Origin: SAR202 cluster bacterium
GTDB taxonomy: Bacteria > Chloroflexota > Dehalococcoidia > Lucifugimonadales > UBA3495
Assembly (NCBI GenBank): GCA_013204585.1
Contig: JABMNL010000003.1
Span: 6,992 to 70,991 of the forward strand
Direction of reading: 5' to 3'
DNA: 64,000 nucleotides
The notes beneath the pieces were generated by a model that worked only from the letters and a program-made list of their open reading frames with translations, ran no database searches and had not been told where the DNA came from. Numbering within the stretch: the stretch's first letter is position 1; each line of letters begins with the position of its first letter. The translations under genes were made by a program, and so were the position numbers. This document shows, in pieces, positions 1 through 64,000 of this stretch.

Positions 1-7
1 GGCAATT

Positions 8-3000
8 TTGTTCATAACGGCGGTAGGAGCGATAATCACTATTGTGGTCTTATCGGTTATCGCTCCGTCTGCATTGTCAGGCCGTAGCGACACCGGCACA
101 ACAAGCGCCAGCCCGATAAGCGGGTTAACAGCGGAACAAGTCACCGGACGAATCACGTCAATCAAAACCGATGTCCTTGGCGGATTTGTCGGCGGCAGAG
201 GCACACACTGGAAGGTGTCTTGGAAGCTGATTAAAAACCGCCCATGGTTCGCATTCAATGACCTCAGTCTATCTTGGCTTAGGCCCTTCATCGGCTACGG
301 CCCAGACCTATTTCGGTATACTTATCTTCTCGAAAGCCCGCCAGAAGATTTCGGCCTCCTCCCGCTTGAACCGGATCATGCCCACAATTTCTTTATCCAC
401 CAAACCGTTGAACAGGGGTTTATCGGTGGACTTGCGTCCATAGCGCTCTTCGTCTCGGTCTTCGGGGTCGTCGGACACCTCATTATATTTCGACTCACAA
501 CTGGCAGCCCGATATTCCGACTGCTTCTCTTTGGCATGATGGCCATCATCATTGGCCGATTCTTGGAAATGATGGTGGGCGTTGCGCGGATTTCCGACCT
601 TACCGTCCTTTGGGTAATCTTTGGGTTATTTGCCGCCACGGTAAGTTTTGATGCCGGACACCAAGAAGAGACCAATTCTGCTGCGAATCAGTCTCCTAAA
701 CCGAAGAGTCTCAGAAGAAAACGTGGAGCCGCAAGATCGTCAGCAAATCAATCCTTCGGCTCCGCCTTGATGTTCAGGTTGGCAATAGTGGCTTGGCTGG
801 TCGGTGGCATTGGCGTCGTGACTTGGCAAAAAAGCATCAATTCCGTCCGCGCATCGATTGCTGAAGGCCAGGCTCTCGAACATTTTCGGAACGGCAATCT
901 AGAAAGTACGCTAAAAGAACTCGATAAAGCTATCAAATTAGCTCCCGGGGTTCCCAATTACTACAACAACCGAGCACAACTATTCCTGGCCTATCAACTC
1001 CGGCCTGGGCTGTTCACGGAACCAGGCTGTAATCAACAAACCGAACTTCCATACCTGACGTGCCTTGGTGTCAAAAGCCTAGAATCCAACCTTGAATCAG
1101 TACGTCAACAGCCATTTAATTTCCGTACCAGGATTGCCGCTGGAAATTCGGCCTTCAACTTGCAATTGAATAATTCTGCCATGGAGTCCTACGCCATTGC
1201 CTCGAATATGGTGCCAAACTCCTGGATAATGCGGAACGACTTGGCAGAAGCCCAAATTGAACTCGGTCTATACAACGAAGCTTTGTCGGAATTGGATTGG
1301 TCATTGGGAATCACAGGAGATTCACCAGCACGGACGCCTCCTGCGTTATACCTCAAAGGCAAAGCGCTAAAGGGACTCGGGCAGCTTGATGATGCCCTAA
1401 GCACACTCAAATATAGCCTATCCATGTCGACATATGGTGAAGTGCATGCGATGGTTACCCTAGATTTGATTCGTGAAATTAATGATGAGCTAGGAGTAAC
1501 TCTTGATACTGGCTATTTCGACAGGGAAATCAAGAACAACCCTCAGGATGAGCTGGCATATTACCTTAGAGGGATTGCCCACCTAACACTCGGTAATACT
1601 GAACTGGCCATCTCCGACATCGAAACTAGCATCAGTCTTGGCTTTACCCTAGCCGAAGCACGTGCAAACCTAGGCTATTCTCGATTCAGAGTCGGCGATT
1701 CTTTAGGTGCGGGCGGCGAAATATATGCGGCGTTGAATTCAGAGCCGCAAAATGCTTTGTTCAATGCCTACCAGGGCGAGTTCCAGATGTCACATAAGAA
1801 TTACTCGCAGGCCTTACAATACCTGGACAAAGCGAACACACTAAACCCTGAACTTGGGCTAGCGTATTTGGTTCGTGCCAAGATTTACCTTTCTTTGGGA
1901 CTGGCCGAAACAGCGAAAGAAGTCTTAGAAACTTCGGCAAAATTGAAGCTTCCAACCGCCCTAGACTACGTTGACCGCGGGAATATATACGTCTTTTTCG
2001 GCGGCTATGATTTGGCGTTCGCCGACCTAAACGAAGCGATTCGCATTAACCCAAATAAGGCAATGTTTTACGATGCTCGGGCTAAGGCGCATGCGAACTT
2101 TAGTGACTTTAGAGCAGCCCTAGAGGATTTCAATACTGCTATTCAACTAGACCCAGCTAATTCCGGGTATTTCATTAACCGGGGAGTTGTATACGAACTC
2201 CTTGGCGAAACTGAACGTTCCTTAGGCGATTTTGAGGCTGCCAAAGCATTCGGTACAGTAGACGTTCCACCAGTTGACGAACGCAATTCATTTTATTTTG
2301 CCGTTTACACTGATTCAACGTCCTCTAGTTTGGATGCCAAGCTAGTTCTCAAATTACAATTCGAAGGCCAAGCTCTTAAGGACATTGAATATCATTCGGC
2401 TATTCTTCCCAATAATCCTAATTATCCCGCCTCGTTACAGTTCATTGGCCAGGCACAACTTGAGTTAGAGATGTGGCAGGCGGCAATCCAGAGTTTTTCC
2501 AACCTAATAGCCAGAGCGCCTACTGTGCCGGAACTATACAGAGCCAGAGGGAATGCATATCTGGCTTTAAAGCGCAATAACGAAGCAATGAGCGATTTCT
2601 TCCAAGCGGTCTCATTAAATAATTTGGATAGCGTGAATTTCTTAGCTATAGGACGCGGTTACGCCGAGAACGGCGATTATGATTTAGCACGAGTCGACTT
2701 CACTGCGGCAATCCAATTAAATCCAAATTCATCCGACGCGTATGCATCTCGGGGTTACCTTTCAGTTCAAGAAGGAAATTATTCCTTGGCTTTTACAGAC
2801 ATTGACCGTGCAATAGAAATCTCTCCGAACAACCCCGATGCTTATTTTAAAAGAGCGAAAGCGCACATTGGACTTGGCGAAACGTCACTCGCATTGAATG
2901 ACTTGGATCAAGCGATAAATCTGGCACCAATAAATACTGACTACCTGTACAGGCGAGGGTTACTACGCTATGAATTGGCTGAATTCGATACAGCGATAGA

Positions 3001-3262
3001 GGATTTCAGCGAAGCGATTGCGTTGAAAGAAGAGTTTGCCTACACTGACCCACGACATGCGAAACCGTTTGTTAATCGGGGAAAAATCTACCTCGAGACT
3101 GGGAAACCAGACCAGGCTCTGAATGATGCGAAAAGCTCAATCGAACTTCTTGAAAATAATTTCAATTCGCCAGGGTGGGACAACCGCAGGCCAGAAGTAG
3201 TTCTTTTACTGGCCGACGCCTATCAGCTCCTCGATGACTCAAATGCCAAATTAGGGCAATAA
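8..3262 (+). CDS. O-antigen ligase (Wzy_C)-like polytopic membrane domain fused to a ~800-aa TPR-repeat array; the 5' end probably lies outside the window
   Basis: The hydrophobic N-terminal third carries the O-antigen-ligase-type motif PLEPDHAHNFFIHQTVEQGFIGG. From about aa 290 onward there are many consecutive 34-aa TPR-like units (e.g. AYYLRGIAHLTLGNTELAISDIETSISL, AMFYDARAKAHANFSDFRAALEDFNTAIQLDP). The ORF opens at base 8 with TTG, so the true start is unknown. Confidence 0.7.
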   Translation: MFITAVGAIITIVVLSVIAPSALSGRSDTGTTSASPISGLTAEQVTGRITSIKTDVLGGFVGGRGTHWKVSWKLIKNRPWFAFNDLSLSWLRPFIGYGPDLFRYTYLLESPPEDFGLLPLEPDHAHNFFIHQTVEQGFIGGLASIALFVSVFGVVGHLIIFRLTTGSPIFRLLLFGMMAIIIGRFLEMMVGVARISDLTVLWVIFGLFAATVSFDAGHQEETNSAANQSPKPKSLRRKRGAARSSANQSFGSALMFRLAIVAWLVGGIGVVTWQKSINSVRASIAEGQALEHFRNGNLESTLKELDKAIKLAPGVPNYYNNRAQLFLAYQLRPGLFTEPGCNQQTELPYLTCLGVKSLESNLESVRQQPFNFRTRIAAGNSAFNLQLNNSAMESYAIASNMVPNSWIMRNDLAEAQIELGLYNEALSELDWSLGITGDSPARTPPALYLKGKALKGLGQLDDALSTLKYSLSMSTYGEVHAMVTLDLIREINDELGVTLDTGYFDREIKNNPQDELAYYLRGIAHLTLGNTELAISDIETSISLGFTLAEARANLGYSRFRVGDSLGAGGEIYAALNSEPQNALFNAYQGEFQMSHKNYSQALQYLDKANTLNPELGLAYLVRAKIYLSLGLAETAKEVLETSAKLKLPTALDYVDRGNIYVFFGGYDLAFADLNEAIRINPNKAMFYDARAKAHANFSDFRAALEDFNTAIQLDPANSGYFINRGVVYELLGETERSLGDFEAAKAFGTVDVPPVDERNSFYFAVYTDSTSSSLDAKLVLKLQFEGQALKDIEYHSAILPNNPNYPASLQFIGQAQLELEMWQAAIQSFSNLIARAPTVPELYRARGNAYLALKRNNEAMSDFFQAVSLNNLDSVNFLAIGRGYAENGDYDLARVDFTAAIQLNPNSSDAYASRGYLSVQEGNYSLAFTDIDRAIEISPNNPDAYFKRAKAHIGLGETSLALNDLDQAINLAPINTDYLYRRGLLRYELAEFDTAIEDFSEAIALKEEFAYTDPRHAKPFVNRGKIYLETGKPDQALNDAKSSIELLENNFNSPGWDNRRPEVVLLLADAYQLLDDSNAKLGQ

Positions 3263-3373
3263 ATCAGCAGAATATCGGTAGGCCAATCGACTCGCATCGA
3301 TTTGCGAAGCCACCGGATTGCTACCATATATGACAACTTTAATTCGCCAATTGTCCGCCCACAGCCACGCCCA

Positions 3374-3565
3374 TTGGGCTCAATAAGGCACTCTGCCATC
3401 TCGGCTGGCATCGGCGCAAGGGTCTGGGGTATTACTGGTTCTCCCACCGCCGGAGCGGTAGCGCTCGGAGTTGGGGTGCTGACCGATGTTGACCACATCT
3501 TTGATTTCTACCAATGGTACGAGCGCAAGATAGAACCTTGGTTTTGTTCTATAATCAGCGACTGA
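3374..3565 (+). pseudogene. possible remnant of a DUF457/YdjM-type membrane-bound metal-dependent hydrolase (about 63 codons only)
   Basis: Lies inside ORF 3302..3565. From TTG 3374 it reads LGSIRHSAISAGIG...VLTDVDHIFD, like the N-terminal His/TM and DxDH segment of YdjM-like proteins, but it stops after about one third of the usual length. By-eye similarity only. Confidence 0.25.
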
Positions 3566-3592
3566 ACACAACCTAGGCCTCTGTTACCAATC

Positions 3593-3635
3593 AAATGGGT
3601 CTGGCGGTTTAACCGCCAGACCCATTTTTGTTTTT
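3593..3635 (+). terminator. rho-independent terminator
   Basis: A perfect inverted repeat aaatgggtctggcgg / ccgccagacccattt with a short loop is followed by tttttgttttt. Confidence 0.75.
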
Positions 3636-3714
3636 CAAAGGCATTCTGGATTTCTTAATCCACTGCTAATGAACGACGCCCGTAGAGGGAACCCGCCACG
3701 AGCGTATATTATAA

Positions 3715-7778
<4,064 letters not shown>

Positions 7779-7780
7779 TC

Positions 7781-8350
7781 ATGTTCATTATTGTTGGACT
7801 CGGGAACCCTGGCACCAAATACAATGCGACAAGGCACAATGTGGGATTCCGGTTCATCGATCTCTTGGCCAAGCGGGCTGAAATAAAGTTGAATGAGCGC
7901 CGGGCCAAAGTCGTGTTGGGACAGGGACGAATTGCTGGACAGGATGTAGTCCTGGCCAAGCCTCGAACTTTCATGAACAACAGCGGAGAAGGAATCGAAT
8001 ACCTGATAGCCCGGTTCGGTGGTCCACCTTCCAATCTGCTGGTGGTCTACGACGAAATGGCCTTGCCTGTGGGACGAATTAGACTGAGGGCGGCTGGCAG
8101 TCACGCCGGTCACAATGGCATTCGTTCAATCATAAATTCTCTGCACACTGAAGAATTCCCTCGTTTGAGGATTGGAGTCGGGCAACCTTCCCAGGGCGGG
8201 GCATCCATTCCCTATGTGCTAGGTAAGTTCAGCAAAGAAGAAGAACCGCTCCTCGCCAAGACGCTTCAAGACTCTGCCGATGCTGTGCAATGCATGCTGG
8301 AAGAGACCATCGACATTGCAATGAACCGCTATAACATCGTTGGCAATTAA
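7781..8350 (+). CDS. pth: peptidyl-tRNA hydrolase
   Basis: 189 aa with the N-terminus MFIIVGLGNPGTKYNATRHNVGF and the HAGHNGIRS motif typical of Pth. Confidence 0.95.
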   Translation: MFIIVGLGNPGTKYNATRHNVGFRFIDLLAKRAEIKLNERRAKVVLGQGRIAGQDVVLAKPRTFMNNSGEGIEYLIARFGGPPSNLLVVYDEMALPVGRIRLRAAGSHAGHNGIRSIINSLHTEEFPRLRIGVGQPSQGGASIPYVLGKFSKEEEPLLAKTLQDSADAVQCMLEETIDIAMNRYNIVGN

Positions 8351-8376
8351 GCAGTGCTCACCTTAGGCCGCCTCGT

Positions 8377-10359
8377 ATGTTCTCCGATTCGCTACAACCC
8401 ATGAGCCGTTTATTCCTGCTCGTCCTACTCTCGGTGATTACCAGCTTGGCCGCGTGTAATAGACCGTACGGGGATGAATTGACTGTTTCTAGCCCAGCGC
8501 TGATCCCATTGTCAGAAAATGCGCCCGTCACCAAAGAGCCTGAAGCCACCCCCCAACCAACCCCTGTCAAAACATATAGGCCCCGACAATTCAGCGATGC
8601 GCCAGACCGGGACCTTTTCCGGCTAACCCAAGAACTTGTGCCCGGAAGTAGTGATATTTCCAGGACTGTTGATGGGGTCTACACAGAGCTAAAGCCTGGA
8701 CGCACCGACACATTCTGGTTGGTGGATCTCGCAGATACTGTGGCCTACGAAAGCACCTTCGAACTGGCTCTGGTCACTCCCCATGCCTATTGGTATGTCG
8801 AAGATGGCTTAACCATAGACCTGGCTGACCTACAGCGCTCCGCAACCCAGTTCGAAGAAGAAACATATCCGGCGGTAACCCAAGTGTTCGGCAATGAATG
8901 GAACCCTGGGGTCGACAACGACCCTCACCTAAACGTGTTGAATGCCAAACTAAGCGGCGTGGCCGGTTACTTCAGCTCTACTGACGAATACCCAACCGCC
9001 GTTAGACCCCGGAGTAACCAGAGGGAAATCATTTACATGAACGCGGTGAATGTTCCCCCAGGAGGCGCTAACTACGACGAAGTCATAGCCCATGAATTGC
9101 AGCATGCCATCCACTGGAACGCCGACGATTCCGAGGACACCTGGATAAATGAAGGGCTAGCGGAGTTATCGACCAGCATCGTATTCGATAGTCAGTCTTC
9201 CACTAGACAGTTTCTCCGCGCTGGTCCGACATCCTTAATCCACTGGCCCATCGCTCCCGTTGGGGGCATCGCCAGCTACGGGGCATCATCCCTTTTCCTG
9301 CATTTCCTAACCGAGCATTACGGCGGGCGAAGCGACCTCAAGAACTTGATGTCCCAGCCAAATGACGGCATCAACGGCATCAACGGATACTTGGAAAGCC
9401 TGGGTTATGAATCACGTTTTGAAGACGTATTCCGAGAGTGGGCAGCCGCTAATATCTTGGATGGAGACGGAATATTCGGCTATGACGACCTAGATGTAAG
9501 TGTTGCTGTTTCCAAGCGTATTGCTGGATTTGATGAGTTCGAGTCAGAGATTCCCCAATATGCAGTGGAGTACACCGAACTGGAATCCATCTCAGGGCCG
9601 TTCACATTGTCGTTCAAGGGCCCAACCACTGGTCGGCTGCTGCCCGTAGATGTGGGCTCTACTGGGTGTTGGTGGAGCAACTCAGGAGACTCCATCGACA
9701 GCACTCTGACGCGCCGGGTCGGACTTCCGGCAGGCACCACTGGGACTCTGGACTACGAGGTCTGGTTTGAGATTGAAGAGGCCTGGGACTACGCCTACGT
9801 CGAGGCGTCGATTGATGGTGGATCAACCTGGCGAATTATTGAGACTCCGGCAAGCTCTCCAGAGAACCCCATTGGCGCCAGCTTTGGGCCGGGCTACACC
9901 GGCAGTAGTAACCGGCCAGGCAACAATGGTTGGATAAAAGAGTCCGTCGACCTTTCATCGTACGCCGGGACGAATCTTCAAGTCAGGCTTCAATACGTGA
10001 CCGACGACGCCATCAGCGCATCCGGTGCCTGTTTCCGTGGCCTTTCTATTAGCACCCTGGCTCGTAACAAGCTGGATAGAACCTCAGGACTCATAGATAA
10101 CCCGGACGGCATCTATGACTGGCAGGCAAATGGGTTCGTGTTCACCGACAACGTGGTGCGGCAGGACTTCCAAGTACAGTTGATTACCGTAGGAAAAGAG
10201 CCGCTGGTCAGGCAAGTACCGTTGGATGCTACAAACTCGGGGAAATTAACCATCACGCCACCAGTCAATGGGGAACGGTTAATCGTGGCGGTGGGGACAT
10301 TGGCCGAGAAAACCCGGCAACCGACCAGTTATTCCCTCAGGGTCGGGTCGCCGGAATAG
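8377..10359 (+). CDS. secreted lipoprotein zinc metallopeptidase (MA clan, immune-inhibitor-A-like architecture)
   Basis: Signal peptide with the lipobox LAAC; zinc motif HELQHAIHW followed by NEGLAE (HExxH...E). The C-terminal beta-rich domain (WDYAYVEASIDGGSTWRII) resembles the accessory domains of M6-type peptidases. Confidence 0.8.
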   Translation: MFSDSLQPMSRLFLLVLLSVITSLAACNRPYGDELTVSSPALIPLSENAPVTKEPEATPQPTPVKTYRPRQFSDAPDRDLFRLTQELVPGSSDISRTVDGVYTELKPGRTDTFWLVDLADTVAYESTFELALVTPHAYWYVEDGLTIDLADLQRSATQFEEETYPAVTQVFGNEWNPGVDNDPHLNVLNAKLSGVAGYFSSTDEYPTAVRPRSNQREIIYMNAVNVPPGGANYDEVIAHELQHAIHWNADDSEDTWINEGLAELSTSIVFDSQSSTRQFLRAGPTSLIHWPIAPVGGIASYGASSLFLHFLTEHYGGRSDLKNLMSQPNDGINGINGYLESLGYESRFEDVFREWAAANILDGDGIFGYDDLDVSVAVSKRIAGFDEFESEIPQYAVEYTELESISGPFTLSFKGPTTGRLLPVDVGSTGCWWSNSGDSIDSTLTRRVGLPAGTTGTLDYEVWFEIEEAWDYAYVEASIDGGSTWRIIETPASSPENPIGASFGPGYTGSSNRPGNNGWIKESVDLSSYAGTNLQVRLQYVTDDAISASGACFRGLSISTLARNKLDRTSGLIDNPDGIYDWQANGFVFTDNVVRQDFQVQLITVGKEPLVRQVPLDATNSGKLTITPPVNGERLIVAVGTLAEKTRQPTSYSLRVGSPE

Positions 10360-10380
10360 ATCTAATCAAGCGCTGGTCGG

Positions 10381-11718
10381 CTAAAGGATTGGCAAATACC
10401 GTTTGGTCTCGTAATCGGTAACGGTCGCCCGGTACTCGTTCCACTCCATCGTCTTGTTCTGAATCACGCTATGCACGATGTGCTCGCCCAATGATTCCTT
10501 TAGTAACTCGCTATCTTCAGCCAAAACAATGGCCTCACCCAAGCTACCGGGAAGGGGTCGTATGCCCCTGGCATGACGTTCTTCGGTGGACATGGAGAAT
10601 ACATTGCCCTCGACTGGCGGCGGCACCGGGTATTCATTTTCAATACCCTTGAATCCGGCGGCCAGCATTACGCTGAAAGCCAGGTACGGGTTGCAAGCCG
10701 GGTCGGGAGCACGGTATTCCACGCGCATGGAACTGGCGTAGCCAGGCTTGTGGGCGGGCACCCTAATTAGGTCGGACCGACTTACATGGGCCCAGGATAT
10801 AAAAGCTGGAGCTTCGAAGCCAGGCACGAGACGCTTGTAGGAGTTGACCCATTGGTTGGTGATCAGAGTAATCTCTGGAGCGTGGTGCAGGAGACCGGCG
10901 ATGAACCGCTTCCCCGTAATCGACAAATGGTGCTCGTCGTCTGTATCGAAGAAGGCGTTCGTATCGCCTTGGAATAGCGACTGGTGAATATGCATGCCAG
11001 AACCGTTCATGCCCGAGATGGGCTTAGGCATGAACGTTGCATAGGCCGACTGCAATTGCGCCAACTCTTTGATGACCAGCTTAGCGGTCATCACGTTATC
11101 GGCCATGGTCAGGGCGTCGGTATATTGAAGGTCTATCTCGTGTTGACTGTGAGCGCCTTCGTGGTGGGAGTATTTGACCGGTATACCCATGTCAGCCAGG
11201 TTTAATACCGTGTCCCGACGAAGGTCAGCCGCCGGGTAGCTGGAGACTTGGTCGTAATAGCCCTGCTGATCCAGCGGCACGGCAGAATGGGAGTCCTTCA
11301 AATAAAAGAATTCCAACTCTGGGCCTACATAGTAGGTGTGACCACTGGTGGCCAAGCGCTCCAAGTTGCGCTTAAGGGCATAACGCGGGTCGCCAATGAA
11401 CGGTTCTCCTGATGGTGTGCGAATGTCGCAGAACATCCTGGCTACGGCATTCTGCCGCGGACGCCAGGGAAGAATGGTGAATGTCGAAGGGTCCGGAAAG
11501 GCGCGCATATCGCTTTCATCGATACGTGCGAAACCCTCAATGGCGGCCCCATCAAATCCCACACCCTGCTCAATGGCATCTTCCAGGTCCTCCACCGTGA
11601 TGGCGAACCCCTTCAGATGGCCAAGAATGTCGGTAAACCACAGGCGAATGAATTTGACATCATTCTCCCGTGCCGTGCGTACCACGAAGTCTCGCTCCGC
11701 AGCCCGCTCTGCGTCCAT
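10381..11718 (-). CDS. glnA: glutamine synthetase type I (alpha-like, probably not adenylylated)
   Basis: 445 aa with FIRLWFTDILGHLKGFAI, GSGMHIHQSLF and SYKRLVPGFEAP motifs. The position of the adenylylation Tyr reads NVFSM. A GGGAGGA Shine-Dalgarno is present. Confidence 0.95.
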   Translation of the reverse strand: MDAERAAERDFVVRTARENDVKFIRLWFTDILGHLKGFAITVEDLEDAIEQGVGFDGAAIEGFARIDESDMRAFPDPSTFTILPWRPRQNAVARMFCDIRTPSGEPFIGDPRYALKRNLERLATSGHTYYVGPELEFFYLKDSHSAVPLDQQGYYDQVSSYPAADLRRDTVLNLADMGIPVKYSHHEGAHSQHEIDLQYTDALTMADNVMTAKLVIKELAQLQSAYATFMPKPISGMNGSGMHIHQSLFQGDTNAFFDTDDEHHLSITGKRFIAGLLHHAPEITLITNQWVNSYKRLVPGFEAPAFISWAHVSRSDLIRVPAHKPGYASSMRVEYRAPDPACNPYLAFSVMLAAGFKGIENEYPVPPPVEGNVFSMSTEERHARGIRPLPGSLGEAIVLAEDSELLKESLGEHIVHSVIQNKTMEWNEYRATVTDYETKRYLPIL

Positions 11719-11748
11719 ATCCGTCCTCCCAGACCGATGCTTTTTGTT

Positions 11749-11761
11749 CTTAGTTACTAAG
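11749..11761. promoter_or_regulatory. 13-bp perfect palindrome CTTAGTtACTAAG about 31 nt upstream of the glnA start
   Basis: Read directly from the sequence. It contains the GTTAC/GTAAC-like half-site also found upstream of both amt genes. Confidence 0.25.
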
Positions 11762-11872
11762 TATACCGGCTTTGACGCCGATTAATACCGCTGTAAAGAG
11801 AGCGGCGGGCAGGTCTGACCACCTCAGACGTCCTTGCCCGCTAACTAAACTATCTAGAAATTAGGCTGTGGA

Positions 11873-13084
11873 CTAAGGCTCGAAAGCAGGTTCTCCGTGC
11901 TCGGAGATATCCAGTCCCGTGCCCTCGCTTGCCTCATCAACGCTGATGCCAATGGTGTACTTCAGAGCCAGCATGATGGCCCCGGTGACCACGAACGACC
12001 AGCCACCAGCAGCGCCGATACCGATAAGCTGATCGACAATCTGTTCACCACGGCTCACGCCGTCGCCCAAGGCTGCGTAGCCAACGCCCACGAATAAGCC
12101 GGTGGCCAACGCTCCCCAGACTCCGCCAATCCCATGAACGCCGAAGACAGCCAAAGCGTCATCGACCTTCAAGCGGTACAGCAATTTGACCGCGCTGTAG
12201 CAAAAGACGCCAGCGCCCAAACCGATGACCAGAGCGGGCATCGGCCCGACAAAACCAGCGGCCGGTGTAATGGCCACCAGACCGGCAACCGCGCCGGATG
12301 CCGCACCAACTGCGCTGGGTTTCTTGTCTATCATCCAGGACATTACTAGCCAAGAAATCATACCCGCCGCAGCAGCTGTGTTGGTCACCACGAAGGCGTT
12401 GGTAGCCACGCCGTCGGCAGATAGACTGCTTCCTGCGTTGAACCCAAACCAGCCAAACCAGAGTAGGCCAGCGCCCAGAACGACCATCGGCACGTTGGCC
12501 GGACCCATGGGCTGTTCCAAGAACCCAATCCTGCGACCGATAACCAGGGCCGCAGCCAGCGCTCCGACTCCAGCGCTAATGTGGACGACTGTCCCACCTG
12601 CGAAGTCCAAGGCGTTTGTCTCCGTCCCTATCCAGCCGCCACCCCAGACCCAGTGGGCCAGCGGGGCGTAGACGATGGTCACCCACAACACTATGAAGAT
12701 ACATAGTGCGCTGAACTTCATCCGTTCGGCGAAGGCACCGGTGACTAGCGCCGGGGTGATGATGGCAAACATGGCCTGGAATATCATGAATGCCTGATGG
12801 GGAATATTGTCCGAGTAGGGTCCAGGAGCGTCAGCCGAGACCCCCTTCAAACCGATCCAATCCAGATTTCCAATGAAACCGCCAACATCTGGGCCGAAGG
12901 CCAAGCTGTAGCCCCAGAGAACCCAGACAATTCCGACCAACCCCATGCTTACGAAGCTGTACATGATGGTCGAAACGATGTTTTTCTTGCGGACCAAACC
13001 GCTGTAGAAAAACGCAACTCCCGGCGTCATCAGCAATACCAGGGCTGAAGCCGCCAGAACCCAAGCCGTATCTCCCGTATTCAT
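11873..13084 (-). CDS. amt: ammonium transporter (Amt family), copy 1
   Basis: 403 aa, about 11 TM helices, Amt signatures FAFGP.., DFAGGTVVHISAG, FGWFGFNAGS and VHGIGGVWGAL. Confidence 0.95.
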   Translation of the reverse strand: MNTGDTAWVLAASALVLLMTPGVAFFYSGLVRKKNIVSTIMYSFVSMGLVGIVWVLWGYSLAFGPDVGGFIGNLDWIGLKGVSADAPGPYSDNIPHQAFMIFQAMFAIITPALVTGAFAERMKFSALCIFIVLWVTIVYAPLAHWVWGGGWIGTETNALDFAGGTVVHISAGVGALAAALVIGRRIGFLEQPMGPANVPMVVLGAGLLWFGWFGFNAGSSLSADGVATNAFVVTNTAAAAGMISWLVMSWMIDKKPSAVGAASGAVAGLVAITPAAGFVGPMPALVIGLGAGVFCYSAVKLLYRLKVDDALAVFGVHGIGGVWGALATGLFVGVGYAALGDGVSRGEQIVDQLIGIGAAGGWSFVVTGAIMLALKYTIGISVDEASEGTGLDISEHGEPAFEP

Positions 13085-13119
13085 CCTAGTTACACCGCCG
13101 TCGTTTTTATTTAGACAAT

Positions 13120-13163
13120 AAACAATCCATGCTACTGTGCCTTGCGGCTAGCATGGATTGTTT
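13120..13163. promoter_or_regulatory. perfect 15-bp inverted repeat (aaacaatccatgcta N14 tagcatggattgttt) in the amt copy-1 leader
   Basis: The arms are 13120..13134 and 13149..13163, ending 36 nt upstream of the start codon. No U-tract follows on the coding (minus) strand, so it is not a standard terminator. Confidence 0.4.
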
Positions 13164-13356
13164 GGTCTAACCTATTTAAGCGCTATGTGCCGGGCCGGAA
13201 CCCAAGCGCGCATTATGAATTTCGGGCTACTTGCGGAGGAACAGCCGCGGAAGAACTACCCACGCCCCGAACAATCCTACAAAAGCTCCTGCTGCTGCTA
13301 GTGCTATCATCGGTCCCGTCCTCCGCTTTAGTATTCTCTTAGTTTGCCTTTCACTT

Positions 13357-13394
13357 GTTACAGATCATTTGCGTAGATGTTAAATGTTTGTTAC
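13357..13394 (-). promoter_or_regulatory. phased GTTAC/GTTAA pentamers (13357, 13379, 13390; 11-bp register) upstream of amt copy 1
   Basis: GTTAC 13357..13361, GTTAA 13379..13383 and GTTAC 13390..13394 fall at spacings of 22 and 11 bp. An extra GTTAC sits at 13452..13456. Confidence 0.35.
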
Positions 13395-13477
13395 ATCCCC
13401 ACCCGACTTGAGCGTGGGTGTTGCCAATCTAGTCCCAATTTGCCCGCGAATGTTACAAACGAGTCCAGCGGGTCCGG

Positions 13478-13513
13478 AGAAAACCGCCAGAGGAACGACG
13501 GACCCTCTGGCGG
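13478..13513 (-). terminator. rho-independent terminator of amt copy 2
   Basis: A 10-bp stem ccgccagagg / cctctggcgg (13484..13493 and 13504..13513) is followed on the minus strand by TTTTCTCC. Confidence 0.7.
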
Positions 13514-13621
13514 CGTCTCCGGGTGATGGGATTACCGTGCCGTCACTGCCCTACACCCCATTCCGCGGGGGCACGGAATTCAAAAGTCCAATGGAGTAGC
13601 AACGTCAGTTAAGCTAATGAA

Positions 13622-14983
13622 TTAGCCAGAACCGTAAGCTGGCAGGGCGTGCTCCGCGATGTCTAACCCTTCCATCTCTTCCTCTTCTGTTGCCCGGACA
13701 CCCATGGTGACCTTAAGCAGCAGGAACAGTGCAAAGCCAGTCACCAGACCCCAGGCCAGCACCACACCCATACTGATTAACTGGGACACAATCTGCTCGT
13801 AGTCTCCGGCCACCAGGCCTTCCACGCCGTTGTTTCCATTGGCGAAGATACCCACCGCCAGCAGACCCCAGAGTCCGGTTACTCCGTGTACCGAGACCGC
13901 ACCCACCGGGTCGTCAATCTTGAGTACCCGTTCAATCACTATTAATGACGCCATCATTATTGGAGCCGCTATAGCGCCGATAACCACGGCGGACCAGGGT
14001 TCCACGAAAGCAGCCCCAGCCGTGATGCCCACCAATCCGGCCAATGCGCCGTTACAAGCGAACAGCACATCGGTCTTTCCGGTGCGTATCAGCTGGATGT
14101 ACAGGGCGACCACAGCGCCAGTCGCGCCAGCCAACAGGGTGTTGATGGCGTTTAGGCCAATGGAATCGCCAGTGTTGATGTTGAAGCCGAACCAACCGAA
14201 AAACAGGATGAACGTGCCAATTACCACGTAGGGCACATTGTGTCCTGCCAATATGTTGGAGCTTCCATCACGGTTGAACTTTCCAGTCCGTGGGCCAACC
14301 ACTACTGCTCCGGCCAAGGCCACGAAGCCACCCACCGCGTGCACTACGCCAGAACCGGCGTAGTCCGCCGCTGCCGGCAGGCCGATAGTGTCCAGAGCGC
14401 CAAGCCAGCCACCGCCCCAGACCCAGTGACCGTACAGGGGGTAGATGATTGCGCCAATGATAAAGCTGTAAGCCAAGTAGGCTTGAGTCTTCGTCCGCTC
14501 GGCAACGGCTCCGGCCACAATTGTGGCGGCGGTGCCGGCAAAGACCATCTGGAAGACAAAGTCCACGTAGGTCTGGCCATCAGCCGCGTCGGTCAAGAAG
14601 TAGTTGGTGTTACCAGCTATCCCGGCCACCGACGTTCCCCACATCAACGCAAATCCAAACGCCCAGAAGGACAACGACGCGATGGCGAAGTCCATAAAGC
14701 TTTTGGTCATGTAGTTGGTGGTATTCTTGGCGCGAATTAGCCCAGCGCCAAGGAAAGCGAACCCGGCCTGCATGAAAAAGACCAAGAACGCGCCGAACAT
14801 CCAAATCAGGTTGGACCCCTGATCCAGCTTGTCCGCATCTGCAGTGATGTCTTGGGCGAATGCCACGTTGTACCCGGCAATAATTCCACAAGCCACCAAC
14901 CCGGCCACCACAAAGGGCAATACCCTTCGCAAGAACCGGGCACCGTTTGACTGTGGTGCCGCTTCAATCAGCATACTTGCCAT
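13622..14983 (-). CDS. amt: ammonium transporter (Amt family), copy 2, with a longer N-terminus
   Basis: 453 aa with Amt signatures DYAGSGVVHAVGG, FGWFGFN and VHGVTGLWGLLAVG. AGGAGG Shine-Dalgarno. Confidence 0.95.
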   Translation of the reverse strand: MASMLIEAAPQSNGARFLRRVLPFVVAGLVACGIIAGYNVAFAQDITADADKLDQGSNLIWMFGAFLVFFMQAGFAFLGAGLIRAKNTTNYMTKSFMDFAIASLSFWAFGFALMWGTSVAGIAGNTNYFLTDAADGQTYVDFVFQMVFAGTAATIVAGAVAERTKTQAYLAYSFIIGAIIYPLYGHWVWGGGWLGALDTIGLPAAADYAGSGVVHAVGGFVALAGAVVVGPRTGKFNRDGSSNILAGHNVPYVVIGTFILFFGWFGFNINTGDSIGLNAINTLLAGATGAVVALYIQLIRTGKTDVLFACNGALAGLVGITAGAAFVEPWSAVVIGAIAAPIMMASLIVIERVLKIDDPVGAVSVHGVTGLWGLLAVGIFANGNNGVEGLVAGDYEQIVSQLISMGVVLAWGLVTGFALFLLLKVTMGVRATEEEEMEGLDIAEHALPAYGSG

Positions 14984-15049
14984 ACTTGCCTCCTAATATC
15001 CAAAAAAGGATTTCCGAAGGCAAGTCTATTGTCCCGATATTTCCAGATG

Positions 15050-15098
15050 GTTACGTAACTGTTACATGGTTGTTTCCAGAATGTTAATCATTTGTTAC
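15050..15098 (-). promoter_or_regulatory. array of five pentamers at exact 11-bp spacing upstream of amt copy 2 (GTTAC-n6-GTTAC-n6-GTTTC-n6-GTTAA-n6-GTTAC)
   Basis: The pentamers start at 15050, 15061, 15072, 15083 and 15094. On the transcribed strand they read GTAAC-n6-TTAAC-n6-GAAAC-n6-GTAAC-n6-GTAAC, 67-115 nt upstream of the start codon. Confidence 0.45.
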
Positions 15099-15196
15099 GA
15101 AAACCATTCTGCAGCACCAAATCAAGTAACTTAAAATGTTAACCACCTGCGGTTCACTTCTTTTAACGCCCAACGCATAGCGCACTACTTTGTCCA

Positions 15197-15232
15197 CAAT
15201 AAAAAGAAGGGCTGCATTACTACAGCCCTTCT
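15197..15232 (-). terminator. rho-independent terminator of the rhodanese gene
   Basis: The stem agaagggctg / cagcccttct is followed on the minus strand by a T-run (cttctttttatt). Confidence 0.7.
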
Positions 15233-15273
15233 AATCTGCCCGATACCTCAGCCTTCGAGGTAGAACTTGGACG

Positions 15274-16116
15274 TTACTTTTCGATGGGCGCTCCGACGAT
15301 GCTGCCCCATTCAGTCCAGGAACCGTCGTAGTTGCGGACGTTCTGTAGACCCAGCAGCTGGGTCAAAACGAACCAGGTATGGGACGAGCGCTCGCCAATG
15401 CGGCAGTAGGCGATGGTCTCTTTACTGCCGTCAACTCCCTTGCCACCGTAAAGGGCTTTCAAGTCATCGGCAGACTTGAAGGAGCCGTCCTCGGCCACTG
15501 CCTGCCCCCAAGGAACATTGGCAGCGCCGGGAATGTGGCCACCACGCTGAGAGCCCTCTTGAGGAAGGTTAGCGGGTGCCAAAAGCTCGCCGCTAAACTC
15601 AGCGGGTGCCCGTACGTCGACCAGCGCAATGCCGCCGCTATTAACCTTGGCCAGCACTTGGTCACGGTAAGCCCTGATACCCTCGTTGGGTGCCTTGGCC
15701 TGGTAGGACTTGGAGCCGGGGTTGGCCGCGTCGGTGGTCAGAGGTTTGCCCTCGGCCTCCCACTTTGCCCGTCCGCCATTCATTAATTTTACGTCGTCAT
15801 GGCCGTAGTACTTCAGTTGCCAAAACGCCCAAGCGGCGAACCAGTTGTTGTTGTCGCCGTACAAGATGACAGTGGTGTTATTGTCGATTCCCGCAGAGCC
15901 GAGCAACTTCTCCAAGTCTTCCTTACTCAGCAGGTCACGGCTGACCGTCTCTTGAAGTTGAGACTGCCAATTCCAGCCCACTGCGTCCGCAATATGGCCT
16001 TGATCGTAGGAAGAAGTATCGACGTCAACCTCTACCAACCGAACATTGGCATCGCTACCGTGTGCGGCGACCCAATCGGTGTCTACCAATGATTCGGGAT
16101 GTGAATAATCTGCCAT
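15274..16116 (-). CDS. thiosulfate/3-mercaptopyruvate sulfurtransferase (tandem rhodanese)
   Basis: 280 aa, two rhodanese domains, active-site loop YCRIGERSSHTW (CRxGxR[ST]). AGGTGGA Shine-Dalgarno. Confidence 0.9.
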   Translation of the reverse strand: MADYSHPESLVDTDWVAAHGSDANVRLVEVDVDTSSYDQGHIADAVGWNWQSQLQETVSRDLLSKEDLEKLLGSAGIDNNTTVILYGDNNNWFAAWAFWQLKYYGHDDVKLMNGGRAKWEAEGKPLTTDAANPGSKSYQAKAPNEGIRAYRDQVLAKVNSGGIALVDVRAPAEFSGELLAPANLPQEGSQRGGHIPGAANVPWGQAVAEDGSFKSADDLKALYGGKGVDGSKETIAYCRIGERSSHTWFVLTQLLGLQNVRNYDGSWTEWGSIVGAPIEK

Positions 16117-16405
16117 GATTCCACCTGTTCCTTAGTTGAAAGATTTTTTAGCTATGTTGGACGTTAGTCCTAACCAATACACGGACAAGCGTGTTGCCGC
16201 CGATCCGTAATGCTCTTTGATGCGTAGTAATAAATGTTGGTTCTTGGTTCATCGTTGGTTAAAGCGAATTCTACACAACGGAAATTTTATAATAAGAATA
16301 GCCCGAATGCATCCCATGATTACGAGGGGTATCTAAACTCACTAGCAGGCTGAATTAGACCGCCAATAACCTGGTTAAATTCACTGTGGCTTGCGCGTGG
16401 CAGCT

Positions 16406-16434
16406 TTGCAATTTCACGCTCGCTCCGATATTAT
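16406..16434 (+). promoter_or_regulatory. sigma-70-type promoter candidate for ftsH (TTGCAA-N17-TATTAT)
   Basis: The hexamers are at 16406..16411 and 16429..16434 with a 17-nt spacer, about 50 nt upstream of the ATG. Confidence 0.4.
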
Positions 16435-16483
16435 GAGACTAGTAGACCTGTAGGGTTGAGAATGCGGAAAACAAGGGGTAAAC

Positions 16484-18439
16484 ATGGGTAATAACCGATG
16501 GCTTCGCAACAGTCTCATGTACCTGATGATTATCATCGGGGTAATTGTGATTTTCTACACGTTGTTGCCCAGCTTCGGGAGCCGTGCCGAAGAACCGCTA
16601 ACCACAGTCGTGGCCATGGCCAAAAACAATGACATTCGCGAGATTATCATTGACGGTCGCAAGCTTACTGTTTTCCCTAGAAGCACCAGCACGGGCGGAA
16701 GCGACCGATTTATCAGCCGTACCGGCGGTGTCACCGACATAATCAGCCTTCTCATCGACAGCGGTGTTCAGGTTGGCCCTCCCTCCGGCGTTCAAGTGAC
16801 ATTCAAAGGCTCCAGTGGTCTCAGCAGCTTCCTAGGGCTGATGCTCAATTTCTTGCCGTTGATTTTCTTTGGCGGCCTAATCATGTTCATGATGAAGCAG
16901 GCCCAGGGCAGCAATAGCCAGACCATGAGTTTCGGGCGCAGCCGGGCCAAGATGATGCCCTTCAACCGTCCCACAGTATCGTTCAACGATGTGGCGGGCG
17001 TTGATGAGGCGAAAGAAGAACTTCAGGAAGTTGTCGAGTTCCTCAAATTCCCCGAGCGGTTCCTTGCTTTAGGCGCCCGTATCCCCAAGGGCGTTCTGCT
17101 GGTCGGCTCACCGGGCACCGGCAAGACCCTAATGGCTAGGGCAGTGGCTGGAGAAGCTGGCGTTCCATTCTTCCACATCAGCGGTTCCGAGTTCGTAGAG
17201 ATGTTCGTAGGAGTCGGAGCAGCACGGGTTCGCGACCTTTTCGAGCAAGCCAAGCGTAATGCCCCTTGTATCGTATTCATTGACGAAATAGACGCAGTAG
17301 GCCGACACCGTGGCGCTGGTCTTGGCGGTGGACACGACGAACGAGAACAGACACTAAACCAGATTCTGGTTGAGATGGACGGCTTCGAGACTACTACCAA
17401 CATCATAGTAATCGCCGCCACCAACCGCCCAGACATCCTGGATCCAGCCTTGCTGAGGCCCGGACGCTTTGACCGTCGGGTGACCATGGACCTGCCTGAC
17501 ATCGCAGGCCGCAAAGAAATCTTGAAGGTTCACGCCGCAGGTAAACCTCTAGCCCCAGAAGTTACCTTTGACTCTCTAGCCAAAGAAACTCCTGGATTCA
17601 GCGGCGCAGAACTGTCTAACCTAGTCAATGAAGCGGCCATCATGGCTGCCAGAGGCAACAAGAAGTCCATTTTCATGGTGGATTTTGAAGAGGCTGTCGA
17701 CCGGGTTATCGCCGGTCCTCAACGCAAGAGTCGCGTCATCAACCCCAGGGAAAAGGAAATGACGGCCTACCACGAGGCGGGACACGCTCTTGTAGCATGG
17801 GCCATGCCCCACGCCGACCCAGTCCATAAGATTTCAATTGTCGCCCGAGGTTCAATGGGCGGCCATACTTCTTTGGTTCCGGAAGAAGACCGGTATCTGT
17901 GGACCAAGAACCAGTTCAGCGACAGAATGGCCGTAACCATGGGCGGCCGTGTCGCAGAGCAATTGATATTCGACGAAATAACCACCGGCGCTAGTAACGA
18001 TCTGGAACAGGCCACCAAACTGGCTCTGGGGATGATTAAGCGCTATGGAATGAGCGACAACCTGGGCCCCCGGACCTTCGGTAAGGTTCAGGAAATGGTG
18101 TTCTTGGGCCGCGAAATGAGCGAAGAACGAGACTACGGCGATAAGGTAGCGGAAGAGATTGACGTAGAAGTTAAGGCCTTAATCGTCAAGGCTTACAACG
18201 AAGCCGAAGAGATGTTGGTCACTCACAAACCTAAGTTGGTCAGACTGGCTGAGTACCTCATAGAGTACGAGACTGTGTCCGGTGAGGCGATGAACCGGCT
18301 GTTCAACAACGATGGCGAATCTGGCACCCCCGCAGCGCCGCCGGAGAACCCACCGTCATTTAGCCCGACTCACGGACAGCCGTCGGTGCCCAGGCCAGCG
18401 CCAACATTGCCTTCGACGTCCAGCGAGCCGGAAATCTAG
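16484..18439 (+). CDS. ftsH: ATP-dependent zinc metalloprotease FtsH
   Basis: 651 aa, two N-terminal TM helices, Walker A GSPGTGKT, Walker [12 protein letters not shown] region and zinc motif HEAGHAL. Pro-rich C-terminal tail. Confidence 0.97.
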
Positions 18440-18466
18440 TCAACACCACCGATTCCATGCGAACTA

Positions 18467-18504
18467 AAAGAAAGGGGCAGGTCTGAGACCTGCCCCTTTC
18501 TTTT
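18467..18504. terminator. bidirectional rho-independent terminator between ftsH and the convergent small ORF
   Basis: A 17-bp stem aaagaaaggggcaggtc / gacctgcccctttcttt with loop tga is flanked by an A-run and a T-run. Confidence 0.8.
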
Positions 18505-18530
18505 GCCAATATCGAATCTAATTATCAGGG

Positions 18531-18824
18531 TTAGGCTTTTGTTGTTTCTGCCTCGGCCTCTTCTTGGTCTACCCCTTCTTGGTCTATCGGTAGTTGACGG
18601 AAGTACAGGCCCCACTGTTGCATCAGCCCTTGAACCTCAGGGCTCTTAAGCGCGCTAAGTTCTCTGAAGAACCCGGCCAATGCGTGGGCCGGCAGGTGTT
18701 CTTTGGTGCAAACCCAACTACGTTCCGCAGGCACTACGTAAATCTGACCGCGCTGGTGTTCGCAGACAGCTCTGATACGGGTCAAGTCATTACCCTGGAT
18801 TACATCCAGGCCGGTTGTTGTCAT
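18531..18824 (-). CDS. hypothetical small protein (97 aa)
   Basis: It is the only sizeable ORF between ftsH and hflK. It ends just before the bidirectional terminator and has a weak AGGAAC Shine-Dalgarno 6 nt upstream of the ATG. No motif recognised. Confidence 0.4.
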   Translation of the reverse strand: MTTTGLDVIQGNDLTRIRAVCEHQRGQIYVVPAERSWVCTKEHLPAHALAGFFRELSALKSPEVQGLMQQWGLYFRQLPIDQEGVDQEEAEAETTKA

Positions 18825-19140
18825 CTAATTGTTCCTATACCCAAATTTGCCCGGCGAAACGATATTCCAGGCAGGTCTATTATACCTTGAGCAGGGGCCG
18901 CGACGCCGAATCTTTGCCTATAATTTCTGCCCATTAGAATCAACATTCTCCAAGATATGAGCATCCAATCGACATCAAAGAACGTATTAGAAAGCGATAT
19001 CCTCTACCCCGTGAAGAATTTGTGGTTCACGGAACAACCTAGATGATAGAATCAACACGTCATTTGCGCATAGTCGGCAGTGGCCAACAATAGTGCCGCT
19101 GCCGTTGTACAGAAAGCACAGGAATAAGGAATAGACGAAC

Positions 19141-20790
19141 ATGTTTCAACCCGGAGGCGGTCCTAGACAGCCAGAATTGGATTTTGACCAGATTATGGGC
19201 AACATCCGCGACGCCGTTGGGCGCATTTCCCAGCGCCTGGGAGGCGGCGGAGTAGGATTGGCAGCGGCGCTAATAGTAGGCCTAATAGTGGTGATTTGGG
19301 CAGCCAGCGGAATCTACACCACTAGCCCCGGTGAGCAGGGCGTGCTCCGCTTATTTGGAAACGCTCAGGAAACTCCAGTGACTCAAAACGGTCTTCACTG
19401 GTGGTGGCCTTCACCGATTGGCAAGAAAGACGTGGTTAGGACTGACCTAGTCCGCCGCTTGGAACTTGGCTTCCGGAGCGGCGACGGTGTGTCCGACACG
19501 CCAGTTCCAGATGAAGCTCAAATGATTAGCGGCGACCTGAACATTATTGACGTGCAGATGGTCGTCCAATACGACATCAAAGACCTTAGCAGTTACCTCT
19601 TCCGGGTGGACGACCCCGGCGAGGACGCCGGATCGCAGCGGAATATCGCCGCCGGCCTACCGGATGGCCGGACATTGAAGGACGCCACTGAAGCGGCCGT
19701 CCGCCTTGTGGTGGGACAACGTTCCCTGGCCGAAGTATTGGCCGAGGAGCGCGTCAACTTAGAATTGGATACCAAGGCAAAACTCCAGGAGATTCTAGAC
19801 GGCTACAACACCGGCCTGAATATTGTCAGTGTCGAGCTTCAGAAGGTCGAAGCTCCATTAGAGGTCCAAGCCGCCTTCAATGACGTGCTCCAAGCCCGTC
19901 AAGATAAAGTTACAGCCACCAACCAGGCTCAAGCCTACGAGAACCAGGTTCTCCCAGAGGCCAGGGGCCGGGCAGCACAGATAATTCAGCCTGCAGAAGC
20001 GTTCAAACGTGCCAGAATTGAACGGGCTCAGGGTGAATCAGACCAATTCCTGTCAATCTTGGCCCAGTTCAATGACCGGTCGGTCACGCTGGAAAACGTG
20101 CTGCAAGATACCGACAACGCAGACGGGGACAATGACCCGACCACCGGAATCGGACTTTCCGACATTTCTATCATTTCGGCTCCAGACCTTGACGGAAATG
20201 GGTTCGACATTCTAGTCGCCGGGGTAAATGTGCAGGGCGCGCCCGGCTGCGCGTTCACCGCCATTGAGGTTCTTACCACCGAAGCGACCCAAACCTGCCG
20301 CTTCTCGGCCTCCATGGCCGCACAGTCTGGGGACCTAACGATTGGTGAGAAGTTCTCCATTGCCTACCTCGGAAACGAAGACCTGACAATCCCTCAGTTC
20401 GTGGGTAAAGGTCCCTTCAACGTCCGTCTCAGTAACAAGGCCGTAGACGCCAACGTAATCGTGGTGGACGGCCCCGACGGCGGAGTGACTCCGGGCGTTG
20501 ATGTTTCGGTATTGGGATTTAATTCGTCTACCAACATCGTGACCTTCAGCGTCCAGTCCGGAGAAATCCTTCGGGCCGGCGACCAGTTCACTGTGCAATA
20601 CATGAACCGGGAAGACCGGACAGTTCCCGCCACCAGTCTCGTAACCCAAGAAAGGCTCTACCTAGAGGCCATGGAAGATATTCTGCCGGGAATCAACAAG
20701 ATAATCGTTTCCCCTGATGCGGAAACGGTGTTGATACTCGGAAACGACGGTGGGCTGATACCAGTGCCCCTAGGGCCGTCCGCCCCGTAA
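19141..20790 (+). CDS. hflK: HflK-like SPFH/band-7 protein with a ~190-aa insertion before the conserved C-terminal segment
   Basis: N-terminal TM helix, SPFH core (GEQGVLRLFG..., ISGDLNIIDVQMVVQY), coiled coil (NQAQAYENQVLPEARGRAAQ) and C-terminal TQERLYLEAMEDILPGINKIIV. Residues ~313-499 have no counterpart in canonical HflK. Confidence 0.8.
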   Translation: MFQPGGGPRQPELDFDQIMGNIRDAVGRISQRLGGGGVGLAAALIVGLIVVIWAASGIYTTSPGEQGVLRLFGNAQETPVTQNGLHWWWPSPIGKKDVVRTDLVRRLELGFRSGDGVSDTPVPDEAQMISGDLNIIDVQMVVQYDIKDLSSYLFRVDDPGEDAGSQRNIAAGLPDGRTLKDATEAAVRLVVGQRSLAEVLAEERVNLELDTKAKLQEILDGYNTGLNIVSVELQKVEAPLEVQAAFNDVLQARQDKVTATNQAQAYENQVLPEARGRAAQIIQPAEAFKRARIERAQGESDQFLSILAQFNDRSVTLENVLQDTDNADGDNDPTTGIGLSDISIISAPDLDGNGFDILVAGVNVQGAPGCAFTAIEVLTTEATQTCRFSASMAAQSGDLTIGEKFSIAYLGNEDLTIPQFVGKGPFNVRLSNKAVDANVIVVDGPDGGVTPGVDVSVLGFNSSTNIVTFSVQSGEILRAGDQFTVQYMNREDRTVPATSLVTQERLYLEAMEDILPGINKIIVSPDAETVLILGNDGGLIPVPLGPSAP

Positions 20791-20874
20791 GCTAGCTCCA
20801 TCTACGCAAGCAAAAAGGCCAGCAAAAAGCCGCGCCGGTAGCCGCGCGATAATTAACGAATAAAAGGGGTCTCC

Positions 20875-21861
20875 ATGAGGAACCTAATCATAGTCGGGGC
20901 CATTATTATCCTGGCCCTAATAACTCTAACCACCAGCCTCTATGTGGTGGACGAGACCGAGCAGGTGGTAGTCACCCGCTTTGGTGACGTGCGAAGCGTT
21001 CGCACCGAACCCGGCCTCTACGTAAAAGCCCCGTTCGGAGTGGACGCCGTTACCAGCTACGATAAACGTTTGCTGCGCATTGACGCCCCACCTGAGCGGT
21101 TCTTGGACGCCGACATCAACATTTTAGAGATTGATGTCTACGGGCGGTTCAGGATTAGCGACCCACGTCAGTTCCTACAGACGTTGAACACTGAAGAAAA
21201 CGCCCGCAGGGTATTGGCCCAAAGGATTAACTCATCCCTCCGTGCTAAAGTCGCCGAGCGTAGCCGTGAACAAATTATCGGCGGCAACGTAGTGTTAGAC
21301 CAACTTGGTAACCCGGTTACCGACGCCGAGGGCAACTCCCGCGTACAATCAACAAACTCCCGTACGGAGATGTTGGACGACGTAATCGCAGCGGTTCAAG
21401 CCAACCTGGCCCAGGAGAGCCCGCCCTTCGGCGCCGAGGTGATTGATATCCGCATCAAACGCGCCGACTTCCCAGTAGAGGTGGCTGGCAGGATATTTGA
21501 GCGGATGCGTTCCGACCGGGAAAAGATATCCCGCCGGTTGCGCGCTGAAGGTGAGGAAGAAGCCCGAACCCGCAGGGCCGCTGCCGATCGGGAGGTTGAG
21601 GTAATCCTGGCTGTAGCCGACAGAGACGCCAACCGTCTCCGTGGTGACGGTGAGGGGCAAGCCATCGCCATCCTTGCTGAGGCGCTGAACAAGGATCCCG
21701 ATTTCTTCTCCTTCCGCAGGAGCCTCGACGCCTATAAAAAGTTCTTGAACCAGAATACGACGGTCATCCTGTCGTCAGACGCTGAGATTTTCAAGTTCCT
21801 CCAGAGTCCTGGACAGGGAGCCAGCGAGACCGCAGGAAGCGGAGCCGCAGGCACTCAATAA
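20875..21861 (+). CDS. hflC: HflC-like SPFH/band-7 protein
   Basis: 328 aa with an N-terminal TM helix and LYVVDETEQVVVTRFG, typical of HflC; it immediately follows hflK. Confidence 0.88.
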   Translation: MRNLIIVGAIIILALITLTTSLYVVDETEQVVVTRFGDVRSVRTEPGLYVKAPFGVDAVTSYDKRLLRIDAPPERFLDADINILEIDVYGRFRISDPRQFLQTLNTEENARRVLAQRINSSLRAKVAERSREQIIGGNVVLDQLGNPVTDAEGNSRVQSTNSRTEMLDDVIAAVQANLAQESPPFGAEVIDIRIKRADFPVEVAGRIFERMRSDREKISRRLRAEGEEEARTRRAAADREVEVILAVADRDANRLRGDGEGQAIAILAEALNKDPDFFSFRRSLDAYKKFLNQNTTVILSSDAEIFKFLQSPGQGASETAGSGAAGTQ

Positions 21862-21877
21862 CCGGAACCAACCGGAG

Positions 21878-22732
21878 CTAACGCCCAGCTATTCGACGTC
21901 CCTCGTCCAGGCCCCTAGTGGTCTTCTCGGGGGACGTTATTATTATGCGGAACCCCTGTTCCAAGCGCATTGGCACCTGTTCTGCTGTACAGCCGGTGGC
22001 ACAGGGAACGCCAAAGTCATTGCAGGCTTCCAAAATAGTCAACAGGTTCGCCTGCACGTCAGGATGGCTGGCGTTACCCTTGTGCCCCATGGCCACCGAC
22101 ATGTCACCAGGCCCGGCCCAAATTGCGCCGATGCCTTTGACCTCCCGCAGAATGTCCCGCACGTTCTTCACGCCAACCGGGTCTTCGATGATGCCCATCA
22201 AAAGCATGTTCCCGTCCGGGTCCAGAGGCCAAAGGTCGGCGGCGTCATAATACTCCGTAGGGGTTAGGCCCCAGTACCGAGGGGCAATGCTGGAAGACCA
22301 ACCTCGTTCGCCTGCGGGTTCGAAGTCGGCTACACCAGGGACTTGCGGATACCGGGCGGCGGACACCGCGAACTGGGCATCCTCAACATTGCTCAGATGG
22401 GGGATTATCAACCCGTATACACCCTGGTCCAAGGCCTGTTTAACCACCCACTGGTTTCGTTCCCCCATGTTGGGCGGCACTCTAACAAACGGGGCCGGAT
22501 CGGCCTGTAATGAACCGCTTTCCGCCACTTTTTTTCGATTCAATAAGAATTGGAGCATCGTCCGCAGGTTGTTAAAATCAAATCCTAGATGCTCCATCTC
22601 AATCATGGCCATGTCATAACCTGCGTCGCCAACGTAGGTCATATCCTCCAAGTTGCCGTTCCAAACCAGCCCAGAGCCGAACACTGGCTTGTCCTGCTCC
22701 AATAACTCAATCACTTTGTTGTAGCGGACCAT
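21878..22732 (-). CDS. HpcH/HpaI-family aldolase
   Basis: 284 aa with the GYDMAMIEMEHLGFD motif and a TIM-barrel aldolase pattern. AGGAGAA Shine-Dalgarno. Confidence 0.8.
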   Translation of the reverse strand: MVRYNKVIELLEQDKPVFGSGLVWNGNLEDMTYVGDAGYDMAMIEMEHLGFDFNNLRTMLQFLLNRKKVAESGSLQADPAPFVRVPPNMGERNQWVVKQALDQGVYGLIIPHLSNVEDAQFAVSAARYPQVPGVADFEPAGERGWSSSIAPRYWGLTPTEYYDAADLWPLDPDGNMLLMGIIEDPVGVKNVRDILREVKGIGAIWAGPGDMSVAMGHKGNASHPDVQANLLTILEACNDFGVPCATGCTAEQVPMRLEQGFRIIITSPEKTTRGLDEGRRIAGR

Positions 22733-22871
22733 GGGTTCTCCTTGAAATCATAAATCGAATCAATAAATCTGCTTTCCATTTCAAAAACGCCTTTTTGGCG
22801 GGCGTCTCTGATTTGGGCGGGATTATGGAACGGCCAGTCGGGTTTGTCCACTAGGGCCAGGCGTGGCCGCG

Positions 22872-22900
22872 TTGACGGGCGCGGCAAAATCGCCTACATT
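22872..22900 (+). promoter_or_regulatory. promoter candidate for sucCD (TTGACG-N17-TACATT)
   Basis: The hexamers are at 22872..22877 and 22895..22900, about 80 nt upstream of the sucC ATG at 22983. Confidence 0.3.
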
Positions 22901-22982
22901 TTACGAACGCCTGGAACAAGCTCCCTTTTCTGGTCTTTTCCAGGCTTTCTTTGGGCCTGTCTGGGCCCGGCCAAGGACCATT

Positions 22983-24140
22983 ATGAATATTCACGAATTC
23001 CAAGCCAAAGAAATCTTCTCCCGCTACGGTATTCCTGTACCGCGCGGGATTGTCGTTTCCACTCCGGCAGAAGCCAAAGCAGCTACCAAAGAGATGGGCG
23101 GCCAGTCGGTGGTTAAAGCCCAGATTCACGCCGGTGGCCGAGGCAAATCTGGCGGCGTCCAGTTGACGCGTAGCCCGGAAGAGGCCGAAGTAGCTGCCCA
23201 GCGCATGTTGGGGTCTAATCTGGTAACACCTCAGACCGGGCCCGAGGGAGCGCCAGTCGACAAACTACTCATCGAAGAACTGGCCGACATCAAGAATGAA
23301 CTGTATGTCGCTTTGACCATCGACCGCGGCCACCGTGGCCCAGTTATGCTGGTCAGCACCCAGGGCGGAATGGACATCGAAGAGGTAGCCGCCAACGACC
23401 CACAAGACATCTACACCGAGCCGGTGGACCCCTTGATGGGGCTAATGCCCTTCCAGACCCGGCGTTTGGTGCGTAAATTGGGTCTGGACCAAGCAGTTGC
23501 TAGCGATGCCGCCAAGGTCTTAAACGCCCTGTACCGGGTGTTCGTGGATAACGATTGCTCGTTAGTAGAGATTAACCCGCTGATAATCACGGGCGATGAC
23601 CGGGTGGTGGCGCTGGACGCCAAGATTAACTTGGACGACGACTCAATGTTCCGGCACGCCGATTTGAAGGAGTACCGGGACATTAGCCAAGAAAACGCCT
23701 TGGAAGCCCAAGCCGCCGACCTGAACATAGCTTATGTAAACTTGGACGGGGACGTTGGCTGTTTGGTCAATGGCGCTGGTCTGGCCATGGCCACCTTGGA
23801 TGTCACCACCGCAGCAGGGGCAGCCCCAGCCAATTTCCTCGACGTGGGCGGCGGAGCTACCCCAGAAAAGGTCTCCAGCGCCGTGAAGATTATCTTATCG
23901 GACCCCAAAGTCCGAAGAGTGTTGGTCAATATATTCGGCGGTATCCTACGCTGTGATATTGCTGGCGAAGGCATCGTACTGGCCTACAACGAGACTGGCT
24001 CCAAAATACCACTGGTGGTTAGGATGCTGGGCACCAACGTGGTGGAAGGCAAAAAGATTTTGGGCGATTCGGGTCTGTCGGTAGTTTTTGCCGACACCCT
24101 TACCGAGGCCGCCGAGGCAATACAGCAGATTAAGGTTTAG
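22983..24140 (+). CDS. sucC: succinyl-CoA synthetase (ADP-forming) beta subunit
   Basis: Starts MNIHEFQAKEIFSRYGIPVP, the canonical SucC N-terminus; the track ORF 22863..24140 carries a 40-codon spurious extension. GCLVNGAGLAMAT motif. Confidence 0.95.
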   Translation: MNIHEFQAKEIFSRYGIPVPRGIVVSTPAEAKAATKEMGGQSVVKAQIHAGGRGKSGGVQLTRSPEEAEVAAQRMLGSNLVTPQTGPEGAPVDKLLIEELADIKNELYVALTIDRGHRGPVMLVSTQGGMDIEEVAANDPQDIYTEPVDPLMGLMPFQTRRLVRKLGLDQAVASDAAKVLNALYRVFVDNDCSLVEINPLIITGDDRVVALDAKINLDDDSMFRHADLKEYRDISQENALEAQAADLNIAYVNLDGDVGCLVNGAGLAMATLDVTTAAGAAPANFLDVGGGATPEKVSSAVKIILSDPKVRRVLVNIFGGILRCDIAGEGIVLAYNETGSKIPLVVRMLGTNVVEGKKILGDSGLSVVFADTLTEAAEAIQQIKV

Positions 24141-24219
24141 GGCCCGCCGAGGCAATTGAGCAATTCAAGCTGTGAATGGATTAACACTTAGCCGTACAGA
24201 CGGCTGGAGATAGACCGAA

Positions 24220-25113
24220 ATGGGCGTACTGGTCGACGAAAGCACAAGGGTATTGGTACAAGGCATAACTGGACGGGAGGGCAGCTTCCACGCCCGGGCT
24301 TGCATGGCCTATGGGACAAATATCGTGGCCGGAGTTACTCCAGGCCGTGGCGGAACCATGTTCGAAGACAAGGTCCCGGTTTTCAACTCGGTCGAGGAAG
24401 CCGTGGCCCAGACCCAGGCCAACATGTCGTTAATCTTCGTGCCGCCACCCTTCGCTCCCGACGCTATCTGCGAGTCCACCGATGCTGGCATTCCGCTGAT
24501 TGCCTGCATCACCGAGGGGATTCCGGTCCAAGACATGGTAAATGTCTACCGGTACATCCAGAACAAGCCGGTTCGGCTCATCGGGCCAAACTGCCCCGGC
24601 CTAATCAACCCCGGCGCCAAATGTAAGATTGGCATCATGCCCGGAGCCATCCACCTGCCAGGTCGAGTTGGTGTGCTCTCGCGGAGCGGCACGCTGACTT
24701 ACGAAGCGGTGGGACAACTAACGGCGTTGGGGATCGGCCAATCTAGCTGCGTGGGCATTGGCGGCGACCCAATAATTGGGACCAACTTTGTGGACGTCCT
24801 GGCGCTGTTCGATGCTGACCCCGACACTGACGCCGTGGTAATGATTGGCGAGATTGGCGGCACCATGGAACAAGACGCGGCTGCCTTCATCAAGTCCAAT
24901 TTCAGCAAGCCTATCTCCGCCCTAGTCGTCGGATCATCGGCCCCTGCTGGCAAGCGGATGGGCCACGCCGGAGCGATAATCACCGGGGAAACCGCCACCG
25001 CCGAATACAAGCTGGCCGCTCTCAAAGACGCCGGGGCCTCCATTATCCCCACCCCGGCCGACATCGGCACCACCGCCCAAGAGATGCTTCGGAGCCGCGG
25101 CCTACTCAAGTAA
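24220..25113 (+). CDS. sucD: succinyl-CoA synthetase alpha subunit
   Basis: 297 aa with [23 protein letters not shown] and the phosphohistidine loop MGHAGAII. Confidence 0.95.
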
Positions 25114-25315
25114 ACCCCGCTCCTGGTAATCTCGTCGAACCACTGTTCCTCGCCAGACGGGGCATTCCCAGCAGAAAATTGACTCGCGCGGCCCTTCGAC
25201 GGAGCTCAGGACGAGCGGTTTTCTAACGTCAAGACCGCGAGGGCAACTCCCCTGCTTGTGGTGGAATCTACGCTAGGGCAATAATCGAAAGTCCATAGCT
25301 AGACTCTAGTTTTCG

Positions 25316-25344
25316 TTGTCGCCTAAATCTACGCCTGCTATACT
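25316..25344 (+). promoter_or_regulatory. promoter candidate for gatB (TTGTCG-N17-TATACT)
   Basis: The hexamers are at 25316..25321 and 25339..25344 with a 17-nt spacer. Confidence 0.3.
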
Positions 25345-25412
25345 GGATTTCAGTAACGCACCGCGCCTGAATCCGCTTTTTCACGGCACCGAATCGCCCT
25401 CTGCAACCATTT

Positions 25413-26885
25413 ATGGAATACGAAACAGTTATTGGCCTTGAAGTCCACGTCCAACTGCTGACCCAGAGCAAGATGTTTTGTTCTTGCCGGGCCGATTATC
25501 AGACTGCGCCAGTCAACAGCCGCGTCTGTCCGGTTTGCCTTGGCCTGCCGGGAACGTTGCCAGTGATTAACAAGAAGGCCGTGGAATACACCATCATGAC
25601 CGGCCTGGCCCTGGGCTGTAATATTCCGGCATTCACCAAGTTCGACCGCAAGAACTACCCATACCCCGACCTGATGAAGGGGTATCAGATATCCCAGTAC
25701 GACATGCCTCTAGCCATGAACGGTCATTTGGATGTCACCGACAACGGCCACGAGCGGCGCATACGGGTAGAGCGGGTGCACCTGGAAGAAGATGTTTCCA
25801 AACTCCAGCATGTGAACGCCGACAACGGCGACGCCCACAGCTTGGTGGACGTAAACCGCTCTGGGGTTCCCTTGATGGAAGTGGTCAGCCACCCAGACAT
25901 GCGGTCTCCAGAAGAGGCCCGTTCCTACCTGACTAACCTGCACTCAATCATCATGTACTTGGGGGTATCCACCGGAAACGCCCAGGACGGCAGCTTCCGG
26001 TGCGACGCCAACATCAGTCTCCGCCCGGTTGGTCAAGAAGAGTACGGCACCAAGGCCGAGATTAAGAACATGAACAGCGTACGGGCGGTCTTCATGGCCC
26101 TTAACCACGAGATAGAACGCCAAAAGAAGGTGCTGGATTCCGGAGAGCGGGTAGTTCAAGAGACCCGTGGCTGGTCTGAAGAGCGCAGCGCCACCTACTC
26201 CCAACGTAGCAAGGAAGAAGCCCACGACTATCGCTATTTCCCGGAGCCAGACCTGCCTCCGCTGGCTGTGGACGGCGCATGGATTGAAGAGATACGTGGC
26301 AAGATTCCCGAATTGGCAGCCGAGCGCCAGGCCAGGTTCAGCCAGCAATTCGGACTGTCGGAATACGACGCCCGGCTGCTGACCAGTTCCAAGGCGATGG
26401 CCGATTTCTACGAGCAGACCACCGGACTCAAATCCCTGAGCGGGGCTGAAAGCGAAAAGTTCGCCAAGAACGTCAGCAACTGGATATTGGGCGAACTGAG
26501 TCGGCTGCTGAACCTGCAAAACAAAGAGATTGACGAATCCCCAATTTCGCCAGAGCACTTAGTCGAGTTAGTCGACCTGGTCGACCTGGGCACGGTGAGC
26601 GTGTCCATGGCCAAGACGGTGCTGGAAGAAGCCTTTGATTCGGGACATTCTCCGGCGCAGGTAGTCCAGGAGAAGGGCTATACTCAGATAAGCGATTCCT
26701 CGGCGGTTGAGTCGGCAGTGGGCGAGGCCATCGACGCTAACCCCAACGCCGTGTCGGACTACATGGGCGGCAAAGACACCGCCGCCAAATTCTTGGTGGG
26801 CCAGGTAATGAAGATTACCAAGGGCCAGGCCAAGCCAGACCTCGTGAACCAACTCGTTGTCGAGGCGCTGGAAGCCTTAAAATAA
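25413..26885 (+). CDS. gatB: Asp-tRNA(Asn)/Glu-tRNA(Gln) amidotransferase subunit B
   Basis: 490 aa with the MEYETVIGLEVHVQL N-terminus, CPVCLGLPGTLPV and a C-terminal YqeY-like tail. No gatA or gatC is adjacent. Confidence 0.95.
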   Translation: MEYETVIGLEVHVQLLTQSKMFCSCRADYQTAPVNSRVCPVCLGLPGTLPVINKKAVEYTIMTGLALGCNIPAFTKFDRKNYPYPDLMKGYQISQYDMPLAMNGHLDVTDNGHERRIRVERVHLEEDVSKLQHVNADNGDAHSLVDVNRSGVPLMEVVSHPDMRSPEEARSYLTNLHSIIMYLGVSTGNAQDGSFRCDANISLRPVGQEEYGTKAEIKNMNSVRAVFMALNHEIERQKKVLDSGERVVQETRGWSEERSATYSQRSKEEAHDYRYFPEPDLPPLAVDGAWIEEIRGKIPELAAERQARFSQQFGLSEYDARLLTSSKAMADFYEQTTGLKSLSGAESEKFAKNVSNWILGELSRLLNLQNKEIDESPISPEHLVELVDLVDLGTVSVSMAKTVLEEAFDSGHSPAQVVQEKGYTQISDSSAVESAVGEAIDANPNAVSDYMGGKDTAAKFLVGQVMKITKGQAKPDLVNQLVVEALEALK

Positions 26886-26960
26886 GGGCTATGATTCAAC
26901 AAGGGCTACCAATCAACTAGGGCTAATTAGAAGGCGGTAATTCTCCGCCGAGGTCAAACC

Positions 26961-27176
26961 ATGAACGATTTTATGAACATCATCCAACTGCTGATATCCA
27001 TCTTATTGGTGGCTGTGATTTTAATTCAGGTCAAAGAAGGCGGCGGTGGGCTATTCGGCTCCGCATCTTCCACCGTCCGAACCCGCCGGGGGATGGAGAA
27101 AACACTCTTTCAGTTCACCATCGTCCTGGCAGTGGCCTTTGTCCTTATTTCGATTATTAGCGTCCGGGTAGGCTAG
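26961..27176 (+). CDS. secG: preprotein translocase subunit SecG
   Basis: 71 aa with two TM helices separated by a GGGGLFG loop, the typical SecG layout. Confidence 0.85.
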   Translation: MNDFMNIIQLLISILLVAVILIQVKEGGGGLFGSASSTVRTRRGMEKTLFQFTIVLAVAFVLISIISVRVG

Positions 27177-27207
27177 CCGGGGGCGGTCTCCTCCGCCCAA
27201 TTCCGCC

Positions 27208-28047
27208 ATGACTTCCCCTCTACTAGTCTTCACCACCGACTTTGGCCTATCCGACGCCTATGCCGGGGTCATGAAGGGAGTGGCACTGACGATTAATCCA
27301 GACCTCTGCCTAATCGACTTAACCCACCAGATACTCCCCCAGAACATCGCCCAGGGCTCTTTCCTTCTGGGCATCAACCATCGCTACTTCCCCCAAGACG
27401 CCATCCATGTCGCCGTTGTTGACCCAGGCGTTGGCACAGACCGTCGGCCTGTTCTGTTATCCACTCCACGAGGCCGCTTTGTGGCCCCGGACAACGGTCT
27501 GCTCAGCGGTGTGATTTCCGGCTACCTGGAATCAGATCCTACCGATTCTGGCCCCATATCTCTGCCGCCAGAACTCTCTGCCGTGCACCTGACCAATCCC
27601 GAATACTGGCGTCACCCGGTCAGCCAGACCTTTCATGGCCGCGACGTGTTTACCCCCGTGGCCGCGCACTTGTCCCTGGGAGTCTCGCCGGAAGACATGG
27701 GTGAGTTAATCGATAGTTTGGTCTATCTACCGATTCCCCAGCCGGTTCAGACAGGCGGAATAATCACTGGCCGAGTGATTTACCAAGATGTCTACGGCAA
27801 CTTGGTGACCAACATATCGGCCGACATTTTAATGGTGCCAAAATCTGCCGATGTTCTAATCAAGGGCCGAAGCATCCATGGCTTGCAGTCCACGTTTAAC
27901 GACGCAAACGGGACCACCAACGGTAAGTTAATCGCCCTAGCAGGCAGCCACGGATACTTGGAAGTTGCGGTATCCAACGGCCACGCGGCCCAATTTTTGG
28001 AAGTCAGCGCAGGTGAACCGGTCGAGGTGGTCACCGAACCAGCCTGA
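27208..28047 (+). CDS. SAM hydroxide adenosyltransferase (DUF62, chlorinase/fluorinase-related)
   Basis: 279 aa with N-terminal FTTDFGLSDAYAGVMKGV and the VDPGVGT motif characteristic of the family. Confidence 0.85.
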   Translation: MTSPLLVFTTDFGLSDAYAGVMKGVALTINPDLCLIDLTHQILPQNIAQGSFLLGINHRYFPQDAIHVAVVDPGVGTDRRPVLLSTPRGRFVAPDNGLLSGVISGYLESDPTDSGPISLPPELSAVHLTNPEYWRHPVSQTFHGRDVFTPVAAHLSLGVSPEDMGELIDSLVYLPIPQPVQTGGIITGRVIYQDVYGNLVTNISADILMVPKSADVLIKGRSIHGLQSTFNDANGTTNGKLIALAGSHGYLEVAVSNGHAAQFLEVSAGEPVEVVTEPA

Positions 28048-28160
28048 CGCGCCCGGTTAACGCGCCCGGTTGACATCAATAGGCGGCATGCTAACATTGT
28101 TCAAATTCGCCTGACCTTCACTAATGGCCAGGCATCCCCACGCACGGCGCAGGAGGGATT

Positions 28161-29168
28161 ATGGAACTCGACCGCGAAAGTATCCTAAAGCTTTTTAAAA
28201 CGATGGCGACGATCCGCCACTTCGAGGAGCGGGGCATCCCAGAAACTGGACAACGGGGCATGTCAGCCTCGGTCCATTCCTCCGCTGGACAAGAGGCGGT
28301 AGCCACCGGGGTGTGCGCCAACCTCACCAACGAGGACTACATCGGCAGCACCCACCGGGGTCACGGCCACTGTATCGCCAAGGGAGTCGACCCCAAGCTG
28401 ATGATGGCAGAGCTCTTTGGACGCGCAACGGGCCCCAACAAGGGCAAGGGCGGCTCGATGCACATCTCAGACATGAGCAAGGGCATGTTGGGCACCAACG
28501 GCGTTGTGGGGGCTAGCATACCGCTGGCCGTGGGAGCGGCCCTAACCTCCAAAGTAAAGAAACTTGGCCGGGTAGCCGTAGCCTTCTTTGGAGACGGGGC
28601 TTCCAATCAAGGCGTGCTCCACGAGTCCATGAATTTGGCCTCGGTCTGGAAACTTCCGGTGATTTTCTGCTGCGAGAATAATGGGTACGCCATGTCCACC
28701 CCCAGCGAGTACGCGTTGTCCACCGCCCACGTGGCCGACCGGGCCCAAGGCTACGACATGCCGGGCATTACCGTAGACGGCATGGACGTTTTCGCGGTTT
28801 ACGACGCTGCGGCCCAGGCAGTAGCCAGGGCCAGAGCTGGCGACGGCCCTTCCCTAATCGAGTGCCAGACCTACCGTTTTTACGGACACACGGTGTTCGA
28901 CAACCCGCTGACCTACCGCTCTAAAGAAGAGGAAGACCACTGGCGGGCCCGTGATCCGCTGAAACTCTTCCGAGAGGCGGTTCTCCCCCAAGGCGACATT
29001 ACCGCCGCCGAACTGGACCAGATTGAGGCGGACGCCGAGGCCTTGATGGAAGAAGCGGTGAAATTTGCCGACGAAAGCCCCCTTCCCGAGCCAGTGGAAC
29101 TGTACGACGACGTCTACGTGAATTACCCCAGGGAATTGCTGAAGCGCGGCGTGAACATGGCTGTCTAG
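28161..29168 (+). CDS. thiamine-diphosphate-dependent 2-oxoacid (pyruvate/acetoin-type) dehydrogenase E1 alpha subunit
   Basis: 335 aa with STHRGHGHCIAKG and the TPP-binding GDGASNQG...ENNGYAMST motif. Confidence 0.9.
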   Translation: MELDRESILKLFKTMATIRHFEERGIPETGQRGMSASVHSSAGQEAVATGVCANLTNEDYIGSTHRGHGHCIAKGVDPKLMMAELFGRATGPNKGKGGSMHISDMSKGMLGTNGVVGASIPLAVGAALTSKVKKLGRVAVAFFGDGASNQGVLHESMNLASVWKLPVIFCCENNGYAMSTPSEYALSTAHVADRAQGYDMPGITVDGMDVFAVYDAAAQAVARARAGDGPSLIECQTYRFYGHTVFDNPLTYRSKEEEDHWRARDPLKLFREAVLPQGDITAAELDQIEADAEALMEEAVKFADESPLPEPVELYDDVYVNYPRELLKRGVNMAV

Positions 29169-29231
29169 GCCTCCCGCAGCCAAGTTTCTAGGGCAGACCA
29201 AGACAGACCCAGGGAATTCAAGGAGAGCCAG

Positions 29232-30299
29232 ATGACGATTACTAACCAGACCGCCGGTCAGTTAGCGGGCATGCACGCAACAGGCACCCGGGAGATTCAA
29301 GTCCGGGAAGCCATCAACGAATGTCTTCGCCAAGAGATGGAACTGGACGAAAACGTAATCATCATGGGCGAGGAGATTGCCGGAGGCGCGGGACGCCAAG
29401 ACCAGGGAGTTGAAGACGCCTGGGGCGGGCCTTTTCGCACCACGGTGGGCCTAATCCAACAATTCGGTAAAGAACGGGTTTTGGACACTCCCCTCTCCGA
29501 GGCTGCCTTCATCGGGGCGGCCATCGGCGCGTCATCCACCGGACTTAGGGCAGTTGCCGAATTGATGTTCGTAGATTTCATTGGCGTCTGCATGGACCAA
29601 TTGGTCAACAACGCCGCCAAGATGCGCTATATGTTCGGTGGCCAGGTAAAGGTGCCTTTCACCATGATGACACGCATCGGAGCTGGATTCGGGGCTGCTG
29701 CCCAGCATTCCGAATCTTACTACTCGATATTCAGCCACTTCCCCGGCCTAAAGGGTGTGGTGCCTTCCGACGCCTACACCGCCAAAGGTCTGCTGGCCGC
29801 CGCTATCCGCGACGACGACCCAGTGGTGTACTTCGAGCATAAAGGCCTGTATGGCAGCGTTGGCCCAGTGCCGGAAGAGCCTTACGTACTGCCGCTGGGC
29901 AAGGCCCGTACCGTGCGTGAAGGGACTGATATTACTCTGGTGGGCATCTCCAAGATGACCTGGGTTTGTACCGCAGCCGCCGAGGAACTAGCCAAAGAGG
30001 GCATTAGTTGCGAGGTTATTGACCTGCTCAGTGTTTCTCCCATCGACTACGACCACATCAACGAATCGGTCCTCAAGACCCACCGTTTGGTGGTGGTGGA
30101 CGAAGACACCCCTATCTGCAGCATGGCCTCGGAGATTTGCTCTAGGGTGGCGGAAGAGGTATTCGATTACCTGGACGCGCCGCCTTCCAGAGTGACAGCG
30201 CCCCACACGCCGGTGCCCTACAGCCGGGCCATGGAAAACGAGTACATGCCCAACGAGTCGCGGGTCAAAACTACCGTCAGGAACTTGATGAACCGGTAG
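29232..30299 (+). CDS. 2-oxoacid dehydrogenase E1 beta subunit
   Basis: 355 aa with a transketolase-like pyrimidine-binding pattern (RVLDTPLSEAAFIGAAIGAS) and a C-terminal domain. Confidence 0.9.
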   Translation: MTITNQTAGQLAGMHATGTREIQVREAINECLRQEMELDENVIIMGEEIAGGAGRQDQGVEDAWGGPFRTTVGLIQQFGKERVLDTPLSEAAFIGAAIGASSTGLRAVAELMFVDFIGVCMDQLVNNAAKMRYMFGGQVKVPFTMMTRIGAGFGAAAQHSESYYSIFSHFPGLKGVVPSDAYTAKGLLAAAIRDDDPVVYFEHKGLYGSVGPVPEEPYVLPLGKARTVREGTDITLVGISKMTWVCTAAAEELAKEGISCEVIDLLSVSPIDYDHINESVLKTHRLVVVDEDTPICSMASEICSRVAEEVFDYLDAPPSRVTAPHTPVPYSRAMENEYMPNESRVKTTVRNLMNR

Positions 30300-30318
30300 T
30301 CCCAACAATATTCCAAGC

Positions 30319-30366
30319 AAAATAAAACCACCGGCCCCATTGAAACGGGGCCGGTGGTTTTATTTT
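30319..30366. terminator. bidirectional rho-independent terminator
   Basis: A perfect 20-bp stem aaaataaaaccaccggcccc / ggggccggtggttttatttt lies between convergent genes. Confidence 0.85.
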
Positions 30367-30404
30367 GCTTAGTTAGTCTGTGGTGGTGCTAGTAGAGCTT
30401 GGCG

Positions 30405-31163
30405 CTACTTAGTCGCTACCTGGACGATGAAGTCCGGGTCATAGAGATCGTACTCGGACTCGAAATCTCCGTAACGTTCGACATTCTGGAATCCTGTCTC
30501 AGTGAACAAAGACGTTACGTAGTCCTGCCTGATGGGACAGAGTGTGAGGTGGTGTACCGAGCCGTCGGCGTAGGAATACCGGAACAACACACCGTTTTCG
30601 CTGATAGTCTCGGGCCGAATGTCGACCGTATCGCCCAGATAATAAGACTCGTGTTTGCTGCTAAACCCGTTGTCGAGAATGGAATCATAATTGCGATGGT
30701 CGATGATTGCCACGCCACCGGGATTCAGCAGACTGTATATCTCGTCCATTGCTGTGCGCCGTTCAGTGTCCTCGAACAGATGAGTGAAGGCGTTACCTAA
30801 ACAGACAATCGCGTCGAATTTATCGTCGGTGAATGTCTCGGAAAGAGAAGTCCATTCTGCCTCTTCTAGGCGCACATCATCTAGTCCGAACCGTTCCGCA
30901 TTCTCTTTCGCCTTGCTGATCATGTTGGCAGAGCCGTCAGACCCGGTAACGTCGAACCCGTTCAAGCCCAGGGTTACCGTGTGGTAGCCGGTGCCACTAG
31001 CTATGTCGAGTACGGTTGCGGCCCCTTTTTCTTTCAGAACCCGCTCGAAGAATCCGCCTTCGGACTCGCCGCGTTTTTCCCAGTCGATAAGTTCATCCCA
31101 GCGCCCGACGAACTCAGAGGTATATTCTTTGATGAAAAGATTGCTCTTATTTAGTGTATTCAT
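30405..31163 (-). CDS. glycine/sarcosine N-methyltransferase (GSMT-like)
   Basis: 252 aa. The segments WDELIDWEKRGESEGGFF, VLDIASGTGYH, AIVCLGNAFTHLF, LNPGGVAIIDHRNYDSILD and DPDFIVQVATK parallel halophile GSMT sequences as I remember them. Confidence 0.78.
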   Translation of the reverse strand: MNTLNKSNLFIKEYTSEFVGRWDELIDWEKRGESEGGFFERVLKEKGAATVLDIASGTGYHTVTLGLNGFDVTGSDGSANMISKAKENAERFGLDDVRLEEAEWTSLSETFTDDKFDAIVCLGNAFTHLFEDTERRTAMDEIYSLLNPGGVAIIDHRNYDSILDNGFSSKHESYYLGDTVDIRPETISENGVLFRYSYADGSVHHLTLCPIRQDYVTSLFTETGFQNVERYGDFESEYDLYDPDFIVQVATK

Positions 31164-31191
31164 AGGCTACAATTTTCTCCAAGATTTCGGC

Positions 31192-32022
31192 TTATTTATT
31201 TTGAGCCACAAACATGGCCCAGCCGATCTTATTTGCCTGTGCCGCATCTACCCAGAACCCCAGCGCGTCAACGGTGCCGTCGATGGTTTCGGCGTCCACC
31301 AGTTTTAGCAAGTCGTCCCGGTTGGCAAGCACCTGATCACGTACCCAGCCGTATGACCGAGCAACGTGTTCTGACCAGTCTTGAATATGCCCTACGTCTA
31401 GTCGCAGGTTCTCGAGTGCCTCGCGGTAATCACTCATGTCCCACATGTCGGGGGACTTCACACGGTCGTAGATTCTAACCCGATCACTTTCGGGTGTATT
31501 GCTGCGAACCAGTATGTCGGTGAATACCAGGGTTCCACCAGAAACCAAGACCCGCTGGCATTCCCCTAGGATACGCGACTTGTCCGCTCCGTGCAAGAAA
31601 GCTTCCTGACTCCAGACTACGTCGAAGCTAGCATCAGCGTACTTAAGCTCGTGGAAATCTCCGTACTCAAAGGTCAGCAGGTTCTCCAAACCAGCCTCTG
31701 TGGCACGCTCACGGCCCAATGCCAGCTCCTTCTCGCTGATATTGGTAGCCGTAACGTGGCAACCGTAATTTGCGGCCAAATAGCGAGCTGTCGAGCCATA
31801 CCCACATCCAAGGTCAAGAACCCGCGTCTCTGACGTTAGATTCACGGCTTTCGCCATAATCTCGTTGGTGTGCTCCATAGCCTCGGGATGGGGACATTCT
31901 TCGCTACAAGGCACGCCCAAGTGCAGGTTATCGCCCCAGATGGTGCGATATATCTGGTCAGCGGGGCCATCGTAGTAGGCCTTGGTGCTGGAAACTACTG
32001 ATTCTGTATCTCGATTTGTCAT
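31192..32022 (-). CDS. sarcosine/dimethylglycine N-methyltransferase (SDMT/DMT-like)
   Basis: 276 aa. The segments YYDGPADQIYRTIWGDNLHLG, VLDLGCGYGSTARY, FDVVWSQEAFLH, GGTLVFTD and C-terminal GWAMFVAQNK parallel cyanobacterial/halophile DMT. Confidence 0.75.
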   Translation of the reverse strand: MTNRDTESVVSSTKAYYDGPADQIYRTIWGDNLHLGVPCSEECPHPEAMEHTNEIMAKAVNLTSETRVLDLGCGYGSTARYLAANYGCHVTATNISEKELALGRERATEAGLENLLTFEYGDFHELKYADASFDVVWSQEAFLHGADKSRILGECQRVLVSGGTLVFTDILVRSNTPESDRVRIYDRVKSPDMWDMSDYREALENLRLDVGHIQDWSEHVARSYGWVRDQVLANRDDLLKLVDAETIDGTVDALGFWVDAAQANKIGWAMFVAQNK

Positions 32023-32110
32023 TGTAGGTTTAGCCTCGTTTAAGCCTGTGCCAGGCTAGTCGAAGCCCGGTTAGTAGCCTTTGGTTGGTATTTTTTGGTT
32101 TTCCGGGGTT

Positions 32111-32962
32111 TTAGTGAAAGAGCTGGCCGCCATTTACGTTGTAAGCCTGGCCAGTTATGAAAGACGCATCGTCTCCGGCTAAGAAAGACACCATCTTGGC
32201 CACGTCTTCAGACTCAGCGATGCGTCCTAGCGGGGTGCTCTGACCCGAGTTTTCGACAATCTGACCTCTGAATTCCTCTTGGGTAATGCCCCTCTGTTCG
32301 GCCTGGTCCCGCTCCCAATAGCTCATACGGTCAGTATTTATGGGGCCGGGGCAAACGGCGTTAACGGTGATGTTGTAGGGGGCAAGATCCATGGCCGAGG
32401 CTTGAGTCAGCCCCAGCACGGCGAACTTGGACGCCGAATACGCTGCACCGTTGGCGCTGGCCTGTTTTGCGGCATTGGATGCAATGTTAACAATGCGCCC
32501 ACCATTTCCTGCGCTAATCATGTGCCGCGCCACGAATTTAGTGCACAGGAATACCGCAGTAGTGTTGATGGCGAAGAAGTGATCCCAGACCTCTTTATCC
32601 AGTTCAGTCACCGGCACCTTGTCCTTGCCGATGATGGCCCGGGCATTGTTGACCAGAATGTCGATGCGGCCAAATTCGCTGATGGTCTGTTCAACCATGC
32701 GCTCAATCTGGGCCGGGTCGGAGAGGTCGCAGTAAATCGGCAGGCTGCGCCTACCCAGAGCCTGAACCTCGGTGGATACGGTGTCGATACCGCCCCACTC
32801 GTTCCTGACCTCGGCTGGCGGCAAATCCGGAATTTCCCGATGAACATCAGTCAGGGCCATATCAGCGCCCTGACCAGCCAACTTCATGACTGTCGCCCTG
32901 CCTACCCCACGCATGCCACCCGCGCCTGTGACCAGGGCTATTTTCCCGTCCAGTCCGGGCAT
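32111..32962 (-). CDS. SDR-family oxidoreductase
   Basis: Starts at MPGLDGKIALVTGAGGMRG (ATG 32962, GGAGG Shine-Dalgarno); the track ORF to 33127 is an extension. Contains the TGxxxGxG and YSASK motifs. Confidence 0.85.
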   Translation of the reverse strand: MPGLDGKIALVTGAGGMRGVGRATVMKLAGQGADMALTDVHREIPDLPPAEVRNEWGGIDTVSTEVQALGRRSLPIYCDLSDPAQIERMVEQTISEFGRIDILVNNARAIIGKDKVPVTELDKEVWDHFFAINTTAVFLCTKFVARHMISAGNGGRIVNIASNAAKQASANGAAYSASKFAVLGLTQASAMDLAPYNITVNAVCPGPINTDRMSYWERDQAEQRGITQEEFRGQIVENSGQSTPLGRIAESEDVAKMVSFLAGDDASFITGQAYNVNGGQLFH

Positions 32963-33170
32963 GAATACCTCCCGCCATCCACGGCAAATTAGGGGCATTC
33001 TATGATATGTGAGCGTGGAACACAAATCTAGGCCCGGTTTTGAGCCTGGCCCCGTGCCTGTGGTAGTATGGGGGCAGCCAAATTCGGGCGTGATATTAGA
33101 CACCTTCACGGACACGCCTACAGGCACGAATCCAACAATAATTTAATTCGTCGGCAGGAGGGAACTCATC

Positions 33171-34049
33171 ATGGCCACGGTAGGAAGCGGAAAATACACC
33201 TACGAATACATCCCCAATTGGGCCAAGTTGCCCGCGGGCCAAGCAATGGGCACGGCCAGCGCCGTCGCCACCGACTCCCAAGACCGAGTCTACGTCTTCC
33301 AGCGGACAAATCCCCCGGTATTGGTCTTTGACCGAGAAGGCAATTTCCTAAACTCCTGGGGTGAAGGCATGTTCGTCGACCCCCACGGCATATTCATTAA
33401 GGACGACATTGCCTATCTCACCGACCGGGAAGGGTCGATTGCAATGAAATGCACTCTGGACGGCAAGCCCCTGCTGTCCATCGGAACCAAGGGCGAGTAC
33501 TCGGACACCGGCTGCGAAAAGGCGGGCGATGTCTGTCCCCGCTCCGCCGGGCCTTTCAACTACGTCACCGAGATGGTGCCAGCGCCCAACGGCGACCTAT
33601 ACATCTCCGACGGCTACCGGAACGCCAGGGTCCACCGTTTCTCGGCGGCCGGTGATTTGATCTCATCCTGGGGCGAGCCTGGCAAGGGCGGCCCTAACCA
33701 GTTCCACCTGCCCCACAGCTTGGTTGTCGGCGACAACGGCCAGGTGTACCTCTGCGACCGCGAGAACAGCCGCGTCCAGGTGTTCTCTCCCGACGGTGAA
33801 TACATCACCATGTGGACCGACATGAACCGCCCCTTGGACATTTCAATAGACAGCGAGGGCATCTTCTACACCAGTGAGCGCCCGGATGACAACAAACCCG
33901 CTCAAATGAGCGTGTTGGACGGTGACGGCAAGGTGCTGGAGCGGTTCCCGTGCAATTCGGCCCACGGCTCGTGGGTGGATGCCCACGGCGACCTGTACCT
34001 GTCACTGGGCGCGGAGAAAAGCGTCGACAAGTACGTCCGGGTAGGGTAA
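33171..34049 (+). CDS. NHL-repeat six-bladed beta-propeller protein (peptidyl-alpha-hydroxyglycine lyase-like fold)
   Basis: 292 aa with repeated blade signatures (VATDSQDRVYVF, PHGIFIKDD..YLTD, PNGDLYISDGY, PHSLVVGDNGQVYLCD, GIFYTSE) and no signal peptide. Confidence 0.7.
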   Translation: MATVGSGKYTYEYIPNWAKLPAGQAMGTASAVATDSQDRVYVFQRTNPPVLVFDREGNFLNSWGEGMFVDPHGIFIKDDIAYLTDREGSIAMKCTLDGKPLLSIGTKGEYSDTGCEKAGDVCPRSAGPFNYVTEMVPAPNGDLYISDGYRNARVHRFSAAGDLISSWGEPGKGGPNQFHLPHSLVVGDNGQVYLCDRENSRVQVFSPDGEYITMWTDMNRPLDISIDSEGIFYTSERPDDNKPAQMSVLDGDGKVLERFPCNSAHGSWVDAHGDLYLSLGAEKSVDKYVRVG

Positions 34050-34072
34050 ACACCACTTCACTCCGAATCACC

Positions 34073-34113
34073 GTAGGGGCACGGTCCCGATTCCATCGGG
34101 ACCGTGCCCCTAC
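34073..34113 (+). terminator. strong stem-loop (18-bp perfect stem) after the NHL gene; the U-tract is weak
   Basis: gtaggggcacggtcccga ttcca tcgggaccgtgcccctac. It overlaps the first 10 codons of track ORF 34104, which argues for the ATG 34134 start of the mutase gene. Confidence 0.5.
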
Positions 34114-34133
34114 GTATTGCATCAAGGGATTTT

Positions 34134-35753
34134 ATGGCCGACCACATTGATGAACAGCCCAAGCGAAGCCTCTCTGGGTTGGAAGTGAAACCGGTCTACA
34201 CGCCAGACGACATCGCCAACACCGACTTCGCCCGCGACCTCGGTCAGCCCGGTGAGTACCCGTTTACGCGTGGCCCATATCCCAATATGTACCTGGGGCG
34301 GCTATGGACCAGGCGACAAATAGCCGGTTTCGGAACGGCCAAGGCCACCAACGAGCGCTACCGCTTCTTGTTGGACCACGGCCAAAACGGCATCAGCACC
34401 GACTTCGACCACCCCACCCTAACCGGCTACGACTCCGACCACGAACTTGCCGAGGGCGAGGTCGGACGGTTGGGAGTGGCCATCGACTCCGTGCGAGACA
34501 TTGACGACTTGTTCTTGGATATACCCCTAGACAAGGTCAGCGTGTCTTTGACCATCAACCACCCGGCCATCGTCCTGCTCAGCATGTTTTTGTCCGTTGC
34601 CAAGGACCGGGGTGTTGGTTGGGATGCGCTAAGGGGCACCGTCCAGAACGACTCATTAAAAGAATTCCACGGACAGAAGACCTTTGCCCTTGGCCCACGC
34701 CCGTCGCTCAAGCTGACCACCGACATCGTCGAATTCTGCACCAACCACGTGCCCAACTGGTACACCATCTCCATATCCGGCTACCACATCCGCGAGAGCG
34801 GCTCCGACGCCGTCCAGGAGTTGGCCTTTACCATCGCCCAGGGCATGGCCTACGTCGAGTCGGCCATGGAACGGGGCCTGCCAGTAGACAGCTTTGCACC
34901 CCGTTTGTCCTTCTTCTTTGGCTGCCACAATGACGTTTTCGAAGAGGTCGCCAAATTCAGGGCCGCCCGGCGCTTGTGGGCCCGCATTATGAAAGACCGC
35001 TACAGGGCCCAAAAACCAGAGTCCATGCGGCTCCGGTTCCACACCCAGACGCTCGGCTCGACCCTGATGCGGCAAGACCCGCAGAACAACATCGCCCGTG
35101 GCACCCTGCAAGCCTTGGCGGCGGTGCTGGGCGGGACTCAATCGCTCCACGTCAGTGGATTCGACGAGGCCTTCGACATTCCCTCTGAAGAGGCCATGCG
35201 CATGTCCCTGGCCACTCAGCTAATCTTGGCCCACGAGTCAGGAGTGGCCAACACCGTTGATCCCCTTGGCGGCTCTATCTTCGTGGAAAGCATGACCAAC
35301 GACATTGAAGAGGCCGCGTGGGAGTACATCAATAAGATTGAAGACCTTGGGGCAGGTTCCCTCAAGCAGGGCATGCTCCAGGCCATCGACACCGGCTACA
35401 TTGAACGAGAAATTGCCCGTTCCGCCTACGAATACCAACTCCGCATCGAAAACGGTGACCAAGTGGTGGTCGGCCTGAATCAGTACCAGTCGGAGAGCAC
35501 TCAAAAACTGGAGTTGTTCCAGTTCGACCCAGAGGAAGAAGACTGGCAGAAAGCGCGATTAGCTGAGACCCGCAGTGGACGCAGCGCCGCCGCCGTAAAA
35601 TCGGCCCTCTCTTCATTGAAGCAAGCGGCCCAAGACGACAAGAACCTAATGCCACCAGTGCTAGAGGCTGTAACCGTGCTCGCCACCGAGGGCGAAATAC
35701 TGGACACTCTGCGAGACGTCTACGGCGAATACGTAGACCCAGGGGTGTTTTAG
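34134..35753 (+). CDS. B12-dependent acyl-CoA mutase large (substrate-binding) subunit, HcmA/IcmA-like rather than methylmalonyl-CoA mutase
   Basis: Mutase TIM-barrel motifs [50 protein letters not shown] and [12 protein letters not shown]. Confidence 0.9.
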
Positions 35754-35755
35754 CC

Positions 35756-36184
35756 GTGGCCACCCAAGCAACAAATATCAAAGTGCTCTTGGCCAAGCTG
35801 GGGTTGGATGGGCATGACCGAGGCATCAAGGTGATTGCCAGAGCCATGCGGGACGCCGGCATGGAAGTGGTCTACATGGGCATGCGGGTCACCCCCGACC
35901 AAGTTGCCCAGACCGCTCTGCAAGAAGACGTGGACGTGGTGGGCATCAGTCTATTGTCCGGGGCTCACATGCGGTTGGTTCCTCGCCTAATCAAGGCCTT
36001 TCAAGAACGAGGCATCGCCGAGGATATTCTCCTAATGGTTGGCGGCACCATCCCCGAGGACGACGTTGAGCCGTTGCACGAAATGGGAGTGCAAGGCGTG
36101 TTCCCCGTGGGCACCTTCACCACCACCATGACCGATTTCATTACCACGAATATCAGCCGAGGCCGGTCAGCGCCCCAGGCTTAA
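35756..36184 (+). CDS. acyl-CoA mutase small subunit, cobalamin-binding domain
   Basis: 142 aa with the B12-binding DxHxxG motif ([11 protein letters not shown]) and [12 protein letters not shown]. Its GTG start lies 2 nt after the large-subunit stop. Confidence 0.9.
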
Positions 36185-36237
36185 TTACCCACGACCTTAA
36201 CACCCCAATTGAGAGACAGTTTGCCGGGACTGATTTA

Positions 36238-37638
36238 ATGGAATGGCCCCCTCACCACCCCGATAGCTACCGCCCCAGCCCAGACCAGGAATATTGGTCT
36301 CGGGAATTGGAAACCATGCCGCCCGAAGAGCGGGAGCGGCACATCTTGGGGAAGTTGCAACGCCAGGTCCGCTACGCTTTCAAGAACTCGGGTTTCTATC
36401 AGGAGTTCTACCGGGACGCTCCGGTAAATCCCGCCAACCTAGCCAGCCTGGAAGAATTCGCCCAGCTACCGATTCTGACCAAGGAAGACATCCGTAGGGA
36501 GCAGGAGTTACATCCTCCATACGGCCGGTTCCTCTGTGTGCCGCCCCAAGACATCTTTCGCGTGCACGGCACGTCCGGCACCACCGGCAGGCCCACAGTC
36601 TTCGGAATCGGCAAGGACGACTGGGACCGCATCGCCGAAGCCCATGCCCGTATTCTCTGGGGTGCCGGGCTACGCCCCGACGACACGGTTATGGTGGCCG
36701 CAGTGTTCAGCCTTTACGTCGGTAGCTGGGGGGCCTTGGTCGGCGCAGAACGACTGGGGGCAACCTGCTTTCCCTTCGGCAGCGGTGCGCCAGGCCAGAC
36801 CGAACGGGCAGTCGAATGGTCGGCGATGGTAAAACCGTCCGTCCTCTACGGCACCCCGTCGTATGCCCTCTACCTGGCCGAGACTGCCCGGCAGATGGGG
36901 CTAGACCCCAAAGAGGACTTCGGATTCCGGTTTATGTTTTTCTCTGGGGAGCCGGGGGCCAGTGTCCCCGCAACCCGCCGTTTAATAGAGGAGACCTTCG
37001 GCTGCTATATCGTCGACCAGGGAAGCATGGCCGAAATGACCCCCTGGATGAGCAATTCCGGCTGCCGTCACCTGGATGGTGGCATGCACCTCTGGCAAGA
37101 CATCGTCTACACCGAGATGGTGGACCCTCAATCCAAGCTGAACCTGCCGTTGGGCGAGGAAGGGGTGCCGGTTTATTCCCACACCGAGCGCACGTCCCAG
37201 CCCATGATTCGCTACTGGTCGGGAGACATCGCCCGTTGGGACATGGTGGACTGCCCCTGCGGCCGCACCTATCCAACACTGGTGACCGGCATCTACGGCA
37301 GAGTGGACGACATGATTATCGTCCGGGGACAAAACGTGTTCCCGTCGCGCATCGAAGACGTGCTCCGTAGCATGGACGAGTTCGGTGGCGAGTTTCGCCT
37401 GGTGTTGGAACGAGAGAGCGGTCAGATGGACCGACTAACCGTACAGGCCGAAGTTTTGAACAAAGAATTCGCCGCCCAAGAATTTGACCCCGGCGCGTTG
37501 GAGGCAGTTCGAGAACGATTCACGGCAGAACTGCGGCGGGCCATTGGAGTCAGCGTGGCCGTTGAACTGAAACCGGCCGGGGAATTCGAGCGAACCCAGT
37601 TCAAGGCCCGCCGCATTATTGACCTGCGAACGCCCTAG
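36238..37638 (+). CDS. phenylacetate-CoA ligase (PaaK)-family adenylate-forming acyl-CoA ligase
   Basis: 466 aa with VHGTSGTTGRPT (P-loop of the PaaK/F390 synthetase family), GEPGAS and YWSGDIARW motifs. Confidence 0.85.
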   Translation: MEWPPHHPDSYRPSPDQEYWSRELETMPPEERERHILGKLQRQVRYAFKNSGFYQEFYRDAPVNPANLASLEEFAQLPILTKEDIRREQELHPPYGRFLCVPPQDIFRVHGTSGTTGRPTVFGIGKDDWDRIAEAHARILWGAGLRPDDTVMVAAVFSLYVGSWGALVGAERLGATCFPFGSGAPGQTERAVEWSAMVKPSVLYGTPSYALYLAETARQMGLDPKEDFGFRFMFFSGEPGASVPATRRLIEETFGCYIVDQGSMAEMTPWMSNSGCRHLDGGMHLWQDIVYTEMVDPQSKLNLPLGEEGVPVYSHTERTSQPMIRYWSGDIARWDMVDCPCGRTYPTLVTGIYGRVDDMIIVRGQNVFPSRIEDVLRSMDEFGGEFRLVLERESGQMDRLTVQAEVLNKEFAAQEFDPGALEAVRERFTAELRRAIGVSVAVELKPAGEFERTQFKARRIIDLRTP

Positions 37639-37736
37639 TCCCGGTACCCCCCAGAATGCCCCAGAATCCCCAAAGAGATTAAAGAACCTGGGGACTACCC
37701 TCTATTGATTCGTCTCTTACGCTGTGCCGCAAACGA

Positions 37737-37766
37737 TTGACATAATTTTAATATTAATTTTAAAAT
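37737..37766 (+). promoter_or_regulatory. near-consensus sigma-70 promoter (TTGACA-N18-TAAAAT) inside a ~60-bp AT-rich island
   Basis: TTGACA is at 37737..37742 and TAAAAT at 37761..37766. The spacer contains the 10-bp palindrome TTAATATTAA (37748..37757). It lies about 155 nt upstream of ATG 37921. Confidence 0.5.
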
Positions 37767-37920
37767 ATGACCAAGTTTTTAGGATAAAAGCAGGGTGTCT
37801 TGTCGTCGGACTGACTAGTCCGGCGAATTTCGATGCCCCTTGATGGGGTGTTCCGGTCTCTAATCGACCGTGACCCCGACGCCCGTGGTGCACGTTGTGA
37901 CGGAGGAAGGGAGTACGGGT

Positions 37921-40794
37921 ATGCAGAATTCGGTATCGTTATTCACAATGACGCTGGTGTTCCTGGCAGTCGTTGCAGTGGCATTCTTCTCCAATCAATA
38001 TCCCACCTATGCGGAAGACGACCACGGCGACTACCGGTTCGCGTCGACCCACATTAACATCGGTTCAGGGGCCATCTCTGGCGCTATCGACCCTTCAGAC
38101 ATTCTGTTCGACGTTGATTATTTCTCCTTTCAAGCCGGACGAGGCATTGAATACACCTTCGTATTAGATGAAACCACGGTGGTTGACGCCAACATCACCG
38201 TCGTCAACTCATTGTCCCGTGGCAGCGGCAGTTCACCCGGTCAAAAAATTAACGTTACTGGCGGACAGAAGACCATTACCTGGACCGCCCGCACCACAGA
38301 CACCTATTACATCGAAGTTTCCGGAACCATTAATAATGCCGACGGTTCCTTCTATCTGGGCAATTACACTCTTAGCGCTTTCGAAGACACCCGATATTCG
38401 GATCGCCATGCCGAAGACCGTAACGACGCCACGCAGATTTCTGCCGGAAATGTGTACCAGGGCGCGATTAGCCCCTGGACCAACCAGCCCACTCTGAGTA
38501 ATACCGTTGACGGCGGCGACGATAACGACTATTTCTCTTTCACGGCCCAGCGTGGCGTCAAATATAACGTGGAAGTCGATTTGGGAACATCTGAGGGAGT
38601 GGAAATAGCCATCCACACCGCCTTCGATGGCATGGCAAAAACCAACGACGGAATTGGCAACACGTTGGCATGGATATCTCCCCAGAACAACACCTACTAT
38701 ATCGCCGTGTCCGGCACCAACCGGGTGCGCAACTCGAACGGCACCTACGCTATCAAGCTAAACGCCGAGACCATTCTTTTGGATCAGCACGCAGAATCGG
38801 GCAACGGCGCCACCGTGATTAGCTTCGGAAACGCGCATCAGGGGGCAATCAGTCCCGCCGACGACTTGGACTACTTCTCTTTCCCAGCGCTGCGTGGCGT
38901 CAAATACATGCTTGACGTGACACTCGGCAGCGCGGACGGGGTTGCACTATCGGTGGTTGATACCAACGAGACCAGCCTGGTATCCAATGGCGGCGTGGGG
39001 ACGACCCTTGAATGGCTGGCTCCCGCCACTGGAACTTACCTAGCCGTAGTCTCGGCCTCCCCCCAAGTGCCGGACGTTATCGGCACCTATTCGCTGAACC
39101 TAAGCAGCGACACTACTTTGCAAGACCGCCACGGTGATTCGGTCCTGACGGCTTCGGCGATTAGTTTCGGCAATGCCCATCCCGGCGCGATAAGCCCGGA
39201 GACCGATCGCGATTATTTCTCTTTCTACGCCGAACGGGGCGTCAACTATTCGGTGGCCTTGGAGATGATCTCCGCCAACAGCGCCGTCATCTCAATCGAG
39301 AATGGTAATGGCGAAAAGATTAGCACCACCAACGGATTGGGCACCGGCCTAGGATGGACGGCGGCCAGCACCGGCACATTCTACGTTGTGGTATCCCATT
39401 CAGCGCAGGCCACCCAAGGCATAGGCACCTATTCCCTGACCGTAGAAGCGAACACTAGCCTTGAGGACCGTCACTCAGACACGGCTCTGAGCGGCACGCC
39501 GGTCAGCTTCGGCACGGTGTACCAGGGGGCAATTAGTCCTAAATCTGACCTAGACTACTTCTCATTCCCCACCGAACGGGGCGTGGAATACACTCTCGAT
39601 CTGACCTACGGGTCGGCCACGGCAGTATCCCTTGAGGTCAACACACTAAACGGCGGTTCGGAAACCGGGGCCCGCAACTTCGGAGAGAGCAACATAGTTA
39701 AGTGGACCGCCCCTGATTCGACCACTTATTACATTGCCATCTCATCTTCAGCTAAAGCGTCAGAACCTACGGGCACCTATACGCTGAAGGTTACACCCGA
39801 CACCACCTTACAAGACCGACACAGCGACTCTGCTGCCAACGGCACTGTCATAGGGTTTGGCAATGCCATCTCCGGAGCCATCAGCCCAGCCGACGATTAT
39901 GACTACTTCCGATTCCGGGCCGAGAAGGGAATCACCTACACCGTCGACGTGAATCTGGGCACCGCTGAAGGCGTCCGTTTCTCAGTAGAACAACCACTGG
40001 CCGGGTTTTCTACTTCAAACTTTGGCGTAGAAAAATCTCTCGAATGGGAAGCCCCGGCAACCGGCGATTACACACTGTCTGTCTCAGCCTCAGGCCGGGT
40101 GGGAATTCCAACCGGCACATATCACATAACTGTAAACCGCCAGGGAGACGCCCGGCCTCCGTCACCCTCGGTAGCGCAACCTACACCAGTTCCCACGGAA
40201 GGGCCGCCGCCTAAGATAATAGTGCCCGAAACGACAGCCTTGGTGCTCGATTCTCGGGTGTCACCAACAGGCAGCATTATCCGAGTGCCGGTGAAGCTCA
40301 ACAAGGCCGAGGGCGTCACTAGTCTTGGGTTCACGCTGCACTACAACACCGACGCGCTCCGAGTAATCGGTGTGGAGCAAGGCTCTCGGCTGACAACGGA
40401 GTCCTTTAGTTACGACAACGACACGCCAGGCCAGGTCCGGTTCGGATTTGCCGTGACCAAGGGTAACGGTGCCGGGGGGACAGCGGCGGTGGTCGAGTTT
40501 CAGGTCATCGGCACGGAAGGAACGGTCAGCCCACTTACCCTGTCCGACGCTTTGGTGAGCCACCGTTCGGGCGACCCGTTAACAGTGCAATTGGTGGGAG
40601 CAGATTTCAAGGTGGGCCCCAAGATTCAGGGAGACGCGGACGGCGACAGCCAAATTACTGCCATGGATGCCCTATTGGCCCTGAAGATGGCGTCGAACCT
40701 ACTGACTCCAGACCTTTCTCTGGACATCAACAACGACGGCAAGATAACTATCGATGACGCACGAATCATTCTGAACATGGCCCGGCCGAGCTAG
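37921..40794 (+). CDS. secreted protein: signal peptide + 6 PPC-type (pre-peptidase C-terminal-like) repeats + Pro-rich linker + cohesin-like domain + type-I dockerin
   Basis: Starts MQNSVSLFTMTLVFLAVVAVAFF (GGAGG-rich Shine-Dalgarno; track ORF 37870 is an extension). There are six ~114-aa units with ..DRHxD..ISFGN..QGAISP.DD.DYFSF.A.RGV.Y... The cohesin-like segment is SIIRVPVKLNKAEGVTSLGFTLHYNTDALRVIG...VVEFQVIG. The dockerin duplicate is GDADGDSQITAMDALLALKM / DINNDGKITIDDARIILNM. Confidence 0.85.
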   Translation: MQNSVSLFTMTLVFLAVVAVAFFSNQYPTYAEDDHGDYRFASTHINIGSGAISGAIDPSDILFDVDYFSFQAGRGIEYTFVLDETTVVDANITVVNSLSRGSGSSPGQKINVTGGQKTITWTARTTDTYYIEVSGTINNADGSFYLGNYTLSAFEDTRYSDRHAEDRNDATQISAGNVYQGAISPWTNQPTLSNTVDGGDDNDYFSFTAQRGVKYNVEVDLGTSEGVEIAIHTAFDGMAKTNDGIGNTLAWISPQNNTYYIAVSGTNRVRNSNGTYAIKLNAETILLDQHAESGNGATVISFGNAHQGAISPADDLDYFSFPALRGVKYMLDVTLGSADGVALSVVDTNETSLVSNGGVGTTLEWLAPATGTYLAVVSASPQVPDVIGTYSLNLSSDTTLQDRHGDSVLTASAISFGNAHPGAISPETDRDYFSFYAERGVNYSVALEMISANSAVISIENGNGEKISTTNGLGTGLGWTAASTGTFYVVVSHSAQATQGIGTYSLTVEANTSLEDRHSDTALSGTPVSFGTVYQGAISPKSDLDYFSFPTERGVEYTLDLTYGSATAVSLEVNTLNGGSETGARNFGESNIVKWTAPDSTTYYIAISSSAKASEPTGTYTLKVTPDTTLQDRHSDSAANGTVIGFGNAISGAISPADDYDYFRFRAEKGITYTVDVNLGTAEGVRFSVEQPLAGFSTSNFGVEKSLEWEAPATGDYTLSVSASGRVGIPTGTYHITVNRQGDARPPSPSVAQPTPVPTEGPPPKIIVPETTALVLDSRVSPTGSIIRVPVKLNKAEGVTSLGFTLHYNTDALRVIGVEQGSRLTTESFSYDNDTPGQVRFGFAVTKGNGAGGTAAVVEFQVIGTEGTVSPLTLSDALVSHRSGDPLTVQLVGADFKVGPKIQGDADGDSQITAMDALLALKMASNLLTPDLSLDINNDGKITIDDARIILNMARPS
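38014..40140 (+). repeat. in-frame tandem coding repeats, period about 340-345 bp (first interval ~383 bp), six copies (PPC-like domains)
   Basis: The DRHxD-encoding anchors are at 38401, 38784, 39124, 39466 and 39812, and the first copy is near 38014. The copies are diverged at the DNA level. Confidence 0.7.
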
Positions 40795-40804
40795 GGAGTA
40801 AGAG

Positions 40805-41416
40805 ATGCGCTGGTTGTTAGAAGTCACGTTCATTGGATTAACCTCTAGCTGGAAATGGGTGGCAACGTCGGTCGCCGTAGTCGGCACCCTTGTCGGCATC
40901 TTGTTCGCTTTCGGAGTCTTCAGCGGCGGTGGTGGTGGCGGCAGCGAAGGAACGCCCCCGTTGGTCGTGTCACCAACCCCAATTCCGGCAGCAACAGCCC
41001 TACCAGATCCAACAGCAACTCCAGCCCCTAGGGTAATCTCGGTGCCAATCCTAGCCACCAAGGCTAGCAACGTGGGCAGCTTGGAATTCGTCCTAGTTTA
41101 CGACCCGGCCAAACTCGAGTTTGCCCAGGTTGAACGGGGCGCACTAGCCGGAAACGCGCTAATCGACTCCAGTTCACCTGGGCCGGGGCGACTCTGGGCT
41201 GGGATTATCGACGTCCAAGGATTCGACGGCAGCGGTCCGATAGCGGTGGTGAAGTTCACTGTTCGGAGAGAAGTTAGCGGCTCCATGCCTTTCACCCTGG
41301 AAGACATTGCTGCCTTCGACGCCAGCACCCTGGTGGACATTGTCACCGTAACGACAGCGGGACAATTCAACGGACCCGACTTATCTCCTCTGTCGCCAAT
41401 AGTAACGTTCCAATAA
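40805..41416 (+). CDS. membrane-anchored cohesin-domain protein
   Basis: 203 aa: TM helix WVATSVAVVGTLVGILFAFGVF, a Gly6 and Pro/Thr linker, then the cohesin-like SNVGSLEFVLVYDPAKLEFAQVERG...IAVVKFTVRRE. GGGAG Shine-Dalgarno; it starts 10 nt after the upstream stop. Confidence 0.8.
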   Translation: MRWLLEVTFIGLTSSWKWVATSVAVVGTLVGILFAFGVFSGGGGGGSEGTPPLVVSPTPIPAATALPDPTATPAPRVISVPILATKASNVGSLEFVLVYDPAKLEFAQVERGALAGNALIDSSSPGPGRLWAGIIDVQGFDGSGPIAVVKFTVRREVSGSMPFTLEDIAAFDASTLVDIVTVTTAGQFNGPDLSPLSPIVTFQ

Positions 41417-41456
41417 CCCAATAAATCTTTTTACCGGAACTTCAATGGGCGTCAAT

Positions 41457-41497
41457 GGGGAGAGTGGTTTTGTTGCCATCTCCCCGTTATTTTTATT
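41457..41497 (+). terminator. rho-independent terminator of the cohesin/dockerin operon
   Basis: The stem ggggaga(g)tgg / ccatctcccc is followed by gttatttttatt. Confidence 0.7.
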
Positions 41498-41550
41498 GTC
41501 TTTCCATAATCTTTCTGGTCGCCTACAATGTTGCCTAAGTTCGCGCCCGA

Positions 41551-41991
41551 GTGCGTAATTTTGGAGGTGATATTGTGGCTAATCTGACTCTCGCGGAAGC
41601 TGAAGTAATCTTGGCCGGAGCCAAGGCCAAGATGGTCGAATTGGGTCTCAAGATGAGCATCTCAGTGGTGGATCCCCGGGGCGACCTGATTACTATGTTC
41701 CGAATGGATGGCGCTCCTTGGCGAACACCCGCCGTCTCAAGAGCAAAGGCGGTTGCAGCGGCAAGTTTCGAGATGGCCAGCGGCAAGTTGACCGAAAATG
41801 CCCAAGCGCCAATCTTCCGAGGATTCATGGCCATGGAAGGCGGCCATATGATTCCTGGACAGGGCGCGCTGCCTGTTTTCAGGAACGGGGAAATTATCGG
41901 TGCGGTCGGCGGCAGCGGCGGCACCGCTCAAGAAGACGAAGACTGTAGCCGGGCCGGCATCCATGCTGGCGGTTTCTCCGAAGAGCGTTAA
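41551..41991 (+). CDS. GlcG/HbpS-like (DUF336) heme-binding protein; the true start may be GTG 41575
   Basis: The segments SISVVDPRGDLITMFRMDGA...SRAKAVAAASF and GAVGGSGGT are typical of DUF336. A GGAGGTG Shine-Dalgarno precedes GTG 41575. Confidence 0.82.
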   Translation: MRNFGGDIVANLTLAEAEVILAGAKAKMVELGLKMSISVVDPRGDLITMFRMDGAPWRTPAVSRAKAVAAASFEMASGKLTENAQAPIFRGFMAMEGGHMIPGQGALPVFRNGEIIGAVGGSGGTAQEDEDCSRAGIHAGGFSEER

Positions 41992-42010
41992 TTTCTCAGT
42001 GAGCAATCTA

Positions 42011-42055
42011 GGACTAAGAAAACGCCGGTGCATAACCCCGGCGTTTTCTTAGTCC
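42011..42055. terminator. bidirectional terminator (18-bp stem) between convergent genes
   Basis: ggactaagaaaacgccgg / ccggcgttttcttagtcc. Confidence 0.8.
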
Positions 42056-42078
42056 GCTGTCAGGTTGGGAAATAAATC

Positions 42079-43083
42079 CTACAGTTTTCCCAACCTCACG
42101 AACCGCCCACCTATCAGCCATTCTGCCACGTAAATATTCCCGTCTCCGTCAACGGAAATTCCGTGGGGGCTATTGAATTTGCCAGTCTCCAATAAGCTGG
42201 TGGGGATAATCTTGCCCGATTCGTCTTTGTTATTGGGCCAGCCTTCGACCTCGCAAACCGGAAGATTGTCACAGAGAAAGCAGACCACGTTATCGTCCAC
42301 GTCGCAAACCACCAGGCGGGCGCGCAACTCCGCGATAACCATCAGGTCGCCGTGAACCGCGAAGCCGCTGGGAGTGGTGAAAACACCGCTGCCGAAGGCC
42401 CGCTCATAGTTGCCCTCTAAGTCGTATACCTGGACTCGGCCATTGGCCCGGTCGGCGACATATAGTTCGGGTTCGGACTTGCGACGGTCAATGAATATGC
42501 CGTGGGGGCAACTGAACCGTCCTGTCTGCCCTTCTTCGCCGTTGATGCTGGCCAGGTAATTCCCCGAACTATCGTAGTGGTGGACATAGCTCTGGCCGTA
42601 CCCATCAGCCACCCAAATGTCACCGTCGCCGCCGTGCCGTTCTTCATTGACCGCCACCAAGGTTGGTGAGTACATCCCCTCTTGGTAGACGTCCAGGTCC
42701 GGGCGTTCCAAACTCATCAGAACATTCCCCTCTAAGTCCATCTTCAACACCTGACCGCGAGCGCCTGCTCCCGGATATTGATAATCCAGACCGTGCTGGC
42801 GTTTCCGGCCATTGTCGGCAATCCACAGAAGTTCAGCATCGCCTTCTTTGACGATGGTAATACCGTGGGCGTCTGCCAGGTCAACCTGCCAAGAACGGAC
42901 TAGGTCTCCATTGGCAGCCAAGAGCATCATTGTGGGGTCGCCGGGATGGTAGGTAATAATCTGCCCGGCTTCCGTAACCGCGACACCGTGGTGCGCCCAG
43001 CCGGTGTTCTTGGTGGCTGAATCCGGTATCTTGGCCCACTGGTCATCCCACTGGTATCGGTTGTCTCCCTGACCTATCTGCAT
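42079..43083 (-). CDS. NHL-repeat beta-propeller protein, paralog-like to 33171..34049
   Basis: 334 aa with repeated blades (AHGITIVKEGD..LWIADNG, GDIWVADGYG, PHGIFIDRR...LYVADRANGRVQVYD, PHGISVDGDGNIYVAE). Confidence 0.7.
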   Translation of the reverse strand: MQIGQGDNRYQWDDQWAKIPDSATKNTGWAHHGVAVTEAGQIITYHPGDPTMMLLAANGDLVRSWQVDLADAHGITIVKEGDAELLWIADNGRKRQHGLDYQYPGAGARGQVLKMDLEGNVLMSLERPDLDVYQEGMYSPTLVAVNEERHGGDGDIWVADGYGQSYVHHYDSSGNYLASINGEEGQTGRFSCPHGIFIDRRKSEPELYVADRANGRVQVYDLEGNYERAFGSGVFTTPSGFAVHGDLMVIAELRARLVVCDVDDNVVCFLCDNLPVCEVEGWPNNKDESGKIIPTSLLETGKFNSPHGISVDGDGNIYVAEWLIGGRFVRLGKL

Positions 43084-43240
43084 TAATCATCCCCCCAACG
43101 CTTTGTTCCCAAGACTCCTCGATTATCCCCGAAACGCTACTACGGACAGACTATAGCGACAAGAGGGTGCGGCGGTGGACGCGGCCAGCCGCCGAACTGT
43201 AGACTTGGTCTCAAATCACGACTGCCCCCGGAGTGAACTC

Positions 43241-44311
43241 ATGCATGTCGGAACGTCCACCTTTTTCCAGAACCGCAACCAGACCAGGACTGATTACGAG
43301 GTCTACCAGAACGAGCTGCACCTCGCCGACCTGGCCGAACCGTTAGGGTTTGAGTCCATTTGGGGAGTCGAACACCATTTCACCGACTACACCATGTGCC
43401 CCGACGTGCTGCAATTCCTTTCTTACATGGCAGGCCGTACGGAGAAAGTACAACTTGGCAGCATGGTGGTGGTGCTCCCGTGGCATGACCCGATGCGCGT
43501 TGCGGAGCAGTTTTCAGTACTCGACCACCTGAGCGGCGGGCGAGCAATTGTCGGCGTGGGTAGGGGTTTGGCCAGGGTGGAATACGACGCCTTTAAATTG
43601 GACATGGCCGAGTCCCGAATCAGGTTTTCCGAGAGCACCCAACTCTTGGTGCGGGCTTTGGAAGAAGGGGTCGCTGAGTTCGACGGCGAGCTAATCAAGC
43701 AGCCGAGGGTGGACATCCGACCCAAGCCATTCAAGAGTTTCAAGGGACGGACCTACGCTGCCGCCGTTTCACCGGAATCATCGGTTGCCCTGGCTGAGTT
43801 GGGGTTGGGTATGCTCATCATTCCCCAGAAGCCCTGGAAAGATGTTGAAACCGAGTTGAAGGCCTACCGTGAGATTTTTCAAGAAATGAACGGGGCCGCT
43901 CCTCCTGCGCCCATAGTAGTGGGGTTCACTTTCTGCCATGAAGACGAAGACAAGGCCCGGGAGATGGCTGCGGAATACATCGGCAACTATTGGGGGTCAG
44001 TGATGGACCACTACGAATTCCATAGCGACCACTTGAAGACCACCAAGGGTTACGAATACTACGGCAAGTTCACCGAGAAGATTGAACAACTAGGCGACCA
44101 GGACGTAAAGGACTTCTTCGTGGACCTGCAGGTATGGGGCACCCCGGACCAGTGCTACGAGAAAATAATGGACATTCGAGGCCGCACTGGCCACGACTCA
44201 TTCTTGGCGGCGTTCAGCTACGGAGGACTACCCTACGACGAGGCCGAACGGAGCATGAGGCTATTTGCCAAAGAAGTGATGCCTCGATTGAAGAAACTGC
44301 CTGCCGCGTAA
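43241..44311 (+). CDS. LLM-class (luciferase-like) flavin-dependent oxidoreductase
   Basis: Starts MHVGTSTFFQNR (track ORF 43175 is an extension). Contains GFESIWGVEHHFTDY and GGRAIVGVGRG motifs. Confidence 0.85.
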   Translation: MHVGTSTFFQNRNQTRTDYEVYQNELHLADLAEPLGFESIWGVEHHFTDYTMCPDVLQFLSYMAGRTEKVQLGSMVVVLPWHDPMRVAEQFSVLDHLSGGRAIVGVGRGLARVEYDAFKLDMAESRIRFSESTQLLVRALEEGVAEFDGELIKQPRVDIRPKPFKSFKGRTYAAAVSPESSVALAELGLGMLIIPQKPWKDVETELKAYREIFQEMNGAAPPAPIVVGFTFCHEDEDKAREMAAEYIGNYWGSVMDHYEFHSDHLKTTKGYEYYGKFTEKIEQLGDQDVKDFFVDLQVWGTPDQCYEKIMDIRGRTGHDSFLAAFSYGGLPYDEAERSMRLFAKEVMPRLKKLPAA

Positions 44312-44323
44312 GTTAGTCCCGGG

Positions 44324-44941
44324 TCACGCCGACGCCGACCTGATGGCCTCACGCAGTTCGTCGATACTTACATCGCCACGGTGTAGCTCGCCACCAATCA
44401 AATAGGTGGGAGTACCGGTAACCCCTTTCTCTTTGGCTGCTTCGTATTCACCCATCACGGTGTCCCGGTATTCAGCGGACTCGATTCGCGGTCCCAAGTC
44501 TGACCAATCCAAATCAGCGCTCTCCGCAATACTTTTTAAAACGTCCAGATTGTTAACGTCAGCCCCTGACCCCCAAAATGCTCCGGCAGCCAGATGGTGA
44601 AACTGACTGTCCTTTCCCTTTTCCGTCGCGTAGGCGGTAGCCTCGTGGGCCCGCACCGTATTGGGAGACCACTGCGGTCGGCGCATTACAAGGCCAACGC
44701 CTTTTGCCCGCTCTTGCATAGCAGAATTTAACTCCGTTTCAGTCTCCCCTTCATTCATATTGCGAGGCTCTCCTTCCGGTGGACGCTCGGGCCGCAGCAA
44801 GTACGGTTTCCGGTCAACCTCAATCGAAATCTCTCCAGATAGTTCCTTGGCCAACATGTCGAGCCTGCCCAGGCCGACGTAGCAATAGGGTCAAGTGTAA
44901 TCGTGCCAAATAGTCACGTTAACGACGGCGGGTGCGGCCAT
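44324..44941 (-). CDS. DsbA/FrnE-like thiol oxidoreductase with in-frame TGA (44893..44891) at the first redox-Cys position: candidate selenoprotein (U-P-Y-C)
   Basis: The minus strand reads ATG(44941) AAPAVVNVTIWHDYT TGA PYCYVGLGRLDMLAKE..., continuous and in frame with track ORF 44324..44857. A GGAG Shine-Dalgarno lies 7 nt upstream of the ATG. The family motif is W.D..CP.CY.G. Confidence 0.65.
44858..44878 (-). promoter_or_regulatory. candidate bacterial SECIS hairpin
   Basis: The RNA GUCGGCCUGGGCAGGCUCGAC starts 13 nt 3' of the UGA. It forms a 5-bp lower stem, a bulged C and a 2-bp upper stem, with the G-rich apical loop UGGGCA. Confidence 0.4.
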
Positions 44942-45093
44942 GTCGTATCTCCTACCGGTGTGAATTGCTTTCTGGGAGCGATTTCGGGGCATTGTAGCAC
45001 GCAAAAACAGATTCCTCCGCAATATCACGCCTCAAACTCTTAAGAACCCCCAAACCCCGGTGCGATTGACTAACATTGACCGTCCGTTAGATT

Positions 45094-45101
45094 GTTATAA
45101 T
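45094..45101 (+). promoter_or_regulatory. extended -10 element TGtTATAAT upstream of the SDR gene
   Basis: Read directly from the sequence. TTGAC-like hexamers lie 14 and 24 nt upstream, so the -35 assignment is unclear. Confidence 0.3.
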
Positions 45102-45268
45102 CCATAAAATTTAGTTACACAATTCCAAGCAATTCGAAATTTAACATGTGGACTTGCATAGCAATCGACACTTCAATCACCTTTGAAGTGTTTTCGGCAG
45201 GGACTTACGTGGTCGACGGGTCGCGTGAGAACAATCCTCTACTTTAATCGAGTTGGGGGAATCAAAGT

Positions 45269-46036
45269 ATGGACCGGCTAACTGGCAAAGTGATTATCGT
45301 GACGGGAGGCGCCAACGGCATTGGGCGCGCTTACGTCGAAGCCCTGGCGCGGGAAGGGGCCCAACTGGTAATCGCAGACATCGACAGACCCTCTGGACAA
45401 GAGCTAGCAGAATCGTTGGCTGCGTCTGGAACACAAGCTATCGCATTGAACACCGACGTTTCGCAATGGACGGAAGTTGAACGCTTGGCACGTGAAACGG
45501 CTGAGCGATTCGGTCGCATTGATGGCCTGGTTAATAACGCGGCGTTCTACCAGCGGCCTAAGATAATGGCCCGAGTCCCATTCGAACAGATTCCCTTAGA
45601 TGAGTGGGACCAAATGATGTCGGTAAACCTGCGGGGAACCTTTCTCTGCTGCCGAGCGGTGGTCCCTTTCATGAAGCTCCAACGGTCAGGAAAGATTGTT
45701 AACATTTCGTCTGCAAACATCTATCACGGCGGTAATTTCGCCGCCCATTACATTACGTCGAAGGCTGGTGTCATCGGCCTTACCAGGTCCCTCGCCCGCG
45801 AGCTGGGAAGCCACAACATCAACGTAAACGCTCTAGCACCCGGCCTCACCCCAAGCCTGGACAACCCACCAGAATCCTTCGCCGAAAATAACGCCAGGCG
45901 CGTGCGTGACCGGTCGATTAAAAGGGACCAGATCCCAGCCGACTTGATTGGCACAATGATGTACTTACTTTCCTCCGACAGCGACTTTATGACCGGCCAG
46001 ACTGTGGTGGTCGACGGCGGGGACCGTATGATTTAG
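45269..46036 (+). CDS. SDR-family oxidoreductase (FabG-like)
   Basis: 255 aa with TGGANGIG, NNAA and YITSKAG motifs. Confidence 0.85.
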   Translation: MDRLTGKVIIVTGGANGIGRAYVEALAREGAQLVIADIDRPSGQELAESLAASGTQAIALNTDVSQWTEVERLARETAERFGRIDGLVNNAAFYQRPKIMARVPFEQIPLDEWDQMMSVNLRGTFLCCRAVVPFMKLQRSGKIVNISSANIYHGGNFAAHYITSKAGVIGLTRSLARELGSHNINVNALAPGLTPSLDNPPESFAENNARRVRDRSIKRDQIPADLIGTMMYLLSSDSDFMTGQTVVVDGGDRMI

Positions 46037-46061
46037 GACAACCGCCATACTATTTGGCAAA

Positions 46062-46100
46062 AAAAGAAGGCCGCCGTGTTAAATACGGCGGCCTTCTTTT
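46062..46100. terminator. bidirectional rho-independent terminator
   Basis: aagaaggccgccgt / acggcggccttctt, flanked by an A-run and a T-run. Confidence 0.8.
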
Positions 46101-46122
46101 GCGCTCGGTGTTTACGATTAAA

Positions 46123-47070
46123 CTAGTCTGCGGCGCTGGGCGAACCGGAGCGGGCAAAGGCGTTTCTCAACGCAGCAGACGCCTCGTCCACCGCTTGCTG
46201 GCCCTTGTCCACGAAGGCTCCCATGCTGAAGAAGCCGTGGATTACGCCGTCATAGCGAGTGCTGGTGGTGGCGACTCCGGCTTCCTGGAGTCGCTTGGCG
46301 TAGGCTTCGCCTTCGTCCCTAAGTGGGTCGAATTCCGCAGTGATTACCAGAGCGGGTGGCTGCCCAGCCAGGCTCTTGGCCCGCATCGGCACCGCGTAGG
46401 GGTTGGCAGCATGCTCAGCATCAATGTATTGGTCCCAGTAATACTGCATGGTGACCTTGGTCAGCGAATACCCTTCGGCGTTGTCCCCATAGGAGACTGT
46501 GTTGTAGTCAAGGTCGGTTACGGGGTACACCAGAAGCTGCAAGGCAATCTCGGGACCGCCTCGGTCGGCGGCCATCAAGGCCATGGCCGCGGCCAGGTTG
46601 CCGCCGGCGCTGTCGCCACCCACCGCTAAGCGAGTGGGATCGCCGTTAATGCTGGCAGCATTGTTGACCGCCCAGGTAGTAGCCGCCCAGCAGTCTTCGG
46701 CGGGGCCGGGGAACTTGGTGTCCGGAGCTAGGCGGTAGTCCACGGAAATGACCACACACTGTCCGCCCGCGCACATGTTGCGGGCCGCGCCGTCAGCCGA
46801 CTCCAGGTCACCAACGACCCAGCCGCCGCCGTGGAACCAGGCCAAAATCGGGAATGGGCCGTCGCCCTCGGGCGTATAGATACGCACTGAGACATCGCTA
46901 TCCGGGCCGGGGATGGTCCGGTCTTCCACCTTGGCCACTTCAGCGCCGGGAGAGCGGGGACGTTTCTTGGCGTTAACCCTGGCTTCTGCCGGGCTAACCG
47001 TATGGGGCGCGGGCAGCCCCAGGGCCGCCGCCTGTTCCATTACTTTAATTACTTGAGGGTCTAACGGCAT
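46123..47070 (-). CDS. alpha/beta hydrolase, hormone-sensitive-lipase-type esterase
   Basis: 315 aa with the oxyanion motif HGGGW, the nucleophile elbow GDSAGG, and C-terminal D and H residues. Confidence 0.85.
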   Translation of the reverse strand: MPLDPQVIKVMEQAAALGLPAPHTVSPAEARVNAKKRPRSPGAEVAKVEDRTIPGPDSDVSVRIYTPEGDGPFPILAWFHGGGWVVGDLESADGAARNMCAGGQCVVISVDYRLAPDTKFPGPAEDCWAATTWAVNNAASINGDPTRLAVGGDSAGGNLAAAMALMAADRGGPEIALQLLVYPVTDLDYNTVSYGDNAEGYSLTKVTMQYYWDQYIDAEHAANPYAVPMRAKSLAGQPPALVITAEFDPLRDEGEAYAKRLQEAGVATTSTRYDGVIHGFFSMGAFVDKGQQAVDEASAALRNAFARSGSPSAAD

Positions 47071-47207
47071 TTCATACCTCTATATTGGTTGATTAATTGC
47101 CACTCATCCTAAGCGCGGGGCCTGCAATTGGCAACGGCTTACAGGGCATAAAAGCTAAGCGATGAACTGGGCTTCCCGTTCAACTCTTGCATTGCTCCCG
47201 AAGTCAA

Positions 47208-47663
47208 TTATTTCTTGAGACTGGCCTGCCATTCTTCGTGGGGCGGGACTTCCTCGCCGACGACGTATAGATAATAGTAGCAGCCCATGTCGCCCAGAAA
47301 TTTGAATTGTTTGCGGAGGTCTTTGACCAGGGCCTGGAAGTCTCCATGGGAACGGAGGTATTTCTGAAATCCGCCGAACTCTGAATCCAATTCCAAGAGT
47401 CTCTGGGCGTTGCTGACCACCGATTCTAGCTTGCGGCGGTTACGGATTACTCTGGTATCTTGCGTCAATTGGTCAATATCAAAAGGGGTCATGCCAGCGA
47501 CTTTGGCGGCGTCAAAGCCATGGAAAGCTGCCTGGGTGCCGGGCCACTTAGATTCAACAATCTTGTAGGACATACCCGACTGAAAGACCACCTTACTCAT
47601 GACCTCTAGGTAGTCGTTGGGACCCCGCGGTTGAATCTGGGGCGGTGCCTGCATTTCCGGCAT
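47208..47663 (-). CDS. Tag (DNA-3-methyladenine glycosylase I)-like HhH protein lacking the N-terminal zinc/substrate segment
   Basis: 151 aa. The stretch VVFQSGMSYKIVESKW...FDAAKVAGMTPFDIDQLTQDTRVIRNRRKLESVVSNA parallels the Tag core, but the RCGW...YHDNEWG start is absent. Confidence 0.55.
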   Translation of the reverse strand: MPEMQAPPQIQPRGPNDYLEVMSKVVFQSGMSYKIVESKWPGTQAAFHGFDAAKVAGMTPFDIDQLTQDTRVIRNRRKLESVVSNAQRLLELDSEFGGFQKYLRSHGDFQALVKDLRKQFKFLGDMGCYYYLYVVGEEVPPHEEWQASLKK

Positions 47664-47678
47664 TCTATTACTCCGGCG

Positions 47679-49025
47679 CTAGTTGGCCGTAGCGGATATG
47701 TGGTCGTCGATACGCTGCATCAAATCAATGATTGCTGGCATGGCTGGGCCGTAGCGGTCGGCGTCGTCGATGCCATAGCCCTTGTGGTAGGCGGAACGGA
47801 AGTTGGCGATGGGGCCTCCGGCTCCGGTAACCGATGAATTCCCCTCATCCCAGATTCCGCCGTGGATCAAGACGGGCATGGCGTTGGCATCGCGAAAGAC
47901 GTTCTTGGGGTCGCCGCCGTCCTCCACAATCAGCATCTGCTCTTCAAACTGGCGGCGCATGAACACGATGGGCAGGTCGGTCCGGCCCAGTTGCTCGGCT
48001 GTTCGGTCATATATGTCACCTTGGGAGACCCAGGCGTGGGCATCTTGGGCGAGGACGAAATCCCACATTGGCCGACCATCTTCATCGTAGATCGGTATGT
48101 CGTAGTAGGGAATGGACTCCTGTTCGCCAGCAGCCACCGCCCCAGGGGCCATGTAACAACCGTAAGCAATGTGGTAGGTATGGGTGTCGTCGATGGGCAC
48201 CCGAATCTGGAACTCCTGACGGACCTGTCCCGGCCCGCCGGTCTGGGTGTAGAAGGGGAAAATGACCGTCGAGTGGCGGGATTGGCGGTCGTTGTCGGCG
48301 CCCAGCGCTTTGGAGTAGTTAATCCCTTTTTCCATGCCATATTGGGTCTCATGGGCGTAGAGAGATTCGATGCCCCGCCCCATGTCGATTCTGGAATGCA
48401 AGGTGGACATCTGCCGGTCTTTCGTCCGTTCTTCCAGCTTGCCTTGCTTCTCCAACATATATTTGAACATGTAGCCGTGAAGATAGACGCTATGGGCCGG
48501 GTCGCCGGTATTCTCGTGGCATTGAAGCCAGTTGCAGTCCAACTCAGAAATCCCAATCTGCCGAATGGCGTTGGGCATCACAAACAGGTCCCAAGGTGGA
48601 AGCAGGGGCACCGGCTGCGGCCCCATATAAGCCCAGACCAGCCCTCCCATCTCTTGGACCGGGTAGGAGCCAATCTTGACCTGTTCTTTTAGTTTGTTGG
48701 TGGGCGATTCCAGCGGGGTGTCGATGCACTGGCCGTCGGGGGCGAACATCCAACCGTGATAGCAGCAGCGGAGGCCGTCTTCATCGGGGATGCCGTATTT
48801 CATCATGGCCAGCCGGTGGGGGCAGCGTTCACCCACCAGACCGAGGTCTCCCTTCTTGGTGATGAAGAGGACCAGGTCCTCGCCCAACACCCTAACGGGC
48901 ATGACATCTTTTTCTTTAATCTCGGCCAAGGGTCGTATCGGAATCCAATACCGGCGCATCAGTTCGCCCATTGGAGTTCCAGGCCCTACCTTGGTGAGTC
49001 TGTCATTCTGTTCGGCGGTCAGCAT
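47679..49025 (-). CDS. Rieske [2Fe-2S] non-heme-iron oxygenase, alpha subunit type
   Basis: 448 aa with the Rieske motif CPHR..(17)..CCYHGW and the mononuclear iron motif ENTGDPAHSVYLH. GGGAGGG Shine-Dalgarno. Confidence 0.85.
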   Translation of the reverse strand: MLTAEQNDRLTKVGPGTPMGELMRRYWIPIRPLAEIKEKDVMPVRVLGEDLVLFITKKGDLGLVGERCPHRLAMMKYGIPDEDGLRCCYHGWMFAPDGQCIDTPLESPTNKLKEQVKIGSYPVQEMGGLVWAYMGPQPVPLLPPWDLFVMPNAIRQIGISELDCNWLQCHENTGDPAHSVYLHGYMFKYMLEKQGKLEERTKDRQMSTLHSRIDMGRGIESLYAHETQYGMEKGINYSKALGADNDRQSRHSTVIFPFYTQTGGPGQVRQEFQIRVPIDDTHTYHIAYGCYMAPGAVAAGEQESIPYYDIPIYDEDGRPMWDFVLAQDAHAWVSQGDIYDRTAEQLGRTDLPIVFMRRQFEEQMLIVEDGGDPKNVFRDANAMPVLIHGGIWDEGNSSVTGAGGPIANFRSAYHKGYGIDDADRYGPAMPAIIDLMQRIDDHISATAN

Positions 49026-49135
49026 GTTGACCCTCCCTAATTAGCTCTGTGGTGAACGACTAGTTACGGAATATTACCCCTCTTGAACGGTAGGCAGATA
49101 GTATATATCACAACAGCTAATCCCAGAAGTTAAAC

Positions 49136-49175
49136 GCAAAAAACCGGCCTGGTGTACTTCCAGGCCGGTTTTTCG
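49136..49175. terminator. bidirectional rho-independent terminator after the repeat lipoprotein gene
   Basis: aaaccggcctgg / ccaggccggttt, flanked by A6 and T5. Confidence 0.85.
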
Positions 49176-49193
49176 ATAGGTCTTAACTTAAGA

Positions 49194-50609
49194 TTATTTG
49201 GCGGTGAAGACTGTTTCTTCGCCGTTGACCGATATTGTGTAAGTCCGCCCGCCTTCAAGGTGTTCTCCAAAGGGGATCTCGGTGACAACCGCAGGCAGGT
49301 CTTTGGTGCAGGGCACGTTGTCCGCCGCCACTTCCAGGTGAGTCAGCGTCACCTCGAAGCGCTCGAAGGACTGCCGGCTTATCTCGTAACCGTTGAACTT
49401 GGAGCAACTGCTACCCAGGGGAAGTCGAGAGACAACGGTGGCGATGTGTCCTCCGTCAACTTTGGCAACATCGACCTTTTCAATGGGCGACTCTTTTTCG
49501 ACCATGCCTTCCGCATCGAGGACAGTGAAGGAGTTGGTCAACGCACCATTGATGGTGACCGTGTAGGTCTCGCCGGGATTCAGGCCGCTTCCCAATACGA
49601 CCTCACCTTCGTGATATCCATAAATTGCGGTGCAGGCGATTGGCTCGTCGGGATTGGGCATCAGGTTGGTCACCTCAACCAAGAACCCGTTGCCGTTCCG
49701 CTCTACCTGGTACGCATTGAACTGGGCGCATCCGCTGGGCAAGCCTGATGTAATCTTGAGGACGTAGTCGCCCCCAGCTTCGTCAGGGGCAACCACCGTT
49801 GCGTCTTCGATGGGAGCCGGAGCTTCGACCGTTGCCTGCTCATTTTTGGGGAAGGTTGTCTCGGTGCCGTTTACCACTACTGTGTAGGTCTGGCCTGCGG
49901 CGAAGTCCTTTCCAAGAGGGATTTCAGTTACGACCACCGGCAGGTCGGCGGTGCAGGGCGCATTGTCCGCTGTGATTTCCCTATGGGTCACGGTTACTTC
50001 AATCTGTTCGGCGAACCGTCGGTTAATCTGGTAGCCGTTGAACTTGGAGCAACTGCTGCCCAATGGCAGCCGCGAGATGACGGTCAGTATGTATCCACCG
50101 TCGGCCTCCGTCACATCAATCTCCTCAATGGGAGACTCCTTCTCAACCATGGCCAGGCCGTCCTCATTCTGCGCGGTGAAAGAGAGGGCGAACTCGTCGT
50201 TGATTGCCACGGTGTAGGTCTCGTCGGCAGTCAGTCCACTTCCCAGCACTACCTCACCTTCGTGGTAGCCATAGATTTCGGTACACGCGATGAGCTCGTC
50301 TGGAGCGGGTACCAAGTTGATTACCTTGACCGCGAAGCCGTTGCCGTCCCGTTCAACCTGGTAGCGGCTGAAGTTGGCGCAACCACCGGGTAGACCGGAG
50401 GTAATATTTAGGACATAGTCGCCGCCAACCTCTTTCGGGGTCACCACTGTCGCGTCCTCAATCGGGGCCGGGACCTCGACCATTGCTGGAGGGGCTCCCT
50501 TTATCGGAGAGTCGGTGACCGGCGAGTTCCCGTTGCCTCCGCAGGCAACCGCCGCCAGCAAAGCCACCGCGACCACCAAGAACATTATTAAGCCGATTCT
50601 CTCTTTCAT
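49194..50609 (-). CDS. lipoprotein of unknown function built from four ~105-aa Cys-pair domains (two tandem ~212-aa modules)
   Basis: The start is MKERIGLIMFLVVAVALLAAVACGG (ATG 50609, GGAGGA Shine-Dalgarno; track start 50630 is 7 codons upstream). The lipobox is AVAC. Modules at aa ~45-261 and ~262-473 are clearly collinear. Confidence 0.8.
   Translation of the reverse strand: MKERIGLIMFLVVAVALLAAVACGGNGNSPVTDSPIKGAPPAMVEVPAPIEDATVVTPKEVGGDYVLNITSGLPGGCANFSRYQVERDGNGFAVKVINLVPAPDELIACTEIYGYHEGEVVLGSGLTADETYTVAINDEFALSFTAQNEDGLAMVEKESPIEEIDVTEADGGYILTVISRLPLGSSCSKFNGYQINRRFAEQIEVTVTHREITADNAPCTADLPVVVTEIPLGKDFAAGQTYTVVVNGTETTFPKNEQATVEAPAPIEDATVVAPDEAGGDYVLKITSGLPSGCAQFNAYQVERNGNGFLVEVTNLMPNPDEPIACTAIYGYHEGEVVLGSGLNPGETYTVTINGALTNSFTVLDAEGMVEKESPIEKVDVAKVDGGHIATVVSRLPLGSSCSKFNGYEISRQSFERFEVTLTHLEVAADNVPCTKDLPAVVTEIPFGEHLEGGRTYTISVNGEETVFTAK
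49197..50483 (-). repeat. in-frame tandem duplication, two units of ~636-651 bp
   Basis: The units are 49197..49832 and 49833..50483. Conserved strings include APAPIEDATVV, GGDYVL.ITSGLP.GC, IACT.IYGYHEGEVVLGSGL, VSRLPLGSSCSKFNGY and VVTEIP.G. Confidence 0.8.
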
Positions 50610-50806
50610 TACCGTCCTCCGTTCTATCATCGTTTTGTTTGTGCCTTCTCCCTACATGACGAATACCGTCACGATTTTGTTCCCAGTTTTTCCGCGGCCA
50701 GGCCCCAATCGTGCTATATACTACTGTACCAGTCTCAAACGCGCCTAGATTGGCCGTCTGCCAGCAGCCCCAGCATCAAACCCCTGCGATAAATGGAGGT
50801 ACCCAA

Positions 50807-52009
50807 TTGCCCAGGCCCAGACAACCCCTTTCCGACCCTTTGGACGCCTTCTGCAAAGACACCGATGCCTACATATCAGGCCGGGTTGGCGGGGCCCTTT
50901 CCAGCCTGACTTTCGCCGCCAAGGATATTTTCGATGTTGCGGGGTACGTGACCGGAGGCGGTAACCCGGATTGGAAGGCGACTCATCAGCCTGCCGAGCG
51001 TAATGCCTGGGTAGTGCAGACATTGGTTAACGCCGGGGCGACGATGGCTGGCAAGACCGTCACCGACGAGTTGACCAGGGGCATTTTGGGAGAGAACGCC
51101 CACTACGGCACCCCCATTAACTCAAAGGCACCGGGCCGGGTTCCGGGTGGGTCGTCCAGCGGGTCAGCAGCTGCGGTAGCTGGCGGCCTGGTGAACTTCG
51201 CCTTGGGTTCCGACACCGGAGGCTCCGTGCGCATTCCCGCCAGTTTCTGCGGACTCTATGGCCTTCGCCCCACCCACGGGCGAATCCCCCTCGACGGCAT
51301 TTTGATGCAAGCGCCCAGCTACGACACCATTGGCTGGTTCGCAACCGACGCCGAGACCTACGCACGGGTTGGCGAGGTCATATTCCAGAAGCCGATTCCT
51401 TATTCGACCCCCAAGAGACTAATCATCGCCCAAGATGCCTTTGAAGAGGCAGACGACCAAGTGTCGGAAACGCTTTTGCCCCTGGCAGAAAAGATTGCCG
51501 CCATCGTCGGCAACTCGACCACCGAGCGATTGTCGCCCAACGGACTGGCCGAATGGGCACCCCAGCAGAACGCGCTCCAGTCCAAAGAAGCGTGGGACTC
51601 GGTGAAGGACTGGATTGATTGGGTAAACCCCAGGTTCAGCTTTTGGGTTAGCGAGCGTTACAACTTTGCCCACAGTTTGACCGATACGCAGTTGGCCGAG
51701 GCAGCTGTTACCCGCGACCAAATTAAGACGAGAATGGACGATGTATTCGCCAGCGGCGGGTTCGTCTGTCTGCCCACATCGCCCTGTCCGGCGCCATTAC
51801 GGGGCCAACCGACTTCGGCAAAGCGGGAGGTCTTTTCTCGGATTCTCCGGCTAACCTGTATCGCAGGCACCACAGGTCGTCCCCAATTGACCCTTCCGCT
51901 CGGTGAAGTAAACGGACTTCCGGTGGGAATATCCATCATGGGAGACCACGGTTCCGACGAGGAACTTATCGGTTTTGCCCGAACAATCGAGGCTGAGCTG
52001 GCAGGCTAA
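50807..52009 (+). CDS. amidase-signature family amidase
   Basis: Contains the GGSSSGSAAAVAGG signature and the conserved Ser-cisSer-Lys context. The start is uncertain: I favour TTG 50807, 6 nt after GGAGGT, and track ORF 50711 is probably an extension. Confidence 0.82.
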   Translation: MPRPRQPLSDPLDAFCKDTDAYISGRVGGALSSLTFAAKDIFDVAGYVTGGGNPDWKATHQPAERNAWVVQTLVNAGATMAGKTVTDELTRGILGENAHYGTPINSKAPGRVPGGSSSGSAAAVAGGLVNFALGSDTGGSVRIPASFCGLYGLRPTHGRIPLDGILMQAPSYDTIGWFATDAETYARVGEVIFQKPIPYSTPKRLIIAQDAFEEADDQVSETLLPLAEKIAAIVGNSTTERLSPNGLAEWAPQQNALQSKEAWDSVKDWIDWVNPRFSFWVSERYNFAHSLTDTQLAEAAVTRDQIKTRMDDVFASGGFVCLPTSPCPAPLRGQPTSAKREVFSRILRLTCIAGTTGRPQLTLPLGEVNGLPVGISIMGDHGSDEELIGFARTIEAELAG

Positions 52010-52082
52010 TACTTGGCAAAGTCCCGAGTCCTGGCATAATATCCGGCGATATTTAACCTAGTGGAACGCGAGGAGAATTTTC

Positions 52083-53168
52083 ATGGCACATCAGGTGAAC
52101 GGAGTAATCGCTGCAGCCAAGGGCGCACCGGTGAAATTGGTTCCCATCTTGGTGCCCGATCCGGGTCCCGGCGAAGCGCTAATCCGGGTTAAGGCCTGCG
52201 GGGTGTGCCATACCGACCTCCATTACCGCGAAGGCGCCATCAACAACGACTTCCCGTTCCTGCTGGGACACGAAGCCTCGGGCACGGTGGAATCGGTGGG
52301 CGCAGGCGTGACCAACGTGGCCCCCGGCGACTTTGTCATCATCGCCTGGCGTGCCCCCTGCGGCACCTGCCGTTCCTGCCAGCGGGGTGCTCCCTGGTAT
52401 TGCTTCTCCAGTCGGAACGCCTCCCAACCCATGACGCTAACCGACGGCACGCCCCTCTCGGCAGCGCTGGGAATCGGCGCTTTTGCCGAACTGACTTTGG
52501 TAGACGCTGGGCAGGCCGTTAAGGTCTCGCCCCAGGCCAGTCCCGAAGTTGCGGGCCTAGTCGGCTGCGGAATCATGGCCGGTTTGGGCGCAGCCATGAA
52601 CACGGGCAACGTTGGCCGTGGCGACTCGGTGGCGGTGTTCGGCTGCGGCGGGGTCGGCGATGCGGCCATCGCCGGGTCCCGGTTGGCCGGTGCCCACACC
52701 ATCATCGCCGTGGACATTGACGACCGAAAGTTAGCCTGGGCCAAGGATTTCGGCGCGACCCACACGATTAACGCCTCGACCACCGACCCAGTGGAGGAGA
52801 TACGCAAACTGACCGGAGGCAACGGAGTCAACGTCGCCATCGAAGCCGTTGGCAACCCGAAAACCTACGAGCAGGCCTTCTACGCCAGAGACCACGCGGG
52901 CACGTTGGTGCTGGTGGGCGTTCCGAGTCCCGACATGAAGATTGAACTGCCCCTGATTGATGTCTTTGGTCGGGGCGGCAGCCTGAAATCGTCCTGGTAC
53001 GGCGACTGCCTCCCTTCCCGCGATTTCCCCATGCTCATCGATCTATATCTACAAGGACGCCTAGACCTGCAAAGGTTCGTCTCAGAGACCATCGGCATTG
53101 GCGACGTTGAAGAAGCCTTCCACAAGATGGAACGGGGCGAGGTTCTCCGGTCAGTGGTGGTCTTTTAG
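52083..53168 (+). CDS. zinc-dependent class-III-type alcohol dehydrogenase (S-(hydroxymethyl)mycothiol/glutathione dehydrogenase-like)
   Basis: 361 aa with [23 protein letters not shown], the structural zinc Cys cluster [11 protein letters not shown], and GCGGVG. Confidence 0.88.
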
Positions 53169-53174
53169 AGGGCT

Positions 53175-53471
53175 CTAGAACAGCGCCTTCACCCAGGCAA
53201 CGCCGCTGCCCATTCTTACGGTAGTTCGAGTACCGAATTGCCGGGTGCGCTGCTTGAGCAAGGCTAGGTGGTCTGACGCCTGTTCCCAGGGGGCTTGGGT
53301 TTTCCATTCAGCTGGTTCGTTCAGCACCGTCACGAAACCGCCCAAGCGGAACCAGAACAGCATGAACCGGTAGGCTGGCAACACGGCCACCATGTAACAC
53401 AGGTACATCAGTAGCGTTGCGGAAACCACCAAGGGCAACGCGTATCCGAACAGCCACATCATGGGCAGCAC
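53175..53471 (-). CDS. hypothetical small membrane protein; start uncertain
   Basis: Two predicted TM helices. The frame stays open about 35 codons upstream of GTG 53471 without a canonical start codon. No motif recognised. Confidence 0.3.
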   Translation of the reverse strand: MLPMMWLFGYALPLVVSATLLMYLCYMVAVLPAYRFMLFWFRLGGFVTVLNEPAEWKTQAPWEQASDHLALLKQRTRQFGTRTTVRMGSGVAWVKALF

Positions 53472-53803
53472 AAAGGTCCAAACGACCCTGGGGAAGGCGA
53501 GGGTGTGGTCGATGAGGAAACGAGATGGAATTTGTGAGAGTCCGGCCAGATATGAACCTGAATATTCTGTAAGAATTTATAGAGTTACCTAATCCTCACA
53601 CTTTGGTCTGACCGGACCAGTTAAGAATCGCCATTGCCAGGGCCTAAGTCTGGTATACAAAAATGTTTGAATCGGCGGGGTTTGTGCCTGTCTGCGAGAT
53701 GATTTGTACAGTACCGGCTATTAGAAAGACGATTCACGCCTACGCAAGGCATAAATCCCCTTGACGATTCCGTATGAAACTGCGCGGAACGAGCCTATTG
53801 GTA

Positions 53804-53819
53804 CTGTAAATCTTTACAG
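53804..53819. promoter_or_regulatory. perfect palindrome CTGTAAAtcTTTACAG (CTGT-N8-ACAG) about 145 nt upstream of the response-regulator gene
   Basis: Read directly from the sequence. Related half-sites tgtacagtac (about 53711..53720) and gcactgtat (about 53862..53870) lie in the same intergenic region. Confidence 0.3.
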
Positions 53820-53962
53820 GGCATATTAATCGATACCTAACCAATTCGTTAAAGTTTACTTGCACTGTATCAATGGATTCAATTTTTAGGCATACCCCTT
53901 GTGCTACCCAATCACTGATTTGATATAATTTCCTCCGGCCCTCAGAACTACCACGTAACTAA

Positions 53963-54667
53963 ATGAACGATAACAAAACTAAAATTCTGGTCATTGACGA
54001 CGAGACGAATATACGCCGGGTGCTGACCACCCACCTGCAACGCGCCGGTTACCAAACAGTGGAAGCAGCCGATGGATTAGAAGGGTTACGCCATTTCTAC
54101 AGCGACCAGCCCGACTTGGTTATCTTGGACGTGGCAATGCCCAGCATGGACGGCTGGCAGGTACTGAACCGTCTGCGTGAAGTCTCGACAGTTCCGGTGC
54201 TGATGCTCACCGCAGCAGGGCAAGACCAGGACAAGATCCGGGGACTGGACGGCGGGGCCGACGATTACATCACCAAGCCTTGCTCAGGCGAAGAGTTCTT
54301 GGCCCGGGTCAAGGCAGTGCTAAGGCGAACGTTTCTTAACCTGCAAGTACCGGCGGGGGATGTCTATCGAGACTCGGAAGTTGTCCTAGACCACCCACAC
54401 CACTCAGTGACCGTCCGCGGTAATCAGGTCGAACTTAGCCCCACCGAGTTCAGGCTACTTGGGGTTCTCACTGACAATGCCGGGGTAGTCCTCAGTCAGG
54501 ATCAGTTGCTGGACCAAGCCTGGGACCAGAGTTACGGAGAGACCGGCTACGTCGTCCGGTTGTACATCGGCCATCTGCGCAAAAAGATTGAGGTCGACCC
54601 CAGTTCGCCCAAGTTAATTCAAACCGTGCGCGGCTTCGGCTACCGCTACCAAAAGCCCGAGGCTTAG
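53963..54667 (+). CDS. OmpR/PhoB-family response regulator (receiver + winged helix); no adjacent histidine kinase
   Basis: 234 aa with ILVIDDE, the phospho-acceptor context LVILDVAMP, and C-terminal VELSPTEFRLL...VRGFGYRY. Confidence 0.9.
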   Translation: MNDNKTKILVIDDETNIRRVLTTHLQRAGYQTVEAADGLEGLRHFYSDQPDLVILDVAMPSMDGWQVLNRLREVSTVPVLMLTAAGQDQDKIRGLDGGADDYITKPCSGEEFLARVKAVLRRTFLNLQVPAGDVYRDSEVVLDHPHHSVTVRGNQVELSPTEFRLLGVLTDNAGVVLSQDQLLDQAWDQSYGETGYVVRLYIGHLRKKIEVDPSSPKLIQTVRGFGYRYQKPEA

Positions 54668-54708
54668 GCCTAAATCCCAATTAACCACAGATTCTAGAAC
54701 TAACGAAG

Positions 54709-54742
54709 GGCCTCTTTTAACATTAGAGGCCATTTATTTTTT
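54709..54742 (+). terminator. rho-independent terminator
   Basis: The stem ggcctct / agaggcc is followed by atttatttttt. Confidence 0.65.
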
Positions 54743-54813
54743 GGGCGTGTCGATTTTGGCTTTCGCCGTTCGTCGTATATTTGTAGGAACAAAAACTAAA
54801 CTAGGAGAAAATT

Positions 54814-55170
54814 ATGAAATACCTACTCTTAATCTACGACAACGAACAAGCCAACATAAACAAGTCGCCTGAGGACATGTCCAACACAATGGCCGAATGG
54901 AACGCCTATATGGACGACCTGCAAAAAACCGGGAAAATCTTGGCAGGCGAAGCCCTACAACCAACCATGACCGCCACGACCGTTAGGGCTGGCAACCCCG
55001 CCCCTCTGGCCACAGACGGCCCGTTTGCCGAGACTAAAGAGCAACTTGGCGGGTTCTTTATGCTTGAAGCCACCGATCTGGATGACGCTATTGCGTGGTC
55101 TGGCAAGATGCCCCACATCGCCCATGGCGGCACGGTGGAGATTCGTCCTATCATGGAGTTTGACCAGTAG
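54814..55170 (+). CDS. YciI-family (YCII/DGPF domain) protein
   Basis: 118 aa with MKYLLLIYDNE...DGPFAETKEQLGGFFMLEA, the typical family pattern. AGGAGAA Shine-Dalgarno. Confidence 0.85.
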   Translation: MKYLLLIYDNEQANINKSPEDMSNTMAEWNAYMDDLQKTGKILAGEALQPTMTATTVRAGNPAPLATDGPFAETKEQLGGFFMLEATDLDDAIAWSGKMPHIAHGGTVEIRPIMEFDQ

Positions 55171-55258
55171 GACTGATTGCTGGTTAATACCAGGCTGGCG
55201 CTTCCAACTCGGACAATTTGTAAATGGAGGCGTCAGCCTCTGGGAGCCTGACTTAGCG

Positions 55259-56503
55259 TTGCTCGACACACATCAAGCAATAGAGAACGTGTTCCGCAAT
55301 GAGTACGGAAAGGTCTCGGCGTCGCTAATACGCATATTGAGGAACTTTGACGCCGCAGAAGAAGCCATACAGGAGGCCTTTGCGACGGCATTGCTCCGGT
55401 GGCCTACGGACGGCGTTCCTGACAACCCTGCCGCATGGATTACCACCACTGCCCGTCGTAAGGCAATTGACACTGTTCGCCACGACCAAGTGAGAGACCA
55501 AAAGTATCTCCTAATCGGCGGTTCTCAGTTAGAAGAAGACGAATTCGATATGCTGGACGATATTGACGAATCACTCTTACACGACGACCGCTTGCGGCTG
55601 GTCTTCACCTGCTGTCACCCTGCGCTAAACCTTGATGCGAGAGTGGCGTTAACCCTGCGTACGCTGGGCGGCCTGTCCACCACCGAGATTAGCCAAGCCT
55701 TCCTGGTTCCAGAAGCCACCATGGCGCAAAGGCTAGTGAGGGCAAAACGAAAGATTAAGGACGCCGGAATTCCCTATAGTGTGCCTGCAGACAACATTCT
55801 TCCCGACCGGCTCGAAGGCGTCCTGGTCGTTATTTATCTAATATTCAATGAGGGATATTCAGCCAGCAGTGGCAACGGTCTGACCCGTAATGATCTTTCC
55901 TCGGAGGCCGTCCGGCTGGGGCAAGCGCTAACTGAATTGATGCCTGACGACCCCGAAGTTTTGGGCCTTTTGGCGTTGATGTTGCTTCAAGACTCCCGAC
56001 GAGACTCCCGGCAATCGCCTGAGGGGCTACCTGTCCTTCTTGAGGAGCAAGACCGTTCGAAATGGGACGGCAATCAGATACGGGAAGGAGTTTCGTTAAT
56101 TGAGCGAGCTCTCCAGATGGGCAGACCCGGTCAGTATCAAGTGCAGGCAGCCATCGCGGCCATTCACTCCCAGGCAAAGTCTCCGGAAAATACAGACTGG
56201 CCGCAGATTGCTGCCCTATATGGGACCCTAAGCCAGATTCAACCCTCTCCAGTGGTCGAACTCAACCGAGCAGTTGCGTTGGCTATGGCCCACTCCCCAG
56301 AACTTGGACTCCAAACCATGGATCAGCCCGAAGTGTCGGAACCGCTGCAGCAATATCGTTGGTATCATTCAGCCCGTGCCGACCTGTTACGGCGTTTGGA
56401 AAGAAACGACGAAGCGAGCGCCGCTTACCGAAGAGCGCTGGAACTGACGACAAACGTCTCTGAGACCAAGTTCCTAGAAGGCCGATTGGCTGAAGTCAGT
56501 TAA
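55259..56503 (+). CDS. ECF-type sigma-70 factor with a long C-terminal helical (TPR-like) extension; start approximate
   Basis: Sigma region 2 (EEAIQEAFATALLRWP...NPAAWITTTARRKAIDTVR) and region 4 (LRTLGGLSTTEISQAFLVPEATMAQRLVRAKRKI) are followed by a ~200-aa extension. The track ORF from 55025 overlaps yciI-like and is rejected as an extension. Confidence 0.8.
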   Translation: MLDTHQAIENVFRNEYGKVSASLIRILRNFDAAEEAIQEAFATALLRWPTDGVPDNPAAWITTTARRKAIDTVRHDQVRDQKYLLIGGSQLEEDEFDMLDDIDESLLHDDRLRLVFTCCHPALNLDARVALTLRTLGGLSTTEISQAFLVPEATMAQRLVRAKRKIKDAGIPYSVPADNILPDRLEGVLVVIYLIFNEGYSASSGNGLTRNDLSSEAVRLGQALTELMPDDPEVLGLLALMLLQDSRRDSRQSPEGLPVLLEEQDRSKWDGNQIREGVSLIERALQMGRPGQYQVQAAIAAIHSQAKSPENTDWPQIAALYGTLSQIQPSPVVELNRAVALAMAHSPELGLQTMDQPEVSEPLQQYRWYHSARADLLRRLERNDEASAAYRRALELTTNVSETKFLEGRLAEVS

Positions 56504-56546
56504 ATCCTCTGGTACGATATGGAATCATCTACCCGAGGTAATCAAT

Positions 56547-56876
56547 ATGCCCTACGATGAACAACTGGCGGAGCGGGTTCGCGCGGTATTCCAGTCTGAG
56601 CCCACCTACACCGAGAAGAAGATGTTCGGCGGCATCTGTTTTATGGTCGGCGGAAATATGGCGGTGGGCGTTACCGGCAGCGATTTGATGGTACGGCCCG
56701 GCCCGCTCAACTTTGAGGCTGCCCTCGACTTGCCCCACGCCCGGCCCATGGACTTCACCGGACGCCCCATGAAAGGCTTCGTGTACGTTGAATCAGATGG
56801 TCTGGCAACTGACCTGGAATTGACGGTATGGGTTGAACGCGGTGCCGCATTTGCGCGATCGCTGCCCGTTAAATAG
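56547..56876 (+). CDS. TfoX N-terminal-domain family protein
   Basis: 109 aa with EKKMFGGICFMVGGNMAVGV typical of TfoX_N. GAGGT Shine-Dalgarno. Confidence 0.78.
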   Translation: MPYDEQLAERVRAVFQSEPTYTEKKMFGGICFMVGGNMAVGVTGSDLMVRPGPLNFEAALDLPHARPMDFTGRPMKGFVYVESDGLATDLELTVWVERGAAFARSLPVK

Positions 56877-57028
56877 AAGGCCATTTCCCCAACACAACTG
56901 CGTTTGTTCGCCCGCGAACCCTGTCTAATGCCCCCTTGGATGAACCGGCAGCTACACCGTAGCCGGGTGCTATACTAGCCGCAACTTTCTGGCGGGATTC
57001 AGGTTCGCCACCCTTAAGTGAGGTTGAC

Positions 57029-57871
57029 ATGGATTACGGCGCGATGATGTTTTCGACGGACTATTCCATCCGGCCCGACGACCTGGCCAAGATGTTGGAG
57101 GACCGTGGGTTTGAGTCCATGTGGGTGCCCGAACATACCCACATCCCGGCCAGCCGTGTCAGTCCCTGGCCCGGCGGCCCTGAATTGCCCAAGGAATATT
57201 GGCACACCTATGACCCATTCGTAGCATTGACCGCTGCCGCCGGAGCAACCAAAAACCTCAAGCTAGGCACCGGCATCTGCCTCATGATTGAGCGTGACCC
57301 CATCACCACTGCCAAAGAGATTGCCAGCTTGGACATGCTCTCTAACGGCCGGTTTATATTTGGCATCGGCGGCGGCTGGAACGCCGAGGAAATGGGCAAC
57401 CACGGCACCGACTACAAACGCCGTTGGCGGATTCTCCGCGAGAACATCTTGGCCATGAAAGAGATCTGGACCAAAGAAGAAGCCGAGTTCCATGGTGAGC
57501 ATGTGAACTTCGACAAGATGTGGGCCTACCCCAAACCTGTGCAGCGGCCTCATCCGCCAATCCTCATGGGCGGCGACGGCCCCACAACCTTTGACCGGGT
57601 GGTGGAGTATTGCGACGGGTGGATGCCGATCGGCGGCCGCGGGGGAGGATCGAGCCTGGCTGAGAAAATTGTTCTACTCAAGCGACAGGCCGAGGAAGCA
57701 GGCAGAGACCCCGATTCCCTGAACATCACTAGCTTTGGTGTCCGCCCCGACCCAGAACTCGTCGGTCGGTTGCAGGAGGCCGGAGTAGACCGAATAATCT
57801 TCACCTTGCCGTCGGAAGAGAGAGCGGCGGTTACCCCCATTATCGACGAGTGCGCCAAGCTCATCGCATAA
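57029..57871 (+). CDS. LLM-class, probably F420-dependent, oxidoreductase
   Basis: 280 aa with GFESMWVPEHTHIP, LSNGRFIFGIGGGW and PPILMGG, like the Rv2161c-type LLM subfamily. Confidence 0.85.
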   Translation: MDYGAMMFSTDYSIRPDDLAKMLEDRGFESMWVPEHTHIPASRVSPWPGGPELPKEYWHTYDPFVALTAAAGATKNLKLGTGICLMIERDPITTAKEIASLDMLSNGRFIFGIGGGWNAEEMGNHGTDYKRRWRILRENILAMKEIWTKEEAEFHGEHVNFDKMWAYPKPVQRPHPPILMGGDGPTTFDRVVEYCDGWMPIGGRGGGSSLAEKIVLLKRQAEEAGRDPDSLNITSFGVRPDPELVGRLQEAGVDRIIFTLPSEERAAVTPIIDECAKLIA

Positions 57872-58205
57872 TCTTCTAGCCAACACCGCACTGCCAATGA
57901 GAGACCCGTTTGCCGAACTTGATTTACGGCGGACGGGTCTTCGTCTGTTCGGTACCAACCCCGCTAATCTATCTGGACTGTAAGTTGGGCCTTTCGGCCC
58001 ACGCAACACGGCCCTATCAAACCTTGAGCTACGTCCCATCTCGGCATAGCCTTGTATTTGGGCTTCCGAGTACCCTGAAATTGCCGGTGCACTGAGCTCT
58101 TCAAGGAAAGAAATGGCGACCTGATTAGCAACTAGAAGACAGCCTAAACAAGCAAAATCCCAAGCACGGCCACCCTCGCCGTTAAATACGCCCTCCCATC
58201 AAATG

Positions 58206-58243
58206 GCGCCCCCAGTCATCCCTGACTGGGGGCGCTTCCTTTT
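58206..58243. terminator. 13-bp perfect hairpin (gcgcccccagtca tccc tgactgggggcgc) downstream of the MFS gene
   Basis: The T-rich tract (ttcctttt) is on the plus strand, yet the nearest gene end is the minus-strand MFS stop at 58265, so the orientation and role are ambiguous. Confidence 0.5.
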
Positions 58244-58264
58244 GTCAGAGTATCAACTCTGGTC

Positions 58265-59494
58265 TCAGGCGTTAACTCGATGCGAGAGTGGCAGTAGGGC
58301 GAACACCACAGCAGCCAAGGCGAACAAGCCAGCGATGTAATACAACGCGGCGTCAAACCCGACTGTCTCGTAGATTGCCCCGGCTATCAAAGAAGAAGTC
58401 GCGGCCATCAGGAAGCTGGAGAAGGCCACCACTCCCAGGCCGGTTGTCGCCACCTCACGGCCCACAACATCGAACAGTGCGGCAGTGAGTATTGGCTGGT
58501 CCGGGTACAAAAACAGGCCCAGCAAACCGATGGTGATGGTCAGCATGATGCCGTCGTCGAACACGATTATTAGCAGCGCGAAGATAGCCGACCAAATTAG
58601 TCCCGGCACCAAGACCTGCTTCCGCCCCAGCTTGTCGGACACAAAACCCGCCAACGGTTTGGCCAGCAGACCGACGGCAATCAGCATGCCAATGTGGAAC
58701 CCCCGGTTGAAAACCCCGAGCTCTAGGTCGTTGCCCAGGTACAGAGGCAAAATGGTTACCAAGGCCACCAACGCCATGCTACGCAGGCCGCGCACCACGG
58801 TTATCCCCCAGAGTAGGTGGCTTCTGAGCAGTGTCTTGGTCATTGCCACACGCTGGGAAAGATCAAGGCCCTTGGGGTCTCCTTCTTTAACGTCGCCGAT
58901 GTTCTTGAAGGCCCAGACCGCCATGAACCCCATGAAGAAGGGCGCAATGGCGTAGATGCTTAGGATGCCGCGCCAGCCCAGCACCAATAACAGGGCCCCG
59001 GTAATTAATGGCCCGGCAACGTCGCCAACACTGCCGCCAACACCGTGGAATGCCAGCATAGTGCCCCGACGGCTGGCGAAATGATGGGACAAGGAAGCCG
59101 ACGCTGGCAGGTGCCACAGCGAATGGGAAATTGCCACCACCGCCACTCCGACCAGCAGCAGGGGATAAGCTGGCGAGATGCCCATCAACAACGACCCCAG
59201 GCCTGACGCGGCGACGCAGACGGCCAACAGCCATCCCCACCGCTTCCGTACCAACTCGACTACCACGCCGCCGGGCAGAGTGACAAGTCCCGAAGCCAGT
59301 TCCCGCATGGTCAGGATTCCGCCAACACCCACGCCGTTAAGGCCAAATGTTTGTTGAATCTCGGGTAGTACCACCACAAAGCTCTGGAGTATCCAATGGA
59401 AGGCCACGTGGCCGGTGGCCAACGCCGTGACCATCACCCGCGCGGTTAGACGCAGGTCTTGCGGCATATCAGAGGTTGTGTCAGCCGTAGCCAT
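58265..59494 (-). CDS. MFS transporter
   Basis: 409 aa, 12 predicted TM helices, with the MFS loop motif (GFVSDKLGRKQ). Confidence 0.85.
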   Translation of the reverse strand: MATADTTSDMPQDLRLTARVMVTALATGHVAFHWILQSFVVVLPEIQQTFGLNGVGVGGILTMRELASGLVTLPGGVVVELVRKRWGWLLAVCVAASGLGSLLMGISPAYPLLLVGVAVVAISHSLWHLPASASLSHHFASRRGTMLAFHGVGGSVGDVAGPLITGALLLVLGWRGILSIYAIAPFFMGFMAVWAFKNIGDVKEGDPKGLDLSQRVAMTKTLLRSHLLWGITVVRGLRSMALVALVTILPLYLGNDLELGVFNRGFHIGMLIAVGLLAKPLAGFVSDKLGRKQVLVPGLIWSAIFALLIIVFDDGIMLTITIGLLGLFLYPDQPILTAALFDVVGREVATTGLGVVAFSSFLMAATSSLIAGAIYETVGFDAALYYIAGLFALAAVVFALLPLSHRVNA

Positions 59495-59585
59495 GGTTGG
59501 CCCTCACGCTATGTTGAGTGAGACAAAAGAACCCCGACACTAGAACCGGGGTTCTTCGAATTCCACCAGGATGAGCTTTATTCGT

Positions 59586-60038
59586 TTAGTCTTCCGGGGG
59601 TAAAAAAGCGTTGGGAACGATGGCGGTTCCTTGACCCACTCCAGTGGTGTCACCTCGCTGGTTTTTCGCCTCAATATCCACCGAGACACGGGCACCGTTG
59701 GCCTCTTTGGTTGAGCCAGATACCTTGCCGGTGAAGGTAATGGTGTCACCGGGGCGAACTGGCCTCAAAAACCGCAGGTCAACTGTGCCGGTGTGGTTAA
59801 ACACGTCGGCGCCAAAGTGTCGGCGCATCATCTCGATGGCGAAGGTGAGGGACATGCGGCCCGAGGCCACGGTGCCTTCGGTGCCCAGTACCTCTTTGGC
59901 GGCATGCTCGTCGGTGAACTGAGAAGGGCCGGTATTGCCCGCGCTGCCCTCAAAGAGATTTATTGCCTCTTGGGTTAACTCTTTAACCAGGGTCGTTATT
60001 TCGTCGCCCTCTTCATAGCTTCTAATTACCCGCCCCAT
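59586..60038 (-). CDS. MaoC-like (R)-hydratase hotdog subunit (HadB-like, catalytic)
   Basis: 150 aa with a hotdog fold pattern and a conserved DxxxxH-like context (FTDEHAAKEVLG..). Its ATG overlaps the upstream gene by 13 nt. GGAGGT Shine-Dalgarno. Confidence 0.8.
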   Translation of the reverse strand: MGRVIRSYEEGDEITTLVKELTQEAINLFEGSAGNTGPSQFTDEHAAKEVLGTEGTVASGRMSLTFAIEMMRRHFGADVFNHTGTVDLRFLRPVRPGDTITFTGKVSGSTKEANGARVSVDIEAKNQRGDTTGVGQGTAIVPNAFLPPED

Positions 60039-60445
60039 TTTTTGCCTACCTCCGATGGCTGCTTCAGTTCGTGGGTTATCACCCGGTCGATGAGCCTGCC
60101 ATCTTCGTCCACCGAGACTGCCTCGGTGACAATATAGTTTTTGCCTCTCCTGAGATATTTGTCGGCAATCCAGGCGGTCACGGTCAACCGCTTCCCCGCC
60201 ACCGGGGAGTTATAACAGTGGAAGGCACACCGGGCGTTCACCGACCCATCGTCGGTGTACTTGGCATTGTATTGGCGCACGTCCACCTTGTGGGCGATGG
60301 TCGGGAAGCCAGCTTCCGGGTCCATCACTCCCTTTCGGTAGGTGTCTATCATCTCTTGGGTCAGCACATATTCGAATTTCTCGAACGTCTCGCCAACTTC
60401 CAGAGCGTCCCAGTCCAGTTGGGTCCGGTTATCAACCTCGGCCAT
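60026..60445 (-). CDS. MaoC N-terminal-type hotdog subunit (HadA/HadC-like, non-catalytic partner)
   Basis: 139 aa hotdog-fold protein, translationally coupled to the downstream MaoC gene. Confidence 0.75.
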   Translation of the reverse strand: MAEVDNRTQLDWDALEVGETFEKFEYVLTQEMIDTYRKGVMDPEAGFPTIAHKVDVRQYNAKYTDDGSVNARCAFHCYNSPVAGKRLTVTAWIADKYLRRGKNYIVTEAVSVDEDGRLIDRVITHELKQPSEVGKKWGG

Positions 60446-60676
60446 ATCTGAGTCCGTCCTAAAGTGAGAATCTGCCCGCCTGTCTTGGGCAGGATTTTAG
60501 CATTATACAGATGGATGACGAATGGCATAACGCTAAGGTCATTAATTTATTGTTCTGGTATGATTCCCCGAATGATTTAAGGGACGTGTAACCGGATATT
60601 ATTGGCGCTCCAAGTCGAATTTATGATACTAGGACGGGTTTTTGATCCGTATCCCTTGTTGCATACGTAGCAATAG

Positions 60677-61252
60677 ATGGAAGAACTAACAGACGAGGTC
60701 TTGCTACAACTGATACACCTGGGGAATGAGAGCGCTTTAGGCGCCCTCTATGACCGCCATGGCAAGGCGGCCTACTCCCTGGCTTACCGAATGCTGGGCG
60801 ACGTTCATGCCGCAGAGGACGCTGTTCAAGAAGCGTTTGTGAATGTTTGGCGACGGGCCGGGTCGTTCCGAAACGCCAGGGGCACAGCCAGGACTTGGGT
60901 CATGGCTGTGGTCCATCACCGGTCCATCGACATTGGCAGAAAACGCCGGGGAATCGCGCCCAGGGAACTACCCTTGGACCTAACCCTGCTGCCCGCAGAC
61001 TCCCATGACACCTGGTCCGAGGTTTCCAACACCCTGGACCGGGCATTGCTCAAAGAATGCCTGGAACAAATACCCCTTGAGCAGCGGGAAGTTATCGAAC
61101 TGGCCTACTTTCAGGGTCACACACAGCGGGAGATTGCCGAACTGAAAGGGATTCCGCTGGGTACGGTCAAAGGCCGAGTGCGCATCGGGCTCCAGAAGCT
61201 ACGGGGCCTGGTATTAGAACTGGGACTAGGAGGCTCAACGGATGAGCCATGA
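60677..61252 (+). CDS. ECF sigma factor
   Basis: 191 aa with region 2 (AEDAVQEAFVNVWRRA...ARTWVMAVVHHRSID) and region 4 (ELAYFQGHTQREIAELKGIPLGTVKGRVRIGL). Confidence 0.9.
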   Translation: MEELTDEVLLQLIHLGNESALGALYDRHGKAAYSLAYRMLGDVHAAEDAVQEAFVNVWRRAGSFRNARGTARTWVMAVVHHRSIDIGRKRRGIAPRELPLDLTLLPADSHDTWSEVSNTLDRALLKECLEQIPLEQREVIELAYFQGHTQREIAELKGIPLGTVKGRVRIGLQKLRGLVLELGLGGSTDEP

Positions 61253-62000
61253 TGAATTAAAGGGGCTGGCCGAAGGTTACGCCCTCTCTGCGTTAGACGC
61301 CGACGAATTGAAGCAGTTCGAGGCGCATCTGGACGCTTGCCAGGAATGTCTGGCCAGCGTTGCCGAGTTGCGTCTGCCGGTTGACGCACTTTCCATGATG
61401 AACGATGAGGCCGAGCCAGCAGGAAACCTGCGCGAGCGAATCCTGGCGTCGGCCAGGGCTGAACCTCGTAACCAGGAACAACCAGTCAAATCGGCGCCTT
61501 GGTGGCTAAGGCCGGTGCTTCGACCAATTCCCGTGGCCGCGGTATTTGCGGGCCTGGTGGCGGTAATAATGGTGGTAGCGGTCTGGGGGTCGCAAGCTGA
61601 TGGCGACCTCAGTTCGGTCCAGCGGCGGCTGAGTCTGACCTACGACGGCATCGAAATCATGGCCCAGGCCGAACAATGGTGGCGGTTCGACGGCTCCGGC
61701 ATCACTTCGGGAGCGGCTGGAACTCTCGCCTACTCCGAAGAGATTGGGGCTGCTTGCCTGCTGGTCTGGGGACTAGCCGAGGCCGACCATTTCAATTATC
61801 AGGTCCGTCTCACCGAGGCTGACGGGGCGGTCACTGTCCGCAAGATGTGGCGCTATGACGACGCTATGTGGCTGATTTTGGACGGCGATCCAAACCTGCT
61901 TCAGAAGCTCGAAATCATGTTGTTCAATGGGGAGACCAGTCCAGATTCTGAAACCCCGCCGCTCCCCGTACTGATAGATATTCCTCTAACGGCGTCTTAA
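61242..62000 (+). CDS. anti-sigma factor (zf-HC2 N-terminus, single TM, extracytoplasmic RskA-like domain)
   Basis: It overlaps the sigma gene by 11 nt. It carries the HLDACQECLASV zinc-binding motif and the TM segment VAAVFAGLVAVIMVVAVW. Confidence 0.8.
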   Translation: MSHDELKGLAEGYALSALDADELKQFEAHLDACQECLASVAELRLPVDALSMMNDEAEPAGNLRERILASARAEPRNQEQPVKSAPWWLRPVLRPIPVAAVFAGLVAVIMVVAVWGSQADGDLSSVQRRLSLTYDGIEIMAQAEQWWRFDGSGITSGAAGTLAYSEEIGAACLLVWGLAEADHFNYQVRLTEADGAVTVRKMWRYDDAMWLILDGDPNLLQKLEIMLFNGETSPDSETPPLPVLIDIPLTAS

Positions 62001-62103
62001 CCCCATCGATCAGGACGCAATTTGATCCATCGCGGCTTCTCCGCCGTAGTAATGGTTGGTCCGGCAACCCCGGCCCCAACCACTATCTACCAGGAGAAGT
62101 ACG

Positions 62104-64000
62104 ATGCCTCGAATACCCCAGTTTCCCAAAGTAATTAAATCCTTCAGGCCGCGATTGAGCCTGTTCATATTGTTGTTGGGCCTAGTTGCCCCTCTCTTAA
62201 TCGCCGCCTGCGGTGGCGGCGACCCAACACAAGCCCCCCGTCCAGCGGCAACCAACACCCCCCAGCCACCCGCCGCCACAGCTACTGTGGCCCCGGAACC
62301 GACCGCTATGATGGAAGCTACCCATACCGCCAACAAGGTGGAAATCAGCAGCGAAGGGTCTTTGGGCAGCCATCTGGTTGACTCCGACGGCATGACGCTC
62401 TACCTGTACACCAAGGACGAGCGTAACGTCTCCAACTGTTCCGGTGGTTGCGCCGATGCCTGGCCGCCGCTATTGGTTGACGGCGACCCGGTGGCAGGCG
62501 AAGGCCTGGACGCCGAGCGGCTGTTGGCCATCAAGCGCGCCGACGGCTCCAGCCAGGTTACCTACAACGGCAAACCCCTCTACTACTACGCGGCGGACGC
62601 GAAACCCGGCGACGTCGTTGGTCAAGACAAGGGCGATGTCTGGTTCTTAGTCTCCCCGGATGGCGGCCCAATACGGACCAGCGCGGCGGTAAATGCCACC
62701 GACTCCGGAACTCTCGGCACGATACTCACTGACCCCAGCGGCAACGTCCTCTATCTCTACACCAAGGACGAACGTAGCGTCAGCAACTGCTCTGGCCGCT
62801 GCGCCCTGGCCTGGCCGCCGCTGCTCACCGTGGGTGACCCAACGCCGGGAGAAGGTCTGTCCGCCGACCGAATTGGCGTCATTAGTCGCGGCGATGGTGC
62901 CAAGCAGGTCACCTACAATGGTTGGCCTCTGTACTACTACGACAAGGATGAGAAACCCGGCGATGCCATTGGGCAGGATCGGGGTGACGTTTGGTTCGTG
63001 GTCACCACCGACGGCGGGGCCGTGTACACCAACGCCCCGGTGAACGCCACCGAGAACGGAGCATTGGGTAGCATCCTAACGGACGCCGCAGGGCGTAGCC
63101 TCTATCTCTACACCAAAGATGAACGCAATGTTTCAAACTGTTCCGGCGGCTGCGCCCTAGCCTGGCCGCCCCTGATTACTGTGGAGGATCCTGTTCCGGG
63201 TGAAGGTCTGGCCGCCGACCGCATTGGAACCACCGCCCGGGCCGACGGCTCCAAGCAGGTCACCTACAATGGTTGGCCCTTGTACTATTACGCGCCCGAC
63301 GAAAAACCCGGCGACGCCATTGGGCAGGACCGGGGCGGAGTTTGGTTCGTGGTCACCACCGACGGCGGGGCCGTGTACACCAACGCCCCGGTGAACGCCG
63401 CAGTTCACGCAGAATTGGGGAACATCTTGGTGGACGCCGCCGGACGCAGTCTCTATCTGTACACCAAGGACGAACCCAACGTATCCAATTGCGCTGGTGG
63501 CTGCGCTCTGGCTTGGCCTCCCCTGATTACCATCGCAGACCCGGTTCCCGGACCCGGTGTTGCCGCCGCCAGCATTGGGACCATTACCCGCGAGGACGGT
63601 TCCAAGCAAGTCACCTTCGGCGGCGACCCGCTCTACTACTACGCCCCCGACGAGAAACCGGGCGATGCCCTGGGGCAGAACCGTGGCGAGGTCTGGTTCG
63701 TCATCAACGTCCCCGAGCCGTTGTCCATGACCCTGGGAGCCAGCCAGGATGACACACTCTATGAGACCACCGGCAAGCCGCTGAACAACGGGGCTGGCCA
63801 GTGGGTCTTCGCGGGGAACACCGCCAACAGCGAACTACGCCGTGGACTCGTCACCTTCAACATCGCCTCCGGCCTACCGGCCGGGGCGGTGGTCAGCAGC
63901 GTCACGTTAACCATGAACATGTCCCGATCCATCGGCAGTGACGCTGCGGTGGGTCTGCACCGAGTTCTGGCCGACTGGCAGGAAGGGGCGGTCAAGGGAT
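62104..64000 (+). CDS. lipoprotein with four tandem COG4315-type modules (Yx[FWY]xxD 'secreted repeat') followed by the start of another domain; 3' end outside the window; not in the supplied ORF track
   Basis: My manual translation from ATG 62104 (AGGAGAAG Shine-Dalgarno) finds no stop through base 64000. The signal and lipobox read LLLGLVAPLLIAAC. Four 117-aa modules each contain LYLYTKDE..VSNCSG.CA.AWPP and QVTYNG.PLYYY..D.KPGD..GQ. From about 63721 it reads DDTLYETTGKPLNNGAG...RRGLVTFNI..LPAGAVVSSVTLTMN. Confidence 0.85.
   Translation, partial: MPRIPQFPKVIKSFRPRLSLFILLLGLVAPLLIAACGGGDPTQAPRPAATNTPQPPAATATVAPEPTAMMEATHTANKVEISSEGSLGSHLVDSDGMTLYLYTKDERNVSNCSGGCADAWPPLLVDGDPVAGEGLDAERLLAIKRADGSSQVTYNGKPLYYYAADAKPGDVVGQDKGDVWFLVSPDGGPIRTSAAVNATDSGTLGTILTDPSGNVLYLYTKDERSVSNCSGRCALAWPPLLTVGDPTPGEGLSADRIGVISRGDGAKQVTYNGWPLYYYDKDEKPGDAIGQDRGDVWFVVTTDGGAVYTNAPVNATENGALGSILTDAAGRSLYLYTKDERNVSNCSGGCALAWPPLITVEDPVPGEGLAADRIGTTARADGSKQVTYNGWPLYYYAPDEKPGDAIGQDRGGVWFVVTTDGGAVYTNAPVNAAVHAELGNILVDAAGRSLYLYTKDEPNVSNCAGGCALAWPPLITIADPVPGPGVAAASIGTITREDGSKQVTFGGDPLYYYAPDEKPGDALGQNRGEVWFVINVPEPLSMTLGASQDDTLYETTGKPLNNGAGQWVFAGNTANSELRRGLVTFNIASGLPAGAVVSSVTLTMNMSRSIGSDAAVGLHRVLADWQEGAVKG
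62338..63711 (+). repeat. in-frame tandem repeat, 4 copies x 351 bp
   Basis: The unit boundaries are 62338, 62689, 63040 and 63391. Copies 2 and 3 share long identical strings (e.g. gacggcggggccgtgtacaccaacgccccggtgaacgcc at 63010 and 63361). Confidence 0.85.

What the first reader, a model, noticed from the sequence alone, without database searches (positions are those of the whole stretch)
37921..41416. Non-cellulosomal cohesin-dockerin module: one secreted protein with 6 PPC repeats, a cohesin and a dockerin, plus a membrane-anchored cohesin partner
Gene 1 (37921..40794) encodes a signal peptide, six PPC-like domains, a Pro-rich linker (PPSPSVAQPTPVPTEGPPP), a cohesin-like beta-sandwich and a canonical duplicated calcium-binding dockerin (GDADGDSQITAMDALLALKM / DINNDGKITIDDARIILNM, nt 40630..40785). 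Gene 2 (40805..41416, 10 nt downstream) encodes an N-terminal TM anchor, a Gly6 and Pro/Thr linker and a second cohesin-like domain. There is no glycoside hydrolase, CBM or other dockerin-bearing enzyme nearby. The parts list allows the dockerin of gene 1 to bind the anchored cohesin of gene 2 (cell attachment). It also allows the cohesin of gene 1 to capture the dockerin of another gene-1 molecule (head-to-tail polymerisation) or of unknown cargo. That would give a self-assembling surface filament or lattice displaying PPC domains. Scattered cohesin/dockerin genes are known in non-cellulolytic microbes, but I know of no characterised function for such a compact self-contained pair.
Basis: partly seen in the sequence, partly recalled or inferred. 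Interest (0 to 1): 0.72.

Follow-up and report, generated by a model that had tools for sequence, protein, structure and literature searches.

The report
SAR202 anchored cohesin–dockerin surface tether
Two adjacent genes of a marine SAR202 (Chloroflexota) bacterium encode a membrane-anchored "socket" (cohesin) and a large secreted protein that has a matching "plug" (dockerin), a socket of its own and six calcium-binding repeat domains. The pair is a bacterial relative of an archaeal plug-and-socket pair whose role in the cell is still unknown, and it probably tethers a surface coat or adhesin to a cell that has no cell wall.

Summary
Gene 1 (37921-40794) encodes a signal peptide, six PPC/collagen-binding-like repeats, a Pro-rich linker, a cohesin and a C-terminal dockerin. 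Gene 2 (40805-41416) encodes an N-terminal TM anchor, a Gly/Pro/Thr stalk and a cohesin. The window comes from a SAR202 (Dehalococcoidia) genome.

The pair is conserved, adjacent and in the same chromosomal position in 27 of 27 assessable SAR202-type genomes. It evolves much faster than its neighbours. No other cohesin or dockerin, and no GH or CBM, lies in the 64 kb.

The pair is not unique. The cohesin-(about 5 aa)-dockerin "dyad" is a widespread C-terminal cassette fused to many non-catalytic binding domains. In 64 of 73 metagenomic cases it is followed directly by a small membrane-anchored cohesin gene (lipobox, N-terminal TM or C-terminal TM), and sometimes by dockerin-only genes.

The closest solved structure for both cohesins is the Archaeoglobus fulgidus non-cellulosomal cohesin. 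In that organism a neighbour-gene cohesin-dockerin pair binds strongly in vitro.

Best reading: gene 2 tethers gene 1 to the membrane of a peptidoglycan-less cell, and gene 1's own cohesin may let chains grow. Tethering is well supported by comparison. Polymerisation and biological role are untested. This is a new member of a known but functionally unexplained kind.

The parts
37737..37766 (+). Promoter-like site TTGACA-18 nt-TAAAAT in an AT-rich patch, about 155 nt upstream of gene 1
   Evidence: 11 of 12 consensus matches. The region as a whole has no more such sites than shuffled sequence, so this is a consensus match only. Sequence shown.
37902..37913 (+). Shine-Dalgarno-like GGAGGAAGGGAG before the ATG of gene 1
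   Evidence: read directly from the sequence.
37921..40794 (+). Gene 1: 957-aa secreted PPCx6-cohesin-dockerin protein (mature part acidic, 105 D+E against 53 K+R, no Cys)
37921..38013 (+). Signal peptide (aa 1-31, hydrophobic core LFTMTLVFLAVVAVAFF, putative cleavage after TYA)
   Evidence: Sequence. A31 and the following DDHG are conserved. AlphaFold gives helix 5-24 at low pLDDT. Cleavage is inferred; no signal-peptide predictor was available.
38017..40152 (+). Six PPC / collagen-binding-domain-like beta-sandwich repeats. Nucleotide boundaries: 38017-38400, 38401-38781, 38782-39123, 39124-39465, 39466-39813, 39814-40152. Each begins D-x-H-[AGS]-[DE] and carries a D-x-DYF-x-F motif.
   Evidence: Pfam PPC 33.4 bits. 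Repeat alignment. pLDDT about 85-95. 5iku ColG tandem CBD matched by sequence (E = 3e-3) and by fold. The repeats are positional orthologs across homologs.
40153..40218 (+). Pro-rich flexible linker (RPPSPSVAQPTPVPTEGPPPKI)
   Evidence: pLDDT below 50 for aa 744-766. Only 31-50% identity among homologs.
40228..40614 (+). Cohesin 1 (aa 770-898), type-I-like, 'dyad-type' subfamily
   Evidence: Pfam 52.8 bits. 2xdh TM 0.82-0.83, rmsd 2.3-2.4, 31% identity; type I cohesins TM 0.76-0.82; type II 0.58-0.63.
40615..40629 (+). Five-residue junction (GPKIQ) between the last cohesin strand and the dockerin. A similarly short junction is seen throughout the dyad family.
   Evidence: The dyad model has pLDDT 90.7 and pTM 0.79.
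40630..40791 (+). Dockerin (aa 904-957): two Ca-binding loops plus helices
   Evidence: Pfam 19.7 bits here and 25-26.6 bits in orthologs. Loop residues invariant. Helices 914-924 and 944-953. General dyad-dockerin HMM scores 77.7 bits.
40805..41416 (+). Gene 2: 203-aa membrane-anchored cohesin. GGGAG Shine-Dalgarno-like site at 40795-40799; 10 nt intergenic gap after gene 1.
40805..40921 (+). Invariant N-terminal segment MRWxLEVxxIGxxxSWKW followed by a 22-residue TM helix (WVATSVAVVGTLVGILFAFGVF). No Cys, so not a lipoprotein.
40922..41032 (+). Gly6 plus Pro/Thr/Ala stalk, of variable length among homologs
   Evidence: linker length differs by up to about 30 aa.
41033..41386 (+). Cohesin 2, 'anchor-type' subfamily
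   Evidence: Pfam 43 bits. PDB sequence hits 2xdh, 1g1k, 2vn5. The anchor-type HMM separates it from dyad-type cohesins.
41387..41413 (+). Invariant C-terminal tail PLSPIVTFQ. It shares the motif [AP]P-x-I-x-F with anchor cohesins of unrelated cassettes.
   Evidence: Function unknown.

Best explanation
The two genes form one operon-like unit that builds a non-covalent tether on the surface of a monoderm, peptidoglycan-less SAR202 cell.

Gene 2 sits in the membrane (N-in TM helix) and holds a type-I-like cohesin a few nanometres out on a Pro/Thr stalk. Gene 1 is exported by Sec. Its six PPC/collagen-binding-like domains, stiffened by Ca2+ as in ColG, form a rod. Its C-terminal dockerin plugs, Ca2+-dependently, into gene 2's cohesin.

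The cohesin packed directly against that dockerin (the 'dyad') is a second socket for the same kind of dockerin. Further gene 1 molecules can therefore be added head-to-tail: gene 2 is the initiator and gene 1 the extender. In related cassettes, dockerin-only proteins would act as caps.

The result is a displayed array of non-catalytic binding domains: a coat or adhesin, not an enzyme complex.

Status of each step:
- Shown: domain identities, conservation, gene linkage, diversity of anchors.
- Inferred: the Doc-Coh2 contact (from gene linkage and the A. fulgidus precedent), Ca2+ dependence, and chain growth.
- Unknown: what the PPC array binds.

The confidence of 0.6 is for the statement as a whole: about 0.75 for tethering and about 0.4 for chain growth.
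For: - Domain calls and folds.
- Gene 2 follows gene 1 in 27 of 27 assessable SAR202-type loci, at 31-69% (gene 2) and 41-80% (gene 1) identity.
- The chromosomal position is fixed: MCM, B12-binding, PaaK-like, [pair], HbpS-like. Neighbours are 77-93% identical where the pair is only 31-50% identical, as expected for exposed surface proteins.
- The Coh-Doc dyad is a cassette fused to PA14, Laminin_G_3, FG-GAP, CBM96, LCCL, TSP3, DUF4082, Ig-like and similar domains, with almost no enzymes.
- 64 of 73 such genes in metagenome loci are followed within 300 nt by a small cohesin-only gene of the gene-2 subfamily. Each of these carries a lipobox signal peptide, an N-terminal TM or a C-terminal TM. 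One is a named non-SAR202 Dehalococcoidia genome.
- Dockerins within one cassette are homogenised: 83-91% identical against a 57% median between loci.
- In A. fulgidus the dockerin of ORF2375 binds the cohesin of the adjacent ORF2376 strongly and specifically (PMC9705933; PMC9012536).
- 2xdh, the A. fulgidus cohesin, is the best structural and sequence match of both cohesins.
- SAR202 isolates are monoderm, lack peptidoglycan genes and have few glycoside hydrolases (PMC10444878).
Against: - No binding was measured or modelled.
- AlphaFold fixes the dockerin relative to its own cohesin (pTM 0.79). The dyad's socket or plug may therefore be occupied in cis, or the dyad may be a rigid unit without chain growth.
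- Dyad-type and anchor-type cohesins are long-separated subfamilies. This may mean they do different jobs rather than bind the same plug.
- The dockerin of this particular protein is just below Pfam's cutoff.
- Dockerin-bearing proteins elsewhere in the genome were not searched for.
- Expression and localisation are unknown.
Confidence: 0.6

Rival explanations
1. Closed or rigid dyad. Gene 1's dockerin is packed on its own cohesin, either as a cis cohesin-dockerin clasp or in an X-module-like supporting role. Coh1 is then not a free socket and nothing polymerises. Gene 1 is a monomeric surface protein, tethered one-to-one to gene 2.
For: - Only five residues separate the last cohesin strand from the dockerin, here and across the dyad family.
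- The dyad-only AlphaFold model has pLDDT 90.7 and pTM 0.79, which implies a defined mutual orientation.
- Gene 1 and gene 2 are co-transcribed-like, with a 10-nt gap, which suggests roughly 1:1 stoichiometry.
- Dyad-type and anchor-type cohesins are distinct conserved subfamilies.
Against: - Monomer AlphaFold often renders intermolecular co-evolution as intramolecular contacts, and the coordinates could not be inspected.
- Related cassettes encode extra dockerin-only proteins with near-identical dockerins. These need a second socket.
- From memory of Voronov-Goldman 2011, both A. fulgidus cohesins bind the dockerin in trans.
- R. bromii Amy4, with its own cohesin and dockerin, was judged able to self-aggregate (PMC4611034).
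Confidence: 0.2
2. Conventional scaffoldin. Gene 1 is an adaptor scaffoldin and gene 2 an anchoring scaffoldin of an enzyme complex. The dockerin-bearing hydrolases are encoded elsewhere in the genome.
For: - The wiring (anchored cohesin, then dockerin-cohesin adaptor, then further dockerins) is exactly that of anchoring and adaptor scaffoldins (established cellulosome knowledge; PMC4959524 listed).
- Some related cassettes carry CBM96 or 3-keto-disaccharide-hydrolase-like domains.
- The rest of the genome was not searched.
Against: - There is one cohesin per protein, with no multi-cohesin scaffoldin in any of more than 100 loci of this family.
- No GH, CBM or second dockerin lies in 64 kb or within 6 kb either side in 29 SAR202 loci.
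- Cargo domains across the family are lectin- or adhesin-like, not catalytic.
- The third genes are small dockerin-only proteins without recognisable enzymes.
- Cultured SAR202 has a limited GH repertoire.
Confidence: 0.08
3. Envelope (S-layer-like) protein. Gene 1 is the main proteinaceous coat of the peptidoglycan-less SAR202 cell and gene 2 is its membrane stalk, analogous to SlaA/SlaB of Sulfolobales. Cohesin-dockerin joints provide both anchoring and lateral linkage.
For: - SAR202 strain JH545 shows a layer outside the membrane 'reminiscent of the S-layer' and has no peptidoglycan genes (PMC10444878).
- Gene 1 is large, acidic, Cys-free and built of Ca-binding beta-sandwiches.
- It is a single conserved locus in a core chromosomal position, evolves fast and has a strong promoter-like site.
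- The anchor sits on a stalk of variable length.
Against: - There are no abundance data and no evidence of lattice symmetry.
- The wider dyad family carries many different adhesin-like cargos, often several cassettes per locus. That pattern suits accessory surface proteins better than a single coat protein.
- It is unknown whether JH545 (group I) carries the pair.
Confidence: 0.15

Closest known systems
Archaeoglobus fulgidus non-cellulosomal cohesin-dockerin pair (ORF2375 / ORF2376; cohesin structure PDB 2XDH)
   Same: - Adjacent genes in a non-cellulolytic organism.
- The dockerin is at the C-terminus of one protein (aa 432-506 of ORF2375). A cohesin begins right after the N-terminal leader of the neighbour (aa 29-162 of ORF2376). 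Both from PMC9705933.
- 2xdh is the best sequence and fold match for both cohesins here.
- The visible part of 2xdh scores 91 bits on the dyad-type cohesin HMM.
- From memory, the parts list is also one dockerin plus two cohesins.
   Different: - Bacterial, mesophilic and marine rather than a hyperthermophilic archaeon.
- The cargo is a six-fold PPC array.
- The anchor is an N-terminal TM helix plus a Pro/Thr stalk.
- Sequence identity is only about 31%.
- Binding is measured in A. fulgidus and not here.
- Biological function is unknown in both.
Cellulosomal anchoring and adaptor scaffoldins (e.g. C. thermocellum SdbA/OlpB with CipA; Acetivibrio cellulolyticus ScaA/ScaB)
   Same: The wiring is the same: a cell-bound cohesin, a protein carrying both a dockerin and cohesin(s), then further dockerins. 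The cohesin fold is type-I-like (TM 0.76-0.82). The dockerin has two Ca2+ loops.
   Different: - One cohesin per protein.
- No SLH or sortase anchor.
- No X-module.
- No glycoside hydrolases or CBM3 nearby.
- The cohesin and dockerin are fused with only 5 residues between them.
- The cargo is non-catalytic.
Ruminococcus bromii amylosome protein Amy4 (cohesin and dockerin in one polypeptide)
   Same: A single protein carries both socket and plug. The authors note its potential to self-aggregate through its own cohesin and dockerin (PMC4611034).
   Different: Amy4 is an amylase within a set of dockerin-bearing enzymes. No enzyme is involved here.
ColG/ColH collagenase tandem collagen-binding domains (PPC family, PDB 5IKU)
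   Same: Tandem PPC-type beta-sandwiches. An acidic inter-domain segment and a D-x-DY[YF]-x-F motif align with the Ca2+-binding residues (alignment).
   Different: Six copies rather than two, no protease domain, about 19% identity, and an unknown ligand.
ANME archaeal cohesin/dockerin proteins
   Same: Many surface proteins with cohesin and/or dockerin in non-cellulolytic marine microbes, with a proposed role in surface organisation or cell contacts (PMC9012536). The archaeal-looking loci L033-L035 show clusters with a PGF-CTERM-anchored cohesin.
   Different: ANME genomes hold large repertoires, including multi-cohesin proteins and dockerin-tagged substrate-binding proteins. SAR202 shows a single minimal pair per locus.

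Membership tests
Cohesin (Pfam PF00963), type I-like | HMM score above the curated cutoff | tested here: met
   Gene 1 scores 52.8 bits and gene 2 scores 43 bits, against a cutoff of 24.1.
Cohesin (Pfam PF00963), type I-like | Nine-stranded jelly-roll beta-sandwich that superposes on solved cohesins | tested here: met
   Gene 1 cohesin: 2xdh TM 0.83 with rmsd 2.3; 1g1k TM 0.80; 1aoh TM 0.80; type II TM 0.58-0.63. Gene 2 was not modelled; it has sequence hits to 2xdh, 1g1k and 2vn5.
Cohesin (Pfam PF00963), type I-like | Binds a dockerin | not testable with these tools
   No multimer prediction or assay was available.
Dockerin type I (Pfam PF00404) | HMM score above the curated cutoff | tested here: inconclusive
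   19.7 bits against a cutoff of 22.9 for this protein. Orthologs score 25.2-26.6 bits. Dyad relatives score up to 31-38 bits.
Dockerin type I (Pfam PF00404) | Duplicated segment of about 22 residues, each with a 12-residue EF-hand-like Ca2+ loop (D1, N/D3, D5, D12) followed by a helix | tested here: met
   The loops are GDADGDSQITAMD and DINNDGKITIDD. The loop residues are invariant in 54 homologs. Helices at 914-924 and 944-953.
PPC / bacterial pre-peptidase C-terminal domain (PF04151) | HMM above cutoff and a beta-sandwich fold like collagenase collagen-binding domains | tested here: met
   33.4 bits against a cutoff of 25.9, with three stretches. The other repeats are assigned by internal homology at 32-49% identity. 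5iku is matched by sequence and fold.
PPC / bacterial pre-peptidase C-terminal domain (PF04151) | Attached to a secreted peptidase (the family's usual context) | tested here: not met
   No peptidase domain was found in gene 1 or its homologs.
Cellulosome / enzyme-scaffolding system | Scaffoldin with multiple cohesins | tested here: not met
   There is one cohesin per protein in all homologs, including the 1300-aa forms.
Cellulosome / enzyme-scaffolding system | Set of dockerin-bearing glycoside hydrolases and a CBM | tested here: inconclusive
   None lies in 64 kb or in the flanks of 29 related loci.
A. fulgidus-type non-cellulosomal Coh-Doc cassette (dyad gene plus anchored cohesin gene) | C-terminal cohesin-dockerin dyad with a short junction | tested here: met
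   35-45% identity to dyads on unrelated proteins. The dyad HMMs score 113.5 bits (cohesin) and 77.7 bits (dockerin).
A. fulgidus-type non-cellulosomal Coh-Doc cassette (dyad gene plus anchored cohesin gene) | Small membrane-anchored cohesin gene immediately downstream | tested here: met
   Gene 2 starts 10 nt downstream and has a TM anchor. The pattern holds in 27 of 27 SAR202 loci and 64 of 73 metagenomic dyad genes.
A. fulgidus-type non-cellulosomal Coh-Doc cassette (dyad gene plus anchored cohesin gene) | Measured binding of the dockerin to the neighbour's cohesin | not testable with these tools
   Known only for A. fulgidus (PMC9705933).
S-layer protein | Very abundant, forms a 2-D lattice that covers the cell | not testable with these tools
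   Only circumstantial support: a layer seen by TEM in SAR202 JH545, and an acidic multi-beta-sandwich protein with an anchor.

The most novel reading that the evidence does not exclude
Gene 1 and gene 2 are the long-sought surface layer of SAR202. The outer coat of one of the most abundant bacterial lineages of the dark ocean, which has no peptidoglycan, would be a Ca2+-dependent array of PPC rods. The rods would be plugged into membrane stalks and into each other through cohesin-dockerin joints. More generally, the 'anchor cohesin / Coh-Doc extender / dockerin cap' cassette would be a modular envelope-building and surface-display system of Dehalococcoidia and some archaea. That would give non-cellulosomal cohesin-dockerin modules their first physiological role.
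Probability: 0.15. Interest if true: 0.85.

Novelty: new member of a known kind. Interest (0 to 1): 0.5.

Why it matters
Cohesin and dockerin modules outside cellulosomes have been known since 1999, and binding has been shown for A. fulgidus. What they do in cells is still unknown.

This work places a minimal pair in the core genome of SAR202, a globally abundant, wall-less marine lineage that now has cultured members. It also shows that the pair belongs to a widespread, rule-following gene cassette:
- a membrane-anchored cohesin;
- a cargo-cohesin-dockerin protein;
- optional dockerin-only proteins.

That gives concrete, testable wiring (initiator, extender, cap) and a candidate for how peptidoglycan-less Dehalococcoidia attach proteins, or a coat, to their surface.

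If only the tethering is true, the pair is an orthogonal, Ca2+-switchable mesophilic cohesin-dockerin pair of biotechnological interest, and a marker of fast-evolving SAR202 surface antigens (phage or grazer interface).

Tried and rejected
1. Modelling the Doc-Coh2 complex as a single-chain chimera. I built a 35-row paired alignment from SAR202 and metagenome loci (A5).

2. Genome-wide inventory of dockerins in the source genome.

3. Naming the organisms of homologs through cluster look-ups. Almost no names came back. I could not establish whether cultured SAR202 JH545 carries the pair.

4. The profile search with the dyad alignment in the word-indexed protein collection returned only short proteins or fragments. 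It was useful for context look-ups but not for a census.

5. Literature. No paper links SAR202 or Dehalococcoidia with cohesin/dockerin. Peer et al. 2009 and Voronov-Goldman et al. 2011 are not held, so statements about them rest on citing papers and on memory.

6. Considered and dropped:
- Covariation or mirror-tree analysis to decide which cohesin the dockerin binds. About 50 non-redundant pairs, all sharing one phylogeny, are too few and too confounded.
- Reading the conserved residues of Coh1 as a binding face without coordinates.

7. The weak Pfam hits (Flagellin_D3, EF-hand, DUF7136, AnkX_ins) are below their cutoffs and were ignored.

8. The insert between the PaaK-like gene and gene 1 in other SAR202 loci was checked for a hidden third component. 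It holds an acyl-CoA dehydrogenase-like gene and an unrelated ORF.

Full report
**1. What is in the window**

Two co-oriented ORFs lie at 37921-40794 (957 aa) and 40805-41416 (203 aa), separated by 10 nt. Each is preceded by a Shine-Dalgarno-like site. A promoter-like TTGACA-18-TAAAAT (11 of 12 matches) lies at 37737-37766, but it is only a consensus match.

Pfam results:
- Gene 1 Cohesin: 52.8 bits, above cutoff.
- Gene 1 PPC: 33.4 bits, above cutoff.
- Gene 1 Dockerin_1: 19.7 bits, just below the 22.9 cutoff.
- Gene 2 Cohesin: 43 bits.

NCBIfam has no model for either protein.

The dockerin is nonetheless secure:
- Orthologs score 25-26.6 bits.
- Both 12-residue Ca2+ loops are canonical, and their residues are invariant across 54 homologs.
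- AlphaFold predicts the two helices.

Six repeats of 113-128 aa (32-49% identical) each begin D-x-H-[AGS]-[DE] and carry D-x-DYF-x-F. They align with the Ca2+-binding tandem collagen-binding domains of ColG, 5iku.

The full-length model (54-sequence alignment) has mean pLDDT 85. It shows six confident beta-sandwiches, a disordered Pro-rich linker (aa 744-766), a cohesin (aa 770-898) and a dockerin.

**2. Source and conservation**

Gene 2 is 100% identical to a protein of a 'SAR202 cluster bacterium' MAG. Gene 1 has more than 170 full-length homolog clusters at 35-80% identity. Where they carry names, these are Chloroflexi, SAR202 or Dehalococcoidia.

A scan of one genome per GTDB species returned 29 loci, all Dehalococcoidia/SAR202-type MAGs. 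One was mislabelled as archaeal. In all 27 loci that extend far enough, a gene 2 homolog follows gene 1 directly.

Longer homologs (1080-1305 aa) have more PPC repeats but still one cohesin and one dockerin.

The pair sits in a fixed chromosomal context: methylmalonyl-CoA mutase, B12-binding subunit, PaaK-like ligase, [pair], HbpS-like, luciferase-like monooxygenase. The neighbours are 77-93% identical where gene 1 is 41-50% and gene 2 is 31-40% identical. This is a core locus that evolves fast, as surface-exposed proteins do.

Conservation is even along gene 1, and the repeats are positional orthologs.

HMMs built from the family and from more distant relatives find exactly one dockerin and two cohesins in the 64 kb and in each related locus. 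The remaining genes of the window are housekeeping or metabolic, with no glycoside hydrolase or CBM.

**3. The pair is one instance of a widespread cassette**

I searched the dockerin alone against 1.84 billion representative proteins. Among its closest relatives were many proteins that share the whole cohesin-dockerin 'dyad' (35-45% identity over aa 772-956) but have unrelated N-terminal parts. Those parts are DUF4082, CBM96, PA14, MG2/Ig-like, DUF642+Laminin_G_3 and FecR domains. One of these proteins is from a named Dehalococcoidia MAG.

A metagenome scan with an alignment of 17 such dyads gave 77 loci.
- Of 73 assessable dyad genes, 64 are followed within 300 nt, on the same strand, by a small cohesin-only gene. 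That gene scores best with the gene-2-type HMM.
- About 50 Doc/anchor pairs remain after removing those 88% or more identical.
- Every one of these small cohesins has a membrane anchor, but the device differs. Most have lipoprotein signal peptides. Some have an N-terminal TM helix, as here. The most distant set has a signal peptide plus a C-terminal TM helix with a basic tail.
- A named non-SAR202 Dehalococcoidia genome shows the same arrangement with a lipobox anchor.
- The bacterial anchors share a C-terminal tail motif [AP]P-x-I-x-F. Gene 2 has the invariant PLSPIVTFQ.
- Cargo domains in 54 dyad proteins are lectin- or adhesin-like (Laminin_G_3, PA14, FG-GAP, TSP3, LCCL, CBM96, GLEYA, PKD/Ig), with almost no enzymes.

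Several cassettes add a third gene, a small dockerin-only protein (Dockerin_1 above cutoff in 10 of 10). In six loci its dockerin is 83-91% identical to the dyad's dockerin of the same locus. The median between loci is 57%.

Archaeal-looking loci hold clusters of the same parts with a PGF-CTERM-anchored cohesin.

**4. Link to what is known**

By sequence and by fold, the best solved match of both cohesins is 2XDH, the non-cellulosomal cohesin of Archaeoglobus fulgidus (TM 0.82-0.83, 31% identity). Type I cellulosomal cohesins come next, at TM 0.76-0.82. Type II cohesins fit worse, at 0.58-0.63. The visible part of 2XDH scores 91 bits on the dyad-type cohesin HMM.

In A. fulgidus the dockerin at the C-terminus of ORF2375 binds the cohesin of the adjacent ORF2376. 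In one study's re-analysis of a published cohesin-dockerin array it was the strongest and most specific pair (PMC9705933). PMC9012536 also states that archaeal versions bind.

From my memory of the abstract of Voronov-Goldman et al. 2011 (not held), A. fulgidus has one dockerin and two cohesins, and both cohesins bind it. R. bromii Amy4, with cohesin and dockerin in one chain, was noted to be able to self-aggregate (PMC4611034).

No paper in the library connects SAR202 or Dehalococcoidia with cohesins or dockerins.

Cultured SAR202 is monoderm and lacks peptidoglycan genes. It shows a layer outside the membrane 'reminiscent of the S-layer' and has few glycoside hydrolases (PMC10444878).

**5. 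Mechanism proposed**

Shown: domain identities and folds, strict gene linkage, and a partner cohesin that is always membrane-anchored by interchangeable means. The last point is what one expects if the only job of that protein is to hold a socket at the cell surface.

Inferred: gene 1's dockerin binds gene 2's cohesin in a Ca2+-dependent way. This tethers a Ca2+-stiffened rod of six PPC domains to the membrane of a wall-less cell.

More tentative: gene 1's own cohesin accepts the same kind of dockerin, so that gene 2 initiates chains and gene 1 extends them. In other lineages, dockerin-only proteins would cap them. The homogenised dockerins within cassettes and the A. fulgidus data favour this view.

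The dyad-only AlphaFold model (pLDDT 90.7, pTM 0.79) shows that the dockerin has a defined position relative to its own cohesin. Because I could not see coordinates, this could reflect any of three things: a rigid dyad that still binds in trans, a cis-closed state, or intermolecular co-evolution drawn as an intramolecular contact.

The ligand of the PPC array and the physiological role (coat, adhesin, phage or grazer interface) are unknown.

**6. Rivals**

- A closed or rigid dyad without polymerisation (about 0.2).
- A conventional scaffoldin whose enzyme cargo is encoded elsewhere (about 0.08). This is disfavoured by single cohesins, non-catalytic cargos and the absence of GH/CBM genes. It is not excluded, because the genome could not be searched.
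- An S-layer-like envelope role (about 0.15). This is the most novel reading that the evidence leaves open.

**7. Verdict**

It is speculative about filaments and lattices. It also overstates uniqueness: this is a new, well-conserved bacterial member of the A. fulgidus-type non-cellulosomal cohesin-dockerin cassette, a known kind whose function is an old open question.

Interest is moderate, at 0.5. The organism is ecologically important and now culturable, and the cassette rules found here make the question testable. No new principle has been demonstrated.

Noticed in passing
window 40805-40855 and 41387-41413; anchor cohesins in L036-L112: Gene 2 has an invariant N-terminal segment (MRWxLEVxxIGxxxSWKW) before its TM helix and an invariant C-terminal tail (PLSPIVTFQ). 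Anchor cohesins of unrelated cassettes end with a similar [AP]P-x-I-x-F tail (TPPAINFTR, APSITFSP, NPSITFTQ and others). The function of the tail is unexplained.
   Followed up: partly
L072, L077, L083, L084, L086, L095, L096, L098, L100, L101, L106, L107, L110: Many related cassettes contain a third gene, a small protein whose only recognisable domain is a dockerin. In several loci that dockerin is nearly identical to the dyad's dockerin. These proteins may act as caps of cohesin-dockerin chains. No such gene lies near the SAR202 pair.
   Followed up: partly
L069-L071, L074, L077, L087, L098: Tandemly repeated cassettes (dyad gene plus anchor gene, two or three times in a row) with different cargo domains. 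This suggests duplication and cargo swapping.
   Followed up: no
L033-L035: Archaeal-looking loci with clusters of cohesin and cohesin-dockerin genes. They include a cohesin-rhodanese protein with a PGF-CTERM sorting signal and beta-propeller/PKD proteins with weak cohesin hits.
   Followed up: no
L020 (NYZZ01000038.1): A contig filed under 'Methanobacteriota archaeon' carries a SAR202-type gene 1/gene 2 locus (50% and 42% identity). This is probably a binning error.
   Followed up: no
L032 7453-11443; L017 and L018 gene 2 region: In one long-read assembly the gene 1 ortholog appears split into three ORFs: a PPC part, a 131-aa piece and the Coh-Doc part. In L017 and L018 the gene 2 match is split over two frames. 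These are likely frameshift errors, or real pseudogenisation.
   Followed up: no
window 36238-37920 compared with L003, L006, L009 and others: The gap between the PaaK-like gene and gene 1 is 282 nt in the window but 1.5-3 kb in several other SAR202 loci. There it holds an acyl-CoA dehydrogenase-like gene and another ORF. This is a small indel in otherwise conserved synteny.
   Followed up: yes
window 5778-7778 and 8377-10359: Two large ORFs flank the peptidyl-tRNA hydrolase gene. One (666 aa) has no Pfam match. The other (660 aa) has an InhA-like MAM domain. They may be further secreted or surface proteins.
   Followed up: no
window 33171-34049 and 42079-43083 (minus strand): NHL-repeat beta-propeller proteins lie on both sides of the locus. 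Both are conserved in position in several SAR202 relatives.
   Followed up: partly
window 10381-14983 (minus strand): Glutamine synthetase lies next to two tandem ammonium-transporter genes, an ordinary nitrogen-assimilation cluster.
   Followed up: no
one search hit list (P0241-P0244, P0247, P0252 and others): The top scorers of the dockerin search are proteins with 9-29 tandem dockerin-like repeats (up to 5755 aa). This is a different, repeat-expanded use of the dockerin module.
   Followed up: no

What the first reader, a model, noticed from the sequence alone, without database searches (positions are those of the whole stretch)
44324..44941. In-frame TGA at the CxxC position of a DsbA/FrnE-like gene: candidate selenoprotein truncated by the ORF track
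The track begins this gene at Met 44857, which would delete the whole redox motif. Upstream, the minus strand stays in frame: ATG (44941) A A P A V V N V T I W H D Y T TGA (44893..44891) P Y C Y V G L G R L D M L A K E. This is exactly the DsbA-family N-terminal strand and motif (I.W.D..C-P-x-C-Y.G) with the first Cys codon replaced by TGA, giving U-P-Y-C. A GGAG Shine-Dalgarno sits 7 nt before ATG 44941, whereas Met 44857 has none. Thirteen nt after the UGA, the RNA GUCGGCCUGGGCAGGCUCGAC can form a bulged hairpin with the G-rich apical loop UGGGCA, in the distance range used by bacterial SECIS elements. As I recall, thiol-oxidoreductase-like selenoproteins, including DsbA-like ones, were reported in marine metagenome selenoproteome surveys; this should be verified. 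No sel genes are in this window.
Basis: partly seen in the sequence, partly recalled or inferred. Interest (0 to 1): 0.7.

Follow-up and report, generated by a model that had tools for sequence, protein, structure and literature searches.

The report
Selenocysteine DsbA/FrnE-like gene, mis-called start
The in-frame TGA is almost certainly a selenocysteine codon at the active site of a cytoplasmic DsbA/FrnE-like redox protein of a marine SAR202-type Chloroflexota bacterium. Gene callers truncate the gene, but this selenoprotein family has been known since 2005.

Summary
On the minus strand an ORF runs from ATG 44941 (AGGAG 7 nt upstream) through TGA 44893..44891 to the stop at 44326..44324. The 205-aa product matches the whole Pfam DSBA domain. 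The TGA falls on the first Cys of the CxxC motif, giving U-P-Y-C.

Orthologues in 80 species-level Dehalococcoidia/Chloroflexota genomes all carry TGA at this codon (81/81 with the window). Their true stops are mixed: TAG 46, TAA 18, TGA 17. The peptide upstream of the TGA is under purifying selection. Codons +5 to +11 hold a hairpin (GUCGGCCU-GGGC-AGGCUCGAC). It has the strongest synonymous-site constraint in the gene and one compensatory C-G to U-A change, and it fits the published bacterial SECIS model in 80/81 sequences.

Cys homologues exist: P0093 (CPFC) and D. radiodurans FrnE. No sel genes or tRNA-Sec lie in the window or in any flank. However, the BSepDB paper lists two of the 80 genomes (UBA1141 and isolate 10f4566d) as Sec-users with 49 and 46 selenoprotein genes.

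DsbA-like UxxC selenoproteins were described in 2005 from the Sargasso Sea. Its main value is correcting an annotation.

The parts
44324..44941 (-). Full-length coding sequence of the DsbA/FrnE-like selenoprotein: 205 codons including the Sec codon, plus the stop.
   Evidence: Translation. With U replaced by C, the product matches Pfam PF01323 DSBA over residues 9-200, profile positions 2-190 of 191, 102 bits against a cutoff of 25.6. It aligns to FrnE 5CNW over residues 6-186.
44939..44941 (-). True start codon, ATG.
   Evidence: An ATG lies exactly 16 codons upstream of the TGA in 61 of 80 orthologues with a detectable start. Against L087, the upstream 16 codons show 3 synonymous and 0 non-synonymous differences.
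44949..44953 (-). Shine-Dalgarno sequence AGGAG, 7 nt before the ATG.
   Evidence: Read directly from the sequence. An SD-like purine motif sits upstream of the conserved start in 72/80 orthologues.
44891..44893 (-). In-frame TGA, the predicted selenocysteine codon (residue 17).
   Evidence: TGA occurs at this codon in 81/81 sequences, while terminal stops are TAG 46, TAA 18 and TGA 17. It aligns with the first Cys of CPWC in FrnE and with TGC in P0093/L081.
44882..44893 (-). Redox motif U-P-Y-C (residues 17-20).
   Evidence: Motif pattern W-x-D-Y-T-U-P-[YFW]-C: Pro, Cys and the preceding Trp, Asp and Tyr are invariant in all 81, and Thr in 80/81 (Ala in L009). Cys20 is the only Cys in the protein.
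44858..44878 (-). SECIS-like hairpin GUCGGCCU-GGGC-AGGC(U)CGAC. The apical loop GGGC is at 44867..44870 and starts 20 nt after the UGA.
   Evidence: Fold energy -10.0 kcal/mol. RNAalifold finds a core of 4 pairs, one with a compensatory C-G to U-A change in 5 sequences and U-G in 2. In the 8-bp model 91% of cells are paired, against 25-46% when the partners are slid. Synonymous entropy ratio is 0.38 here against 0.89 +/- 0.16 elsewhere. 80/81 sequences pass the bSECIS criteria.
44855..44857 (-). Met29, the start chosen by the ORF track. It is an internal codon, not the start.
   Evidence: This codon is Ile in 36, Lys in 30 and Met in only 10 of the 81 orthologues. Database gene calls start at several different downstream positions.
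44408..44416 (-). G176-T177-P178, the thioredoxin-fold cis-Pro loop opposite the active site.
   Evidence: These residues are invariant in alignment A1. They align with GVP of FrnE. Their role is inferred from what is known of the DsbA/thioredoxin fold.
44324..44326 (-). Genuine stop codon, TGA.
   Evidence: Orthologues end at the same position with TAG or TAA. TGA therefore still works as a stop in this lineage.

Best explanation
The gene at 44941..44324 on the minus strand encodes a 205-residue cytoplasmic thiol-disulfide oxidoreductase of the DsbA/FrnE (PF01323, COG2761) family. It has no signal peptide. Its N-terminal, nucleophilic active-site cysteine is replaced by selenocysteine, giving the motif U17-P-Y-C20.

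Proposed mechanism:
1. Translation starts at ATG 44941.
2. When UGA 44893..44891 reaches the ribosomal A site, the mRNA hairpin 12 nt downstream (44878..44858) acts as a bacterial SECIS. Its GGGC loop begins 20 nt after the UGA.
3. The hairpin recruits SelB-GTP-Sec-tRNA(Sec), so Sec is inserted instead of termination.
4. In the protein, Sec17 and Cys20 cycle between the selenol/thiol state and a selenenylsulfide. This catalyses thiol-disulfide exchange more efficiently than a Cys-Cys pair.

Shown here: the ORF and its family assignment; universal conservation of the TGA; protein-level selection upstream of it; RNA-level selection on the hairpin; and Sec/Cys pairing with homologues.

Inferred: actual Sec insertion, SelB binding to this hairpin, the presence of the machinery in this particular genome, the cytoplasmic location, and the enzyme's substrate.
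For: 1. The read-through product matches the whole DSBA domain, including the first strand and the active-site motif that the truncated call lacks. It aligns with FrnE so that U falls on the first Cys of CPWC.

2. Among 80 species-representative Dehalococcoidia/Chloroflexota genomes plus the window, the codon is TGA in 81/81. It is never TAA or TAG, while the true stop is TAG 46, TAA 18, TGA 17. The TGA is also present in L087 (90% identity, syntenic) and in a 38%-identical subfamily, L085/L086.

3. The segment upstream of the TGA is translated. W, D and Y are invariant and T is present in 80/81. Val and Thr codons there vary at third positions while the amino acid is kept. Against L087 there are 3 synonymous and 0 non-synonymous changes. 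ATG lies at -16 codons in 61/80, with an SD-like motif in 72/80.

4. RNA-level constraint is strong. Arg+9 is AGG or AGA in 80/81, against 12.7% of Arg codons in the rest of the gene. Leu+7 is CTG in 79/79, against 53%. The lowest synonymous-entropy windows of the whole gene all overlap codons +5 to +11. The GGC/AGG to GGT/AGA double synonymous change keeps the base pair.

5. 80/81 sequences satisfy the published bSECIS constraints. 70 of them have a GGNN tetraloop exactly 20 nt from the UGA (criteria from PMC13188914).

6. Cys forms exist. P0093 has TGC at the site and is 70.6% identical to some Sec forms, so it is nested inside the Sec clade. More distant homologues have CPHC or CPWC.

7. 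Two of the orthologue-bearing genomes are listed in BSepDB with 49 and 46 selenoprotein genes: UBA1141 (L019) and isolate 10f4566d (L017). BSepDB required at least two of SelA, SelB and SelD.

8. A second known selenoprotein family, DUF3179 with the motif Y-U-T-L-C, has a conserved TGA in 10 of the related loci. A GGAAU/AUUCC hairpin lies at about the same distance in 7 of the 10 unconstrained folds.

9. The family is described in the literature as 'DsbA-like protein, COG2761, UxxC' (PMC1088965; PMC5029168; PMC13188914).
Against: - No selA, selB, selD or tRNA-Sec was found in the window or within +/-10 kb of any of the 80 orthologues.
- The rest of the window's genome could not be searched, so the machinery is not shown for this organism.
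- The hairpin's thermodynamic stability is not unusual for this G+C content (z = -1.76 alone, +0.25 in context).
- The bSECIS criteria are loose: 17% of all TGA triplets in the window pass them.
- Covariation is thin because the element is nearly invariant. Only one pair has double changes, and the shuffle controls are only marginal.
- The lower stem is broken or shifted in register in many orthologues.
- There is no experimental evidence of Sec incorporation.
Confidence: 0.92

Rival explanations
1. Pseudogene, or a genuinely shorter gene. On this reading the TGA is a real stop or an inactivating nonsense mutation, and the functional product, if any, starts at Met 44857 and lacks the redox motif.
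For: Gene callers and GenBank annotations treat the orthologues this way: 165-178 aa 'DsbA family protein' entries. Two of 81 orthologues carry frameshifts (L051, L052).
Against: A nonsense mutation would not be preserved in 81/81 species-level genomes spanning 52-100% identity, and it would not always be TGA. The upstream 16 codons are under purifying selection, with a conserved ATG and SD. Met 44857 is not conserved: that codon is Ile or Lys in 66 of 81. A DsbA domain without its first strand and CxxC motif has no catalytic site.
Confidence: 0.02
2. UGA is read through or recoded by a mechanism other than Sec insertion. Candidates are near-cognate suppression inserting Trp or Cys, or a lineage-wide reassignment of UGA as in genetic codes 4 or 25. 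The conserved hairpin would then act as a general read-through stimulator.
For: The Sec machinery was not seen in this window or in any flank. TGA is under-used as a stop in this clade: 5 of 48 long ORFs in the window and 26% in the related loci.
Against: TGA still terminates genes. It ends this very gene in 17/81 orthologues, at the position where the others have TAG or TAA, and it ends 26% of long ORFs in the flanks. The recoded codon sits exactly on a catalytic Cys, and a TGC form occurs in a nested relative. That is the signature of Sec, not of Trp or Gly. The hairpin matches the bSECIS geometry, and a similar one at about the same distance follows the UGA of the DUF3179 gene in most of the 10 loci. 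Two orthologue-bearing genomes are published Sec-users.
Confidence: 0.04
3. Sequencing or assembly error. On this reading the TGA is really TGC or TGT in the organism.
For: The window is probably from a metagenome assembly; the 100% protein match P0002 comes from JGI/Logan sources.
Against: The same TGA is present in independent assemblies: L082 from SRR28106091, L087 and L088 from ENA, and 80 further genomes, including long-read complete chromosomes.
Confidence: 0.005

Closest known systems
DsbA-like selenoprotein, 'form 1' (PF01323/COG2761, UxxC). First described in the Sargasso Sea selenoproteome (Zhang, Fomenko & Gladyshev 2005, PMC1088965) and listed in later surveys (PMC1794560, PMC5029168, PMC13188914).
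   Same: Same Pfam/COG family. Same UxxC motif, with Sec at the first position. Marine metagenomic origin. A SECIS hairpin with G in the apical loop lies just downstream of the UGA.
   Different: The published lists seen here do not assign the family to SAR202-type Dehalococcoidia. Here the family is shown in 80 species-level genomes of that class.
Deinococcus radiodurans FrnE, a cytoplasmic DsbA-like disulfide oxidoreductase (PDB 5CNW, 5CP1, 5E59).
   Same: It is the best solved-structure match (E = 3e-15, residues 6-186). It shares the same first strand and the W-x-D-x-x-C-P-x-C-Y-x-G motif, the same G-x-P cis-Pro loop, and the absence of a signal peptide.
   Different: FrnE has Cys, not Sec. 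FrnE is 260 aa, with a C-terminal tail that, as I recall, carries a second CX4C motif. The window protein ends at residue 205 and has only one Cys. Overall identity is low.
E. coli fdhF-type bacterial SECIS, and the generalised bSECIS model (bSECISearch).
   Same: A hairpin inside the coding region immediately 3' of the UGA. It has a small apical loop starting with GG or GU, a loop 16-37 nt from the UGA, a bulged U and MFE at or below -7.5 kcal/mol. The loop GGUC in the L062-L080 group is, as I recall, the same as the fdhF loop.
   Different: The conserved core is very short: 4-5 G-C-rich pairs plus a variable lower stem. The bulged U is on the 3' side. Binding by SelB is untested.
DUF3179 (PF11376) selenoprotein family, UxxC/T.
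   Same: It is found with a conserved TGA (Y-U-T-L-C-G) 7-10 kb from the DsbA-like gene in 10 related genomes. In 7 of the 10 unconstrained folds a hairpin loop lies about 20-21 nt after the UGA. It is listed as a known selenoprotein family.
   Different: It is a different protein family and it is not present in this window. It is relevant only as independent evidence that these genomes decode UGA as Sec.

Membership tests
Bacterial selenoprotein gene (UGA-Sec recoding) | The in-frame UGA aligns with Cys in homologues (a Sec/Cys pair). | tested here: met
   P0093/L081 has TGC at the same codon. FrnE has CPWC. P0127-P0133 have CPHC or CPWC.
Bacterial selenoprotein gene (UGA-Sec recoding) | Protein-coding conservation on both sides of the UGA, and conservation of the UGA itself. 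| tested here: met
   TGA in 81/81 sequences. Upstream W-x-D-Y-T and downstream P-x-C-Y-x-G are conserved. Synonymous variation occurs upstream.
Bacterial selenoprotein gene (UGA-Sec recoding) | [quoted passage not shown] | tested here: met
   The window element has loop GGGC, spacing 20 and -11.5 kcal/mol over UGA plus 40 nt. 80/81 orthologues pass. Caveat: 17% of random TGA triplets also pass. Synonymous constraint and one compensatory pair support it.
Bacterial selenoprotein gene (UGA-Sec recoding) | selA, selB, selD and tRNA-Sec are present in the same genome. | not testable with these tools
   They are absent from the window and from all +/-10 kb flanks. Indirect evidence: BSepDB lists the genomes of L019 (UBA1141) and L017 (10f4566d) as Sec-users with 49 and 46 selenoprotein genes.
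Bacterial selenoprotein gene (UGA-Sec recoding) | Selenium incorporation demonstrated by 75Se labelling or mass spectrometry. | not testable with these tools
   This needs an experiment.
DsbA / FrnE-like thioredoxin-fold oxidoreductases (Pfam PF01323, COG2761) | A full-length match to the DSBA profile above the gathering threshold. | tested here: met
   102.3 bits against a cutoff of 25.6, residues 9-200 on profile positions 2-190 of 191.
DsbA / FrnE-like thioredoxin-fold oxidoreductases (Pfam PF01323, COG2761) | A C-x-x-C active site after the first strand, plus a cis-Pro loop. | tested here: met
   U-P-Y-C aligns to CPWC of FrnE. G-T-P is invariant and aligns to GVP. The first Cys is replaced by the UGA codon.
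Periplasmic DsbA proper (E. coli type) | An N-terminal signal peptide and a periplasmic location. | tested here: not met
   The DSBA domain starts at residue 9, and the first strand begins around residue 6, so there is no room for a signal peptide. This is by inspection; no signal-peptide predictor was run.
D. radiodurans FrnE subclass | A C-terminal tail with a second Cys pair (recalled from the FrnE literature). | tested here: not met
   The protein ends at residue 205 and contains a single Cys, C20. FrnE is 260 aa, and the alignment stops at FrnE residue 200.

The most novel reading that the evidence does not exclude
The most novel reading that the evidence does not exclude concerns SAR202-type Dehalococcoidia as a lineage. 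They may use an unusually minimal and rigidly fixed SECIS: a 4-5 bp G-C core with a GGNN tetraloop exactly 20 nt after the UGA. This element is nearly invariant at the nucleotide level across proteins only 38-52% identical, and a similar geometry appears in an unrelated DUF3179 selenoprotein. The same genomes may also have shifted stop-codon usage away from TGA towards TAG (46% TAG and 26% TGA at 61% G+C). That shift could be an adaptation to a very large selenoproteome. If so, the DsbA-like gene would be a marker of a lineage-wide remodelling of UGA decoding, not just one more selenoprotein.
Probability: 0.2. Interest if true: 0.45.

Novelty: new member of a known kind. Interest (0 to 1): 0.3.

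Why it matters
**Annotation.** Every database entry retrieved for close relatives of this protein (identity of about 60% or more) except one (the Cys-form P0093) is a 130-182 aa fragment that lacks the catalytic motif. That covers 119 of the top 120 clusters, including GenBank 'DsbA family protein' entries. No NCBIfam selenoprotein model covers the family. Functional inferences and metaproteomic searches for these abundant marine bacteria therefore miss the active enzyme.

**Biology.** The result adds a clean, deeply conserved example: 80 species, one Sec-to-Cys reversal, and a nearly invariant SECIS. It supports the picture that SAR202-type Dehalococcoidia are selenium-dependent and selenoprotein-rich.

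**Limits.** It does not reveal a new mechanism or a new family. DsbA-like UxxC selenoproteins have been known since 2005, and Dehalococcoidia are already listed among the most selenoprotein-rich bacteria.

Tried and rejected
1. Searching for the Sec machinery near the gene found nothing.
   - ARAGORN on the window and on 1.6 Mb of related loci found 5 tRNAs, none of them tRNA-Sec.
   - tblastn with E. coli SelA, SelB and SelD, fetched from NC_000913, found only one weak GTPase hit.
   - The sel genes are therefore not linked to this gene.

2. A Sec/Cys-pair scan of all six frames of the window and flanks gave many high-count hits. These were off-frame or antisense artefacts of conserved genes, with Arg/Ser/Pro-rich junk translations. 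After removing TGAs that lie inside longer ORFs, only DUF3179 survived as a second credible selenoprotein. No further candidate was found in the window.

3. Thermodynamic significance of the hairpin was not convincing on its own.

4. The covariation statistics are weak because the element is almost invariant. I used synonymous-site entropy instead.

5. The Rfam scan at gathering thresholds returned nothing in the window.

7. The promoter and terminator scan found nothing on the gene's strand.

8. The BSepDB supplements are not held. I could not confirm that this exact gene is in BSepDB.

Full report
**1. The observation**

Reading the minus strand of 44200..45100 and translating it confirms each sequence statement.
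- ATG is at 44941..44939, preceded by AGGAG (44953..44949) with a 7-nt spacer.
- The frame stays open through MAAPAVVNVTIWHDYT, then TGA (44893..44891), then PYCYVGLGRLDMLAKE..., down to the stop TGA at 44326..44324.
- The mechanical ORF list gives only 44324..44857 (177 aa), starting at Met29.
- With the TGA read as Cys, the 205-aa product matches Pfam DSBA (PF01323) over residues 9-200, profile positions 2-190 of 191, at 102 bits against a cutoff of 25.6. The segment upstream of the TGA is therefore part of the domain.
- NCBIfam has no specific model for it. The only hit is a sub-threshold match to a thioredoxin-like (seleno)lipoprotein family.
- The window holds no tRNA and no Rfam family.

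**2. Relatives**

A search of 5.8 billion proteins returned 300 hits.
- Of the top 120 clusters (58-100% identity, marine Chloroflexota where a source names them), 119 are 130-182 aa and cover only about 63-89% of the query. They begin just after the redox motif, at varying false starts.
- The exception is P0093, which is 202 aa, full length, and has CPFC.

I then fetched orthologous loci from one genome per GTDB species.
- This gave 80 loci, all Dehalococcoidia/Chloroflexota MAGs, one of them labelled 'SAR202 cluster bacterium'. Many are complete long-read chromosomes.
- In all 80, and in the window, the codon in W-x-D-Y-[T/A]-_-P-[YFW]-C is a stop, and it is TGA every time (81/81).
- The genuine terminal stop of the same genes is TAG in 46, TAA in 18 and TGA in 17.
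- TGA therefore still terminates translation in this lineage. The internal codon is not a random nonsense mutation.
- The same TGA is present in independent assemblies of closer relatives (L082, L087, L088) and in a subfamily only 38% identical (L085, L086).

**3. Is the upstream segment translated?**

- Trp, Asp and Tyr upstream of the TGA are invariant, and Thr at -1 is present in 80/81.
- Val and Thr codons at -8, -7 and -6 keep the amino acid while their third positions vary.
- Against the 90%-identical syntenic L087, the 16 upstream codons differ at three sites, all synonymous.
- An ATG lies exactly 16 codons before the TGA in 61 of 80 orthologues, and 72 of 80 have an SD-like motif.
- Met 44857 is not conserved: that codon is Ile in 36, Lys in 30 and Met in 10.
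- Two orthologues (L051, L052) have frameshifts. These may be assembly errors or real decay. The other 79 are intact.

**4. The RNA element**

The 21 nt at 44878..44858 fold as ((((((((....)))).)))) at -10.0 kcal/mol. The loop is GGGC and starts 20 nt after the UGA.

Taken alone this is weak evidence.
- The z-score is -1.76 for the hairpin and +0.25 in 48 nt of context.
- 17% of all TGA triplets in the window satisfy the published bSECIS constraints (constraints quoted from PMC13188914).

The comparative evidence is strong.
- In an 81-sequence alignment (A2), RNAalifold keeps a core of four pairs. One of them shows C-G in 74 sequences, U-A in 5 (both sides changed, through synonymous GGC to GGT and AGG to AGA), and U-G in 2.
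- In my 8-pair model 91% of cells are paired, against 25-46% when the 3' partners are slid. The shuffle controls are only marginal, because the element hardly varies.
- Codon usage shows the constraint directly. Arg+9 is AGG or AGA in 80/81, against 12.7% of Arg codons in the rest of these genes. Leu+7 is CTG in 79/79, against 53%. Gly+6 is GGC in 74/81, against 54%.
- Relative synonymous entropy is 0.38 over codons +5 to +11, against 0.89 +/- 0.16 for the rest of the gene. The ten lowest sliding windows of the whole gene lie at or immediately around the UGA, and nine of them overlap the hairpin.
- Under unconstrained folding of UGA plus 40 nt, 80 of 81 orthologues meet all bSECIS criteria. 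70 of them have a GGNN tetraloop at a spacing of 20 nt.
- The lower stem is less conserved. GTC to GTG variants shift its register.

**5. Sec/Cys pairing and the fold**

- The closest solved structure is D. radiodurans FrnE (5CNW, E = 3e-15). Its VDIWSDIACPWCYIG aligns with VTIWHDYT-U-PYCYVG, and the G-x-P cis-Pro loop is conserved.
- P0093 has TGC at the site (L081). It is 70.6% identical to some Sec forms, which is more than the window is to many Sec forms (51.5%). It is therefore nested in the Sec clade and probably a Sec-to-Cys reversal. It still folds into a similar hairpin.
- More distant full-length homologues carry CPHC or CPWC.
- The window protein has no room for a signal peptide, and it has only one Cys. 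It also lacks the FrnE C-terminal tail. It is best described as a cytoplasmic FrnE-like enzyme, not a periplasmic DsbA.

**6. Sec machinery**

- None was found in the window or within 10 kb of any orthologue. Whole genomes could not be searched.
- The BSepDB paper (PMC13326102) ranks 'Dehalococcoidia bacterium UBA1141' (49 selenoprotein genes) and 'Dehalococcoidia bacterium 10f4566d-ab44-49ae-b774-fc9f760c6436' (46) among the richest bacteria. It required at least two of SelA, SelB and SelD for inclusion. These are the genomes of my L019 and L017. Both carry the TGA and the same hairpin core.
- A sponge-microbiome study also reports SelA and SelB co-occurring in most symbiont bins.
- Independently, 10 related loci carry a DUF3179 gene (PF11376, E = 5e-76) with a conserved TGA in Y-U-T-L-C-G. 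In 7 of the 10 unconstrained folds a GGAAU/AUUCC hairpin loop lies about 20-21 nt after the UGA. DUF3179 is a listed selenoprotein family.

**7. Comparison with what is known**

- 'DsbA-like protein' (COG2761, UxxC, nine sequences) was one of the new selenoprotein families found in the Sargasso Sea in 2005 (PMC1088965).
- It recurs in later censuses: 41 organisms in PMC5029168, and 'DsbA-like protein form 1, PF01323, UxxC' in the 2026 review.
- What this analysis adds is modest:
  - the family's universal presence in SAR202-type Dehalococcoidia;
  - near-invariance of the SECIS at the nucleotide level;
  - one Sec-to-Cys reversal;
  - the fact that public gene calls truncate the protein.

**8. 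Context and verdict**

The window is an ordinary chromosomal stretch.
- Housekeeping genes include ligA, pth, glnA, two amt genes, ftsH, sucCD, gatB and PDH E1.
- It also carries the oxidative-enzyme genes I recall as typical of SAR202: a luciferase-like monooxygenase, a Rieske oxygenase, an amidase and an SDR.
- No other selenoprotein candidate was found in it.

It is a new member of a known family, and its interest is low to moderate.

Noticed in passing
L002 minus strand, TGA at 18273..18271. The same gene occurs in L004, L022, L026, L028, L031, L033, L044, L045 and L052. It is not in the window.: A DUF3179 protein of about 500 aa (PF11376, E = 4.7e-76) has a conserved in-frame TGA in the motif F-A-L-A-Y-U-T-L-C-G-S-G. 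A GGAAU-CGUGU-AUUCC hairpin follows, with its loop about 20-21 nt after the UGA in 7 of the 10 unconstrained folds. The gene lies 7-10 kb from the DsbA-like gene. DUF3179 is a listed selenoprotein family. Here it serves as independent evidence of Sec decoding in these genomes.
   Followed up: partly
Whole window (49 non-overlapping ORFs of at least 100 aa, 48 with a complete stop) and loci L001-L080.: TGA is strikingly under-used as a stop codon. The window has TAA 24, TAG 19 and TGA 5 at 55.7% G+C. The 80 related loci plus the window have TAG 46%, TAA 28% and TGA 26% at a mean G+C of 61%. As I recall, TGA usually dominates and TAG is the rarest stop at this G+C content. This could relate to the large selenoproteome.
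   Followed up: partly
L081 2044..2652 (protein P0093).: This is a Cys form (TGC, CPFC) of the same protein. It is 70.6% identical to some Sec forms, so it is nested within the Sec clade. It still carries a hairpin, GUCAGCCUGGGACGGCUGGAC, at the same place. This looks like a recent Sec-to-Cys conversion with a leftover SECIS.
   Followed up: partly
Window 44894..44896 (codon -1) and 44888..44890 (codon +1), and the same codons in L001-L080.: The codons flanking the UGA are also synonymously constrained. Thr-1 is ACT in 77/80, against 14% ACT elsewhere in the gene. Pro+1 is CCC in 69/81. This suggests a preferred context, ACU-UGA-CCC, for recoding.
   Followed up: no
L085 1275..1808 and L086 487..1020 (protein P0135), with the upstream TGA about 84 nt before the called start.: A DsbA-like subfamily only 38% identical to P0093 (motif FWYDYI-U-PWC) has the same TGA and the nearly identical hairpin AUCGGCCUGGCCAGGCUCGAC. 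Several other N-terminally truncated hits of 160-180 aa (P0148, P0157, P0161, P0170, P0173 and others) may be further unrecognised Sec forms.
   Followed up: partly
L051 around 9990..10030, and L052 around 10140.: Two of the 80 orthologues carry frameshifts. In L051 the shift lies in the N-terminal strand. In L052 it lies about 30 codons after the Sec codon. These are either assembly errors or real pseudogenisation.
   Followed up: no
Window 37870..41416 (+).: Two adjacent proteins carry cohesin domains: one of 974 aa with cohesin and PPC domains, and one of 203 aa. This is unusual for a free-living marine Chloroflexota bacterium. The arrangement is conserved in the syntenic contig L087.
   Followed up: no
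Window 53169..53962 and 18440..19140.: Two intergenic gaps of about 700-800 nt contain no ORF of at least 100 aa and no Rfam match at gathering thresholds. They were not examined further.
   Followed up: no
Window 44991..44999 (minus strand).: The sequence TGcTACAAT lies about 50 nt upstream of ATG 44941. It looks like an extended -10 promoter element for the selenoprotein gene. The consensus scan, which requires a -35 hexamer as well, did not call it.
   Followed up: no
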